Positions 1 through 54,163 of a stretch of DNA of 54,163 nucleotides are shown here, piece by piece (position 1 is the first letter of the stretch; each line of letters begins with the position of its first letter). Both the position numbers and the translations under genes were made by a program. The DNA is from a virus (Duplodnaviria > Caudoviricetes). Below the pieces are notes generated by a model. The model searched no databases and was not told the origin of the DNA. It saw only the letters and a list, made by a program, of their open reading frames with translations. The stretch lies in IMG/VR virus record IMGVR_UViG_3300021962_000139, positions 1 through 54,163 of that record. The stretch is one strand, 5' to 3'.

Positions 1-2
1 TG

Positions 3-47
3 CAACGTCGTAGATTAGCAGAACACGCTTTATTAATGCGAGGATAA
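3..47 (+). CDS. 3' end of a probable phage lysozyme (endolysin), truncated by the window
   Basis: Reads QRRRLAEHALLMRG*, resembling the GLxRRRxAExxLF C-terminus of GH24 phage lysozymes; only 14 aa visible. Confidence 0.55.
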   Translation, partial: QRRRLAEHALLMRG

Positions 48-48
48 T

Positions 49-2211
49 ATGGCACTAAAAAAATTAACTTTTAAACCTGGTATTAGCAGGGATAATACAA
101 ACTATGCTAATGAAGGTGGTTGGTATGCATGTGATAAAATAAGATTCAGACAGGGGTTTCCTGAAAAAATAGGGGGTTGGCAACCTATTAACTTTGATCC
201 TTATGTAGGAAACTGTCGTGCAATATTACCTTATGGAACAACTGATGGCGCAACTCTAATTGCCCTTGGTACTAATGCTAAAGTCTATGTATTAGCAGGT
301 ACTACTTTAACTGACGTAACACCTCTTCGAGTTACTTTAACTTCTCCTGCTACAGATAATTGTTTTGAAACAACAGATACTTCTACAACAGTTTTAGTTA
401 ATATCACTGGACATGGTGCAACAACAGGCGACTTTGTAACCTTTAGTGGTTCTGGTGCAGTAGGTGGAGTACCCGCAGGTGACTTAAATAAAGAACACGA
501 GATTGTCAGAGTTGTATCAGGTAATCAATTTGAAATCATTGTTGCGACCGCAGCCACATCAACTGTAGCAGCAGGAGGTGGTACTTCTATATCTGCAGCT
601 TTTCAAATCTCTATTGGGTATGGTAGTTCAACTTATGGTTATGGTTGGGGTGCAGGAACTTGGGGACGAGGCACATGGGGTTCTGGTGCTGCAACACCTG
701 TAAATATACCTGAACGTGTTTTATTCTTAGATAAGTTTAATAATGATTTTGTATGGAATATTCAAGACGGCGAGATTTATTATTGGGAGTATGATGCTCC
801 ACTCTCTAACCGTTCTATTCCTATGGTTAATCTGCCTTTAGCTAAAGCTGTACCACAACAAGTGGGTGAAGTTCTGTTTGCCCCAAGTGGCCATCTTCTA
901 GCTATGTCTTGTACTGAATATGCAGAAACTAAAACAGCAGGTTATACTATTGTTAGTATTACTCGAACAGGCACAACAGCTACATTGACTACAGCAACAC
1001 CTCATGGTCTAGACCCATTAGACTGGGTAATATTAAGTGGTCAAGCACCACAAGCCTATCAAGGTGAATTTAGAATTATAAATACTCCTACCACAACAAC
1101 ATTTACTTTTGCTCTACCCTATGATCCAGGTTCAAGTGCTACTACCGTCGGTACTTATCAATCAATTGACTACAACGGACCTTATGATCCACTTCTTATT
1201 CGTTGGGCTAATGTTGACCCTGTAGTAGGACCTGTGCCTGAATATTGGAAACCTGAAGTAACAAACACAGCAGGGTTCTTACGATTAAAACAAGGTTCTA
1301 ATATTGTAGGTGCCTTTAGAACACGACAAGAAGTTCTTGTATTTACTGACATAGCTTTATCTACATTACAATTTTTAGCTACAGAAGAAGTCTTTGGTGT
1401 TCAAGAAATATCTAATGCAATTAATATTGCAGGGCCCAACGTAATAGCCGAAGCAAATAACACAGTATTCTGGATGGGTAATGATAAGTTCTTCATGTAC
1501 GACGGTCGAGTCAATACTTTACCTTGTACTTTAAAACAGTATGTGTTTGATGATATGAATAGAGGACAAAGTAACTTATTCTTTGCTGGAGTCAATAGTG
1601 AGTTTAATGAAATTATTTGGTTCTATTGTTCAGAGAATGCTGTTCGTATTGACAGATATGTTATCTATAATTATCAAGAACAAATTTGGTACTATGGTAA
1701 TTTAAATAGATCAGCATGGGTTGATTCTTCTGTAGTTAAATACCCACTTGCAGCAAGTACGGGTTATATTTATCAACATGAAAATGGTAACGATGATGGT
1801 CAACCAAAAGGAGCTGCTCCACTTCCTATTAATGCCTATATACAATCTTCAGATATGGCTATTGAAGACGGAGATAACTTCATCTTAACAAAACGAGTCA
1901 TTCCAGATGTGAACTTTATTAACTCTGATACGACTAATTCAGTGACAGGAGCAGCATTAACTCCAGAAGTACAGATGACTGTAGGTGTACGTAACTTCCC
2001 AGGTGCTGCTAATTCAACTTCTGATGTTGCAGGTAATACTTTATCTCGTGATGTTATTACTACAGCAACGATTGACCAATATACTAATCAAGTCTTTGTA
2101 AGAGCACGTGGTCGTCAAATGAACTTTAGAATTGCATCAAGTGATGTAGGTGTTCAATGGCAGTTGGGTGCTACTCGTGTTGACTTTAGACCTGATGGAA
2201 GGAGAGGATAA
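49..2211 (+). CDS. Virion tail hub / DNA-stabilisation protein (P22 gp10-like)
   Basis: 720 aa, beta-rich; N-terminal motif GGWYACDKIRFRQGFPEKIGGW; C-terminal RARGRQMNFRI; lies before the ejection genes. Confidence 0.6.
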   Translation: MALKKLTFKPGISRDNTNYANEGGWYACDKIRFRQGFPEKIGGWQPINFDPYVGNCRAILPYGTTDGATLIALGTNAKVYVLAGTTLTDVTPLRVTLTSPATDNCFETTDTSTTVLVNITGHGATTGDFVTFSGSGAVGGVPAGDLNKEHEIVRVVSGNQFEIIVATAATSTVAAGGGTSISAAFQISIGYGSSTYGYGWGAGTWGRGTWGSGAATPVNIPERVLFLDKFNNDFVWNIQDGEIYYWEYDAPLSNRSIPMVNLPLAKAVPQQVGEVLFAPSGHLLAMSCTEYAETKTAGYTIVSITRTGTTATLTTATPHGLDPLDWVILSGQAPQAYQGEFRIINTPTTTTFTFALPYDPGSSATTVGTYQSIDYNGPYDPLLIRWANVDPVVGPVPEYWKPEVTNTAGFLRLKQGSNIVGAFRTRQEVLVFTDIALSTLQFLATEEVFGVQEISNAINIAGPNVIAEANNTVFWMGNDKFFMYDGRVNTLPCTLKQYVFDDMNRGQSNLFFAGVNSEFNEIIWFYCSENAVRIDRYVIYNYQEQIWYYGNLNRSAWVDSSVVKYPLAASTGYIYQHENGNDDGQPKGAAPLPINAYIQSSDMAIEDGDNFILTKRVIPDVNFINSDTTNSVTGAALTPEVQMTVGVRNFPGAANSTSDVAGNTLSRDVITTATIDQYTNQVFVRARGRQMNFRIASSDVGVQWQLGATRVDFRPDGRRG

Positions 2212-2396
2212 TGGCTCATATCCCTACAACTAAAGCCCCTAACTTAGCTAATCCTAATGTAGAATATCAAAGAGATCAAATGCTACAATTAGTTAATCAA
2301 TTAAGATTATATTTTAACCAAGTTGATGGTACCAATAATCAAGTTATTACTAATTTAGACGGACTAACAACATTACACTGGTTGGGAGATTATTAA
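2211..2396 (+). CDS. Small virion-associated protein
   Basis: Coupled by TAATG overlap; QLRLYFNQVD helix; structural operon. Confidence 0.6.
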   Translation: MAHIPTTKAPNLANPNVEYQRDQMLQLVNQLRLYFNQVDGTNNQVITNLDGLTTLHWLGDY

Positions 2397-2731
2397 TGGC
2401 ATTTCAATTTGTTACTCCTATTTTATTAGCCCAAGCTGAGATGACGACAGATTACTTAGCAGTTTATACCGTGCCTGCTAACACAAGAACTTATGTTAAA
2501 GATATTACTATTGCTAATACTACAGCGTCCACGATACGAATCTATGTGAGCTTAGTCCCAGATCAAGGCACACCAGGGGCTTCTAATGCTTTGTTTTATA
2601 ATACAATTTTACCAGCTTATACTGTTGTACAATGGACAGGAGCTCAAATATTAAATACATCAGGCACAGTCCAAGTTAAAGCCTCAGCGGCAGGATGCAC
2701 TGTTAATGTAACAGGAGGAGAGGCTCAATGA
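2396..2731 (+). CDS. Small beta-rich structural protein
   Basis: Coupled ORF; YTVPANTRTYVKDITIANT pattern typical of phage tail accessory proteins. Confidence 0.6.
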   Translation: MAFQFVTPILLAQAEMTTDYLAVYTVPANTRTYVKDITIANTTASTIRIYVSLVPDQGTPGASNALFYNTILPAYTVVQWTGAQILNTSGTVQVKASAAGCTVNVTGGEAQ

Positions 2732-4206
2732 CCATAACTTTTTATCCAGGTAAACCAGAGTCACAGATAGCAACACTTACAACTGCATTTGGAGAACCGA
2801 TTGCAGTTCCTATTTCACCCGTTATTCAACTTGATGGTATTTATGGATTAGATAATAGAAAGTTTCAAACTTTTACTGCAAGTACAGGTGCTGTTTCTGC
2901 TAATGGAGTTATGCGTTGCGAAACAGGAACAGGAGCTTATGGTTACGGTGTGATAAGATCTTTACGAGTATTACGCTATAGACCCGGTCAAGGAGCATTA
3001 ACAAGGTTCACAGCAAAGTTTACAACTGGTACAGCTAATTACACACAACGAGCTGGTTTCTTTCAACAAGAAGGTGCATTACAGATTGGTTATAATGGGA
3101 CTAGTTTTGGTGTATTACAATCTGCGGGTAAAGCATCTATTGTAGAATTTACTATTACAGCAGCAGCTTCAGGATCAGAAACAGTTACAGTTACCTTAAA
3201 TGGAACAGCTTACAATGTTGCAGTGACTTCTGGAACGATTGCTTTTAACACATCACAACTTGGTGTTGATACTTATGCTGGATGGACTACTTCTTATTAT
3301 GATGACAAACTTAGATTTGTAAGAACATCTAATGGTCCTACAGCAGGTGCTTTTAGTATTACTAGTACAGGTACTTTAACTGCTTCTGCGGTTACTTCAT
3401 TACAAACTGGAGTTACGACTGTTGATACTTGGACACCACAATCAAGTTTTAATATAGATAAATTAGATGGAACAGGTCCGTCTGGTATGATACTAGACCC
3501 TACTAAATATAATGTCTATCAGATTGATTTTAGATGGTTAGGAGCAGGGGTTATTAGTTTTGCTATAGAAGACCAAACAACAGGACAAGTAGTTTACTTC
3601 CATAAGATACACTATGTTAATCAAAATACCACTTTGCATATGGACAGTCCAACGTATAGAATTGGATATGTTGCTGCTGATTTAACAGGAGGTGGTGGAA
3701 CCAATGTTGTAGTTGAAGGGGGTTCTATGATGGGAGCTATTGAAGGATTGATTACCCCTACTTCTTATCCAGTTGCTTGTTATGGAGAACGAACAACAAG
3801 TTTAAGTTCAGGGAATTATGGTCATATTATAACCGTTAAAAATGATATTGTTGATAATGATAAAATTAATACTAGAGAACTCATTATACAAAAAATATCA
3901 GTAGGTGCAACTGCTGCTGCATCTAACCCTTGTACAGTATTCTTATATTTAAACCCAACTTATTCTGCTAATTTAGAATGGGAGCTTGTAAGAGAAAGTA
4001 TTTTATGTTCAGACACAGACGGAACTATTACCGCAGCTAACTTTGTACCTTTAGCAGCATTTGCTATTACTTCTGGTGCTCCGGCTACCATTGATGTATC
4101 TGATTTACGAATTGTGATTCCGCCTAATAATAGTATAGGTATGGCTATTGAGTCATCTGGACTATTACAAACAGTGCAAGGGACTATTACTTTTATTGAG
4201 GACTAA
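2728..4206 (+). CDS. Putative tail fibre/spike-associated structural protein
   Basis: 492 aa, T/G/S-rich beta protein; AGGAGGAG RBS; ATGA overlap. Confidence 0.5.
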   Translation: MTITFYPGKPESQIATLTTAFGEPIAVPISPVIQLDGIYGLDNRKFQTFTASTGAVSANGVMRCETGTGAYGYGVIRSLRVLRYRPGQGALTRFTAKFTTGTANYTQRAGFFQQEGALQIGYNGTSFGVLQSAGKASIVEFTITAAASGSETVTVTLNGTAYNVAVTSGTIAFNTSQLGVDTYAGWTTSYYDDKLRFVRTSNGPTAGAFSITSTGTLTASAVTSLQTGVTTVDTWTPQSSFNIDKLDGTGPSGMILDPTKYNVYQIDFRWLGAGVISFAIEDQTTGQVVYFHKIHYVNQNTTLHMDSPTYRIGYVAADLTGGGGTNVVVEGGSMMGAIEGLITPTSYPVACYGERTTSLSSGNYGHIITVKNDIVDNDKINTRELIIQKISVGATAAASNPCTVFLYLNPTYSANLEWELVRESILCSDTDGTITAANFVPLAAFAITSGAPATIDVSDLRIVIPPNNSIGMAIESSGLLQTVQGTITFIED

Positions 4207-4284
4207 TTATGGCTAATACCGCTACAAAACGGTTTATACATAACACAAAACATGATATTATACAAATTATTATAGGAACTTATT

Positions 4285-5700
4285 ATGGGCATAGGTAGAA
4301 TATTAAAAACAGCAGCTCCAATAGCCGCAGGGTATTTTGCCCCTGCCAGTATGTTTGGCGGTGCTTTAGGTGCTACGGGTAGCGCTATTGCCACAGGTGC
4401 ATTTACAGGTGCTGGTATTGCTGCGTTATCTGGTGATGATATACTCGGAGGCGCTTTTACTGGTGGACTAGGTGGTATGTCTGGAGGAAGCCTTCAATCT
4501 GCCTTTGGTCCAGGTGCTGTAGCACAAGCACCTACAGTGCCTACATCTCAATTAAACGCAAATGCTCTAAAAGCAGCAACAGATGTTACTGGAAAAAACT
4601 TATTACAAGGTGCTCAAAATGTAGGGATACCAGGTGATTTAGGTTCAATAAACACATCAAATATAATTGGACAAGGCGTACCTTCGTCTGGATTTGGTGT
4701 TAATTTAGGAAAACAAACTGCTGGCACTTTAGGATCATCAGCAGGCAACGAATTTTTAAATGTAGGAGCTCCAGGTATTACTAGTACACGGGGAATAGAT
4801 TTGTCTCCATTGGCAACTCAATCAACAGCTCCAGTAGGAACAGATTTTATGTCTGGAGTTAATAGGCTTGGTGGTGGTAATACAGCAATGGGCATGGGTA
4901 AATTAGGTATTATGGGATTAGGTGTTGCTGGCGGAGCAGGTGCATTTGATCCTGAACCTATTAAATTAAGTGATAGCAGAGATAAATATGACCCTAACGC
5001 TAGATTAGATCTAAGCATGGACACAGGCATTGATAAAGCTTTAAGACGGGATACAGGGTTACGTTTAATAGCACAAGGTGGACCTATTAAAAAATATCAA
5101 ATTGGTGGTATAGCAGGATTAGGTCAACCTGCAGCTCCTCCACCTAAATACGGAATCATTGATGTCGGTGGTAAATTTGTAGAAACAAGTGATAAACCTG
5201 GACCTGGTTTAATTAGTGACTCTGATTTTAAAGAACAATATCAAACTACTACAGCAGAAAAAAACCAACAAGGCGGTGGTGGCGGTGGTATGGATCCTAA
5301 TTTAGCTCCAGGCGGACAAGGTGCTGATGATAAAGGTATGAATCCAGGAGCTCTTTCTGCATTAGCAGCAGGGTTTGCTCAACAACAAATGAATCCTCCT
5401 ACTAAATCACAAACTTTAGGTTTATCCTCACTAGCTGGTGGTGGATATTTAGAAACAGGTGGTGAAGTAGGCGATGGTATGTCTGATGAAATTGAGGCTA
5501 CTATTGAAGGCGAACAAGAAGCTCGTTTGTCAGATGGTGAATTTGTAATACCTGCAGATGTGGTCAGCCATTTAGGTAATGGTTCATCTGATGCAGGGGC
5601 TAGACGTCTTTATGAAATGATGGATAAAGTTCGTATGGCAAGAACAGGAAATAAGCAACAAGGCAAAGAGATTAAGCCAGAAAGGTATATGCCGGCTTAA
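4285..5700 (+). CDS. Internal virion / DNA ejection protein
   Basis: Gly/Ala-rich hydrophobic N-terminus; C-terminal GDGMSDEI...ARLSDGEFVIPADVV motif; position. Confidence 0.6.
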   Translation: MGIGRILKTAAPIAAGYFAPASMFGGALGATGSAIATGAFTGAGIAALSGDDILGGAFTGGLGGMSGGSLQSAFGPGAVAQAPTVPTSQLNANALKAATDVTGKNLLQGAQNVGIPGDLGSINTSNIIGQGVPSSGFGVNLGKQTAGTLGSSAGNEFLNVGAPGITSTRGIDLSPLATQSTAPVGTDFMSGVNRLGGGNTAMGMGKLGIMGLGVAGGAGAFDPEPIKLSDSRDKYDPNARLDLSMDTGIDKALRRDTGLRLIAQGGPIKKYQIGGIAGLGQPAAPPPKYGIIDVGGKFVETSDKPGPGLISDSDFKEQYQTTTAEKNQQGGGGGGMDPNLAPGGQGADDKGMNPGALSALAAGFAQQQMNPPTKSQTLGLSSLAGGGYLETGGEVGDGMSDEIEATIEGEQEARLSDGEFVIPADVVSHLGNGSSDAGARRLYEMMDKVRMARTGNKQQGKEIKPERYMPA

Positions 5701-6122
5701 TGCAAGTAACGTGGGTTCCTACAGAACATATTGAGATGGTATGGCCTAGTATAAAAGATTATATGAAGGGCGCTGCTGATTTTACTTATGGCAGATTTAC
5801 TGAAGAAGATATAAAACAACAGCTATTACAAAAGCAACACCTGCAACAATTGTGGGTAGCTTTTGAAGATTTTGAAAACGTTTATGGTGCAGTGGTTACA
5901 GAGATTTCTCAGTATCCACAAATAAGAGCACTGATAATGCATTTTACAGGTGGTAAACAACTGCCTAAATGGAAAAAACCAATGCTGGAAGTTTTACAGC
6001 AGTTTGCTCGTGATAATGAATGTAATATAATAGAATCATATGGCAGACCGGGTTGGGAAAAAGTATTTAAAAAAGATGGATATGAACAAAAGTTCATATT
6101 TTACGAATTACCTGTGGAGTAA
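5700..6122 (+). CDS. GNAT-like (acetyltransferase-fold) virion assembly protein
   Basis: 140 aa between ejection genes; ESYGRPGWEKV motif; same position as podovirus gp13-like proteins. Confidence 0.5.
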   Translation: MQVTWVPTEHIEMVWPSIKDYMKGAADFTYGRFTEEDIKQQLLQKQHLQQLWVAFEDFENVYGAVVTEISQYPQIRALIMHFTGGKQLPKWKKPMLEVLQQFARDNECNIIESYGRPGWEKVFKKDGYEQKFIFYELPVE

Positions 6123-6128
6123 ATAACT

Positions 6129-7295
6129 ATGTGGTTACATAAAATTTTTTGGAATATATGTACTGGTTTTACCGAGTACCTTACATTCTATAAAGGTGGT
6201 AAAGGGGGAGGCGGTGGCGGTGCACAGACTTCTACTTCTTATTCTACTAACTTACCTGAATATGCTAAACCTTTTTACGAAGAACTATTAAAACAGTCTG
6301 GTAAGCAGATTTACGAAACTGATGCTGATGGCAAAGTAACTGGTGTCAAACAATTCCAACCTTATACTGGCGATAGACTAGCCGACTTTACTCCAGAACA
6401 ACAACAAGTACAAACAGAAGCTTTAGGCATGACTACACCTGGTGGGTTTCAAACCGCTGCAGGTACATTAGGTACAGTTGGGGGTCAAGCAGGTGCAGCG
6501 TCTCAATTAGGTTTAACAAGAGCCTTTGGTTATACTCCAATTCAATATACTCCGGGTACAGCTACAACAGGAACATTTGATACAGCAGCGGCTCAACAAT
6601 ATATGTCTCCATATACACAAGCGGTTACTGATGTTCAAAAACGTGAAGCTCGTCGTCAAGCAGATATTGCTGCAAATAGAGCGGCAATGGGTTCTATTGG
6701 ACGTGGTACTTTTGGTGGTGGACGTGAAGCATTAATGACAGGCGAAACAGAAAGAGGTACTCAACAACTATTAGCTGATATTCAAGCTAAAGGTGACCAA
6801 GCAGCGTACGAACAAGCTATGCAAGCATTCCAAGCTGACCAAACAAGGGGACTGCAAGCCCAACAAACTAATATACAATCGGGATTACAAGCGGCTGAAT
6901 TAGGTCAACAAGGTCAACAGTTTAGTGCCGGACTAGGTAAAGATGTAGGGTTAGCTGGTTTACAAACAGGTCTTGAAACAGGTAAAGCGACTGGTGCATT
7001 AAGTGCCACAGAGCAAATGGCAAACCTAGAAAGATTAAAAGCACAAGCTGCAACTGCAGGGGAAAGACAAGCATTAGAACAAGAACAGCTTAATTTAGCA
7101 TATCAACAGTTTATGGATGAACAAAATTATCAACGTAGTTTACTTGAGTATCAATCAGGTATTCTTCGTGGTAATGCTGCAGCTTTAGGTTCAACACAAG
7201 TACAATATGCTCCAGCACCAAGTCTTGCATCTCAAATTGGTGGTTTAGGTTTAGCAGGATTAGGGCTATACAATATTTTAGGTAATAAGGCTTAA
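6129..7295 (+). CDS. DNA ejection / pilot protein
   Basis: Poly-Gly N-terminus, Q/A-rich coiled coil, YMSPY and GTFGGGR motifs, hydrophobic C-terminus. Confidence 0.6.
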   Translation: MWLHKIFWNICTGFTEYLTFYKGGKGGGGGGAQTSTSYSTNLPEYAKPFYEELLKQSGKQIYETDADGKVTGVKQFQPYTGDRLADFTPEQQQVQTEALGMTTPGGFQTAAGTLGTVGGQAGAASQLGLTRAFGYTPIQYTPGTATTGTFDTAAAQQYMSPYTQAVTDVQKREARRQADIAANRAAMGSIGRGTFGGGREALMTGETERGTQQLLADIQAKGDQAAYEQAMQAFQADQTRGLQAQQTNIQSGLQAAELGQQGQQFSAGLGKDVGLAGLQTGLETGKATGALSATEQMANLERLKAQAATAGERQALEQEQLNLAYQQFMDEQNYQRSLLEYQSGILRGNAAALGSTQVQYAPAPSLASQIGGLGLAGLGLYNILGNKA

Positions 7296-7297
7296 TT

Positions 7298-8746
7298 ATG
7301 AATATTATCCAGATACAAGACAGACTTAAAGGTATGCCTAAAGAGGCTATTGTTCAATATGTACAAAATCCTACTGGCGATGTTCCTACGTACTTAGCTC
7401 TAGGTGAACTAGAACGTCGTAAAACGATGGAGAATAAATATAATGCAATGAAGTCCGAAGCTTCATCAGTTGCTGAACAAATCGTTGAAGAAAATATGCC
7501 GATGGGCTTAGCCTCTATGCCAACTCAAGATATGATGCCTCCTGAATCTGGTGTAGGAGCTCCTCAACCTCAACCCGAACCTACTCCTGATCAACTGACA
7601 GCAAGTGGTATTGGTGCATTGCCTGTACCTGAAGGTAACTTTGCTGAAGGTGGCGTTGTTGCATTTGGTTACGGTGGTAAAGTTAAAGATTTTATTTTTG
7701 GAAAACCTGCTTCAAAACAAATTAAGAAACCTTCAACAACATTTGATACAGATACACGTAATTTACCCTCTGTATTAGAAGACGTACCTGGCACTAAAAA
7801 TATATTATCAAGAAATCCTAAAAAATCACTAATACTTGGTGGTGCAGGTGCCTACTATATGTTAAATGATAAAGGTGAACCAGAATCAGTTAGTGATGAA
7901 GAAGTAGCTGCAATGCAAATTGATCCTGCAATTTTAGGTGGTGTACAAAATACAAGTAATTATGATGATTCAATTCCTAAGTATAATTTACCTACTATTG
8001 ATAATCCTATGGCTTATGGCAAAGATAGAATGAGTATGTATCGTGAAATGATAGGTGAAGATACAATGACACCACGATTACAAAAACGATTAGAGGATAT
8101 GGAAGGCAGGATTGAAAGTCGTGAAGACTTAGCTCCCTGGATGGCTGCGACTAAAGCAGGATTTGCTATCGCTGCTGGGGATTCTCCGTTTGCATTAAAA
8201 AATATAGCTAGCGGTGCAGGTGTAGGTATAGAAGATTATGGTCAATCAATTAAAGATATTGAAGCTTTACGTAACCAAGTATTTGATATTGATACTGAAA
8301 TACTTAAAGCCAAACGTGCTGAAGATGTAGCTATTGCATCTAAAGGTATTGATAGTGTTGAAGCAGCTGAAGCTCATAATAGAACTATGCAGCTTGAAGA
8401 AATTAAACTACAAGAATCAGCAAGAGAAAGACAAAAAGATCTTGAAGTTGCTAGAATTGGTTCTACTGTATATGGCTACAATACTGGTAAAGGTATCTTA
8501 GAAGCTGAAAAAATGATAGCAGCAAATAAAACAATGCAAGACTTAGAAGTAGAAAAACAAAACTTAATAAGACCTCCACAAACTACAGAAAAGTTAGAAA
8601 GATTAAGACAAATTAAAATAGAGCAAGACAAAATACGAAGTAACGTTTATCGTAACTTGGGCTTAACTCAACAACCTCACCCAGATGATACAGTAGCTAA
8701 AACAGGTAAGTCTGAAAGTTGGGGTGAGTTAACTGTTTCTGAATAA
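7298..8746 (+). CDS. Internal virion protein
   Basis: 482 aa, helical, in the ejection cluster; FAEGGVVAF motif. Confidence 0.55.
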   Translation: MNIIQIQDRLKGMPKEAIVQYVQNPTGDVPTYLALGELERRKTMENKYNAMKSEASSVAEQIVEENMPMGLASMPTQDMMPPESGVGAPQPQPEPTPDQLTASGIGALPVPEGNFAEGGVVAFGYGGKVKDFIFGKPASKQIKKPSTTFDTDTRNLPSVLEDVPGTKNILSRNPKKSLILGGAGAYYMLNDKGEPESVSDEEVAAMQIDPAILGGVQNTSNYDDSIPKYNLPTIDNPMAYGKDRMSMYREMIGEDTMTPRLQKRLEDMEGRIESREDLAPWMAATKAGFAIAAGDSPFALKNIASGAGVGIEDYGQSIKDIEALRNQVFDIDTEILKAKRAEDVAIASKGIDSVEAAEAHNRTMQLEEIKLQESARERQKDLEVARIGSTVYGYNTGKGILEAEKMIAANKTMQDLEVEKQNLIRPPQTTEKLERLRQIKIEQDKIRSNVYRNLGLTQQPHPDDTVAKTGKSESWGELTVSE

Positions 8747-8755
8747 GGATAAATA

Positions 8756-11700
8756 ATGCCTTTATACAGCATAAAAGGGCCTGATGGCAAAACATACTCT
8801 ATACAAGGTCCTGCAGGTGCATCACGTGAACAGGTAATACAAGCTATTCAAGAAAAGCAATCTCAACCACAACAACCTCAACAACCACAACAACCACAAC
8901 AACCACAACAACCTGGTCAATTACCAGAAGATGCTCCAGATTTTACTCGTGGATTAAAACAATATGTAAATCAATACCAAGGTATTTATGGTGCTTCTAA
9001 AGTTCTTGCAGGTAAAGTAGCTAATTCTGATGAATTAATCAAAAGTGGCGTTAAAGATATGCAAGAGTCAGAGAAAAAAGTTGCAGCTACTGGCACTAAA
9101 CCTACTGATGAATTTACAGAAGCTTGGGAAAGAGGTATTGGCTCAGTATTGACAGACTTTGTACCTTACGTAGCTGGACAAGGTGTTGGTATGATTGGGG
9201 AAGCTTTAATAACATCTATAGCTGGAGGAGCAGCAGGGTCATTAATAGGACCTGAAGGTACAGTAGGTGGAGCAGTATCAGGTCTTTTAGCTAAAAATAT
9301 AGTTAAAAAAGGATTAAAAGAAGCAGCAGAAGAAATAGCAAAATCAGAAGGACGAGACGCAGCAAAAGATTTTGTTGAAAAAGAAGCGGCAAAACGATCA
9401 CAAGAATACCTAGCCTCTGATGTAGGTCGAGCAGAAATTAAAAAAATATTTAGAAAATCAGGTAGTAATATTGCATTATATGGTATGGCTGGTAAATTTG
9501 GTGCTGGTGAAGTTACAGGTAGAGCTGTTGATGAAGCCATTGCTAATATAAAAGACCCTAACGAACAACTTCAAAAAATTAAAGAATTAAGTACTAGTAA
9601 ATTAGCTGCATTAAGTACTGCTCATGCATTTGCAGACTATATAGGTTTAAAAATTGGTTTAGGTTCTTTAGATAAATTAGCTAAGCCTACACAAGATTGG
9701 TTACTAAATGTTGCTAAGAATGTTGGTGTTACGGGTTTAAAAGAGGGTACAGTTGAAGCTTTACAAACTATATTAGAGCGAGAAGGAGCTAATCTACCTT
9801 TAAATGATAAAGCTGCAATCAAAGAATATATTAACGCTGCTGCAGCTGGCTTTGCAATGCCAATTATACCTGCTACTATTGGTGGACTTAGAACACCAAA
9901 AACTCCTACTAATCCTACTCCTGATGATATTAATGTAGATTTAAGTGGTGATCCTAAAGGACCAGAACCTTCACCAACTCCTACTGAACCATCAGATAGA
10001 AAAGGGTGGAAATACACTGATGAAGAAATTAAACGCCGTGACAAAATAGTACAAGAACAAGAAAAAATTAATCTTGATAAAGATAAGGTTGATGTTGATT
10101 TAGACGACGCTGATGCTAGAATGAAAGCATTAATAGCACCGGAAGAAGTAACAAAAGAAACTATAGAAAAAGATTATGAGTTGCCACCTTATTCAGAAGT
10201 AGATCAGGCTTTACAGGAGACACAAGATGTTACATATGTATCAGGAACTGAAGGACCTATCAATAAAACAGATAGAGGAGGCCTTCCTATATCTAGACAG
10301 AAACTTAGACAGCAACGAGCCAAGACCGATACCGCAAACGTTGAAGAAGTTGTCGGAACTACAGTGGATAGCACTACAAATAATGTTATCGGAGTTACTC
10401 CAGGAGAAGGAAGAACACTCGCTGAACTAGGTCCAGTTCCTTATGGATATGATAGGATTCAAGTAGGTATTAAAGAAATTGTTACTGGAAAAAGAGCTGA
10501 CGGTAAAAACCTAATACAAAAAGAACCTGTATTTGTAGATAGACCTAAAAAAGATTTTGTTTCTGAACCATATCAATATAGCCTTCCATTAGGTGAAGAT
10601 CAGAATAACATATATCGAAACCAGTTATTAAAATATTATAATCTATCAAGTTTACAAACAAAATATGAGCCATCTAAATTACCCTATGCACTTACACCAG
10701 CTGCATTAGAAGAAACAGATAGAATATATACAAGTATATTAGAAACAAATGGTAAGCCAGCTGCAGATAGGTATTTAGAAAATAAACGTAATAGCAGTGC
10801 GCTATTTAATCAAACAGACATAGATACTAAATCTCCAAAAGTACAAGGTGAAGTTACTCCGTCAATATATGCTACAAATAATAGAGACAATGCTAGAACC
10901 TATATGGTTAAAAATAATATAGAAGCAGACTACTATATAGATACTGAAGAAACTTCTGATGGTAAAATAATTGCATACACTGTTAAACCTAGAGTCACTT
11001 TAAATAATTTACAACCCGCTACTATTGCAGACTTTTTAATAAGAGATAAAGGAAAGAATTTAAATAAATTTACTAACCCTTTAGAGTTTTCAAAAAGACC
11101 TACTGAAACACAAGTAAAAAATCTACTTCAAACTAAATTAAATACAGAACAATTTAATCAAGTTAATAAACCAGGTATCCTAAAACAAATAACTAAACAG
11201 TTTGAAGATAGAAGTTCTGACCAAGCAGATGGAGCTACACCAACACAAGAGAAAAAAGCAAGATTAAGTAGAGAATTAGAGTTTGATATAAGGGTTTCAA
11301 ATTTACCTGATTATCAAAAGTTTATCGAAAAAGTAAAAAATATAGGTGCTACAATACCTAGTTTCTTAAAAACAGGAGCTGTGTTTAATTCAAAAACTCA
11401 TCCTATTAATGGCGCACGTTCAATTGATGACATAATTAAAGCAGCTATAGGCGATTATATTTATGAAGAAGCATCAGATGTAACAGATTCATATAGTACT
11501 TTTCCTAATAATAATACCAAAATTGATAAAGCTAGACGTAAAAAGTTTAGAGATGAATTTATTAATTCTCCCATACTAGAAGAATATTTGACTCGTTCAG
11601 ATGAATATGACTCTATTGACGCAATTAAAAATGATGTTGAAGCATTTAAAAAACAAATTGCAAAAGGTACAAAATATGTAGAAAGTTTAGATGGTAATAA

Positions 11701-14700
11701 CAATGGTAAAAATATTGTAGATAGTTTAGCTGCTGAAGAAGATAGAGTATTAAAACAAATAGCTAGAGGACAACGAGATACAAAAGCAATTAATGAAGCC
11801 AAATCAAAATTAAAAGCTGAAGCTAAAAAAAGAATAATAGAAAACAACGCATTAAAAAAATTGCTTGATGTTGAAATAGATGAACTTGATATTGAAGATG
11901 ATATGGTAAATGTTATTAATGAAATAACCAGGTCTGATATATTAATGGATAATATTTTTGATGAAAATAATGGCGAAGAAGAAATAAAAGGATTTATAAG
12001 AGAGCTTAGTTCTACAAGTAAAACTGTACAACTAATTAAAGATACAAACGGTAATTCTGTTGAGATATTAAAAGCTTTATCTAATAGATTAAATGAACAA
12101 GCAGACCAAGATGTTCAAACTGAAAAAGGTGTTCAATATGTTGCATTTAAAAAAGCTCAAGCAGAATTAGCTAGAATATTATCTGGAATTCCAGGAATGA
12201 ATGAAGTAGACACTATTACTGTATCTAAAGAAAGATTAGATGAAATACACACAGACCAATCAAAAATACTTAGCGAAACGGCTAAAAAAAGAGGACAAAC
12301 ATGGAGAGCTAATGAAGAACCTTCACCAAATTTAAATGGTTTTTTTACAGAACTTAATAGAGTAAGTAAAGATTTTATAAATTCTGCTAGAACATTAATT
12401 ATTAATGAAGCTAAAAATAAAGATGTAGTAGTCATTCGTGATGATATGAATTCAGGAAAAACTGATGCAATTTTATTACATGAATATGTACATGCAGCTA
12501 CAGTGGCAAGTATACAGTATGACATGTTAACTAAAGCTGAAAAAGCAAAGTTAGATAGATTATTTAATAAAGCTACTGAATCAGCTAAAGAAAGAGGTAA
12601 AGAATATTATGGTTTAACAAATATACGAGAATTTATAGCTGAAGCTTTTACTAATTATGAATTTCAAAAATTTTTAGCATCTATTGAAAGTGAAGAAAAT
12701 ACAACTTTGCAAGAAGAGGGATTCTTTAAAACTTTATTTAGTGACTTTATAGATTTTGTTGCAACTACTTTAGGATTACAATCTATAGATAAAACTTTAT
12801 TAGCTGATGTTATATCTGTATCTCCAAGATTATTTAAAATAGGAACTAGACCATACAAAGGAGATAATACAAGGTGGAATCAATGGTATAAGAAAGCTTT
12901 ATTTAGAGATAAATTAGATGAGTTAAGAGCCATAGAAAATAGAAAGGATTCAGACCTTACAAAATTCTTTAGGAAAAAAATACTAGATATTAGATTCCCA
13001 GAAAGTTTAATATCTGCACAAGAAGATTTAAATAATAATAGGATAGACAGAATACCATCTCCTAAAAAAATAAGATATTCTGAAGTTCTAGCTAGAAAAG
13101 GAGAGCCTGTTAGAAGTAAAGGACGTGATAGAAGTTTAGATGAAATTAAAGAAGACTTAGTTAAAAATTATGAAAAAAAAGATGAACGAGTTGGACATAG
13201 AATTAGAAGTACATTTTTTGGGTTTCTTAAAAATGGAGATAAGGTACTTACAAGTGCAATTAAAAACTTTGCTAACAGAAACATTGAAATTAAAAAATTA
13301 CAGGATAAATTACAACGTTCTAACTTATTGTTAATAGGTGTTGATGGGTTCAATAATGTGTTTGACCAATTAACAAGAGCCTTTGGTATATCAGATAATT
13401 ACATGAAAGAAATGATGCCTGCATTTAATGAGTATTCTTTAGCTTTAGGAGACTACATAGATCTACAAAAAAGTAAAGGTTTAAATGAAGCAGAAGCAAA
13501 AGCTCAATTACAACAATGGTTAACTGGATTACATGAATCCGAACGTAGAGAAGTAAGATACTTACTAGATGTACCATTAAGTACAGAAAAAATTATTAGA
13601 AGAAAAGATGGTAGTTTAACTAGTCCTGCAGATTTAAGACAAAATATAATGGATCAAATTACTACTAAAGTATGGTCTGATGCTACTCAGAAAAAAGCTG
13701 ATTTAGAAAACTATAAACAAACACTTAGAAAATTAGCTAATCAGGATACAAAAATATCTGGTAAAAATACTGTAGATGGAGTTGCAGGTATAAGTTACGC
13801 ATCTCCAAATAAAAAAGGCGGACCAACTGACATTGTAAATTCTAGATATGATGTATCCACTTACAACTCTGAAAAAGCGGCTATATTAAAAGCTGAAATA
13901 GAAAGTATTAAGCGTGCTGATCCACAATTATATCAATCTATCGAGCATGTTAAAAATTCAATGCAATTAATAAATCAGCAAACATTAAAATTAAATCAAA
14001 CTGCTAACTATGCTAGTCCTCAGGCAATGAATATTATTGAGTTCTATGGTTGGAAAAACTATGTGCCTTTAAAACATAGACAAGATGCTGAAGGTATATC
14101 AGAAGATGCAATATTTAATCCAACAGGTAGTAGATTATCTAGAGAACTTAAAAAATTAGAAGGTTCATTTGAGGGTAATCATAATGATGCAGAAGACCCA
14201 TTTACACAAGTATTAGTTGATGCATCAAGAGCTGCAGGAAGAGCAGGTAGAATTAACTATACACAATCTATATATAATGCAGTTACCCAGACTATAGATT
14301 ATACAGATCCTACTACAGGTAAACCTGTGAAAGGGCAAGCTATAGAAGGTAAAATATTAAAACGATTTACATATCAACAACGATATTTAAATGATCCAGA
14401 AATACAAGAAGAACTAGATAAAAAAGATACTATTGTTCATTTATTGAGTGATGGTTCGATGGCTATAATACAAATTAAAGACCCAGATTTAGTAGAAGCT
14501 ATTAGAGGTGTTTATGCAGATAATCCTACTTGGGTTAATACGTTAAATAGTTTTACAGGAACTATAGGACAATTTCATACTAGGTTTAATCCACCGTTTG
14601 CAACATTAAACTTTGTTCGTGATGCAATCACTAACTTATTTTATATTGGAAATGAGTTTGGTTTAAAAGATTTAGGAGGTTATGCATCTAATATAGCTAA

Positions 14701-16396
14701 TACAGTTGTTAATGGTGGTATGCAACAAACATGGAATGTAATGAGTATGTATACTAAAGGGCAAAAAAATGACCTAAGAAAATATGTACAACAACAAACT
14801 GCTAAAGGTAATAACTTACCAGCTGATCTAGTTGAATATTTAGAAAATGGTGGGATGATATCTTACTCACAATCTCTATCTATTGAGAATGCATTTAATA
14901 GATTAAGACAAAGTATAAGAGAGAATAAAGATGGTATTGTTAGAACTAAACAAGGTGTAAAAGATTTCTTTGATATATGGATGAGTACCTTTGAGATGGC
15001 TACTCGGGCTGCTGCATATAGAACAGCAAAACAAAATTATATTACTAAAAATGCTCCAGGGCTTTCAGAAAATCAAATTCCTGCAAATGTAAAACAAGCT
15101 GCTATAGAAACAGCTACTGTGTATGCTAAAAGATTATCTAACTTTGAAGAGTCAGGTATACAAGGTGATAAAATGGCTGCATGGTTTATGTTTTTTAAAC
15201 CAAGTGCGGTGGGTATCATGAGAGCTTTTGAATCTTTTTCCGCAGCACTACAAAGAAAAGATATAGCAAAACAAAACTTACCAAATTATATTAAAGCTGA
15301 TCCTCAAAGATTAGCTACATGGGAAGCGGACTTTGATAAAAGAAGACAAGCAGCATTGACTACAATTGCAGTTGGTGTATCCGTTGGGTATGTTGCATGG
15401 CAAATGGCTGCTATGTTTAGTGGAGGTGATGATGATAATCCTACACGAGAAGATGATCCAGCGAGATGGACTAGATATTTAAGAGTTAGTTTAGGTTGGT
15501 TACCTGGTTTTGATAAAGATGCTGTATTACAAATACCTTGGGGTTTTGGTCCAGGTGGATTTGCTGCAATGGGAGCTCAGTTAGCAGCTGCGCAAAGTGG
15601 TAAAAATATTCCATTAGCTGATACATTAGGTAATATGTATAACATTATGTTAGATTCTTTTATGCCATTACCTTTTTCAAGAATGAGTCCTTTTGAACAT
15701 CCTCTTGGTTGGGTATTAGATACTGCTGCTCCATCTATTGCTAGACCTGCTGTAGAGTATGCTATTAATTTAAACGCTTTCGGACAAAATATTTATAGTC
15801 CATTACAAACTAGAAAATATGGTGGCGCATTTGGTGGTAGCGATGAAATACCTGAAGCGTATAAAGATGCTTCTAGATTCCTTGCAGAAATATCAGGTGG
15901 TTATATAAATTGGGGTCCCAATACAATAAGTTTTTTTGCAAATAACTATGGGGATGCTATAGCAAGAGTTGCTCATGATATATATGGTATTAGTTTATTC
16001 TTACGTGGACAGAAAGAATTTGATTTTAAACGAGATACTATATTCTTTGATAGTTTTATAAGTAAATATTCTAGGATTGAACAACGAGATTATAGTAAGC
16101 AAGTGGAAAGATTAAAGGCTTTAGAAACAAGAATTGACTTATTTAAAGACGCTAACCCAATAGAATATAATAAAGTTTTAAGTAAGTATCCTTCTGTACC
16201 TGTACTTATAGATGCATATAATCAACAAAAAGCAGATTTGGATAAATTAAATGACCAAGCATCCACAATAAGAAGAATGCCTGGATTAAGTCAAAAAGAA
16301 AGACAAGCTAGATTACAAGGTATTAAAGAATTACAACTATTATATAAGAAAAATATTGCAGCTATGATTGAAGTTGGGCTTGAGCAATATGACTAA
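8756..16396 (+). CDS. Giant internal virion (polyvalent) protein with a zincin-like HExxH domain and LPD38-like C-terminus
   Basis: 2546 aa; LLHEYVHA followed by EFIAEAF; C-terminal NFVRD, IPWGFG and NAFGQNIY motifs; last late gene. Confidence 0.65.
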   Translation: MPLYSIKGPDGKTYSIQGPAGASREQVIQAIQEKQSQPQQPQQPQQPQQPQQPGQLPEDAPDFTRGLKQYVNQYQGIYGASKVLAGKVANSDELIKSGVKDMQESEKKVAATGTKPTDEFTEAWERGIGSVLTDFVPYVAGQGVGMIGEALITSIAGGAAGSLIGPEGTVGGAVSGLLAKNIVKKGLKEAAEEIAKSEGRDAAKDFVEKEAAKRSQEYLASDVGRAEIKKIFRKSGSNIALYGMAGKFGAGEVTGRAVDEAIANIKDPNEQLQKIKELSTSKLAALSTAHAFADYIGLKIGLGSLDKLAKPTQDWLLNVAKNVGVTGLKEGTVEALQTILEREGANLPLNDKAAIKEYINAAAAGFAMPIIPATIGGLRTPKTPTNPTPDDINVDLSGDPKGPEPSPTPTEPSDRKGWKYTDEEIKRRDKIVQEQEKINLDKDKVDVDLDDADARMKALIAPEEVTKETIEKDYELPPYSEVDQALQETQDVTYVSGTEGPINKTDRGGLPISRQKLRQQRAKTDTANVEEVVGTTVDSTTNNVIGVTPGEGRTLAELGPVPYGYDRIQVGIKEIVTGKRADGKNLIQKEPVFVDRPKKDFVSEPYQYSLPLGEDQNNIYRNQLLKYYNLSSLQTKYEPSKLPYALTPAALEETDRIYTSILETNGKPAADRYLENKRNSSALFNQTDIDTKSPKVQGEVTPSIYATNNRDNARTYMVKNNIEADYYIDTEETSDGKIIAYTVKPRVTLNNLQPATIADFLIRDKGKNLNKFTNPLEFSKRPTETQVKNLLQTKLNTEQFNQVNKPGILKQITKQFEDRSSDQADGATPTQEKKARLSRELEFDIRVSNLPDYQKFIEKVKNIGATIPSFLKTGAVFNSKTHPINGARSIDDIIKAAIGDYIYEEASDVTDSYSTFPNNNTKIDKARRKKFRDEFINSPILEEYLTRSDEYDSIDAIKNDVEAFKKQIAKGTKYVESLDGNNNGKNIVDSLAAEEDRVLKQIARGQRDTKAINEAKSKLKAEAKKRIIENNALKKLLDVEIDELDIEDDMVNVINEITRSDILMDNIFDENNGEEEIKGFIRELSSTSKTVQLIKDTNGNSVEILKALSNRLNEQADQDVQTEKGVQYVAFKKAQAELARILSGIPGMNEVDTITVSKERLDEIHTDQSKILSETAKKRGQTWRANEEPSPNLNGFFTELNRVSKDFINSARTLIINEAKNKDVVVIRDDMNSGKTDAILLHEYVHAATVASIQYDMLTKAEKAKLDRLFNKATESAKERGKEYYGLTNIREFIAEAFTNYEFQKFLASIESEENTTLQEEGFFKTLFSDFIDFVATTLGLQSIDKTLLADVISVSPRLFKIGTRPYKGDNTRWNQWYKKALFRDKLDELRAIENRKDSDLTKFFRKKILDIRFPESLISAQEDLNNNRIDRIPSPKKIRYSEVLARKGEPVRSKGRDRSLDEIKEDLVKNYEKKDERVGHRIRSTFFGFLKNGDKVLTSAIKNFANRNIEIKKLQDKLQRSNLLLIGVDGFNNVFDQLTRAFGISDNYMKEMMPAFNEYSLALGDYIDLQKSKGLNEAEAKAQLQQWLTGLHESERREVRYLLDVPLSTEKIIRRKDGSLTSPADLRQNIMDQITTKVWSDATQKKADLENYKQTLRKLANQDTKISGKNTVDGVAGISYASPNKKGGPTDIVNSRYDVSTYNSEKAAILKAEIESIKRADPQLYQSIEHVKNSMQLINQQTLKLNQTANYASPQAMNIIEFYGWKNYVPLKHRQDAEGISEDAIFNPTGSRLSRELKKLEGSFEGNHNDAEDPFTQVLVDASRAAGRAGRINYTQSIYNAVTQTIDYTDPTTGKPVKGQAIEGKILKRFTYQQRYLNDPEIQEELDKKDTIVHLLSDGSMAIIQIKDPDLVEAIRGVYADNPTWVNTLNSFTGTIGQFHTRFNPPFATLNFVRDAITNLFYIGNEFGLKDLGGYASNIANTVVNGGMQQTWNVMSMYTKGQKNDLRKYVQQQTAKGNNLPADLVEYLENGGMISYSQSLSIENAFNRLRQSIRENKDGIVRTKQGVKDFFDIWMSTFEMATRAAAYRTAKQNYITKNAPGLSENQIPANVKQAAIETATVYAKRLSNFEESGIQGDKMAAWFMFFKPSAVGIMRAFESFSAALQRKDIAKQNLPNYIKADPQRLATWEADFDKRRQAALTTIAVGVSVGYVAWQMAAMFSGGDDDNPTREDDPARWTRYLRVSLGWLPGFDKDAVLQIPWGFGPGGFAAMGAQLAAAQSGKNIPLADTLGNMYNIMLDSFMPLPFSRMSPFEHPLGWVLDTAAPSIARPAVEYAINLNAFGQNIYSPLQTRKYGGAFGGSDEIPEAYKDASRFLAEISGGYINWGPNTISFFANNYGDAIARVAHDIYGISLFLRGQKEFDFKRDTIFFDSFISKYSRIEQRDYSKQVERLKALETRIDLFKDANPIEYNKVLSKYPSVPVLIDAYNQQKADLDKLNDQASTIRRMPGLSQKERQARLQGIKELQLLYKKNIAAMIEVGLEQYD
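8864..8914 (+). repeat. Tandem 9-bp repeat encoding (QQP)n
   Basis: CAACAACCA/T units giving QPQQPQQPQQPQQPQQP. Confidence 0.85.
10227..10430 (+). CDS. Probable overprinted 67-aa helical protein nested out of frame in the giant virion gene
   Basis: AGGAG at 10215-10219, 7 nt before the ATG; amphipathic protein-like sequence. Confidence 0.55.
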   Translation: MLHMYQELKDLSIKQIEEAFLYLDRNLDSNEPRPIPQTLKKLSELQWIALQIMLSELLQEKEEHSLN

Positions 16397-16597
16397 CTAT
16401 TTAACTCTCCATACTCTAACACCTAAGCACCCTTCTTTTATACTTTGAAAAGCCTTAACTCTTATCTTAGCTCGCTTAGCACCTTCATCAATAGCAAATA
16501 TAACAGATGATGCCTTAAGTGTTGGTATGAAAAAACTATCTCCTATACTCATCCAATCTAAAGGAAAGTTCCATTCTGGCTCATCATGCAGCCTCAT
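16397..16597 (-). CDS. Small conserved phage protein, possibly DNA-binding
   Basis: FPLDWMSIGDSFFIP...GVRVWRV pattern; overlaps the primase stop. Confidence 0.65.
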   Translation of the reverse strand: MRLHDEPEWNFPLDWMSIGDSFFIPTLKASSVIFAIDEGAKRAKIRVKAFQSIKEGCLGVRVWRVK

Positions 16598-19415
16598 TGT
16601 TATTTTCCTTGAGTAAATCTTCTAGGAATTTAGTAGTATCTATTTCTAGTGCCATAACTGCACTAAACCCTGTAGCAGCTTTCCAGCCAGTACCCATTCT
16701 GCGTTTATGATCACGTATGTTATATCCTTTCTCTTTCATTTTAAATACAAAATCATTTATACTTATACCACTTTCAGCCAGATATTCTCTGAAGTGACGC
16801 TTCTCTATCCATAATAAAGATTTATCAAGTTCAGCTCTCATGACTAAATCAGAGCGTGGTTCCATAGATATCCTATTATTTTCTTCAATAGCAAGAATAC
16901 CTGTTTGATGTGAGTTAATATACTCACCAAGCATACTCTCGTAGTCTACGTCATTAATCCGAACAACGTTATCTCTAATGTTAATAATCTCGTGAATAAC
17001 TTGGTTATAAATCCTATCTAAATTAAGGTCAACTATACCAGCTTCGCAAGCTATTTCTCCTCCAGTAAAAACGGCTGATATCATGTTTTCATAAAATCTA
17101 TACGTAGTATCATCACCAAAATCTTCTTTGAATTTCTTAGTCCATTTATTAAGTTTGGCTACGATTTCTTCTTTTGTATATTTAAATAAGTTTTGTATAA
17201 AGTCTATACCTGCATGACCATGATGATGGGCAAAAGAATTAAATATTTCAAAGCCTAGCTCTGGTTTTTCAATTAATATTTTTGGCTTTCTTACTGTAAA
17301 TTCTATAAGCCTTGCTACTTCACCGTTTGGGTTTTTCTTAAATGTTGTAAGTCTGTCATATAAAGAATGGTTAGATGTAAACACAGCTATCAAGGAGGCT
17401 GACATTTCATGATCTCGTTCAGCATTAACTGATGCCTGCATTCTTATCTTTGCTTTACCTGATGATATCTTAAGTATTAAATTACTTAGTGTACGGCTGT
17501 CAATATTTCCTACCTCGTCGTATCCAAAAGTAATATTATGTAATCCTAAATATCTACCCACTAATGCATTGTTAGTTGAACCTTCTGTGGTGTTAATACC
17601 AAGTTGTCTAGGATCACCCCATACGCTTAACGCTGCATGCAAAGAACCTGTTTTACCTGTACCAGAATCTGATCCTGTTAAAGATATAGTCATACCGTTT
17701 GTAGATGTTTCACTTAATAAGACCGAGCCGAATGCAGTTAGCATAGTAAAAGCATGTAGTTCTAAACTAGGATAATTAAGTTTATTAGCAGCTTCTTTCC
17801 ATTTATCATATTCGCCTTGTTCTTTAAGATGTACAGCAATGCTTTTACATAATGGTGATGTAGGACTATTTAATATCTCTCCTTTTCTATTAATCTCTTT
17901 ATTACCAATAATAAATGCATCTTTGTCTACAGTCCATCCCATTTGCATACGCATAATATCTGCTCGTGTTCTTGAAACTAAGTAGTCTCCCCATTTATAT
18001 ATGTATGTCATAAGATGTTTACCTTGTTGATTATTAGGGTTATATAAAATACCCTGACTTGTTATTATATCTCTAAATTTATCCACAGCATATAAAGATT
18101 TTATAGGGACTAAAAACTGTCTAGTTCCATCATGTGGAAGCTCTAATTGCATTTCTAAACATTCGCCATCAACAGGACTATATATTCTTTTAATTGGCTC
18201 AAAGTCATAAGGTAATACCATTAAAGGTTTCTTTCTAGGTAATGGTTGACCATCGTCGTCATACTCTTGCTCAAACTCAAAATATACTCCGCCACTAGCA
18301 CCACGTACATAGGGATAAAGATCTTTAGGATATCCAGACTTAGCTACAACTGCTGTGTTACCTAAAACATAATTTTCTGGTACAGGCGCTGCTATAAACT
18401 CTTTACCAATGGCTAACGGGTTAGTTATCTTTTTATAGTGTTGACATCCTTCACAAATACCAGGATTTAAATCATTAAATTTATCACAGGAAAAAGGTTT
18501 ATCTTGTGACTGCATAGCTTTACGTTCTGTCTCCTCAGCGTTATAGCCTGGATGCTCACTAGATATTAGATGTATTGCTTTTTCTTTATCTTTACAATGT
18601 TGAGCAATGGATAGCCCTGCATACCACATAGGTTCTTGAAGTGTAGAAGCATTTTGTAGTATATGCATTATCTGCCCACACCCATTACCTTTGATAGTCT
18701 CTTTAACTATTTTCTCAAATGATGATTGAAAGTTATCAAGTTTTAAAGCTTTACGTTCTTCTTCTGTTAAAGGACTCTTAGCTTGATTTAATATATCCTC
18801 TAGTGATGGTTGAACTTCTCCTAACACTGCTTGTATTTCTTCTATTGTATAGGTGCCAATATCTTCATCCATAACAATACAATGTTTAGGTGGATCAGAT
18901 TTATAATTGTGAGTATCAGGACATCGCATAATCCTAGCAGTATCTTTCATAACAGCAGGGTCATTTTTTAGACCTTTTTCATTACAATAGTCTGCTAATT
19001 TTTTTGAATATATCAAATACTCTTCTTTGGTTATGTCCCTATCAAGACACCAATATGCATGGTAGCCATTACCAGAGTCAACTCTAATTGGTCTAGGTAG
19101 CTCAGATTCTTCAATGAATTTATCTAATGCTTCACCAGCTTCCTCTTTAGTTTTATAGTCTTTTTTATCGCCTACATCGACATCAATAAAGATACATTTA
19201 AAGTATAAAGAGTTTTTAGCTAGTCTTGTTTTATTAAAACTACCTGGTGCTACATATATATTGGTGTCTCTTTGACTTTTTATATCTTCTATTATTGGTT
19301 CTATCTTAGCAATAGACTCTGTGTAATGATGTTTTACCCTACCTTCTTTGCTTATTTCAGCAATACAATAGGTGCCTTTACTGGGTAATACTTTTTTATA
19401 AAATTGTTTAATCAT
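16584..19415 (-). CDS. DNA primase-helicase (RepB/AEP-type primase, Cys-rich domain, DUF927-like helicase)
   Basis: FIDVD, DSGNGYHAYW and RIMRCPDTHNYK primase motifs; Walker A GSDSGTGKT; Walker B YDE. Confidence 0.85.
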   Translation of the reverse strand: MIKQFYKKVLPSKGTYCIAEISKEGRVKHHYTESIAKIEPIIEDIKSQRDTNIYVAPGSFNKTRLAKNSLYFKCIFIDVDVGDKKDYKTKEEAGEALDKFIEESELPRPIRVDSGNGYHAYWCLDRDITKEEYLIYSKKLADYCNEKGLKNDPAVMKDTARIMRCPDTHNYKSDPPKHCIVMDEDIGTYTIEEIQAVLGEVQPSLEDILNQAKSPLTEEERKALKLDNFQSSFEKIVKETIKGNGCGQIMHILQNASTLQEPMWYAGLSIAQHCKDKEKAIHLISSEHPGYNAEETERKAMQSQDKPFSCDKFNDLNPGICEGCQHYKKITNPLAIGKEFIAAPVPENYVLGNTAVVAKSGYPKDLYPYVRGASGGVYFEFEQEYDDDGQPLPRKKPLMVLPYDFEPIKRIYSPVDGECLEMQLELPHDGTRQFLVPIKSLYAVDKFRDIITSQGILYNPNNQQGKHLMTYIYKWGDYLVSRTRADIMRMQMGWTVDKDAFIIGNKEINRKGEILNSPTSPLCKSIAVHLKEQGEYDKWKEAANKLNYPSLELHAFTMLTAFGSVLLSETSTNGMTISLTGSDSGTGKTGSLHAALSVWGDPRQLGINTTEGSTNNALVGRYLGLHNITFGYDEVGNIDSRTLSNLILKISSGKAKIRMQASVNAERDHEMSASLIAVFTSNHSLYDRLTTFKKNPNGEVARLIEFTVRKPKILIEKPELGFEIFNSFAHHHGHAGIDFIQNLFKYTKEEIVAKLNKWTKKFKEDFGDDTTYRFYENMISAVFTGGEIACEAGIVDLNLDRIYNQVIHEIINIRDNVVRINDVDYESMLGEYINSHQTGILAIEENNRISMEPRSDLVMRAELDKSLLWIEKRHFREYLAESGISINDFVFKMKEKGYNIRDHKRRMGTGWKAATGFSAVMALEIDTTKFLEDLLKENNNEAA

Positions 19416-19427
19416 AATAGTGGTTTT

Positions 19428-19739
19428 CTATAAATATTTATCTTGTATATTACTTAAATACTCCTTTGTAGATTTAGTAGTCTTTGCTGGTAAATCGCCA
19501 GAATCTAAATCTCTCTTAACATAATCAATAAATTTCATAATCTTTATACATTTTTCTTCTCTAATGTAATTACCACGAAACCATCCATGCACTGCCATTC
19601 TTGATACTCCAAAGAAGTTGGCAATACTATTAGCTGGTATATTTGCATCAACACAAAGTTTAGCTAATTGTATGCCAACTCTATTAGAATCAGCGTTGGA
19701 AAGTCCGACTAAAAATTTAGTACTATAAGGTCTTGCCAT
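19428..19739 (-). CDS. Helix-turn-helix DNA-binding protein (Cro/CI-like)
   Basis: ANSIANFFGVSRMAVHGWFRG HTH signature. Confidence 0.7.
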   Translation of the reverse strand: MARPYSTKFLVGLSNADSNRVGIQLAKLCVDANIPANSIANFFGVSRMAVHGWFRGNYIREEKCIKIMKFIDYVKRDLDSGDLPAKTTKSTKEYLSNIQDKYL

Positions 19740-19748
19740 ATCGTTCTC

Positions 19749-20618
19749 CTAGTCTTTAATACCCCATTTATTCATGATATCAGCTATATCATTTGCCTTT
19801 TCTGCTTTTGCCTTTGCAACTACTTCTGGCTCATCTACTTCATCTGCTTCTGTTTGTAAGACAGCTTGCCTAGGTTGTTCCGTAGTTTCTTCTTTAGAAT
19901 CAGTTTGATATACAGTCATTTTAACTGCTGATTCTGCAGCCGGTGTTTTACCTTGTCTTTGTAGTAGCTCAATATCTTCAGGGTTAACAGCCGCAATAGG
20001 AGAAAACAATAACTTAGGTACTGATGATTTAGGATCAAATTGCATACGTGTTACTACACGACCAGCACTAACATTATTATTTGCTAACATTTGAATATAT
20101 GGTCTAAAGGGCCATTTACCATTTTCTTCTTTACCAAAAGCTGACGTAGCTGGTAGTACTAATTGCATAATATCACCTGATGGATCAGCAGGTAAAACTA
20201 CTGCTATTCTCCAAGATAATCTACATGCACTGCCTGTACCACCCATACCTGAACCTCTTACACTTTGTGGACATTCATTACATGATTTAGCCTGCGGTGA
20301 TTCTACTGCTGGATCAGGAGTATTGGAGTCACCAGACCAACATGATGGTGCTACTTTTTCACCTTCTCTATATGATGCTGCATAAAATGTTCTAGCGGCT
20401 GTGTGTGACATCTTAACTATAATTACATCCATAAAGTTATCTTCAATGGTTGCTACTTCTTTACCGTTCACAACTTTGTGAAAGTTTTTACCTCTGATTG
20501 AAATACGTTTACTACCACTACCAACGTTACCACCGGCAACGGCAAGAGTATCTTCGTCTAGTCCTGTTTGAACTACTGCAGGATTGTTTTGTAAAATGTT
20601 TGCTAATTCATTAGCCAT
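19749..20618 (-). CDS. Putative single-stranded DNA-binding protein
   Basis: RISIRGKNF and CNECPQS motifs; acidic tail ending in an aromatic residue; replication cluster. Confidence 0.6.
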   Translation of the reverse strand: MANELANILQNNPAVVQTGLDEDTLAVAGGNVGSGSKRISIRGKNFHKVVNGKEVATIEDNFMDVIIVKMSHTAARTFYAASYREGEKVAPSCWSGDSNTPDPAVESPQAKSCNECPQSVRGSGMGGTGSACRLSWRIAVVLPADPSGDIMQLVLPATSAFGKEENGKWPFRPYIQMLANNNVSAGRVVTRMQFDPKSSVPKLLFSPIAAVNPEDIELLQRQGKTPAAESAVKMTVYQTDSKEETTEQPRQAVLQTEADEVDEPEVVAKAKAEKANDIADIMNKWGIKD

Positions 20619-20629
20619 AATATAATCTC

Positions 20630-21025
20630 CTAAGTTTTACTTGGTTTACGTACAGTGATTTTAAATTCTCGCATACTACTAATGCCTGGAGGTAATCCTT
20701 CATCCTCGCGATTACTTAAAAACTCTTTAAAATTTGCTTGATGTATACGTTGTTGTAATAATTCAATAGCATCATTATCCATGACAAACTTTTTAAAATT
20801 ATCCCAATCTCCACACACAAAGCTTTCTCTTGTACTCTTAATGATAGTGCCTACTTCAGTTTTAATACTGTCAGCATTTATTTCATTACATGAGTTTAAG
20901 AGTATTTGTTCTAGTTGAGCAAGATCATTAGCTAATTCTCTATCTCTAGCCTCATGCTCCCTAGTTAATCTATCACGTTCATCTCTAATCTTAAGATAAG
21001 CCGTAACAATACTGTCTACTTTCAT
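20630..21025 (-). CDS. Conserved phage replication-cluster protein
   Basis: Coiled-coil N-terminus; DWDNF and LPPG motifs; RBS AGGAG. Confidence 0.65.
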   Translation of the reverse strand: MKVDSIVTAYLKIRDERDRLTREHEARDRELANDLAQLEQILLNSCNEINADSIKTEVGTIIKSTRESFVCGDWDNFKKFVMDNDAIELLQQRIHQANFKEFLSNREDEGLPPGISSMREFKITVRKPSKT

Positions 21026-22587
21026 TCACTAATCTCCTCACGATATAAGTCAACTAACTTAGTATGCAAATCTACTTTGCCACGTAGCATTGCATACATC
21101 CTCTTTTCAACATCAGAACCTTGTAGGTGAACCACCGTCATCTTGTTCTTTTGCCCTACTCTGTCCATCCTAGCAATACATTGCAAATAAACTTCTACTG
21201 ACATAACTGGAGACCAAAACACAACTACGTTTGCTCTAGTCAACGTTACACCATGAGAAGCTGATTGAGGTTGTATTACTAAAACTCTTGGTTCATCTGA
21301 CGATTGAAATCTAGTAATTATGGAAGCTCTATCTGTTGCAGAAATGCCACCATGTATTAATTCATTTGTAATACCATTATCTGTTAGAAACTCAGATACA
21401 AAATTAATAGTATGTCTATAAGGTACAAACACTAATATCTTATGTTCAGTTTCTTCTACTGTTTCTAATAACGCACTTAATCTAGGTTTGATATCAAATC
21501 TAACTGTTTCTTTTGTATCTGTATAAACTGCACCACCTGATATTTGTAACAGTTTATTTAGCCCAGCAGCTGCGTTAACAGCTGTAATTTGTTCACCACC
21601 TGTTTCAATAAGCATTTGGTTCTTTAACTGTCTATAGTATTTATTTGCTTGTGGTGTTAATTCTACTTCTCTTGTTTGATACATTACATCAGGTAAGTCT
21701 AGACATTCATCTTTAGAGTATCTGATTGCTGGTTGTAATGCTTTAAATACATCATTCTTTGCCGAAGGTCTAGGTAACCATTTAAATCTAGCAACTTGAT
21801 ACATGACCCGATCCCTCCATGCATTTTTAAATTTAGGAACCCGATGAGCACATACTAATCTAGCTAATCCAAATGCATCTATCGGGGATTGAGATGCAGG
21901 AGTACCTGTCATCATCCATAGTTTTGTAGAAGGTTTAATTATTTTATTTAATACTTTCCATCTTGTAGTAGCTGTAGATTTATATGCATTACATTCATCA
22001 ACTACAATTAAATCAAATTCTTTTCGTTCAATTAAGTCTTTAATAATAGCAACACCATCATAATTAATAATAGTAAAATCATAATTACTGTCTATAATTT
22101 TTTCTCTTTTGTCTCTTGTTCCATGACATACAATGGAAGTTCTATGCATACATGTATTAAATACATCAGCTTGCCATGCAGAATACATAATAGATAATGG
22201 GCATATTATTAATACTTTTTTAATTTTACCTTGTTTCATTAAGTAATCAGCCGCCCACAAAACAGACGAAGTTTTACCTGTACCTGCTTCATTGAAACAA
22301 AAAGCTTTTTGATTTATAGATAAGAATTCAGCAGTAACACGCTGGTGGTCAAAGGGTTTATATAAACCGGGCCAATCATAATCTCTTGTGATAGGTGAAG
22401 GTAAGTTTTTATTAAATTTTAAAAGCTGGTTAAGTCTAGTCATCTCATCTAGACCCCAGTAAATAGCTACTTCATATATGTCATTGTCTTTTTTAATCAA
22501 CTCACTTCGTTGAATATCATTTAAAACAATGTTTGCTGATTTTTCTTTTAATTTAATAGAAACTATTTTGTCATCAATTAATCTCAT
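21022..22587 (-). CDS. SNF2-family (SF2) helicase
   Basis: EAGTGKT, VVDEC, MTGTP, HGVTLT and QCIARMDRVGQ motifs. Confidence 0.9.
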   Translation of the reverse strand: MRLIDDKIVSIKLKEKSANIVLNDIQRSELIKKDNDIYEVAIYWGLDEMTRLNQLLKFNKNLPSPITRDYDWPGLYKPFDHQRVTAEFLSINQKAFCFNEAGTGKTSSVLWAADYLMKQGKIKKVLIICPLSIMYSAWQADVFNTCMHRTSIVCHGTRDKREKIIDSNYDFTIINYDGVAIIKDLIERKEFDLIVVDECNAYKSTATTRWKVLNKIIKPSTKLWMMTGTPASQSPIDAFGLARLVCAHRVPKFKNAWRDRVMYQVARFKWLPRPSAKNDVFKALQPAIRYSKDECLDLPDVMYQTREVELTPQANKYYRQLKNQMLIETGGEQITAVNAAAGLNKLLQISGGAVYTDTKETVRFDIKPRLSALLETVEETEHKILVFVPYRHTINFVSEFLTDNGITNELIHGGISATDRASIITRFQSSDEPRVLVIQPQSASHGVTLTRANVVVFWSPVMSVEVYLQCIARMDRVGQKNKMTVVHLQGSDVEKRMYAMLRGKVDLHTKLVDLYREEISE

Positions 22588-22616
22588 ACTTTGTATACCA
22601 ATAACATAACATTACT

Positions 22617-22644
22617 AGTATAACTTGTCTTAAAAGAAAGTCAA
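22617..22644 (-). promoter_or_regulatory. Sigma70-like promoter for the replication genes
   Basis: TTGACT-16 nt-TATACT on the minus strand, in the gap upstream of the helicase. Confidence 0.5.
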
Positions 22645-22654
22645 GCTTTATTTA

Positions 22655-22969
22655 CTATTTATTTTTAGATTCTTTTTTACTTATTTCAGAAACCAGTTTT
22701 CCTGATGAGTTTCTTTTGAATGAACGGTTTTTAGATTTAGACTGAATAGTCATACCGTTTTTATTTGATCCACCTTTAGATAATGCTTTACGATGAGCAA
22801 TATCTTTTCCTTCTCTCATATCAGCTTTACCATTACCATTTAAGTCTTTACCTTTTGCATCAACTTTACGACGAGCACGTTGACGTTCCATTCGATTAGA
22901 ATGTTCGCCTCTTGCTTTTTGTTGTTCGTATTCTTTTTTATAAGGTCTTTTCTTATTTACATATGGCAT
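22655..22969 (-). CDS. Short basic HNH-like endonuclease
   Basis: KDIAHRKALSKGGSN...SKSKNRS, a degenerate HNH pattern. Confidence 0.6.
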   Translation of the reverse strand: MPYVNKKRPYKKEYEQQKARGEHSNRMERQRARRKVDAKGKDLNGNGKADMREGKDIAHRKALSKGGSNKNGMTIQSKSKNRSFKRNSSGKLVSEISKKESKNK

Positions 22970-23390
22970 GATATGATACCCTCTTACACCAAGTTACAAA
23001 TTCTTCTACACTCAGGTCACCTCTAAAGTTATTGATTGCCCTACAGACTAACTGAATATTATCATAATTATACTCTTTTCCTGCATTAATTCTATCTATA
23101 CTTGCATTAGTTAATATGATAGTACCACGTTTATGTACACAGGTTAACTCAACTCCTGACAAAGCACACTTATAGTCTTGTTCTGCTATCTTGCCTATTA
23201 ATTGAGCAACGGTTAGATTTGACTCTTTTTTAGACAGTAAGTGTTTAAAATATCTTTCCCAATCATTGTTCTCTCTTTCATATCTAGCATTGACCCTATA
23301 AATAGAATTACATTCGGGAGAACAATTAAGATATTTTGGGTGGTAAGTTTCAAACTTTGTATTACATGTAACACAGTTTCTTTTAAACAT
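22953..23390 (-). CDS. HNH-like endonuclease with N-terminal Zn finger
   Basis: CxxC...CSPEC; CALSG; SIDRINAGKEYNYDNIQLVCRAINNFR. Confidence 0.75.
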   Translation of the reverse strand: MFKRNCVTCNTKFETYHPKYLNCSPECNSIYRVNARYERENNDWERYFKHLLSKKESNLTVAQLIGKIAEQDYKCALSGVELTCVHKRGTIILTNASIDRINAGKEYNYDNIQLVCRAINNFRGDLSVEEFVTWCKRVSYHAICK

Positions 23391-23965
23391 TATTTATTCC
23401 AAGTAGCTTCATACTCAGTAGATAATTTTGTTTTAGGTATTTTTTTAGCGTATATTAATTTAGGTATAGTCTCAACTCGTTCAGATTTCTGTGTCATTCC
23501 TTTTGGATGAGCTTTTGTACTTCCTGCAGTTTTACCTAAACAAACCCAATTATCTGCTTTATATAAAGTTCCTTTTCTATAATCTGTTTCTATTACAAAT
23601 GTTTCAAATCCGTGTGGAATTACGTTATATCTTTCCAACCAATCTTGAGCACATCTTTTTCTCCACATTGCTAAAACTCTAGTCGCTAAATTTGGAACGT
23701 GTACTTCTAATCTAAAAACAGTATTATTAATAATAGAAGGCAGTCCTTTTCTTTTATTCTCTTTTGTTAATCCAAAAAAATCATCTCTAGCTTTTACTGC
23801 CCATACTGAACTTGCACCACTAATAATACCAACAATATTATTATCTAATTTTATTTTATAATGCATTTGCTGTCCATGAGTTCCTTTATTAGGGATATAA
23901 TGTCTGTTTCTTATTTCTTGATATATAGAATCTGTGCGTTTACATTTAATTAATTCTAAATTCAA
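23390..23965 (-). CDS. DUF4338 / Druantia DruA-like (Mom/GNAT-related) protein
   Basis: HY, NN, PNLATRVLA, ETFV and GTLYKADNWVCLGKTAG motifs; TTG start. Confidence 0.65.
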   Translation of the reverse strand: MNLELIKCKRTDSIYQEIRNRHYIPNKGTHGQQMHYKIKLDNNIVGIISGASSVWAVKARDDFFGLTKENKRKGLPSIINNTVFRLEVHVPNLATRVLAMWRKRCAQDWLERYNVIPHGFETFVIETDYRKGTLYKADNWVCLGKTAGSTKAHPKGMTQKSERVETIPKLIYAKKIPKTKLSTEYEATWNK

Positions 23966-23968
23966 AAC

Positions 23969-24625
23969 TTAACCCCGATTAAACTCACAACTCTTTACTG
24001 GGCACCACTTACATAAGGGAGTAGGGTTAGCTTGCCAAACATCAGTTTCATAAGATACTTCTAATCTTTTTAAAGGTTGTTCAAACATATCCCAAGATTT
24101 ACTCATATCTTTTCTAAGATATTCTTCAGTGATAAAACTATTATGCATTATAAATAACAATCCTGCTTTTACTTTTTGTACATCAGGAAAATGAGTAAAC
24201 ACCATTAAAGACATTAATCTTAATTGTTTAGGGTCAGGGTATTTATTACTTCCTGTTTTGTAATCAATTATAAATGCATAAGGTCCATCAATTATTATTA
24301 AATCAGCTATACCTCTAACCCATCTATCAGAACTATCAAATTCACAAGGTCCTTTATCAAATGTAAGAGCCATTTCATATTCACAATATTTTTCACCGGG
24401 TATATTAATTAATGCATCAATTACTGATTTAAAACGTTGATAGTTTTTTGCCAACTCTATACCATCTCTTACATATTCTTCTAAAGCTTTATGTACTTCT
24501 TTACCATATATGGTGGCTTCTGTTTCTTTTGATTGATAATCTTTTAAAACTCTTAGGTGATGATATTGCTTAGGACAATTTTGATATTGTTTAAGTGATG
24601 AATAACTCCAAGTAAAATTAGCCAT
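23969..24625 (-). CDS. PD-(D/E)XK RecB/Cas4-like exonuclease
   Basis: SYSSLKQYQNCP, RGIADL, IIDYKTG and CKWCPVKSC motifs. Confidence 0.85.
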   Translation of the reverse strand: MANFTWSYSSLKQYQNCPKQYHHLRVLKDYQSKETEATIYGKEVHKALEEYVRDGIELAKNYQRFKSVIDALINIPGEKYCEYEMALTFDKGPCEFDSSDRWVRGIADLIIIDGPYAFIIDYKTGSNKYPDPKQLRLMSLMVFTHFPDVQKVKAGLLFIMHNSFITEEYLRKDMSKSWDMFEQPLKRLEVSYETDVWQANPTPLCKWCPVKSCEFNRG

Positions 24626-24846
24626 TATTTAGTTATCTCCACTTTTGATTCGGTTTCAATCCATACGTGTGCACCGCAGGACAAAGGTTTGTTAGGACTA
24701 TATACCACTTTAGAGTCCCCATGTATCTTTACTTCTTTAGCATAGGTATTTGATTTATATGTTTTAACTGTTAGCACAGGGTCTTCTACTTCGTTTTTTC
24801 GATTAGACTTTATGACATGCTGATTAACATGAATAATTGTCTTCAT
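24625..24846 (-). CDS. Conserved small phage protein
   Basis: IHVNQHVI...KPLSCGAHVWIET; coupled to its neighbours. Confidence 0.7.
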   Translation of the reverse strand: MKTIIHVNQHVIKSNRKNEVEDPVLTVKTYKSNTYAKEVKIHGDSKVVYSPNKPLSCGAHVWIETESKVEITK

Positions 24847-24992
24847 CGTCCTTGCCCACGATATTTTTTATAGGATGCTTTTTTATTCTTATTCATTGTT
24901 TGCATCTTAACTCGACGACCACCTTGCGATGTTCGTTTGTGCACGGGCGCGTGTGTTTTTATTCCTGATACTGATTGTTTTACTTTTGCCAT
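24843..24992 (-). CDS. Small basic phage protein (49 aa; not in the ORF track)
   Basis: MAKVKQSVSGIKTHAPVHKRTSQGGRRVKMQTMNKNKKASYKKYRGQGR; ATGA overlap with the next gene; the KKYRGQG ending is typical of aquatic phage proteins. Confidence 0.7.
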   Translation of the reverse strand: MAKVKQSVSGIKTHAPVHKRTSQGGRRVKMQTMNKNKKASYKKYRGQGR

Positions 24993-25060
24993 TTTTTCTT
25001 AGTTCCGTTTCTATTAAAGTAGTTATCATCAAATCTCATTTCTTTTCCTTTTCTTTTGGT

Positions 25061-25714
25061 TTACCAAAACACTTCCATTCTATTGTTACGTCGTATTAAA
25101 TGTCCTTGCATTGTGATTCTAAATTCATCAGGCACGTGTTCTTTAAATCCTGCTATTCTGTGTAATGTTCTACCATCATGCCATATCATTACTTTTTCTT
25201 TGTATGGTAAATAATAATGTCCTTTATCAATAGTATAGTCAATCCCTGCTCCTGATTTTGGTATCAGTATAGGGATAGTAAAAGTGCTTGCATCTACATC
25301 AGGAAGTCCTAAAGTCATGTGTGGATAATCTTGATGCCAATTACCTGCAATGGTTAAAAACTTTTCATGTGAAGGAAATATATGAAAACCTGGATAGCAT
25401 AAATCTTCAGCTAAAACAACATCTTCATTAAGTTCGTCTTGCAACGTTTGAAGGATTGTTTTATATAGACCTACAAAGTTATCATATAATAAAGCATTCA
25501 TTGCTTTTTGTCCTTCTTTATATTGAGCTGTTTGACCATCTAGATAAGCACTTCGACCTAATGTAAAAAATGGAAAGTCTTTTGATCTTGATACCCATTG
25601 ATCAGCTAACATAAATAATCTTCGTAAAACATTTGTTTTATCAAAAGCTAAAATGTGTTCACTACCGAAAGATTTATTAACAATCTCCATAGTTATCTGC
25701 ATATCCTCCCTCAC
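25061..25714 (-). CDS. 2OG-Fe(II) oxygenase-like protein
   Basis: HxD (WHQD), distal H (LHRI) and RITMQGH; the start may be a downstream Met. Confidence 0.7.
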   Translation of the reverse strand: MREDMQITMEIVNKSFGSEHILAFDKTNVLRRLFMLADQWVSRSKDFPFFTLGRSAYLDGQTAQYKEGQKAMNALLYDNFVGLYKTILQTLQDELNEDVVLAEDLCYPGFHIFPSHEKFLTIAGNWHQDYPHMTLGLPDVDASTFTIPILIPKSGAGIDYTIDKGHYYLPYKEKVMIWHDGRTLHRIAGFKEHVPDEFRITMQGHLIRRNNRMEVFW

Positions 25715-27542
25715 ATGATATTGGTAAGTCCTTACCCCATTCAGGCGGTTTTGACATTTCTTCCATTACAAAATTTAAGGCTTGTTCTGCTTCATGCTTG
25801 GCTGCGACGATAACAACTGCATCATGCACCGTTAGTACAGGCTTATACTTATCTGCTATTTTAATCATTTGTTCACCTATGACAATTCTAGCTAACGCTT
25901 GTACTACATTCTCTACTACTGAACCACCCCATATACTATTGACTCCGTACCTAGATTTATATACATACTTACCTTGTGCTTCTGATGTATCCCATCGTAA
26001 TTCAGGATAGTAAATATATAATCCATTAGGTAATCTTAATCCTTCTTCAGTAACAGCTATGCATTTATGTTTATCTAAATAATATTCTTCCCTATTATTC
26101 CAATTTGCAATAGCTTCTAATGCTTTATCACATTCTTTCCATAAGTCTATCACTTTATAATTAATATCACGATACATTTTTACTAAGTTTTGACACTCAA
26201 AATCTGATAAGTCAGCACCGGGTGGTGATGTAGATAATGTGTGTTGTAGCTTTTGCCACCCTGTACCATAGCCTAATCCTAAAACACAAGTTTTACCAAT
26301 GAATCGTTCTTTAGGTGTATCTTTGGAAACTTCTTTGTTGAATACTTTTGATGAAAATACTGAATAAACGTCGTCTCCTTTTCTAAATTGTTCAACTACA
26401 TCCTCTTGCCCAGCTAGCCATACAAGTATCCTAGCTTCAATCTGTGAAGAGTCTACGTTCATAATCACATGCCCTTCAGGTGGAACAATAGCTTGTTTAA
26501 GGGCTTTCTTTTTTGCGTCACGGCTTGGTAAGTTTTGAAAGTTAACCTTATCTAGTCCTGCCCATCTACCTGTGTGGGCACCATAGTATTTAAGTGGAAT
26601 AGGTAACTTATAATTATTTCTTCCCGCAATATCTATGAATCTTTCTATTCTTGATTCTTCCATTGTAGATTTTGTACCTAATCTGACCGAGCACAATTCT
26701 TGTATAAAAGAATCTTCATGTTCAGTCAACTCAATAAATCCTACATCATTTTTGGCTAGTGCATACGTTTCTTTACCTGTGGTTGGACTAATTTTTGTTG
26801 GTACATCTATACCAAGTTCCATTAATAATTCAGCAAACTGTTTATTACTTGCTAATTTTTTACGCACACATTCTTCATCTTCACATTCAAGTCTATGCAT
26901 CAATCCTAAAAGTAGTTTTGACTTTTCTTCTTTGACTTCCTCGAGCCGAGTTATTAAAATCCCATCATCTATTTCTAGGGTGGGTTCTGTATACATTTTT
27001 AAGGTAATGTCTATCAGTTTTAATTCTTTTATAGGAAAGTCTTGAGACAAAGTAATGAATAGTTTATGTGTAAGTTCTACATCGTTCTTACAATATTCAC
27101 CATATTGATGTAGCTCGTGGTCAGCAAAATCTTCTAGCCTTTTACCTTTTGCGTCTAATACTTCTGTACCTTTTACACCTAAATTATATCGTTCAGCAAG
27201 GGCTTTTAATGATCCCCCTGCATTGACACCATGTATAGCCCTAGCCATTGACAGGGTATCCAAGTATACGAATGGGTGTAGGTCAAATATCCAACTAAGA
27301 ATAGCTCCATCAAACAAAGTATTATGACAGAGTAACATTGAGTCTTTCCAGTTTATTTTACTAAGTTCTTCTTGTAACTCTTCGTGTGATCCTGTATACC
27401 ATTTAGTAGAGCCGTTGTTTATTTTTATTGCGTAGCCTATGACTTGGAATTGTTCTGATCTAATATATTCTTCAGTGGTTAATTTATTTAGTCCGTATCC
27501 CGTATCATAAAATGTCTCGAAGTCGAGCGTTACTATTTGCAT
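25677..27542 (-). CDS. polA: DNA polymerase family A with 3'-5' exonuclease domain
   Basis: LDFET; TGRW; motif A DSSQIEAR; motif B KTCVLGLGYG; motif C TVHD. Confidence 0.93.
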   Translation of the reverse strand: MQIVTLDFETFYDTGYGLNKLTTEEYIRSEQFQVIGYAIKINNGSTKWYTGSHEELQEELSKINWKDSMLLCHNTLFDGAILSWIFDLHPFVYLDTLSMARAIHGVNAGGSLKALAERYNLGVKGTEVLDAKGKRLEDFADHELHQYGEYCKNDVELTHKLFITLSQDFPIKELKLIDITLKMYTEPTLEIDDGILITRLEEVKEEKSKLLLGLMHRLECEDEECVRKKLASNKQFAELLMELGIDVPTKISPTTGKETYALAKNDVGFIELTEHEDSFIQELCSVRLGTKSTMEESRIERFIDIAGRNNYKLPIPLKYYGAHTGRWAGLDKVNFQNLPSRDAKKKALKQAIVPPEGHVIMNVDSSQIEARILVWLAGQEDVVEQFRKGDDVYSVFSSKVFNKEVSKDTPKERFIGKTCVLGLGYGTGWQKLQHTLSTSPPGADLSDFECQNLVKMYRDINYKVIDLWKECDKALEAIANWNNREEYYLDKHKCIAVTEEGLRLPNGLYIYYPELRWDTSEAQGKYVYKSRYGVNSIWGGSVVENVVQALARIVIGEQMIKIADKYKPVLTVHDAVVIVAAKHEAEQALNFVMEEMSKPPEWGKDLPISCEGGYADNYGDC

Positions 27543-27724
27543 CAGTGAGAGTTCTTTCCGTATTTTACATAATCAGATATAGTGGAAAGTATTCTTTCTG
27601 TTTCTTCTCGGCTCCACTTTCCTACGGGAAATCCAATCATATCTTCCTCTATTGAAATATCTGATTCTAAACCTAGTTTATTTACTATTTCTGTAAATAA
27701 TTTTATAAATTCATCTTCTGTCAT
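27542..27724 (-). CDS. Hypothetical protein
   Basis: ORF-track frame; start re-assigned to MTEDEF. Confidence 0.5.
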   Translation of the reverse strand: MTEDEFIKLFTEIVNKLGLESDISIEEDMIGFPVGKWSREETERILSTISDYVKYGKNSH

Positions 27725-27831
27725 TTTTGTTTTCTTTCTCTGCTTTGCAGTATCCATGTGCATCCATTGTAAATCCACACCACCACTTCTTTTTATCGTA
27801 GTACTTAGCGGGGTTAGAACATTTGTTACAT

Positions 27832-27972
27832 TTATTTCCTTGAGTTTTTAATGGCATGTGCTTCTCTTAATGTTCTTGGTGTTAATTGAATAGCGTTACA
27901 TGGTTGAAAAAAACGATATCCTTGTTTAAGATTTTTTTGCCAAATCTCCATTGTTTTTTTGCTGACGTTCAT
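27832..27972 (-). CDS. Hypothetical protein
   Basis: AGGAGAG RBS before MNVSKK. Confidence 0.55.
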   Translation of the reverse strand: MNVSKKTMEIWQKNLKQGYRFFQPCNAIQLTPRTLREAHAIKNSRK

Positions 27973-28147
27973 ACTCTCTCCTATCTTTCTTAATTTGTCT
28001 AATTCTTTTTTGTCGCTCTTCATTTGTTAGATACATCCAGTTAGATAAATCTTCGTAGGTTCTGAAACAACTTAAACATCGTGGTTCTCCATTAATTTCT
28101 TCATATCGGCAAATTGAATTGCATGGACTAACTATACCTTCAGTCAT
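27926..28147 (-). CDS. DUF1289-like Cys-rich protein
   Basis: SPCNSICR...CLSCFRTYEDLSNW. Confidence 0.75.
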   Translation of the reverse strand: MTEGIVSPCNSICRYEEINGEPRCLSCFRTYEDLSNWMYLTNEERQKRIRQIKKDRREYERQQKNNGDLAKKS

Positions 28148-28485
28148 TTAAAATTCTTTTTAGCCCATCTAACATAATAGCTATAGTGTTTATCACCAAA
28201 TGCATATTGATGTTTCTGCATCACAGACCACAAGAAAGAAGATAGTGATTTGCTATACATCTCTTGCTTATCCATAGATAATTTATTAAAGTCTTTTCCT
28301 GTTTTTGAACCACTACTTTGTGTTGCAATTAAATCTCTTTGATCTTCAGGTAATACTATTTTAACTATCGCTTTATTCTTTTCAAAATATTTATCTAGTT
28401 CCATAGTTCTTTTTTTAAATCTTTCCCTATAAATCTCGTTTTCCATATTATTAATATAATCTTTATATTTATCCATAAGTTTCAT
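28144..28485 (-). CDS. Hypothetical protein
   Basis: ORF with AAGGAG RBS. Confidence 0.65.
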   Translation of the reverse strand: MKLMDKYKDYINNMENEIYRERFKKRTMELDKYFEKNKAIVKIVLPEDQRDLIATQSSGSKTGKDFNKLSMDKQEMYSKSLSSFLWSVMQKHQYAFGDKHYSYYVRWAKKNFK

Positions 28486-28496
28486 AACTCTCTCCT

Positions 28497-28685
28497 TTAT
28501 TTATTAAATCGTTCTTGCTCATCTCGACAGTCTATACTGCACCATCTACGTTTGTCCTTGACTGGTTCACCACACCAAAGACATCGTCCTGTATCATTCT
28601 CTTTGATTTCTACATTAATTGTTCTCATAGTCATATCTAAAGATTTTTGTACTTGATCATTTGCTATATCTATTTCATCTGCCAT
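28497..28685 (-). CDS. DksA/TraR-like C4 zinc-finger protein
   Basis: MADEIDIAN (DxxDxA) plus CLWC...CSIDC. Confidence 0.75.
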   Translation of the reverse strand: MADEIDIANDQVQKSLDMTMRTINVEIKENDTGRCLWCGEPVKDKRRWCSIDCRDEQERFNK

Positions 28686-28974
28686 ATTTTTTATTACTTA
28701 ACATACCTAAACTACGTGTCCATTTATTATGACCGCTTTTTTTCTTTGCAGGCAAAGTAGTCACATCTTTATTTTTATCCATTAAATCTAATATATTACT
28801 TTGTATACCTGTTATTTTAGTAACTCTAAGTCTAGAATTTATATCAGGTTTTTCTTCTAACAGTTTTTTAACTATTAATACTTTTTCTTCATACGTTGTT
28901 TTTGGTCCTTTTTTATAAAAAGGAATATAATCTCTACCATGTGATTTTTGTTTTAATCTTTTCAAAATAAACAT
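28675..28974 (-). CDS. Hypothetical basic protein
   Basis: ORF with AGGAG RBS, coupled. Confidence 0.6.
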   Translation of the reverse strand: MFILKRLKQKSHGRDYIPFYKKGPKTTYEEKVLIVKKLLEEKPDINSRLRVTKITGIQSNILDLMDKNKDVTTLPAKKKSGHNKWTRSLGMLSNKKYGR

Positions 28975-29165
28975 TCTCCTACTATTTCTAATGATCGTTG
29001 ATATTCAGATTTAAAAGGTGGCTTATCAAGTTTTATAATAGTATTGTCTGGGTAAGTACCAATATACCACTTATAATCTTTGTCTGTCCACCTATATTTT
29101 TTTATAATGCTACCTTCAAAATCTAATAGTGCATGGGTAAACTCATTGCCGTTCTCGCATTTCAT
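28962..29165 (-). CDS. Hypothetical protein
   Basis: ORF in the early operon. Confidence 0.55.
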   Translation of the reverse strand: MKCENGNEFTHALLDFEGSIIKKYRWTDKDYKWYIGTYPDNTIIKLDKPPFKSEYQRSLEIVGECLF

Positions 29166-29183
29166 TGTTGTTGATACCAGTTC

Positions 29184-29444
29184 TTAGTCTTCACATTGAC
29201 TACCAACACAAAACTTTCCGTTAAGAATTTCTTTAGCCAAGTCATCGCTGACCATCTTGCGTTCCTCTTCTTCAATCTCGTGTTCTAAGTGTTCAATAAA
29301 TGCCTTGTTTTTAATCAACACATTTAATTCATCAATGATGTCTTGTGCTTCAGTTGCGTGTTCATCACCGATACTATGTTTATTTAAGACCTCAACATGA
29401 TTCTCGAGAAGTCTTTTCACTCGCATAAAAATATCATCACTCAT
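29184..29444 (-). CDS. Hypothetical acidic protein
   Basis: AGGAG RBS; ATGA coupling. Confidence 0.65.
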   Translation of the reverse strand: MSDDIFMRVKRLLENHVEVLNKHSIGDEHATEAQDIIDELNVLIKNKAFIEHLEHEIEEEERKMVSDDLAKEILNGKFCVGSQCED

Positions 29445-29680
29445 GATTTAATCTCCTGAATATATTTTTTAAGTTCTTTTGCATACCATTCAATCTTACC
29501 TGCATCTTGAATAGGATCATCTTTCAAGCCAATCCTAGAATTGTATTTGAATATGTTTCCTCGTAGATAACCTATGTATTCTTTAGGTGATAGCTTTGCT
29601 TTGATAAAGTCAATGGTTTCTATACCACCTGCCGTATAATGTGGTGGGTGATTTACCATATCATTTTTAATTTCTGACAC
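29441..29680 (-). CDS. DUF3310 family protein
   Basis: DMVNHPPHYTAGGIETIDFI...GNIFKY...KIEWY. Confidence 0.85.
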   Translation of the reverse strand: MSEIKNDMVNHPPHYTAGGIETIDFIKAKLSPKEYIGYLRGNIFKYNSRIGLKDDPIQDAGKIEWYAKELKKYIQEIKS

Positions 29681-29712
29681 GTTATTCCTTTTCTACCTGA
29701 CAGGGTGTCAGG

Positions 29713-30012
29713 TTACTTATTAATGGTTTGCTTACCCGTGATATATAATTCTAACATATTTATATTATGTTCGTCAATGACTATTGAAAGTCCGCCCGCA
29801 AAGCTAATATCATTTAGGTGTTTTAATTGAAGTAAGGTAGGTTTGTTTCCGTTGGCTTTACATTCTATTCCTATAAACTTACCCTGATAACATGCAATAA
29901 TATCAGGTATTCCGCTTGCACCATATCCACCCGTTGCAGGCATACAATGGTAACAACCTAGTTCATCTAATAGTTTCTTAACTCTTGTTTTAACTTTCTT
30001 TTCAGGTGTCAT
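29713..30012 (-). CDS. VRR-NUC / Holliday-junction resolvase-like nuclease
   Basis: TPEKKVK, GIPDII, IECKA and PTLLQ motifs. Confidence 0.85.
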   Translation of the reverse strand: MTPEKKVKTRVKKLLDELGCYHCMPATGGYGASGIPDIIACYQGKFIGIECKANGNKPTLLQLKHLNDISFAGGLSIVIDEHNINMLELYITGKQTINK

Positions 30013-30355
30013 TTTCTCCTAGTCCTAACAACGATAAAAATTCATTATGATGAATTATAACTATATAATAACTATCACTTGCTTTCCATGCTAAGTCAGG
30101 ATCTCCGCCATCTTCATGACAAATAAATAATTTACTAGGATCTAGCTGTTCATCAGAAATAGTATTATTAGATAATACATTTGCTACGGTAAGTTTAGAT
30201 GTAATAAAAGAAGGTAGAGTGGAAAGAGTATATATTCGCTTATTCTTTTTACCAATATGCACTATATAATCATCTCCACTCTTGTGAACGGGGACACGGA
30301 TATAATCCGTCATTTTGAAATGTGGTATAGGTTCTAGTTCGTGTTTAATTATCAT
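30002..30355 (-). CDS. Hypothetical protein
   Basis: Coupled ORF in the early operon. Confidence 0.6.
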   Translation of the reverse strand: MIIKHELEPIPHFKMTDYIRVPVHKSGDDYIVHIGKKNKRIYTLSTLPSFITSKLTVANVLSNNTISDEQLDPSKLFICHEDGGDPDLAWKASDSYYIVIIHHNEFLSLLGLGENDT

Positions 30356-31385
30356 CTATTACATAAGTCGCATACATTTGCCAAGTATTGTATTGAAGTT
30401 TAAGTGCGCCAACTCCAAACTCTACGGCATCTATTTTATCTTTATCAGAATTAAAGTATTCATCAATTTTAGGAATAACTTTATCAATTAACCAAGAAAA
30501 GCCTGATTTATTTGAATATTTATTTTCTATTTCTAATGACCACATTAATAATTTACTTTTAACTTTATCAAAGTCTTCGAAGTCTTCTATATTTTCATAC
30601 CCCTTGACTTCTCCAACTACTTGTAAACTTTTATATTGCTCATCTAACTTAGCTTTAAATATTACACAAGCATTACCATGTATCATTGGTTGTTTAATAA
30701 ATACATAAAAAGGTTTTGCAAGATCATTTTGTATATTCGTTAAACCTAAGTTAATATCATCGAACAATTTATCAAACTTGTCAAGTTTTTGTTTGTATGA
30801 ATCACTAAGTTCTATTGTTTTATCTTTCAATGAATGTAATAATAGCTGATGTAGTTCAACACCATTCATACTCATAGAATTATAATCTCGTTTAATAGAT
30901 GCTGTGTCTACATAGTCTGCTTGTATTTTTGCACCTATTGGGTTCTGTTTATTATGAATGTCTAATCCTAATATTTCTGCCGTTGTAATTGGCTTATTAC
31001 CACTAGGTAATCTAGTACTATGTAATTTAATTTTTCTAAGTATATCTTTTAAACTACTTGATCTAATAAACTTATGATCGCCTTTTTCTTTTAATCTTTT
31101 ATCTGTTGAATAATAATAGTTACCATTTCTATAAGATATGACCGCATTAATAATTCCGTTTTCAGTCAAGGCAACTGCATTAGCTTCTCCCTTATATGCC
31201 TCTTCTGCTCGTCTATCGTAAGGTTTAAAATCTAAATAGTCAGTATAACTTTCAACTAAAAATATCTTATTTAATACTTTCAAACCATAAGTATGACAAA
31301 CTTCATAGATGTATTCTAAAAACTTAGTATCCATAACTTCAATGTCATAATTTTCGTAGTACTTAAATTCCTTTTTAATTTGCAT
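30345..31385 (-). CDS. Hypothetical protein
   Basis: 346-aa ORF; AGGAGAG RBS. Confidence 0.75.
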   Translation of the reverse strand: MQIKKEFKYYENYDIEVMDTKFLEYIYEVCHTYGLKVLNKIFLVESYTDYLDFKPYDRRAEEAYKGEANAVALTENGIINAVISYRNGNYYYSTDKRLKEKGDHKFIRSSSLKDILRKIKLHSTRLPSGNKPITTAEILGLDIHNKQNPIGAKIQADYVDTASIKRDYNSMSMNGVELHQLLLHSLKDKTIELSDSYKQKLDKFDKLFDDINLGLTNIQNDLAKPFYVFIKQPMIHGNACVIFKAKLDEQYKSLQVVGEVKGYENIEDFEDFDKVKSKLLMWSLEIENKYSNKSGFSWLIDKVIPKIDEYFNSDKDKIDAVEFGVGALKLQYNTWQMYATYVIDDN

Positions 31386-31394
31386 TTCTCTCTC

Positions 31395-31586
31395 CTATCT
31401 ATTTCTCATAATGTTAGTGTTAATATAATTATCAATGTCTCTGAATATCATCTGCAAAGTATCATCTTCTATTACTTCACTACCTAATACCAAGTCCATC
31501 GTTTGAGTAACTTCTTTACCTTCTTTATCCCATATCCTCAACTCAACAGGGATTTTAATTTTAATATCATAATCAAACTCAGTCAT
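31395..31586 (-). CDS. Hypothetical protein
   Basis: AAGGAG RBS. Confidence 0.65.
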   Translation of the reverse strand: MTEFDYDIKIKIPVELRIWDKEGKEVTQTMDLVLGSEVIEDDTLQMIFRDIDNYINTNIMRNR

Positions 31587-31836
31587 AGTCTATCTCCTTA
31601 TTTCGTAATGCATCGGCTATCAAGTGAATCAAATCTTTGTTGTCTACTGAGTAGATATAATGTTCTAATAATCCCTCAATAATATGTTGCCGTTCCTTTT
31701 CACTTGGGTGTTCAAAGCATTTATACATCATTACTTTGTAAGCCATGCGATACTTGTCGGACGGTGTTGGGCAATTAGCTTCCACCTCGTTACACCAATA
31801 CTGCCATGTTTCGTCTTCAATGCTTGGCATACTCAT
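31579..31836 (-). CDS. Hypothetical protein
   Basis: Start re-assigned to the ATGA overlap (MSMPSI) with a GGGGAG RBS. Confidence 0.6.
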   Translation of the reverse strand: MSMPSIEDETWQYWCNEVEANCPTPSDKYRMAYKVMMYKCFEHPSEKERQHIIEGLLEHYIYSVDNKDLIHLIADALRNKEIDYD

Positions 31837-32069
31837 TCCATCTCTCCCCACCATTGACGCTCGTTTACCAAACATTTTGCTAGTTCATCAGTAGAGTATT
31901 TATTATATGAATCACACCCATCTAAATGTAGATTAACTATTGCTTCTAACATCTCTTCATGAGTAGCCGTATCCCATGACTGTCCTTTATAATCTAATAA
32001 CATATCTAATATCTCGTCTCGACTATATCTAGCTTTTATCTCTGCTATTTTGTATTCTCGGTTACTCAT
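31833..32069 (-). CDS. Hypothetical protein
   Basis: AAGGA RBS; ATGA coupling. Confidence 0.65.
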   Translation of the reverse strand: MSNREYKIAEIKARYSRDEILDMLLDYKGQSWDTATHEEMLEAIVNLHLDGCDSYNKYSTDELAKCLVNERQWWGEME

Positions 32070-33019
32070 ACAGTTTCCTTTCTTAAAACAACTTTTTGTA
32101 TTGGATTGCTTGGTATGTATCGTAATTCACATGGTGTAGATATTTCTTTGTACACTTCAAAAGTATCCCACACTAAATGTTTAAATGAATCTAACATATA
32201 ATTAACAGCACGCTCTACTTCTCCTTCAGGCACAGAAGATCTCCATTTCATGTAATGAAATATGGTACTGTTACTTTTTCCTCTATGAAATAATAAATCT
32301 CCTAGTGTTGCATAATCTTTTTGTTCAATTAAATCTTTAAGTATGTAACCTATCTCACTATCATTAAAGAATGTATTAGAGTATTTACTCTTTAGCCTTT
32401 CATCAATTTCTTTTTCTAATTCATCAAAACTTGAATTATTTATCTGTGATAGAATTGATTTCCAATAAGTTTTTATATACTTAAGTCCATCTTTGTGACC
32501 TGACAGTATGTCATGAGACTTTTTTCTATCAACTATCATTCTGACAATATCATATTTAGTCACAGGCTCATCAGATCTCATGTAATATTTCATTCCACGA
32601 TGCAATGGTAATGTAACTGCATATCTACCTTTTGCATCTAATACTTTTGCATATACAGATCCACCTCTTCGAACATCATGAAAGATAATTTGACCCTCGC
32701 TCCAATATCCTTGTGAGCATGAACCAAAAGAATCAGCATTTAATAAATTAAGAAAATGTCTTTCGCCTTGATAAATATCTTGCTCTTGTATCTCAACAAC
32801 ATCATCTTTATAAACACTAATTAGTTTAGTGTTGTAATAATATATATCAAACCCCAACAAGGTTTCTTGACTAAACTTTTTACCCGTTTCATAAATAGGT
32901 TTAAAGTATTTATATCCATGCCGTCTATTTAATACAGGATATTCATTATGCCTATTTCTGTATGGTTTATCGTTTTTTACTATATCAGCTAATATATCAA
33001 AATATACTTTCTCAAACAT
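32066..33019 (-). CDS. Hypothetical protein
   Basis: 317-aa ORF; AGGAG RBS. Confidence 0.75.
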   Translation of the reverse strand: MFEKVYFDILADIVKNDKPYRNRHNEYPVLNRRHGYKYFKPIYETGKKFSQETLLGFDIYYYNTKLISVYKDDVVEIQEQDIYQGERHFLNLLNADSFGSCSQGYWSEGQIIFHDVRRGGSVYAKVLDAKGRYAVTLPLHRGMKYYMRSDEPVTKYDIVRMIVDRKKSHDILSGHKDGLKYIKTYWKSILSQINNSSFDELEKEIDERLKSKYSNTFFNDSEIGYILKDLIEQKDYATLGDLLFHRGKSNSTIFHYMKWRSSVPEGEVERAVNYMLDSFKHLVWDTFEVYKEISTPCELRYIPSNPIQKVVLRKETV

Positions 33020-33020
33020 G

Positions 33021-33239
33021 CTACTCTCCTAAACATTGTAAGTTTGTTTTTACATACACAACACCATCATTTTCGCCCATTGCTTGATATGCTATGTTTT
33101 TATGACAGATATATACTGTATCTTTTTGTCTGTCTAAATAATCAAACATATCATACACTCGCATTGATAATGCCCCCATTGTAAGACCCAATACAAACCA
33201 ACACCCGACAGTGAATCGGTATATAATCTCTTTACTCAT
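33021..33239 (-). CDS. Small membrane-anchored protein
   Basis: N-terminal hydrophobic helix; GAGGAG RBS. Confidence 0.65.
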   Translation of the reverse strand: MSKEIIYRFTVGCWFVLGLTMGALSMRVYDMFDYLDRQKDTVYICHKNIAYQAMGENDGVVYVKTNLQCLGE

Positions 33240-33388
33240 GATGTAATCTCCTCTGCTTGAAACTCAGCATCATGCACTTCCCATGTTGATTGTTCTTGTG
33301 CTTTTAATATTGCCTGTTCTTCTGTTTGTGCAAACACCGTGATAGGTTTGCAATACTGTGTTATGTTTACTCTAAATATTTTACTCAT
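33236..33388 (-). CDS. Small protein (50 aa; not in the ORF track)
   Basis: MSKIFRVNITQYCKPITVFAQTEEQAILKAQEQ...; fills the gap and is coupled on both sides; GAGGAG RBS. Confidence 0.65.
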   Translation of the reverse strand: MSKIFRVNITQYCKPITVFAQTEEQAILKAQEQSTWEVHDAEFQAEEITS

Positions 33389-34560
33389 CATGCATACTCC
33401 TCTAAGTTTTGTTTAATAACCTGACACCCTGTCGGGATATAATTTTCATTTTCTGTTGTTACAAACAACGTTGGTGTTGACAAGTCCCATGTAGGTATTT
33501 CAAAGAAATAACCGTCAGTGAATACAATAACTGCCTGTGCGTTAATATTATTCTTAGCGATGTATTTCGGTATACAGGTTGGATCAGTCCCTCCACCCCC
33601 TTGTGGCTTTGCTTTACTAAATAGTCCATTGTAATCATTCTCAAATACTTGTTCACCATGAACCTCAGTGTCCCACCACAAAAGTCTAATTTTTTCAGGG
33701 TTGGCAATGTCGCAGATTGAAACCAGTTCTGTCAAAAATGCTGACAAGTATGTATCACTGATAGAACCTGACGTATCTATACCTACTACCAACTCACCTA
33801 CACGCTCATCTTCCATGCTTGGCATATAAATATCATTAGCGACAAGTCGTTTGTTATACTTTCGCCATGTATACTCATCAGTGCCACGCATTTGTGATGT
33901 AATAAAATCTCTCAAGATATCTTTCCAACTTAGCTTGGGCTCTAGCATTTGTGTAATACCTCTTGGCACTTTACCTTTCAGTCTACCTGCTAGTATAGAA
34001 CCCTCTCGTAATGCTCGATCAATCTTATCACTTAGTGCTTTCTGTTCTTGTGGTGATAGACCTTCTCCCTCATCACCATCAAAGTCATGCTCATCTAATG
34101 AACCTAAGTTAGGTTGGTTACCTTTCTCTTGTTCTTGTTTCAAGTCATTCATAACTTCTCTGACAGACCAATTATGATACTTCGCATTGTATAACCCACC
34201 TTGTGGTAAGTGACATACAGATTTATCTTCCAGACTCATGATGATGTCATTTACAACATAATCTGCTGATGCATTCACAAATTGTGGATCATCGTTAAAC
34301 TCTTTCTTAAAGCGTTGAATATGTTTCAATGCTATGTGTAAGTTCTCGTGTAGAATCAGACCTCGTAGTTCCTCATCAGATAAAGATTCCATAAACTTCC
34401 TACCATACTTTTTATTGAACCCATCTGTGCATGCCGTTGGAATATCATCTACAACTTCATTCTTACCCATCATCATGATGCCTGAGTAAAGTGCAGTCTC
34501 AGGGTGTCTCATCAAAGTGATGTGTGCTTTCTTAAGTCTTGTTTCTTGTGTGATACTCAT
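33388..34560 (-). CDS. Metallopeptidase-vWA protein (DUF2201-like)
   Basis: TACTDG; HENLH (HExxH); MIDAS DTSGS; GGGGTD; FTDG. Confidence 0.85.
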   Translation of the reverse strand: MSITQETRLKKAHITLMRHPETALYSGIMMMGKNEVVDDIPTACTDGFNKKYGRKFMESLSDEELRGLILHENLHIALKHIQRFKKEFNDDPQFVNASADYVVNDIIMSLEDKSVCHLPQGGLYNAKYHNWSVREVMNDLKQEQEKGNQPNLGSLDEHDFDGDEGEGLSPQEQKALSDKIDRALREGSILAGRLKGKVPRGITQMLEPKLSWKDILRDFITSQMRGTDEYTWRKYNKRLVANDIYMPSMEDERVGELVVGIDTSGSISDTYLSAFLTELVSICDIANPEKIRLLWWDTEVHGEQVFENDYNGLFSKAKPQGGGGTDPTCIPKYIAKNNINAQAVIVFTDGYFFEIPTWDLSTPTLFVTTENENYIPTGCQVIKQNLEEYA

Positions 34561-34593
34561 ATCTCATAATCCTTTCTGACACCGTGTCAGGTG

Positions 34594-35655
34594 TTAAAAT
34601 AAGTCGTAGTTATCGGTTGCCCATTTCGCTATGTCCGCATTGGATCTAGCAATGGCTCGGCATTGTTTACTACGCACACACATTGTAAAGAATATTGCTT
34701 GTATCTCAGACGAATTAATACGCTTAACGAATCTCATGAATTTAGATAACTCGTCTTGTGTCTTAATCTTGTCTGTCGCTTGGAACATTACCATCAACTG
34801 TGCTGAGATTTCTGTTGGTATTTTAGTAGTATCAGGATTATTGATGATGTCCTCATACTTAGGTAATTGTTTCTCTAGCGATAGAAATGCTGACATATCT
34901 GCCGATGCACTTAACCCAATAGTGCCTGACAATGCGCACATTGTGGCTACCTCTCCTAGTGTGTCTCGGTTAGAGACAATGACCGATGACTTAGCTAAAG
35001 ATCGTGGCGATACAAAACTCAACTGTGGTTTCTTTGGGTTGAATATGTATGGGTTGTCATCTTGTCCCTCATCTAAGTAACTATTCAATGATCTAGGGAA
35101 CATGTGGACCCACGCTCTAATCAATGGGTGTATGCCATTATCACCCGCCCAAGCTAACCAATCTTCAACTCGTGGCTTTTCCATTTGCAAGATACAAACT
35201 CGGTTACCCGCATGAGCCATCATCGTATCGCCTACTCCATCGCTTTGATTGTTCGATGTGCCAAACACAATAGAACCCTCAGGTAACTTTGTATCACCTA
35301 CGCATCTCTCTAGCATGAGCCTAGTAAAAATAACTTGTAGTAATTTCGGTGCTTTCATAAACTCATCAAGTAAGATAATCTTAGGCTTTGCACTATCTAG
35401 TTTGAACAATGAACCAACATAGGTTTCAAGTGTTCGTGTTTCATGGTTAGGAATAGTCATCGCTATGTCTTGCATGTCCTTAACGGGGCAATCAACATAG
35501 ATGTAATCATATTTGTCACCATGTTCTTCCTCTAACATCTTAAGTAAAGATGTCTTGCCACACCCGGGCTCTGATTGAATAATAGGTGTAAGATCTTTAC
35601 CAATAGTATAAATAAGTGTTACTAACTCTCTAATTGTTACTCTCTGTGTATGCAT
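34594..35655 (-). CDS. MoxR-like AAA+ ATPase
   Basis: EPGCGKTS, LLDE and SPRS motifs; adjacent to the vWA gene. Confidence 0.85.
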   Translation of the reverse strand: MHTQRVTIRELVTLIYTIGKDLTPIIQSEPGCGKTSLLKMLEEEHGDKYDYIYVDCPVKDMQDIAMTIPNHETRTLETYVGSLFKLDSAKPKIILLDEFMKAPKLLQVIFTRLMLERCVGDTKLPEGSIVFGTSNNQSDGVGDTMMAHAGNRVCILQMEKPRVEDWLAWAGDNGIHPLIRAWVHMFPRSLNSYLDEGQDDNPYIFNPKKPQLSFVSPRSLAKSSVIVSNRDTLGEVATMCALSGTIGLSASADMSAFLSLEKQLPKYEDIINNPDTTKIPTEISAQLMVMFQATDKIKTQDELSKFMRFVKRINSSEIQAIFFTMCVRSKQCRAIARSNADIAKWATDNYDLF

Positions 35656-35694
35656 GTTGCTCTCCTAGTTTGCATACCTGACACCATGTCAGGT

Positions 35695-36621
35695 TTAAAT
35701 TGAAAATTTAGATAGAATGTCGTCAATATCATTCTTCACTCTATCTCTTGTATAGTCTGAATCTCGTAACATATCAGTAGACACACCCTCTAATGCATCA
35801 TCTAATTGTTTCGCTACTGATCTAAGTTTCTGACTATGTTCGTTGTCTACATATCTAAAAGCCCCTATCGTGCGACACAAGTCTTTGGCTTTTTCGATGG
35901 TTGTATCATATATCTTTCGTTTCTTTGTTGTAGTCTCGCCGTCTTTGGTAGTAATCTCTTGCGTTCCACAGCAATGTGCGATACTCTCCATGACATCAAT
36001 GATTCTTTCTGTTTGTTGATGTAATACATTTTTAACTATCTCCCTTGCTTGTCTTTCATAAGTAATTTTTAAGTCAGATGCTAAGTCACTCGCTACCTGA
36101 CACCTAAAGTCCTGTTCGGGAACTTCTGATATGTACAATCTACACCCAAACTTTCTACGAACTTCAGCTACTTCAGGATAGTCCTCTCGGTTATACATAT
36201 CCCCCTGACTAAAAGCCATGTTTGATTTAATAGAATCATATTTATCACAGAACACATCTAGTAATCTATTAAACTCCCTCTCATGCTTGTCATACTCTGA
36301 TTTAAAAGTTTCTAAGCTGATGGTTGGCAGTAAGTCCTGGGCGTTGTTCCACCTGTATGTGCTACGCTTAAGCCAATTATAAATAGTCTGTCTATAATTC
36401 ACTAAGTCCTTGTGGTATGGGTTGTTAGATAATAGATTCTTAACAAACCGACCTGCATTAGGATCTGCTTTCTTTGATGTTGTTACCTCGCTTGAGATAA
36501 CTCGATCTTGTTTTGTTGCTGACCAAACATTCACATCAACTGATACCAACACTGCCGATGTTGCTAGTGATACGATATGACTTGGTTGTTGTAGCTTAAC
36601 TTCTTGTTCAAAGTTATACAT
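35695..36621 (-). CDS. Conserved helical phage protein (DUF3150-like)
   Basis: YPEVAEVRRKF motif; precedes the AAA/vWA pair. Confidence 0.55.
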   Translation of the reverse strand: MYNFEQEVKLQQPSHIVSLATSAVLVSVDVNVWSATKQDRVISSEVTTSKKADPNAGRFVKNLLSNNPYHKDLVNYRQTIYNWLKRSTYRWNNAQDLLPTISLETFKSEYDKHEREFNRLLDVFCDKYDSIKSNMAFSQGDMYNREDYPEVAEVRRKFGCRLYISEVPEQDFRCQVASDLASDLKITYERQAREIVKNVLHQQTERIIDVMESIAHCCGTQEITTKDGETTTKKRKIYDTTIEKAKDLCRTIGAFRYVDNEHSQKLRSVAKQLDDALEGVSTDMLRDSDYTRDRVKNDIDDILSKFSI

Positions 36622-36713
36622 AATGTCTCTCCATGTAAAAAGAGCCTGACACGGTGTCAGGCTCGTAAAATAAATTTAAATAAAAACTAAGGTAAATTTT
36701 CATTCTACTTATT

Positions 36714-36742
36714 ATTATACTACATCTTTACTAATATGTCAA
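36714..36742 (-). promoter_or_regulatory. Consensus sigma70 early promoter
   Basis: TTGACA-TATTAGTAAAGATGTAG (17 nt)-TATAAT on the minus strand. Confidence 0.85.
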
Positions 36743-36783
36743 TAGAGATTCTAATTTACCATACCTGTTTATTTTTCTAATAA

Positions 36784-36954
36784 TTAATCCTCTCTTTGAG
36801 CGAACTGTTCAATGTCATTTATCAACTGTCTATCTTCTATATCAAAGTTAGACCCCCTGTCATAGCTATCCCTAGCCCATGATTCTTTCTCAGACTTAAT
36901 CTTGCGTCTGTTTGCTAATATAATTTTTATATCTTCTGAATTAGTTATACTCAT
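36784..36954 (-). CDS. Hypothetical protein (56 aa; not in the ORF track)
   Basis: MSITNSEDIKIILANRRK...; ATGA overlap; GGGGGA RBS. Confidence 0.55.
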   Translation of the reverse strand: MSITNSEDIKIILANRRKIKSEKESWARDSYDRGSNFDIEDRQLINDIEQFAQRED

Positions 36955-37151
36955 TTAATTAATCCCCCTTTGTTGTTGATGCCTTTCAAGTCATCGTAGT
37001 TTGTGAATAACATATAATTGCTCTTGTGCATTGGTGCTACACAATGCTTAACTTTCTCGGCTTGTCTTTCTCCACAGTCCAAACAAACCTTGAAACCTAG
37101 TTTTGCTCTATCGCTAGAGAATTCATTACCACATAGATTACAGGTAGTCAT
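36951..37151 (-). CDS. C4 zinc-finger protein (DksA/TraR-type finger)
   Basis: MTTCNLCG...RAKLGFKVCLDCG; GAGGA RBS; ATGA overlap. Confidence 0.7.
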   Translation of the reverse strand: MTTCNLCGNEFSSDRAKLGFKVCLDCGERQAEKVKHCVAPMHKSNYMLFTNYDDLKGINNKGGLIK

Positions 37152-37351
37152 AGTCCAATCCTCACTTGATACATCGCCCATATAATAAGAACAGTCAACA
37201 CGCCCATGAGATATGCCATAGCACATGACATGATCATATCAATCTTACGTTGTTTACGATCTTGTATTTGGAACTCAGGTAACATGCGATGATACCTTAA
37301 ACTGTCTTCCCAATACCTTTGTATTGAATCTTCACTTAGTTTCTTATTCAT
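37148..37351 (-). CDS. Small membrane protein
   Basis: C-terminal transmembrane helix; AGGAG RBS. Confidence 0.65.
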   Translation of the reverse strand: MNKKLSEDSIQRYWEDSLRYHRMLPEFQIQDRKQRKIDMIMSCAMAYLMGVLTVLIIWAMYQVRIGL

Positions 37352-37392
37352 AACTATCTCCTAATATAATAATAACTGACACCCTGTCAGGT

Positions 37393-37701
37393 TTAAATAC
37401 CATTAAGCTCATTGTTGTACACATAATCTTTATTGCCCTTTGCAAAGCGAACTAATGTATATTGCCTACCTCCACGCATACGCATCGCATCGCCTGTTAC
37501 ACCTAAATATTTACCATAAACTCTAACTAAAGAGCCTTGTAAATATTTAGTCGCATTGACTATCGCATAGAATATACTGTCATCACGGCTCAACGATGTA
37601 TCACATCTTCTAAAATGTTTATACAAAGTAATGAACTGTGATGCCAAGCCAAGTTTCTTAGCGTTCGCATATTCGCTACTAAATAAATAGTGTAAATCCA
37701 A
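37393..37701 (-). CDS. Hypothetical protein
   Basis: TTG start with GAGGAG RBS; flanked by two palindromes. Confidence 0.65.
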   Translation of the reverse strand: MDLHYLFSSEYANAKKLGLASQFITLYKHFRRCDTSLSRDDSIFYAIVNATKYLQGSLVRVYGKYLGVTGDAMRMRGGRQYTLVRFAKGNKDYVYNNELNGI

Positions 37702-37783
37702 AGTTTAACTCCTCAAACCTGACACCCTGTCAGGACAAAAAAATAAAAAATTGAAAGATGTAATTCGCTTCTCTCATTATATT

Positions 37784-37812
37784 ATTATACCACAAGTTTA
37801 CTAACAAATCAA
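37784..37812 (-). promoter_or_regulatory. Sigma70 early promoter with extended -10
   Basis: TTGATT-17 nt-TATAAT with TGn; spacer shares TTAGTAAA with the 36714 promoter. Confidence 0.75.
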
Positions 37813-37949
37813 GGGCTTTTCAAATTTTGTGGGGTACTAAATATATCGTTTTTTACAAATTGGGGTATAGTGTTTCTAGTATGCGTAGCGTTGAGACTTT
37901 GTTCATGTAATGTTTTCTTAGATGATGGGTGTTGTATTCGACTGGGTTT

Positions 37950-38406
37950 TTGTTCCGTTCCAAGCTAAGTTTACTAATGGAACAAGTGAGCTTTGTGTAA
38001 ATCTTGTTCCAAATAACTTTACTAATTTAAGGTGTTTTCTCTGTAAGTGCTTGATTTTATTCATGTTCCACGAAATATGACCCTGTAACTTTACTAATGG
38101 AACGGAACAAGAGGATAGGCAATGAGCTAAGTTGTTGTTTTTATTATATATAATATTATATAGTTATAGTTAAATTAGTGTTTTGTTCCAATGTTCCAGT
38201 GGTTTTGTAGGACGATGGGGGAATGTAAAGTTAGGTTGCACTGCAAAAACAAGGCGAACGATGCCTAAAACTTTACTAACCAGCATATCCTGTTAAAAAT
38301 AGTTGGAACATTGGAACAAACCTAGTTAAGTCGTTGATATACAAAGTAAAATCTTGTTCCAGACTACGTCATCAAGTTGGAACAAAGTAAATCTCGTTGG
38401 AACAAA
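37950..38406. other. Putative replication origin (TGTTCC/GGAACA iterons, IHF-like sites, AT-rich core)
   Basis: Non-coding; inverted repeats 37950-37962/38098-38110 and 38182-38198/38304-38320; IHF consensus at 38044 and 38327; AT tract ~38135-38177. Confidence 0.6.
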
Positions 38407-38632
38407 GCCTGACAGGGTGTCAGGCATGATAATTCTTGGTGATGCCACGCTCGCTCGCTCGGAACTGGTTTCAGAATAGTTGAAATACGGTTATAATATT
38501 TGTGTCAGCTATGATAATCATAGTAGAAACTAAACCTGACAGGGTGTCAGGTCGTCCTCGCAACGTGAGGCGCTCGCACGCGCGCGGGGGGAACTGGTTT
38601 CAAAAGGGGAAGCATACTAGAAAATTCAGGGC

Positions 38633-38670
38633 AAAAAAAAGCCCCACACGGCTTTTGACCATGTGGGGCT
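38633..38670 (-). terminator. Rho-independent terminator
   Basis: AGCCCCACATGG-TCAAAAG-CCGTGTGGGGCT followed by a T run on the minus strand, just after the 38680 stop. Confidence 0.9.
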
Positions 38671-38679
38671 AGGGATAGC

Positions 38680-39462
38680 TTACTTCAATGATGCGATTGC
38701 TTTAGTTAGAATCTCATCACACTTACTGACAGCGTCAGACCAGATTTTCTGTTGCTTAGCGGAGGGTAACTTCTCAACTAAGTTTTTCTGAGATTTGACC
38801 CAATTAAGAGATTTGGTTTCAATCTCATCAACAGGATCAACTTCCTCATTGATCAAGCCGTAAGTACTTGCAAGGTACTTAACGATGCGGCCCTTGATTC
38901 GGCTAACATTTTGATCAATGGTATTTTTACAAGTAGTCCTTGTATCATTCGCAAGTTTCTTAAATGATATACCATAAGAACCCATTGGATTGGATGTAGT
39001 ACCATCCTTTTTTATGGCATAGCTTAGAGCCTGCCAATTTTGGGTAAGGATATAACTCATTCCAAACGATTTAATATCATCAGGATTAAAATCAATTCCT
39101 TGCTTATGGGCGGATACTTCCGCAACATCTGGATCAACATATTCAGATCCGTTGTCGTACATCCTGACAACTTTATCCTTGTATGCTTCACCAGCTAAAA
39201 CGCCCTCAGTTACTCCGCTTGTGATAGCTTCGGTAACTTCATCAGGGGCATTTTGCCATGCGTCCGCAACTTCATCCCGATATTCTTCCATCGTTTTTCC
39301 CTCGGGTGATCTAGCCTTGATTAGCTTAGAGCTAATGAATTGCTCGATCACTTTCGCGATTGCTTCCGCTTTTGCGATTGCTTCGGTTGATGAAATAACG
39401 AACCCTTTACTATCTGATTTAAGCGTTGATAGCACCGCTTGATTTAGCGTTGTATTTTCCAT
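38680..39462 (-). CDS. Hypothetical protein, stand-alone early gene
   Basis: 260 aa; AGGAG RBS; own terminator. Confidence 0.8.
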   Translation of the reverse strand: MENTTLNQAVLSTLKSDSKGFVISSTEAIAKAEAIAKVIEQFISSKLIKARSPEGKTMEEYRDEVADAWQNAPDEVTEAITSGVTEGVLAGEAYKDKVVRMYDNGSEYVDPDVAEVSAHKQGIDFNPDDIKSFGMSYILTQNWQALSYAIKKDGTTSNPMGSYGISFKKLANDTRTTCKNTIDQNVSRIKGRIVKYLASTYGLINEEVDPVDEIETKSLNWVKSQKNLVEKLPSAKQQKIWSDAVSKCDEILTKAIASLK

Positions 39463-39791
39463 CGCTAATACTCCTATAAAATATGTTGTCCATGATTAAC
39501 CCTGTGTCAATCAATCGCAACATGGTGTAATTATGTATTAAATGACAGACAAAAGCCAAAAATAGTAAACTTATTTTTACTAACCTGACATAGTGTCAGG
39601 TTTCGCGTGGTATAAATAAGCCCCTACCCTATACCCACCAACCCAAAACAAAATGGGACTCCGACAGCGTGCTTACGCACTAAGACTTGCATGAATTACT
39701 AGAACAAAATTGAAAACCGCAGACCCCCACCCCCTCTATATAGGAACACCCCCCGTCACTTAAATAAAAGGATGGTTATGTAAAAAATATA

Positions 39792-39918
39792 TTGCACAAT
39801 TTAATAAAAGGCATATAATATTAATCAAGGTATAGATGATCTTCCTTTCATAATTTCTCATCTTTCCTTGTAGTAATTAACTTCCTCATGCCCCGGTAAC
39901 TCTCTGCCGGGGTTTTTT
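39792..39918 (+). ncRNA. Candidate ~90-nt sRNA with its promoter and terminator
   Basis: TTGCAC-16-TATAAT (39792-39819); no + ORF; terminator CCCCGGTA-ACTCTC-TGCCGGGG-T6 (39891-39918). Confidence 0.5.
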
Positions 39919-40015
39919 ATTTATATGGGTATAATGTTTAACGTTTAACGTTAAGCGTTAAATAAGACTGATTCTCATTTCTGCAAAGAAAAACAAAACT
40001 CGATACAATTCGGGT

Positions 40016-40096
40016 ATGAACTTAGATGACTTATTTCACTATATATTATTTGCCTTTATGGCTTGGATGCAGGTATACTTCTTTATAATTCTTTAG
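40016..40096 (+). CDS. Possible leaderless 26-aa hydrophobic peptide
   Basis: MNLDDLFHYILFAFMAWMQVYFFIIL; TACAAT ends 6 nt before the ATG. Confidence 0.3.
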   Translation: MNLDDLFHYILFAFMAWMQVYFFIIL

Positions 40097-40427
40097 GGTC
40101 AAACCCGTATAAGGAGGCTATATGTCTGATGATGGCTTTGAAACGTTTGTTCTCATGGTCATGGTATTCTTGTTCTTTTACTTTGTAACAGTATAGGTGT
40201 GCCATTTCATGAAGTAGTGTTTTGCAGATGGTATCGAAGTGAGCATTGCGAGCGCTACTAATATAGATCGTATTTTCTTCGGGAGCAAACTCACCCATAA
40301 TATCTTTTCGTCTTGTGACTTTTAATTTTATTTGATGAGCTTCTGGCATATTGAGTTTATCAAAAGGTTCCATACGACAGAAAGTCTTATATAAGAGTTT
40401 GAGGTTTGCGTCGGTTAATAGAGTCAT
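40083..40427 (-). CDS. SprT-like zinc metallopeptidase
   Basis: TLLHEMAH...DHENKRF. Confidence 0.75.
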   Translation of the reverse strand: MTLLTDANLKLLYKTFCRMEPFDKLNMPEAHQIKLKVTRRKDIMGEFAPEENTIYISSARNAHFDTICKTLLHEMAHLYCYKVKEQEYHDHENKRFKAIIRHIASLYGFDPKEL

Positions 40428-41461
40428 TTTTTGTAAACCAATCCATTTAACAAGTCTCTATAGTACAAAGCAGCACCCATTGCAGTACCAGCATCATGTG
40501 CTATAGGATCTATAAATATATTTAAATCAGGATTATCTTTTATATAAGCAGGGTTATTAATTTTATTCATAAAATACCCTCCAGACAAAACAATATTTTT
40601 ACATCCAGTTTTTTCTACTGCTTTGCGAATTAATTTATTAGTATGCTCTTTGGTTTCATAATGTAATTTTTTAGCAACACAAGCTTTATCTTTATCTTTT
40701 GTTTTTAAACCTATTTTATCACATTGATTTGCGTCTATACTCATGACTGAATAACCGTGTAGTCCTGTGCTCCATGAAGTGGACGTAAAATTTGTTGAGC
40801 TTTGCATAGCTAAATCACTTAGTTTACCAGAGTCAAAACCACTTGAACCTATTTTTAAGGCGACCACCATATTTGCAAATAACATACCAGGGCTAACAGC
40901 ATTAGATATTAAATAGTCAGTACCAATATTATTTGTTGAAAATTGAGTATATTTATCTTCGCTATTTTTAAAAGAGTTACTATAATGTTTATATACTGCA
41001 GACCCGCCATTATTATCAAGTTTGTAAATAGATTCTATTTCTCTATAGTTTGGATTATTACCCATATAAGTTCCAAAACCATCAGATACTAATGCGGCGC
41101 ATTCTTCAAAGTTTGATAAGTGTTTAGCTCTAATAGCATGATATAAATGATGGTGGTCAGGAAACCACTTAACCTCTTTTACTTCACATCCCTTTTTTAT
41201 TTGCTCTAAAATAAGTTTATAGCAATCTATATCTAAACTATCTGGGACAGCTCGAACAGAACCAAAGACAATATGGTCTATAGATTGTTTACCTATAACA
41301 TCAAACAGCTCTGATAAAATGGGTTGCATGTTCCAATTTGACTTATGAAAAGATTCTAAATATTTATTAAGTAATTCACCGAAGTAAATAATGTCTTTGT
41401 TTTTATTTATTAAACAAACTGATGGATTGTGAGAAGTATTAACTCCTAGTATATATGACAT
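40424..41461 (-). CDS. Carbamoyltransferase (NodU/CmcH) N-terminal Kae1-like domain protein
   Basis: ILGVNTSHN, HHHLYHA, DGFG, LSGGYFMN and DAGTAMGAA motifs. Confidence 0.8.
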   Translation of the reverse strand: MSYILGVNTSHNPSVCLINKNKDIIYFGELLNKYLESFHKSNWNMQPILSELFDVIGKQSIDHIVFGSVRAVPDSLDIDCYKLILEQIKKGCEVKEVKWFPDHHHLYHAIRAKHLSNFEECAALVSDGFGTYMGNNPNYREIESIYKLDNNGGSAVYKHYSNSFKNSEDKYTQFSTNNIGTDYLISNAVSPGMLFANMVVALKIGSSGFDSGKLSDLAMQSSTNFTSTSWSTGLHGYSVMSIDANQCDKIGLKTKDKDKACVAKKLHYETKEHTNKLIRKAVEKTGCKNIVLSGGYFMNKINNPAYIKDNPDLNIFIDPIAHDAGTAMGAALYYRDLLNGLVYKK

Positions 41462-41533
41462 TTAAGACCAAGCCTTTCCGAGTGACCATAAATTAATAGG
41501 ACCAAATTCTATATCTTTCCATTCTATTTGCAT
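41462..41533 (-). CDS. Possible 23-aa peptide
   Basis: MQIEWKDIEFGPINLWSLGKAWS exactly fills the gap between its neighbours. Confidence 0.35.
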   Translation of the reverse strand: MQIEWKDIEFGPINLWSLGKAWS

Positions 41534-41724
41534 GTGGGATACTTTGGAATAAAGTTCTGTGGGAGTTGAACATAGTCTTGATATAGGCATGCAGTTGACC
41601 ATGCTTCTTTTTGTTCCTTTTTTAAACATTCATTAAAATATTGTGTGGCATGCGCACACGATTCAAAGTTGCCGATATATTCTCGGCTGTCATTTAAATA
41701 CAAAACTAATACCCACTCAAACAT
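41524..41724 (-). CDS. Small Cys-containing hypothetical protein
   Basis: MFEWVLVLYL...FESCAHA pattern. Confidence 0.6.
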   Translation of the reverse strand: MFEWVLVLYLNDSREYIGNFESCAHATQYFNECLKKEQKEAWSTACLYQDYVQLPQNFIPKYPTCK

Positions 41725-41808
41725 TTTAACATTATACCCTTTTTTATAAAGTATGTTACAATTCCGTTTATTAGCTGCAAATTATTTTCAAAGGTGTAAC
41801 AGCGACAC

Positions 41809-42378
41809 ATGACAGAGTTAAATCAAACTATAGTAATACCAATTATAGAGGACAATATTCCTATACCTAAAAATGCGAGAGAGGCATTACCAGAGCTTAC
41901 TCCGCAAGAAGAATTAGAACTAAGATCAAACACAGTTAAACTCTTAGCTGACATTAACGGAGATACTATGAATCTTAGTGATAAGAATATTGAAGATGCT
42001 GAAAAGATTGCAAAAGAAATGATGGAGAACCCAAGTTTACGCCCTGATTTTGGTAATTATCCTAATGAAACAATAGCTTATTTATCAGGTCTAGTTGCAC
42101 AAACAAGTCATATGGTAGCAAAAGACCTAGCTGATATTAAATTATCTGTATTAAATGGGCTATTACAAGAGGCAGCAACGGCTAAATCAGCTAGAGAACG
42201 TATTTCAGCATGGTCTAAGATAGGCGAAATCGACGGAGTAGATGCGTTTAAGAAAAAAACTGAGGTGACTCACATCACTAAATCAGGTAAAGAGCTAGAA
42301 GAAGAGCTTAAAAAAGCTATTGAGGATCTAAAAGGCAAGATTGTTCAGGGAGAGGTAGTCGAGAACGATGACAATTAG
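41809..42378 (+). CDS. Putative terminase small subunit
   Basis: Helical protein immediately upstream of, and overlapping, terL. Confidence 0.55.
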   Translation: MTELNQTIVIPIIEDNIPIPKNAREALPELTPQEELELRSNTVKLLADINGDTMNLSDKNIEDAEKIAKEMMENPSLRPDFGNYPNETIAYLSGLVAQTSHMVAKDLADIKLSVLNGLLQEAATAKSARERISAWSKIGEIDGVDAFKKKTEVTHITKSGKELEEELKKAIEDLKGKIVQGEVVENDDN

Positions 42379-43897
42379 TAAAAAAGACCTTGATTTGTTA
42401 GAAAAAGCGCTTCCTTTAATGTCTGAAAGTGAAAGAAGAGAAAAACTACAATTATTAATAGCTTATAAAAATGAATTAACTAAGGAAAAAGGGGCAGAAC
42501 ACTTTTTAGATTTTATAAAACATGTATACCCCAACTATATTATAGGAGATCATCATCGTAAACTGGCTCAACTCTTTGAAGACATCGCTAACGGAAAGAA
42601 AAAACGAATTATTGTTAATATTGCTCCTCGACATGGAAAGAGCGAACTCATTTCGTACCTCGCCCCCGCGTGGTTTTTGGGTAAGCACCCGGCTAAGAAG
42701 GTTATCATGGCATCGCATACAGCTGACCTTGCAGTTAATTTCGGTCGTCGAGTGCGTAACCTCGTGGGTAGTGACGCATATAAAGATGTGTTTCCAAACA
42801 TTGAGCTCCAAGCAGACTCAAAGTCGGCTTCTCGTTGGGGTACTAACTTTAATGGTGAGTATTTTGCCATTGGTGTTGGCGGCGCTCTTGCTGGACGTGG
42901 GGCTGACCTATTTATCATCGACGACCCTCACTCAGAACAAGATGCAAAGCTCGGAAAACCGGATGTATTCCTCCCCGCTTGGGAATGGTTTCAATCGGGT
43001 CCCTTACAACGGCTTATGCCAGGGGGAGCCATTATCGTCGTTATGACGCGATGGTCTAAGCTAGACCTCACAGGGCAGATTGTTAATCAGATGATTAAGA
43101 ATGAAGATGTAGATGACTGGGAAGTTGTTGAATTTCCTGCAATTTTACAAAATAAAAACGGTGAAGAGGTTCCTTTATGGCCTGAGTTTTGGCCCTTAGA
43201 AGAATTACAGTCTAGACGAGCAGCATTAGATGTTCGATATTGGAATGCTCAATATTTACAAAACCCAGTATCGGAAGAGGGCGCATTAATTAAACGAGAT
43301 TGGTGGAATATATGGGAAAAAGAAGATCCTCCGCCTTGTGAGTTTACAATAATGACGTTAGACGCAGCTCAAGAGGCAAATAATAGGTCAGATTATAACG
43401 GTTTGACCGTGTGGGGCGTATTTTTTAACGAAGAAACCAATAATTATAATATAATACTATTGAATGCAATAAAGAAACGACTAGAATTCCCAGAGTTAAA
43501 GCAACTTTGCATAGAAGAATATAAAGAATGGGAACCTGATGCCTTTGTTGTTGAAAAGAAATCTAACGGGGCTGCACTTTACCAAGAGTTCAGGCGTATG
43601 GGTATTCCCGTTGGAGAATTTACTCCAGGAAAAGGACAGGATAAGATTAGTCGTGTAAATGCTATTTCAGATTTATTTAGTTCTGGTATAGTATGGGCTC
43701 CAGATAGAAGATGGGCACACGAAGTTATAGAAGAGTGTAATGATTTTCCAAGTGGCGCAAATGATGACTTAGTTGACGCAACTACTCTGGCTTTAATGAG
43801 ATTCAGACAAGGTGGATTTATAAGGTTACCCAGTGATGAAGAAGATGATATACCTGGTTTTAGAAGTTATGCTCAAAAGCGGTTATACGCTATATAG
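42368..43897 (+). CDS. terL: Terminase large subunit
   Basis: APRHGKS, GRGADLFIIDDP, VMTRW and DDLVDA motifs. Confidence 0.95.
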   Translation: MTISKKDLDLLEKALPLMSESERREKLQLLIAYKNELTKEKGAEHFLDFIKHVYPNYIIGDHHRKLAQLFEDIANGKKKRIIVNIAPRHGKSELISYLAPAWFLGKHPAKKVIMASHTADLAVNFGRRVRNLVGSDAYKDVFPNIELQADSKSASRWGTNFNGEYFAIGVGGALAGRGADLFIIDDPHSEQDAKLGKPDVFLPAWEWFQSGPLQRLMPGGAIIVVMTRWSKLDLTGQIVNQMIKNEDVDDWEVVEFPAILQNKNGEEVPLWPEFWPLEELQSRRAALDVRYWNAQYLQNPVSEEGALIKRDWWNIWEKEDPPPCEFTIMTLDAAQEANNRSDYNGLTVWGVFFNEETNNYNIILLNAIKKRLEFPELKQLCIEEYKEWEPDAFVVEKKSNGAALYQEFRRMGIPVGEFTPGKGQDKISRVNAISDLFSSGIVWAPDRRWAHEVIEECNDFPSGANDDLVDATTLALMRFRQGGFIRLPSDEEDDIPGFRSYAQKRLYAI

Positions 43898-43980
43898 AGT
43901 TGTAAAAATTACAAATTTAATACTTTTAATTATCGTAAATTTGGTAGAAATACAAATTAAAAAACTTTTAGGAAAATATA

Positions 43981-46515
43981 ATGGCAGTTAATGATATAGA
44001 TAAAGGAATAGCTCAAGCACCAAGAGGTATAGATGACATGATGGCTAAAATGGCTAACATGGAACCTGATATTGAGATTGAGATAGAAGACCCAGAAGAA
44101 GTCAGTATTAAAGCTGGTGGGTTAGAGATTGAAATTGATCCTGACGAAATGGATGATGGATTCGGCGATAACTTAGCCGAAGAAATGGATGATGATTTAC
44201 TTCAGAATTTAGCCAGTGATTTATTAGAAGAATATGAAGGTGACTTATCTGCACGACGTGATTGGTTAGATACATATGTAGATGGTTTAGATTTATTAGG
44301 ATTAAAATTAGAAGACAGAACTGAGCCTTGGGAAGGAGCATGTAATGTCTATCACCCACTCTTAACAGAAACTCTAGTTAAGTTTCAAGCAGAAACAATG
44401 ACTGAAACATTCCCTGCAGCAGGTCCAGTCAAAACTCAAATTATTGGAAAAATAACAGAAGCTAAAGAAGAAGCAGCTAATCGTGTAAAAGACGATATGA
44501 ACTATCAGCTTACAGATGTTATGACTGAGTATCGCCCAGAACATGAACGTATGTTGTGGGGTCTTGGATTAGCAGGTAATGCTTTCAAAAAAGTTTATTA
44601 TGATCCAAGTTTAGAACGACAAGTTTCTATGTATATCCCTGCTGAAGATCTTGTAGTTCCTTATGGAGCCTCAGATTTAGAATCAGCAGAACGTGTCACT
44701 CATGTGATGCGTAAGACAAAAAATGAAGTACGAAAATTACAAGTCGCAGGATTCTATCGTGATGTAGAATTAGGTGAACCTTCACATGACTTAGAAGAAG
44801 TTGAGAAGAAGATTGCTGAAAAGATGGGGTTCAGTGCAACCACAGATAATCGGTTTAAACTTCTTGAAATGCATATTGACTTAGATTTAGAAGGTTATGA
44901 AGATGAAGATGATGGAGAAAAAACAGGAATTGCACTTCCATATGTTGTAACCATTGAACGATCTACACAAACAATTTTAGCTATTAGGCGTAATTGGAAT
45001 CCTGATGATGATACAAAACAAAAACGTCAACACTTTGTACATTATGGTTACGTTCCAGGATTTGGATTTTACTGTTTTGGTTTAATTCATTTAATTGGTG
45101 CCTTTGCAAAATCAGGCACAATGATTCTACGTCAGTTAGTTGATGCAGGAACATTATCAAACTTACCAGGTGGATTTAAATCACGTGGTCTTAGAATTAA
45201 AGGAGATGACACACCAATTGCTCCAGCTGAGTTCCGTGATGTCGATGTACCATCAGGCACAATTAGAGATAATATCTTACCACTACCTTATAAAGAGCCA
45301 AGTCAAGTTCTTAATCAGTTAATGATTCAAATTATTGAAGAAGGTAGACGATTTGCTTCTGCTGCTGATTTAAAAGTATCAGATATGTCAGCTAATTCTC
45401 CTGTTGGAACTACACTTGCAATTCTTGAAAGAACATTAAAAGTAATGAGTGCTGTTCAAGCTCGTATTCATTATGCAATGAAACAAGAATTTAAACTCTT
45501 AAAAAATATTATTCGTGATTATACTGATGAAGAGTACTCATATGAACCAGATCAAGGAGATGAGTATGTTAAAAAATCTGACTATGATATTGTAGAAGTT
45601 ATTCCTGTGTCAGATCCTAACGCTGCAACAATGTCACAAAAAGTTGTGCAATATCAAGCAGTCATGCAGTTAGCACAAGCTAATCCAGATATTTATGACA
45701 TGGTTGAACTCAACAAACAGATGTTAGATGTATTGGGTGTCAAGAATATTGATAAGCTTATACCAAATACAAAAAATATGAAACCTGCAGATCCTGTATC
45801 AGAAAATATGAACATCATTAACCTCAAACCAGTTAAAGCATTTATCTATCAAGATCATCAAGCTCACATTGATGTGCATTTAGCTTTTGCAAATGATCCT
45901 AAGATTAAAGAACTTGTTGGACAAAGTCCAAAAGCAGGTGAAGTACAAGCAGCACTCGACGCTCACGTCGCAGAACATTTAGCATTCTTATATAGACAAC
46001 AGATTGAAGAACAATTAGGTGTTCCATTACCCAAACCAAATGAAGTTCTTCCTGAAGATGCAGAACTAGAAGTATCTCGACTACTTTCACGAGCAGCACA
46101 ACAACTACTTGGTAAAAATGAACAAGAAGTTGCACAACAACAAGCTGCGGCTCAAGCACAAGACCCACTCACTCAAATTCAACAACGTGAGTTAGCAATC
46201 AAAGAACAAGAGGCGCAAGCAAAAGCTCAGAAAATGATGGCTGATGCACAACTTGAACAAGCTAAATTCCAACAAGAATTACAAGCTAGAGCTCAAGAAA
46301 TGCAAACAACGGCTGAACTTGAAAAAGCTAAACTTGAACTTGAAAAAATGAGAATTGATTCACAAGAAAGAATCGCTGGAGCTAAACTCGGAGCCGAAGC
46401 AGTCTTGAAAGATAAACAACTTAAATCTGATGAGCTGATGGAGGGCGCTAAGCTTGGAGTAAATGTTGTTCAACAAGATAAACAACTCGAGGCAAATAAA
46501 AAACGAAAGGACTAA
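43981..46515 (+). CDS. Portal protein (P22-like, with C-terminal barrel)
   Basis: 844 aa after terL; KKVYYD motif; long Q/A/E coiled-coil C-terminus. Confidence 0.85.
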   Translation: MAVNDIDKGIAQAPRGIDDMMAKMANMEPDIEIEIEDPEEVSIKAGGLEIEIDPDEMDDGFGDNLAEEMDDDLLQNLASDLLEEYEGDLSARRDWLDTYVDGLDLLGLKLEDRTEPWEGACNVYHPLLTETLVKFQAETMTETFPAAGPVKTQIIGKITEAKEEAANRVKDDMNYQLTDVMTEYRPEHERMLWGLGLAGNAFKKVYYDPSLERQVSMYIPAEDLVVPYGASDLESAERVTHVMRKTKNEVRKLQVAGFYRDVELGEPSHDLEEVEKKIAEKMGFSATTDNRFKLLEMHIDLDLEGYEDEDDGEKTGIALPYVVTIERSTQTILAIRRNWNPDDDTKQKRQHFVHYGYVPGFGFYCFGLIHLIGAFAKSGTMILRQLVDAGTLSNLPGGFKSRGLRIKGDDTPIAPAEFRDVDVPSGTIRDNILPLPYKEPSQVLNQLMIQIIEEGRRFASAADLKVSDMSANSPVGTTLAILERTLKVMSAVQARIHYAMKQEFKLLKNIIRDYTDEEYSYEPDQGDEYVKKSDYDIVEVIPVSDPNAATMSQKVVQYQAVMQLAQANPDIYDMVELNKQMLDVLGVKNIDKLIPNTKNMKPADPVSENMNIINLKPVKAFIYQDHQAHIDVHLAFANDPKIKELVGQSPKAGEVQAALDAHVAEHLAFLYRQQIEEQLGVPLPKPNEVLPEDAELEVSRLLSRAAQQLLGKNEQEVAQQQAAAQAQDPLTQIQQRELAIKEQEAQAKAQKMMADAQLEQAKFQQELQARAQEMQTTAELEKAKLELEKMRIDSQERIAGAKLGAEAVLKDKQLKSDELMEGAKLGVNVVQQDKQLEANKKRKD

Positions 46516-46518
46516 CGT

Positions 46519-46713
46519 ATGTTAGAAAGCACGTTAAAACTTTTAACTGAGAAGTTAGAAGAAGAACGCAGAAATATTTTAGAAAATTTAGGTGATGGTA
46601 CAGCAACTGATTATGCTCATTACCAATACAGTGCAGGCATTATTCGGGGTCTCATGGTTGCACAAAGACACATAGCAGACCTTGCAAAAAATATGGAGAT
46701 GGACGATGACTGA
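46519..46713 (+). CDS. Small conserved head-module protein
   Basis: DYAHYQYSAGIIRGL pattern between portal and GroES; AAGGA RBS. Confidence 0.7.
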   Translation: MLESTLKLLTEKLEEERRNILENLGDGTATDYAHYQYSAGIIRGLMVAQRHIADLAKNMEMDDD

Positions 46714-47125
46714 GATCATTACGCCAAATAAAACTATTGTAGATTTAAAAGGCAAGAAAGTTACAGCCGAAGAACCTAAACAAGAACAAAAACCCACTCA
46801 ATTACCAGACGTTAAAGGCTATCGCATTTTATGTGCTGTACCTTCTGTTGATGACAAGTATGAGAGTGGAATTATTAAAGCAGATAAGACAAGACACATT
46901 GAAGAACATTCAACTGTGGTTTTATTTGTTATTAAAATGGGTGATATGGCTTATGCTGATAAGGATAGATTCCCAACAGGACCCTGGTGCAAAGAAGGAG
47001 ACTTCGTAATCACTAGAGCATATTCTGGAACTCGAATCAAGATACATGGAAGAGAGTTTCGCATTATTAACGATGATACCGTAGAAGCAGTGGTCGATGA
47101 TCCACGTGGCTACGAACGCGCATAA
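46706..47125 (+). CDS. groES: Co-chaperonin GroES-like protein
   Basis: GYRIL, SGII, PWCKEGDFV, YSGTRI and INDD motifs; start after GGAG. Confidence 0.85.
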   Translation: MTEIITPNKTIVDLKGKKVTAEEPKQEQKPTQLPDVKGYRILCAVPSVDDKYESGIIKADKTRHIEEHSTVVLFVIKMGDMAYADKDRFPTGPWCKEGDFVITRAYSGTRIKIHGREFRIINDDTVEAVVDDPRGYERA

Positions 47126-47135
47126 GGAGTAAAGC

Positions 47136-48176
47136 ATGGTAAAAATTGTAAATGAAATACCTGACGAACTAAAAGACGATGAGTCTATGGAAGTAGATTT
47201 AACGCCTCAGGACAAAGAAGATTATGAAGAAGCGGTAGAGGCAAAGAAAGAAGAAGCCGCTCCTAAACAAGAACTTGATTTTGAAATTGAAGAGGAAGAT
47301 GATACCCCTCCACAAGATAGAAATCGTGAACCCCTACCTGATAATATTAAACAAGAGTTAGAAGAAGATAATCTTGAGGAATATTCTGATCGCGTTAAAC
47401 AAAGAATGGCACAGCTTAAAAAAGCGTGGCATGACGAAAGACGAGCAAAAGAAGCAGAGGCTCGTGAAAGAGAAGAAGCGATAAAATATGCTCAGCACAT
47501 TATTAATGAAAATAATAGATTAAAAACTACATTAAGTGCTGGAGAAGAAGATTATATTAAGACACTTAAAGATGCTTATGATAAAGACTTGGCACTAGCT
47601 AAAAGGGAATATCGTGAAGCTTATGATTCTGGAGATCCAGATAAAATAAGTGAAGCACAATCTAAAATTAGTGAAGCTCAATATAAAATACTACAAGCTC
47701 AACAATTAAAACCTCAGTTTACAAAAGAAGCTTTACAAGAAGAGCAGAATAGTAGACAATATGAGCAAGAAAGATTATTTCAGCCTAAAACTGCTCAGCC
47801 AGATGAAAAAGCTTTAAATTGGCAAGCTAAGAATACTTGGTTTGGTAAAAATAAAGTTATGACAGCTACTGCTTTAGGACTGCATGATGAACTACTCAGT
47901 GAGGGCATTAACCCAACATCTGATATATATTACCGTCGTATAGATAATACGATGCATAAACTATTCCCAGAACACTTTGGGGAAACTGAATCGTTGGAAG
48001 GACAACCTGCCCAACGCACTACAAAACCTTCTACTGTTGTTGCTCCTGCAACTAGGTCTACTTCGCCTAAAAAAGTGAAATTGACTAAAACACAGTTATC
48101 TTTAGTTAAAAAACTTAAGATAACACCAGAGCAATATGCAAGAGAATTTTTAAAAACGGAGAACGCAAATGGATAA
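47136..48176 (+). CDS. Putative scaffolding protein
   Basis: Acidic N-terminus, coiled coil, WQAKNTWF, C-terminal ITPEQYA. Confidence 0.7.
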   Translation: MVKIVNEIPDELKDDESMEVDLTPQDKEDYEEAVEAKKEEAAPKQELDFEIEEEDDTPPQDRNREPLPDNIKQELEEDNLEEYSDRVKQRMAQLKKAWHDERRAKEAEAREREEAIKYAQHIINENNRLKTTLSAGEEDYIKTLKDAYDKDLALAKREYREAYDSGDPDKISEAQSKISEAQYKILQAQQLKPQFTKEALQEEQNSRQYEQERLFQPKTAQPDEKALNWQAKNTWFGKNKVMTATALGLHDELLSEGINPTSDIYYRRIDNTMHKLFPEHFGETESLEGQPAQRTTKPSTVVAPATRSTSPKKVKLTKTQLSLVKKLKITPEQYAREFLKTENANG

Positions 48177-48615
48177 AAGATTAGATAGAGATATAGAAGT
48201 ACGTGAAGAAACTCAACCAAGGGATAGAGTATGGGCACCCCCATCACTTCTCCCGGAATTCAAAAAACAACCAGGTTGGGCTTATAGATGGATTAGAATT
48301 TCTTTAGCTAATGATGCTGATAATCTAAATGTGTCTTCTAAAATGCGTGAAGGCTGGGAACCTGTGAAACAATCAGAACACCCAGAAATTAAATTACCGG
48401 CAGCCGCTGACAGTAGGTTTAAAGACTCTGTCGAAGTAGGTGGACTGCTTTTATGTAAAATGCCACAAGAAATGGTGGATCAGAGAAATGCCTATTATAG
48501 GCAAAAAGCTGAAGGTCAAGCTAAAGCTGTTGATAATAGCTTTATGAAAGAAAATGATCCTCGTATGCCGTTATTCTCTGATAAAAAATCTACTAAGTCT
48601 TTTGGCAAAGGTTAA
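48169..48615 (+). CDS. Conserved head-module protein
   Basis: GWAYRWIR, REGWEPV and GGLLLCKMP motifs. Confidence 0.7.
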   Translation: MDKRLDRDIEVREETQPRDRVWAPPSLLPEFKKQPGWAYRWIRISLANDADNLNVSSKMREGWEPVKQSEHPEIKLPAAADSRFKDSVEVGGLLLCKMPQEMVDQRNAYYRQKAEGQAKAVDNSFMKENDPRMPLFSDKKSTKSFGKG

Positions 48616-48639
48616 ACAATTCTTTAAGGAGAAATTATT

Positions 48640-49230
48640 ATGGCAGCTTACGGATTAAAACCTGTACAGCGTGTTGATGGCATGCCTTATGCAGGCGCTA
48701 CAAGGCTATATAAAATTGACCCTGCTGGTGAAGCAACTAACTTGTTCTATGGACAGGTTGTTAACATCGGCTCGGACGGTTATATCGCTTTATGTACTGC
48801 AACAGGCGCAGACGCTACTACTAACAACTTAGGTGGTAACGGCGTTGGAGCTATCGGCGTTTTTGTTGGATGTGAATATGTTAATGCACAAGGTCAAGTT
48901 ATCTACTCACAATATTATCCATCTGGTACTGCTAATGGCGGTGACATTATGGCTTATGTTGTAGACGATCCAAATGCATTATTTATGGCTGAATTAGATG
49001 AAACAGCTACGCAAACAATGGTTGGTACAAACACCACTTTTGCAACAGCTCAATCTACTTCTACCGGTTCTACCGCTACTGGCGTTTCTAACTCTCAGTT
49101 GGACGCAACAGTTGCTACTACTGCTAAGGCATTTAAAATTGTCGCTTTAGCACCAGATCAGTCAACTGCAGCAGTGTTAGTTAAATTTAACCCAAGTTTC
49201 CATCGCTTCACAAGTGATGCTGGCTTATAA
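48640..49230 (+). CDS. Capsid decoration / cement protein
   Basis: Beta-rich protein directly before the MCP; GVFVGC and VVDDP motifs. Confidence 0.6.
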   Translation: MAAYGLKPVQRVDGMPYAGATRLYKIDPAGEATNLFYGQVVNIGSDGYIALCTATGADATTNNLGGNGVGAIGVFVGCEYVNAQGQVIYSQYYPSGTANGGDIMAYVVDDPNALFMAELDETATQTMVGTNTTFATAQSTSTGSTATGVSNSQLDATVATTAKAFKIVALAPDQSTAAVLVKFNPSFHRFTSDAGL

Positions 49231-49242
49231 GGAGAATAAATC

Positions 49243-50157
49243 ATGGCAATTTCAAGAGCTCAGTTACTAAAAGAGTTGCTCCCGGGCCTTAATGCTTTAT
49301 TCGGAATGGAATATCAGCGTTACGGTGAAGAGCACAAAGAGATCTACGAAACAGAAACATCTGAAAGATCTTTTGAAGAAGAAACAAAATTATCAGGCTT
49401 TGGCAGTGCGCCAGTTAAAGGTGAAGGCTCAGCCATCGCTTATGACAATGCACAAGAAGCTTGGACAGCAAGATACAACCACGAAACCATTGCTTTAGGT
49501 TTCTCTCTAACAGAAGAAGCAGTTGAAGATAACCTCTACGACACTTTATCTGCTAGATATACTAAAGCATTAGCACGTGCAATGGCTTATACTAAACAAG
49601 TTAAAGCTGCTAACGTGTTAAACAATGGCTTCGACGGAACTAACTATCCTGGTGGTGACGGCAAAGCTTTATTTGCTACAAATCACCCACTAGTTAACGG
49701 CGGTACAAACAGCAATACTCAGTCAGTTGCTGCTGACTTAAACGAAACTTCATTAGAAAACGCAGTGATTCAAATCGCTGCATGGACTGATGAAAGAGGT
49801 TTATTGATTGCTGCTAAACCACGTAAATTGGTTATTCCACCATCATTACAATTCGTTGCTACACGTTTATTAGAAACTGACCAAAGAGTTGGTACTGCTG
49901 ATAACGACATCAACGCATTGAAAAACAACGGTGCGATTCCAGAAGGCTATGCAATCAATCATTTCTTAACAGACAATGATGCATACTTTTTAACAACCGA
50001 CGTTCCTAACGGTATGAAGCACTTCGAAAGAACAGCGCTTACTACTTCTATGGACGGTGATTTCGACACAGGCAATGTACGTTACAAAGCTCGTGAACGT
50101 TACTCATTTGGTTGGTCAGATCCATTAGGTATGTGGGGATCACAAGGCGCTGCTTAA
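49243..50157 (+). CDS. Major capsid protein (Mu gpT-like HK97 fold)
   Basis: MAISRAQLLKELLPGLNALFG...KARERYSFGWSD; strong RBS, biased codons, terminator follows. Confidence 0.9.
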   Translation: MAISRAQLLKELLPGLNALFGMEYQRYGEEHKEIYETETSERSFEEETKLSGFGSAPVKGEGSAIAYDNAQEAWTARYNHETIALGFSLTEEAVEDNLYDTLSARYTKALARAMAYTKQVKAANVLNNGFDGTNYPGGDGKALFATNHPLVNGGTNSNTQSVAADLNETSLENAVIQIAAWTDERGLLIAAKPRKLVIPPSLQFVATRLLETDQRVGTADNDINALKNNGAIPEGYAINHFLTDNDAYFLTTDVPNGMKHFERTALTTSMDGDFDTGNVRYKARERYSFGWSDPLGMWGSQGAA

Positions 50158-50176
50158 TTAAGTAGTCCTTTCTAAG

Positions 50177-50207
50177 AAGACCCAGTTTCTCGGCTGGGTC
50201 TTTTTTT
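50177..50207 (+). terminator. Rho-independent terminator after the capsid gene
   Basis: AAGACCCAGT-TTCTCG-GCTGGGTCTT followed by a T run. Confidence 0.9.
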
Positions 50208-50302
50208 ATGTATAACTCATGGTTTTCTTTATAGTTTTTCTTTTTAATACCAATACAATACACATATCAGCTTAGGCTGAAATCTAAATTAAGGAGACTA
50301 TT

Positions 50303-50374
50303 ATGTGGACAAAACCAGCTGCAACTGAAATGAGATTCGGTTTCGAAGTAACTATGTACGTATGCAACAAGTAA
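50303..50374 (+). CDS. pqqA: Pyrroloquinoline quinone precursor peptide PqqA (23 aa; not in the ORF track)
   Basis: MWTKPAATEMRFGFEVTMYVCNK with the ExxxY core (EVTMY); RBS AAGGAG; own terminator. Confidence 0.93.
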   Translation: MWTKPAATEMRFGFEVTMYVCNK

Positions 50375-50392
50375 TTTTAGAGTTTAGAAACT

Positions 50393-50415
50393 AGGGGCTT
50401 TTCAGCCCCTTTTTT
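50393..50415 (+). terminator. Rho-independent terminator after pqqA
   Basis: AGGGGCT-TTTC-AGCCCCT followed by a T run. Confidence 0.88.
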
Positions 50416-50453
50416 GTTGTATAATATGCAGAAATAGCGTATGATTTAATTAT

Positions 50454-50525
50454 CTGGGAACATATGGCTTATCAGACTGCCCCAGCAGACGCATACACGA
50501 CGGATAAGCTTAACTTTGTATGGAG
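50454..50525 (+). ncRNA. Pseudoknotted RNA element, possibly the Mu-gpT-DE motif
   Basis: Interleaved helices CTGGG/CCCAG, GCTTATC/GATAAGC and CATACA/TGTATG, downstream of a gpT-like capsid gene. Confidence 0.5.
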
Positions 50526-50533
50526 AAATTCAA

Positions 50534-50809
50534 ATGGCAACAACAACCTTTTCAGGTCCAGTCGTATCAGACAACGGATTTCAAGGCGCAGTAACAGGCG
50601 CAGTAACAGCAACTACATTCGATGCACCCTCATCAGCAGGTTTAGCAGCTCTTTTAGGCGACATCGCTAACGCATATAACACAACAGGTAAAGTAGTAGG
50701 TAAACAAGTTACTGATTTAGATGATGGCTTAATTTATACAGCTACAGGCACCGCCGCAGCTTCTGATTGGGTCGCTTCTGACGGAACAACTTCAGTAACC
50801 CCTGCTTAA
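50534..50809 (+). CDS. Small virion protein (capsid fibre/decoration-like)
   Basis: MATTTFSGPVVS start after GGAG; A/T/G-rich. Confidence 0.7.
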   Translation: MATTTFSGPVVSDNGFQGAVTGAVTATTFDAPSSAGLAALLGDIANAYNTTGKVVGKQVTDLDDGLIYTATGTAAASDWVASDGTTSVTPA

Positions 50810-50822
50810 TAGGAGAATAAAA

Positions 50823-51113
50823 ATGTCAGATTTAGCTAATGACGTATCGGCGGTCAATTTTGTAGCTGCTGACTCTCCTGACACTGCAGTAACTCGCAGA
50901 ACTCGTGTAGTTGGAATGAGTGTTACAACAACAGGAACAGCTGGCTCAGTTGAACTTAAAGATGGTTCAGGTGGTACAGTTCGACTAAAAATTGTAACTC
51001 CCGCTGCAGTAGGATTACACGATGTAGTAGTTCCAGGTGATGGTATATTATTTAATTCTGAAGTATATTGCACATTGGCTAATGTGACTTCAGTAACTAT
51101 ATTTTATGCATAA
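50823..51113 (+). CDS. Small beta-rich virion protein
   Basis: AGGAG RBS; PGDGILF...VTIFY. Confidence 0.7.
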   Translation: MSDLANDVSAVNFVAADSPDTAVTRRTRVVGMSVTTTGTAGSVELKDGSGGTVRLKIVTPAAVGLHDVVVPGDGILFNSEVYCTLANVTSVTIFYA

Positions 51114-51409
51114 TGGCTACAACTAAGAAAAAAGGAATGGGGATTAAAACTTCTGTGAAGTCGGGTAACTTTCGCCCGACCAAGCAGGGTGCTGGCATGA
51201 CGAAGAAAGGTGTCACAGCCTACAGAAAAGCTAATCCCGGTTCTAAATTAAAAACGGCTGTTACAGGGAGTCCTAAACCTGGTTCTAAAGATGCGAAACG
51301 ACGTAAGTCATTTTGTGCAAGATCAGCAGGGCAGATGAAAGATTTTCCAAAAGCAGCTAAAGACCCTAACTCAAGGTTACGCCAAGCGCGTAGGAGATGG
51401 AAATGTTAA
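51113..51409 (+). CDS. Basic conserved phage protein (DUF6321-like)
   Basis: NPGSKLK, RRKSFCAR and DPNSRL...WKC motifs. Confidence 0.75.
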   Translation: MATTKKKGMGIKTSVKSGNFRPTKQGAGMTKKGVTAYRKANPGSKLKTAVTGSPKPGSKDAKRRKSFCARSAGQMKDFPKAAKDPNSRLRQARRRWKC

Positions 51410-51609
51410 CAAAGGTGATGAATCATATGGACGAATCAACAAAACACGCAGTAGATGCTGCATCGGTTTTCACAGCTGTGGGTTCGATCCTAGCTTGGCT
51501 ACCGGCAATAGCAGCACTCTTTACAATCGTTTGGACAGGTATTCGTATTTACGAAACTAAAACAGTTCAATCATGGGTAAAAAGAAAAAAAGATGCCAGC
51601 AAAGAGTAA
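51397..51609 (+). CDS. Small membrane protein, holin-like
   Basis: Hydrophobic segments and a basic tail; the start may be MDEST. Confidence 0.55.
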   Translation: MEMLTKVMNHMDESTKHAVDAASVFTAVGSILAWLPAIAALFTIVWTGIRIYETKTVQSWVKRKKDASKE

Positions 51610-52015
51610 AAAGCAAGAACGCTTTATGCAAGCTGTAGCAAACAACCCTAAGTTTGCTAAGAAAGTTGGCGTACCTCAATCAGTCGGTAAGGAGTTTACT
51701 AAAGTGAAAAAGTATGAAAAAGGTGGTATGACAGAAGAAGACAAAAAAATGTTTGGTGAGAAAGAAACAGATTTACCTCCACCAGAAGGATTTAAAAAGT
51801 CTGATGATATGAAATCAGTACCAAAAGAGAAAAAAGACAGCTTAGGTAAATTACCTAAAGATGTTCGTAACAAAATGGGCTACATGAAAAAAGGTGGCAA
51901 GATTGGTATGGGCATGACTAAGAACAATTATAAAAAAGGTGGCAAAGTTTCATCATGTTCTAAACGAGCTGATGGCTGTGCTGTTAAAGGTAAAACAAAA
52001 GGTAAATTATATTAG
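51593..52015 (+). CDS. Lys-rich head-associated protein
   Basis: MPAKSKKQERFM start; KKGG motifs; ends DGCAVKGKTKG. Confidence 0.7.
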   Translation: MPAKSKKQERFMQAVANNPKFAKKVGVPQSVGKEFTKVKKYEKGGMTEEDKKMFGEKETDLPPPEGFKKSDDMKSVPKEKKDSLGKLPKDVRNKMGYMKKGGKIGMGMTKNNYKKGGKVSSCSKRADGCAVKGKTKGKLY

Positions 52016-52024
52016 GAGACTATT

Positions 52025-52501
52025 ATGCCAACTGGAACAGAAATTAGAGCAAAACTAAAAGAAGAAGCTAGAAAAAGAGCAAGGTTAAGAAGTATGGAAG
52101 AAAGGCAAGCAAAGAAAACAGCTGCGCCTGGATCAGAAGGTTATAAACCTACTAAAACCGATATTGGTCCAAAAATGAGTGTTGTTAAAAAACCAGCTCC
52201 AAAACCTAAAAAAGAAGAAGTAAAAACATACCAGGATGCTAAACTTAATAAGTCTAATGCACCGATGCCAAACTTTACTCCTAAAAAAGTAGATAAAATG
52301 GATGCTCCTAAAAAAGAAAAGACAATGATGGAGAAAGCTAAAGACATTATCGGTGTTGGTAGAGAAGCTACTGAAAAAGAAAAAATGGGTAGAGCATTAC
52401 AAGATAATGCTAGAAAATCTATGGGTATGAAAAAGGGTGGCAAAGTCTATTGTAAAGATGGCTGTGCTGTTCGTGGTAAAACAAAAGGCAAATTATATTA
52501 G
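52025..52501 (+). CDS. Lys-rich head-associated protein (paralogous C-terminus)
   Basis: Ends MKKGGKV...DGCAVRGKTKGKLY. Confidence 0.7.
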   Translation: MPTGTEIRAKLKEEARKRARLRSMEERQAKKTAAPGSEGYKPTKTDIGPKMSVVKKPAPKPKKEEVKTYQDAKLNKSNAPMPNFTPKKVDKMDAPKKEKTMMEKAKDIIGVGREATEKEKMGRALQDNARKSMGMKKGGKVYCKDGCAVRGKTKGKLY

Positions 52502-52510
52502 GAGACTATT

Positions 52511-52921
52511 ATGGCTGGATGCGGTAAAAAAATGACAAAAGGTGGTAAAGTTAAAAAAATGCAAGATGGTGGAATGACTGCAGCTGCAGCTGGTTCAATG
52601 CCAACAAAAGAAGAACTTGCTCTTTTAGCACAACAAAGAGCAGCTGCAATGGCTGCAATGCCAGCAGGAGCTGTACCTCAAAGATCTAGGTTAGGAGGAG
52701 TTCCAGGAGACATGCGAGCCCTAGCACCACAAGGCGGAGCTAGTTTAGGGGGAATGAAAAAAGGCGGTAAAGTCAAACCGGGTTATCACAAAATGCCAAA
52801 TGGAAAAATGATGAAAAATTCAGCTCACAAAGGTATGAAGAAAATGGCTAAAGGTGGTTCAGTTAAAAAAGGCTGTGACGGCGTAGCTACAAAAGGCAAA
52901 ACTAAAGGAAGAATGGTGTAA
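52511..52921 (+). CDS. Lys/Gly-rich head-associated protein (paralogous C-terminus)
   Basis: Four xxGG motifs; ends DGVATKGKTKG. Confidence 0.7.
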   Translation: MAGCGKKMTKGGKVKKMQDGGMTAAAAGSMPTKEELALLAQQRAAAMAAMPAGAVPQRSRLGGVPGDMRALAPQGGASLGGMKKGGKVKPGYHKMPNGKMMKNSAHKGMKKMAKGGSVKKGCDGVATKGKTKGRMV

Positions 52922-53094
52922 TGAGAGCTTCACGTGGCATGGGATGTCTGTCTGAGAAAAAGCTTAAAAAGCTTAAAGAAGGTGGTACAGTTAAAGACGC
53001 GTGTTACAAAAAGGTAAAGGCTCAATATAAAGTTTTCCCTAGCGCATACGCATCGGGCGCTATTGCTAAATGTAGAAAAAACAAAGGTAAATAA
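52921..53094 (+). CDS. Small basic protein (57 aa; not in the ORF track)
   Basis: MRASRGMG...KDACYKKVKAQYKVFPSAYASGAIAKCRK; TAATG coupling on both sides. Confidence 0.75.
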   Translation: MRASRGMGCLSEKKLKKLKEGGTVKDACYKKVKAQYKVFPSAYASGAIAKCRKNKGK

Positions 53095-53375
53095 TGGCAG
53101 TTAGAAAGACAGCTAAAGGTGCTGCACTTAAACGCTGGTTTAAAGAAGATTGGAAAGATGTTAGGACCGGCAAACCGTGCGGTAGACAGAAAGGGGAATC
53201 GCGAGGTACTCCGTATTGCCGACCTAGCAAACGAGTGTCAACCGAGACCCCCAAAACTTCGGGTGAAATGACATCAGCTGAGAAAAAGACTAGAATAGCA
53301 CAAAAGAAAAGTCTTGGTCAGCCAGCAGGTAAACCAAGAAGAGTAGCACCTTTAAAAAGAAAAAGGAATAAATAA
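53094..53375 (+). CDS. Basic conserved phage protein (DUF5872-like)
   Basis: LKRWFKEDW...CGR...YCRP. Confidence 0.7.
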   Translation: MAVRKTAKGAALKRWFKEDWKDVRTGKPCGRQKGESRGTPYCRPSKRVSTETPKTSGEMTSAEKKTRIAQKKSLGQPAGKPRRVAPLKRKRNK

Positions 53376-54058
53376 TGGCAACTTCAGGAACAGCAGTATT
53401 TAATTTAGACTTAAATCAATTAGTCGAAGAAGCATTCGAGCGATGTGGTCAAGAGCTTCGTACTGGATATGATTTAAGAACTGCTCGACGTAGTTTAAAT
53501 TTAATGACTGCAGAATGGGCAAATCGTGGTATTAATTTATGGACTATTGAAGAAGGTAGTATTAACTTAACTAACGGAACAGCCACTTATAATTTACCTG
53601 CAGATACGATTGATTTATTAGATCATGTAATTAGAACAGGCACAGGACAGAATCAACAGGATATTACAATATCTAGAATATCAGCGGATACCTATATTTC
53701 TATCCCTGCTAAGAATGCGACAGGTCGACCTATACAAGTTTGGATAAATAGACAAGCAACACAGCCATCAATTAATGTATGGCCAACACCAAACCAAGAC
53801 AATACTTATGTATTTAAGTATTGGAGATTAAGACGTATACAAGATGCAGGTACTGGCGTTAATACACAAGATATACCATTTAGATTTTTACCTTGTTTAG
53901 TTGCAGGGTTAGCTTTCTATTTAAGTATGAAACTGCCTAATGCTGGAGACAGAACACAGTTTTTAAAACAAGAATATGAAGAGCAGTGGATGTTAGCTTC
54001 TACAGAGGATAGAGAAAAAGCAGATTATAGATTAGCGCCTCGTCCTCAATATTTATAA
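53375..54058 (+). CDS. Head-to-tail adaptor / tail tubular-like protein
   Basis: ARRSLN...WANRGINLW, GRP, VWPTP and PFRFLPCLVAGLA motifs. Confidence 0.7.
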   Translation: MATSGTAVFNLDLNQLVEEAFERCGQELRTGYDLRTARRSLNLMTAEWANRGINLWTIEEGSINLTNGTATYNLPADTIDLLDHVIRTGTGQNQQDITISRISADTYISIPAKNATGRPIQVWINRQATQPSINVWPTPNQDNTYVFKYWRLRRIQDAGTGVNTQDIPFRFLPCLVAGLAFYLSMKLPNAGDRTQFLKQEYEEQWMLASTEDREKADYRLAPRPQYL

Positions 54059-54067
54059 AGGTTTAAC

Positions 54068-54163
54068 ATGGCTAATAAGTTTACCTCAGGCAAAAATGCA
54101 ATAGCCGATTGTGACAGATGTGGGTTTCAGTTTAAGTTAAAAGAGTTAAGAAAGTTAACGATA
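54068..54163 (+). CDS. Zn-ribbon-containing conserved phage protein, truncated by the window
   Basis: MANKFTSGKNAIADCDRCGFQFKLKEL... Confidence 0.65.
   Translation, partial: MANKFTSGKNAIADCDRCGFQFKLKELRKLTI

Follow-up and report, generated by a model that had tools for sequence, protein, structure and literature searches.

A region-restricted array of short palindromes in an aquatic phage: putative recognition sites for a lineage-specific factor in the early/replication block

Why does one short palindrome recur, copy after copy, within a single block of a phage genome? The array comes from an uncultured aquatic phage, and the stretch of DNA analysed (the window) takes in the whole of the viral record, 54,163 bases (CheckV completeness 86%), so that a motif scan of it is already genome-wide. 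The 11 copies of CCTGACA-N3-TGTCAGG that an earlier note had reported were all recovered (chance expectation 0), and allowing at most one mismatch across the 14 arm bases returned the same 11 sites, with none for a reversed-pattern control; CCTGACANNNTGTCAGG has seven exact matches, against none in 100 shuffles. The earlier note preferred an 8-1-8 form, and with up to three mismatches this yields those 11 sites and no others (0.04 expected), but it is perfect at only two of the 11, and site 34575 fits it only with the outermost pair mismatched. All copies lie within 29696-39600 (29.7-39.6 kb) and none elsewhere in the 54-kb record, as had been claimed, and conservation extends over just 17-19 bp and not into the flanks. 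The array is real and non-random, a system restricted to one region.

The genes of the array region lie on the minus strand, and a start codon follows seven of the 11 copies by 14-28 nt. Four copies had been placed 0-2 nt past a stop codon, and this is where they lie: the palindrome at 29696..29712 (exact arms) stands 0 nt past the stop of an Hjc-like gene, and a DUF3310 gene starts with GTG 15 nt further on; that at 34575..34591 (one arm mismatch) is 2 nt past the ATPase stop and 14 nt before the DUF2201 start; the exact copy at 35677..35693 is 1 nt past the stop of a 308-aa gene and 21 nt before the ATPase start; and that at 37375..37391 (one arm mismatch) is 1 nt past the stop of 37393-37701, with the start of 37148-37351 following after 23 nt. 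An exact copy at 37718..37734 precedes the TTG start of 37393-37701 by 16 nt. Read on the minus strand, two copies bracket each of the ATPase, 308-aa and 37393 genes, again as proposed, while the label 'DUF3150-like' for the 308-aa gene (35695-36621) finds no Pfam or PHROG support. Two copies do lie inside open reading frames: that at 33420..33436 (one arm mismatch) in the DUF2201 gene, within its 3' end, with the next start (33391) 28 nt further on, and a degenerate one at 32499..32515 (one arm mismatch) within ORF 32066-33019, possibly a relic. With our own ORF set, all seven intergenic gaps of at least 30 nt between 29.6 and 40.1 kb contain a palindrome, and farther downstream there are three gaps of 53-68 nt without one.

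Two of the window copies lie ~43-46 nt downstream of strong sigma70-type promoters. One of these promoters (36714..36742, minus strand) is TTGACA-17-TATAAT, a 12/12 match, whose spacer contains a TTAGTAAAG box; 52 nt separate the end of its -10 box from palindrome 36645-36661, which together with GAG/CTC forms a 10-bp stem followed by TTTTT (36642..36664, minus strand), an attenuator-like hairpin that the 308-aa gene has in its leader. The other, TTGATT-17-TATAAT (37784..37812, minus strand; 10/12, TG-extended), has a TTAGTAAAC box in its spacer, and palindrome 37718 lies 49 nt past its -10 box. Three of the 11 copies are in non-coding DNA around gene 38680-39462 and an origin-like region. The latter, recognized by eye, is a non-coding block (37735..38407) with GTTCC/GGAAC iteron-like repeats, TTAGTAAAS boxes and an AT-rich stretch, and would be a putative origin. 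Exact palindromes at 38535..38551 and 38408..38424 close the first and second ACCAGTTCC units, respectively: in unit 1 a conserved GAAACCAGTTCC box (38590..38601, minus strand) is followed by an alternating CG/TG-rich tract, and in unit 2 the box (38461..38472, minus strand) is followed by a GC-rich tract and then by palindrome 38408, with a G/C pair extension and then TTTGTT. A -10-like TATGAT hexamer (38517..38522, minus strand) lies 12 nt downstream of palindrome 38535, which thus overlaps the -35 position. At the head of the array, the exact copy at 39584..39600, directly followed by a TTAGTAAA box, is upstream of the predicted promoter of a hypervariable 'slot' gene (38680..39462, minus strand; 260 aa); this promoter is predicted weakly in the window (9/12) and more clearly in two relatives (L014/L015). 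The slot gene has its own canonical intrinsic terminator (38640..38670, minus strand), a 13-bp GC-rich stem followed by T7, which is unlike the palindromes and the only canonical terminator seen in the array block.

When related phages were scanned, as had been suggested, equivalent positions did hold palindromes, although their sequences differ by lineage. At least 13 distinct families occupy these positions among 68 related contigs, each multi-copy in its own genome; a genome carries one palindrome sequence in 3-14 copies, and at least three copies of one of 13 families occur in 40 of 69 sequences (shuffles, at most 2). The sites are restricted to ~10 kb in five long records (~13 kb in one of them): 10 of 10 lie at 52.0-62.0 kb of the complete 66.7-kb record G001, all 9 in G003 and all 13 in G005 are clustered on the ~10-kb scale, and four of five in G002 fall inside 3.7 kb. 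Phages with ATPases 73-83% identical have unrelated palindromes, and at syntenic junctions the palindrome is swapped precisely within homologous flanks. In a distantly related Rhizobium phage, 55 copies of a palindrome of its own occur, 36 of them within CDSs in both transcription blocks, which fits DNA-level recognition.

Within a genome the arms are invariant while the centre varies and flips. The CCC/GGG flip described for the window holds, and centres of the CCTGACA family occur both ways (CTA 22/TAG 11, CCC 6/GGG 7, CCG 3/CGG 3); several families are perfect right to the centre. Fixed arms with a free, flipping centre suggest that a DNA-binding factor, sequence-specific and probably dimeric, gates early transcription, in agreement with the dimeric dsDNA-binding protein favoured in the earlier note. 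The sites have four placements: at the -35 of an origin-proximal promoter-like unit; past strong sigma70-type early promoters, just ahead of the RBS; between cistrons, 5-39 nt before the next start; and before the promoter of the hypervariable gene. A promoter matching at least 10/12 lies within 110 nt upstream of 36 of 184 sites (33 of 1840 controls), and a -10 box ends 45-54 nt upstream of 23 of 184 (2 of 1840 controls). A -10-like box is found exactly 12-13 nt downstream of eight of 21 origin-unit sites and none of the 163 others, a spacing that an mRNA hairpin leaves unexplained. Our best explanation, held tentatively and with somewhat less than even confidence, is that the palindrome is the putative recognition site of a lineage-specific factor that gates transcription of the ~10-kb early/replication block by host RNA polymerase; this putative factor would most likely be a symmetric (dimeric), phage-encoded dsDNA-binding protein.

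It is possible, if doubtful, that the palindrome instead acts at the RNA level, as a hairpin in early transcripts that sets transcript ends or translation of the downstream gene, be it as a leader attenuator or terminator, as a 5' or 3' stabiliser after processing, or as a stem recognised by an RNA-binding protein or endoribonuclease specific to the lineage; Cas6-type enzymes read the stems of CRISPR repeats. An SD-preceded start lies 5-39 nt downstream of 108 of 184 sites (116 of 920 controls), a position that counts in favour of both readings; a pure roadblock would not need such tight coupling to the downstream RBS, which counts against a DNA-binding factor. Promoter-associated copies sit at ~+40 to +47 of the predicted transcript. 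At the leader site, co-varying flanks (GAG/CTC, GAC/GTC, GAA/TTC, GATAC/GTGTC and others) add 3-8 bp to the helix in most lineages; Watson-Crick extensions of at least 3 bp are enriched (14 of 154 contexts, 9.1%, versus 2.4% with shuffled partners); and for the 96-nt leader the folding energy is -26.4 kcal/mol (z = -4.9), with U5 directly after the palindrome stem. These three results point toward folding and against the DNA-factor reading. RNA folds also enclose the palindrome hairpin of unit 38520-38615 in a GAAAC/GUUUC stem and lengthen the stem at 39584 by two A-U pairs. The mRNA hairpins envisaged earlier are thus plausible at the leader site, but most intercistronic copies lack an extension and fold weakly (z-scores -0.1 to -2.1). 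Moreover, structure alone does not explain identical arms at every copy in a genome, and the loop is free and flipping, unlike that of loop-read hairpins; lambda N, a known hairpin reader, recognises the loop. Sense-strand wobble bias is absent from both arm mismatches (G.T 8 vs A.C 14) and flank extensions (G.U, 33 vs 26), and compensatory double changes are rare (5 of 33; 0 in the window's lineage). Copies upstream of or overlapping promoters, including those of L014/L015, would fall outside the relevant transcript, and the distribution in the Rhizobium phage also argues against an RNA element. An RNA-level attenuator/terminator role is likely superimposed at the four window copies that have longer hairpins (36645, 38408, 38535 and 39584).

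The early region is mosaic, and the palindromes had also been proposed as recombination anchors at which gene content changes. They would then be PeSL-like cassette boundaries for early-gene shuffling, or a selfish miniature palindromic element spreading between stop and RBS, with regulation secondary, which we consider unlikely. Blastn block edges do occur at 33420 (4 of 6 comparisons) and at 36645, 37718 and 38535, two loose ends in other samples start at palindrome edges (35670 and 39603), and some junctions have the insert while others lack it (a compact stop-RBS-start arrangement in L018-L028 and L032-L050); the centre flips even between near-identical strains (window versus L005 at 36645), indicating hairpin-type mutational dynamics. 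However, breakpoints are as frequent at gene boundaries without a palindrome, so that the association with sites is confounded with intergenic position and the anchor idea is weakened. Seventeen bp with unrelated flanks would be a poor substrate for homologous exchange, a fixed geometry to promoters and -10 boxes, kept across families, is not expected of a selfish insert, the precise replacements at syntenic junctions argue against mobility, and the scanned ORFs showed neither a transposase nor a RAYT-like gene. We regard it as highly improbable that the copies are N4-type promoters, extruded DNA hairpins that a virion RNA polymerase, injected and lying within the 2546-aa ORF, would read. The 7-bp stem and 3-nt loop resemble the N4 early promoters described in PMC4496689, copies stand just ahead of early genes, and a giant, probably ejected, protein is present at 8756-16396. 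Yet N4 vRNAP is described as reading loop and stem bases strand-specifically (PMC4496689), whereas the centre flips here; consensus sigma70 promoters are already ahead of the units; some starts are merely 10-15 nt from the stem; and the giant ORF has only LPD38/LPD39/ART-PolyVal-type affinities and, although a structure of N4 mini-vRNAP is reported (2PO4; PMC4496689), matches no PDB sequence at E<=1. Equally hard to credit is a host-derived or host-mimicking motif, such as a host REP element, a host transcription-factor site or a solitary CRISPR-repeat mimic (Racr). Host switches could produce lineage-specific turnover, and Racr-type mimics are described in phages (PMC10651486); but among the matches listed from 185,579 species genomes there were scattered single sites in unrelated taxa (78 of 80 loci with one site, two with two), and unrelated palindromes beside such similar ATPases suggest turnover faster than host change. 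CRISPR repeats also exceed 17-19 bp, the length of the conserved unit here.

The array is not a member of the stoperator, ESAS, PeSL, nut or N4-promoter classes. With the stoperators of Cluster A mycobacteriophages (L5, Bxb1), as far as the cited accounts describe them, it shares one short site in many copies, few in promoters and most between genes, a consensus that varies between related phages and a proposed block of host-polymerase elongation (PMC6550527, PMC9283540). The analogy drawn earlier stands in that some copies are in promoters and most are not; membership of the family fails, because stoperators are described as asymmetric, oriented with transcription, present at 20-30 sites genome-wide and read by a monomeric immunity repressor in temperate phages (PMC6550527). 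The array, in contrast, is palindromic, orientation-free and confined to ~10 kb, no integrase was found in any of five records, consistent with the earlier note, and no repressor was identified for it, unlike for stoperators. The ESAS of Cluster K mycobacteriophages are likewise reported as inverted repeats just ahead of gene starts, with a sub-lineage-specific consensus and a position kept by gene family (PMC3203893, PMC12699233); their functional role, according to a 2025 paper, still needs experimental verification (PMC12699233). They are described with imperfect 17-bp arms and a 4-13-bp spacer, joined to an SAS, a conserved 13-bp element containing the RBS (PMC3203893, PMC12699233), whereas the array has exact 7-12-bp arms, a 0-6-bp spacer and no SAS-like box, in a phage of unrelated family and host range. 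The PeSLs of T4-like phages, in their published descriptions, also repeat a near-consensus sigma70 promoter, stem-loop, SD and start in a plastic, ORFan-rich early region, but there the stem-loop, only loosely conserved in sequence, is a terminator directly ahead of the promoter (PMC2839356, PMC4122927); here it is an invariant palindrome that follows the -10 box at a distance of ~50 nt, and for 148 of 184 copies a strong promoter within 110 nt is lacking. N4 promoters, small hairpin palindromes upstream of early genes (5-7-bp stem, 3-nt loop), are described as dependent on an injected RNA polymerase and on bases that are strand-specific; the window phage showed neither. Lambda-type nut/boxB sites, read through the loop by N protein and present in two copies per genome, resemble the array as lineage-specific interrupted palindromes, tens of nt past early promoters and beside a fast-diverging early gene; the array differs in its free, flipping centre, its 3-14 copies and the single canonical terminator seen in the block.

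What might bind the sites? The best candidate for the specificity factor is the slot protein (38680-39462), and on sequence comparison its hypervariable gene appears to track the motif families better than the HTH gene discussed below, yet imperfectly. Across 20 genomes, six clusters of slot proteins correspond to six palindrome families. ATPase identity to the window is 75% for L013-L015 and 73-74% for L019/L020; despite this similar closeness, both the slot protein and the palindrome of L013-L015 are unrelated to those of the window. The window and L012, however, have a common motif with slot proteins only 27% identical, L062 has the window's motif but an L019-type slot protein, and prediction of motif from slot protein failed for L041, whose slot protein is 39% identical to that of L056 yet which lacks the TTCAGGG palindrome. 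The link could also reflect nothing more than co-inheritance of the slot gene and adjoining sites by recombination. The slot-protein model, a confident one (pLDDT 88.5), gave no match at E<=0.001 in PDB or BFVD, and no Pfam, PHROG or named homologue of the protein was found. The binder favoured earlier, a conserved XRE-type HTH protein (19428..19739, minus strand), finds no support: it does not co-vary with the palindrome, its gene is a core gene, and its predicted recognition helix is identical across genomes with different palindromes.

If the palindromes are recognised by a DNA-binding factor, that factor would act past early promoters and between cistrons as a stoperator-like roadblock or shut-off, at the -35 of the origin-proximal unit it would control origin transcription, and upstream of the hypervariable gene it would control its own gene, the factor then being the hypervariable protein itself. 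The interpretation offered in the earlier note is, overall, partly supported. As far as comparison among these phages goes, the varying palindromes at the same places point to a fast-evolving pair of candidate regulator and site.

The palindrome CCTGACA-N3-TGTCAGG picked out in the earlier note is real and is limited to one part of the phage genome. Seven exact matches are found in the window (none in 100 shuffles), and when up to three mismatches to the 8-1-8 form are allowed there are 11 sites, the same ones, from 29696 to 39584, that the note had named, where 0.04 would be expected. A one-mismatch scan of the full sequence, which is a complete viral record (54,163 b, linear; CheckV completeness 86%), recovered these 11 sites and no others, with zero matches for a reversed-pattern control, and all of them fall within 9.9 kb (29,696-39,600) of the 54-kb record. 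Four copies had been described as lying 0-2 nt past a stop codon, and this holds on the minus strand for 29696, 34575, 35677 and 37375, where the stop codon is followed after 0-2 nt by the palindrome and then, after 14-23 nt that include a Shine-Dalgarno (SD) sequence, by the start codon. Using our own ORF set, all seven intergenic gaps of at least 30 nt between 29.6 and 40.1 kb carry a copy, and none of the three 53-68 nt gaps further down the minus strand does. Site 33420 sits inside the upstream ORF, 28 nt ahead of the next start; it appears to be tolerated there so as to keep this position, which makes the downstream start the relevant reference. Among the 40 variant positions listed from contigs of four runs (with 440 more besides), none lies inside a palindrome, a count that is not a measure of conservation.

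The phage encodes recognisable terminase, portal, virion and DNA-ejection proteins. A giant ORF of 2546 aa (8756-16396, plus strand), which comes after the DNA-ejection protein gene, has an LPD38 domain and polyvalent-protein neighbours in the atlas (LPD39, ART-PolyVal), and its product is probably an ejected multi-domain protein. The minus-strand early/replication block contains genes for SprT-like and Kae1/carbamoyltransferase-like proteins, a MoxR-type ATPase, a DUF2201 metallopeptidase/VWA protein, an Hjc-like resolvase, DUF3310, PolA, a RecB-type nuclease, an SNF2 helicase and a DUF927 primase-helicase; the label 'DUF3150-like' once attached to the 308-aa gene at 35695-36621 finds no backing in Pfam or PHROG. 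The apparent lack of an integrase was borne out, as PF00589 was found in none of five records (the window and four relatives, two of them complete). We also note that the ORF at 23390-23965 (minus strand) matches the Druantia DruA domain (PF14236, E 4e-21) and adjoins a PD-(D/E)XK nuclease gene. A tRNA search of the window found none, and Rfam models run over its whole length gave no family at the gathering score, with only chance-level matches in 36.5-40.2 kb (E 0.38-0.93). The nearest cultured phages, Rhizobium phage RHph_TM3_14A and Pseudomonas phage KPP25, are distant (PolA ~35% identical), and a megablast of the array region against cultured phages gave no match. Phage DNA is present in 20 public runs from 14 studies of marine, estuary, freshwater, lagoon and landfill metagenomes, none recorded as RNA. 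Contigs in runs X4, X5 and X7 (three other samples) join 37133 to 31581 via 12-15 unrelated letters, indicating that related strains have another domain or gene arrangement involving a zinc-ribbon ORF and ORF 31579-31875.

Among 68 related viral contigs (L-numbered), collected with the ATPase as probe, eight carry the window's own palindrome at 4-11 copies each (ATPase 77-100% identical), and most of the others have a different, private palindrome, again in multiple copies. The families seen in these contigs are CCTAGAA-N2-TTCTAGG, TCCGTGATATCACGGA, CCTGTCA-N3-TGACAGG, CGTGAGT-N2-ACTCACG, TTCTGGG-N5-CCCAGAA, TTCAGGG-N2-CCCTGAA, GCGTTAG-N4-CTAACGC, CCTAACA-N1/2-TGTTAGG, GCGACAT-N-ATGTCGC and AGTGTCA-N3-TGACACT, together with TTCCACG-type and TGTCGAA-type palindromes. 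At least three copies (with at most one arm mismatch) of one of 13 families are present in 40 of 69 sequences, many of the remaining 29 being short fragments, and shuffled loci never held more than two copies of any palindrome with 6-mer arms (10 shuffles of L025, 5 of L074). Phages with an ATPase 73-83% identical to that of the window have at least six unrelated families, so turnover must be fast. Long related records show a similar restriction of the sites to ~10 kb of the early region: 10/10 lie in 52.0-62.0 kb of G001 (66.7 kb, complete), 9/9 in 25.0-33.9 kb of G003 (44 kb), 13/13 in 17.7-27.3 kb of G005 (52 kb) and, for the most part, in G002 (62.9 kb; 4/5 in 22.6-26.3 kb). At the syntenic junction between the 308-aa gene and the ATPase gene, the flanks are homologous and the palindrome between them is swapped precisely; in other lineages this junction is a compact stop-RBS-start without a palindrome.

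The positions of the copies fall into four classes, counted over 184 non-redundant sites of 10 families, a set that includes related genomes and whose counts are therefore not independent events. Start-associated sites (class a) have an SD-preceded start 5-39 nt downstream (108/184, compared with 116/920 random positions), and 48/184 sites lie 0-14 nt after an ORF stop (43/920 at random). Promoter-proximal sites (class b) have a sigma70-type promoter (at least 10/12) no more than 110 nt upstream; there are 36 such sites among the 184 (33/1840 controls), leaving 148 copies with no strong promoter in that interval. For 23 of the 36, the distance from the end of the -10 box to the palindrome is 45-54 nt, as in just 2/1840 controls, and this spacing holds in four families, the AGTGTCA family having 38-43 nt. 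The class b promoters in the window are at 36742-36714 (12/12) and 37812-37784.

Class c is an origin-proximal non-coding unit found family-wide, consisting of a GA(A/T)ACCAGTTCC box, an alternating CG/TG-rich tract and the lineage's own palindrome. The window has two such units, with boxes at 38461-38472 and 38590-38601 (minus strand), and the unit is also present in L007, L008, L012, L013/15, L019/20, L062 and L043/45/47/52. A -10-like hexamer lies exactly 12-13 nt downstream of 8/21 origin-unit sites and of 0/163 other sites, and where it occurs the palindrome overlaps the -35 position. The unit could be an origin element or a ~100-nt small RNA between the TATGAT box at 38517-38522 and the palindrome at 38408; in the window's first unit, a GAAAC/GUUUC stem closes the fold. 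Finally, class d marks the head of the array, where one copy lies just upstream of the promoter of a gene of 205-292 aa. This position, which we call the slot, is held by a gene of that size in every lineage examined; in the window it is the hypervariable gene at 38680-39462 (260 aa, minus strand).

Several other elements accompany the array. The box TTAGTAAAS is enriched on the minus strand (8 matches, 2.5 expected), with 6/8 within 36.7-38.3 kb (36726-36734, 37796-37804 and 37969-38279); two of the boxes lie within the spacers of the two strong early promoters, and a similar box comes right after palindrome 39584. TTAGTAAAS is probably recognised by a second, conserved regulator, and the HTH protein encoded at 19428-19739 is a candidate for this role. 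Upstream of the first palindrome, the non-coding stretch at ~39605-39690 exceeds the adjacent genes in conservation (81% to L012) and contains, on the gene strand, GGAGTCCCA followed by a G-rich tract, a combination also present in L007, L008, L012 and L047/52; the stretch may have to do with a genome end or with packaging. At ~39793-39913 (plus strand) a TTGCAC-16-TATAAT promoter, recognised by eye, is followed ~95 nt later by a plus-strand intrinsic terminator (39890-39913), possibly giving a small RNA opposite the early block, where the Rfam sRNA matches are at chance level (E ~0.4).

Are the palindromes read as DNA or as RNA? Within one genome the arms are invariant and the centre is free, and several palindrome families are perfect right to the centre. 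On the gene strand, centres of the CCTGACA family occur in both orientations (CTA 22/TAG 11, CCC 6/GGG 7, CCG 3/CGG 3 and CCA 3/TGG 6), confirming the flip between CCC and GGG that had been noticed by eye. Even between the window and L005, strains that are 98% identical, the perfect 8-1-8 palindrome at 36645 and its counterpart at L005 1983 differ in their centre base, C or G, and such flips suggest that the centre is not read; stem-mediated minute inversions would yield them. Arm mismatches display no sense-strand wobble preference (8 G.T, 14 A.C, in what is a weak strand test), and compensatory double substitutions are few (5/33, all at the outermost position and in L066/L074, again a weak test). 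We count the fixed arms, the free and flipping centre, the missing wobble bias and the scarcity of compensation in favour of a dsDNA site bound by a symmetric protein, and the location of classes c and d outside the transcripts they would regulate in favour of a site acting at the DNA level. The main rival, an RNA-level role, draws its support from the leader site, palindrome 36645 ahead of the 308-aa gene, where the stem is extended by 3-8 bp through flanks that differ among lineages and yet remain complementary (GAG/CTC, GAC/GTC, GAA/TTC, GATAC/GTGTC, CCAGAC/GTTTGG, ACTTG/CAAGT and GGACAG/TTGTCC). Watson-Crick extension of at least 3 bp is seen in 14/154 flank contexts (9.1%) compared with 2.4% for shuffled partners, and the window's 96-nt leader, a 10-bp palindrome stem and then U5, folds at -26.4 kcal/mol (z -4.9; 0/200 shuffles as stable). 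However, the sites flanking the ATPase gene have no stem extension and weak z-scores, and a freely flipping centre is hard to reconcile with such a role. The strand test of flank extension gave 33 sense-longer, 26 antisense-longer and 95 equal cases, and the canonical intrinsic terminator at 38670-38640 is quite unlike the palindromes. We regard the RNA-level role as less likely overall and as probably applying to a subset of the sites. In our reading the common denominator is a sequence-specific recognition site, more likely one in dsDNA, and a subset of the copies has in addition become part of real hairpins that probably serve as attenuators or terminators. We consider it plausible, at a little under even odds, that the system is protein-read and stoperator-like.

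On the idea that the palindromes are recombination anchors, with gene content changing exactly at the sites, the evidence is mixed: some homology-block edges and loose ends do fall at palindromes, but others are found at plain gene boundaries, and the edge association is confounded. An origin from host REP elements or CRISPR repeats (Racr) seems improbable, as cellular genomes show scattered single sites in unrelated taxa (at least 120 stretches; among the 80 loci listed, 78 have one site and two have two). N4-type hairpin promoters, as described in PMC4496689, depend on particular bases of loop and stem on one strand (-11 purine, -10G, -8G) and on an injected RNA polymerase. This possibility was also set aside, given that centre triplets and their reverse complements are found on one and the same strand and that consensus sigma70 promoters are present; no virion RNA polymerase was detectable in the giant ORF, which gave LPD38-type signals only and no PDB sequence match at E≤1.

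What might read a dsDNA site of this kind? The palindrome consensus differs among lineages; the HTH protein does not co-vary with it, and the slot protein tracks the families, with one failed prediction. The HTH protein, which the note had proposed as binder, is a genuine XRE-type protein and a core gene product (20/30 records, 9/9 of those at least 90% complete). The proposal did not survive comparison of relatives: the predicted recognition helix SRMTIYSWF occurs with both GCGACAT and AGTGTCA palindromes, and TRMTLHSWF with both TTCAGG and TTCCAC palindromes. With its helix constant across palindrome types, this protein more likely reads a conserved box. The conserved 91-aa zinc-ribbon ORF was rejected as reader, being 72% identical to its counterparts in L016/17, which have another motif, versus 51-54% to those in L006-8, which have the same one; Pfam searches of 20 small early ORFs found no HTH and only weak zinc-ribbon hints.

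For the slot proteins, phmmer clusters match the palindrome families across 20 genomes (CCTG[A/T]CA, CCCTAGAA, TTC[T/A]GGG and CCTAACA, plus two singletons), and between clusters hhalign detected no homology even profile-profile (probability 1-2%). Judged by the ATPase, L013-15 (75%) and L019/20 (73-74%) are equally close to the window; in the former, slot protein and palindrome are both unrelated to the window's, and the latter have a weakly related slot protein and a palindrome that differs at one arm position. The prediction that L041 would carry TTCAGGG failed: its slot protein is 39% identical to that of L056, but its palindrome is different. The window and L012 have a common motif and slot proteins just 27% identical, and L062 has the window's motif but an L019-type slot protein. 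Co-inheritance by recombination is an alternative explanation for the link between slot gene and motif. The slot protein is a better, if imperfect, candidate reader than the HTH protein. The structure predicted with confidence for the window's slot protein (pLDDT 88.5, pTM 0.70) consists largely of helices, one of them 40 residues long and two more that are also long, and searches against PDB and BFVD gave no matches at E≤0.001 (best TM-score 0.19); the model of an L047-type slot protein (pLDDT 71) suggests a similar order of helices and strands. None of the homologues carries a name or a Pfam domain, and a first pattern scan of viral contigs returned no relative. In L056 the slot gene is tandemly duplicated (4680-5297 and 5266-6132; 78% identity), with a palindrome ahead of each copy.

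The array resembles the stoperators of Cluster A mycobacteriophages in having many copies, few of them in promoters, and a lineage-specific consensus. Stoperators, as described in PMC6550527 and PMC9283540, are asymmetric, oriented with transcription and present at 20-30 sites genome-wide, and are bound by a monomeric immunity repressor. In contrast, the array's sites are palindromic with symmetric 7-bp arms, their only asymmetric part, the centre, is found in both orientations, and there are 11 sites in 9.9 kb rather than 20-30 across the genome. In the ESAS of Cluster K mycobacteriophages (PMC3203893, PMC12699233), the inverted repeats are imperfect, 17 bp long and separated by a 4-13-bp spacer, and a conserved 13-bp SAS accompanies them at the start. 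ESAS share with the array the association with gene starts, the inverted-repeat nature and a function that is not established, whereas the array has arms of 7-12 bp, spacers of 0-6 bp and flanks unconserved beyond a generic SD. PeSLs of T4-like phages, as described in PMC4122927 and PMC2839356, are loosely conserved stem-loop terminators just upstream of a sigma70-like early promoter; the modular pairing of promoter and stem-loop is similar, but the array's palindrome lies downstream of the promoter, at the 45-54 nt past the -10 box seen in most promoter-associated copies. The lambda nut/N system likewise places a promoter-proximal, lineage-specific palindrome beside a fast-evolving gene. There, N reads the boxB/nut loop, while the centre of the array's palindromes is free. 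In its working the array would come closest to a stoperator/operator system, and it belongs to none of the families compared. A literature search of main texts turned up no account of the array, nor of repeats in phages of this group.

In the cultured relative RHph_TM3_14A (MN988472.1; L074/L195) we observed 55 copies of GTTACC-N5/6-GGTAAC (at most one mismatch; shuffles gave at most one). The copies occur throughout the 60.9-kb genome, spaced at 1051 ± 742 bp; 36/55 are inside CDSs, in both transcription blocks, and the interval from -20 to +30 nt around an annotated start holds 14 of the 55 (7.3% at random). KPP25 has no palindrome array, and RHph_TM3_14A was not named in any text found in the literature search.

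In a bolder and less likely reading, one fast-evolving slot protein of previously undescribed fold would read the private palindrome and, through it, control the early transcription units and origin-proximal transcription. It would diversify because co-infecting relatives with a common site would cross-regulate or exclude each other, and the genome-wide copies in RHph_TM3_14A would represent this principle on a larger scale. That the slot gene and its cognate palindromes form a swappable specificity cassette, immunity-like without lysogeny, in apparently virulent podophages seems to us unlikely on present indications. Private repeated motifs such as stoperators, SAS/ESAS and PeSLs are among the few handles on gene timing in phages without their own RNA polymerase, and most are still unexplained. 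The comparison here is unusually clean, with at least 13 palindrome families swapped in the same positions within one phage family, their geometry kept relative to sigma70 promoters, RBSs and the origin-proximal unit, and one hypervariable gene tracking the motif family. Which factor reads the palindrome, and why its specificity turns over so fast in a phage without lysogeny genes, is a directly testable question, with RHph_TM3_14A, a cultured though distant relative, as an experimental system. If the factor is found, the family would provide a set of orthogonal protein-operator (or protein-hairpin) pairs.
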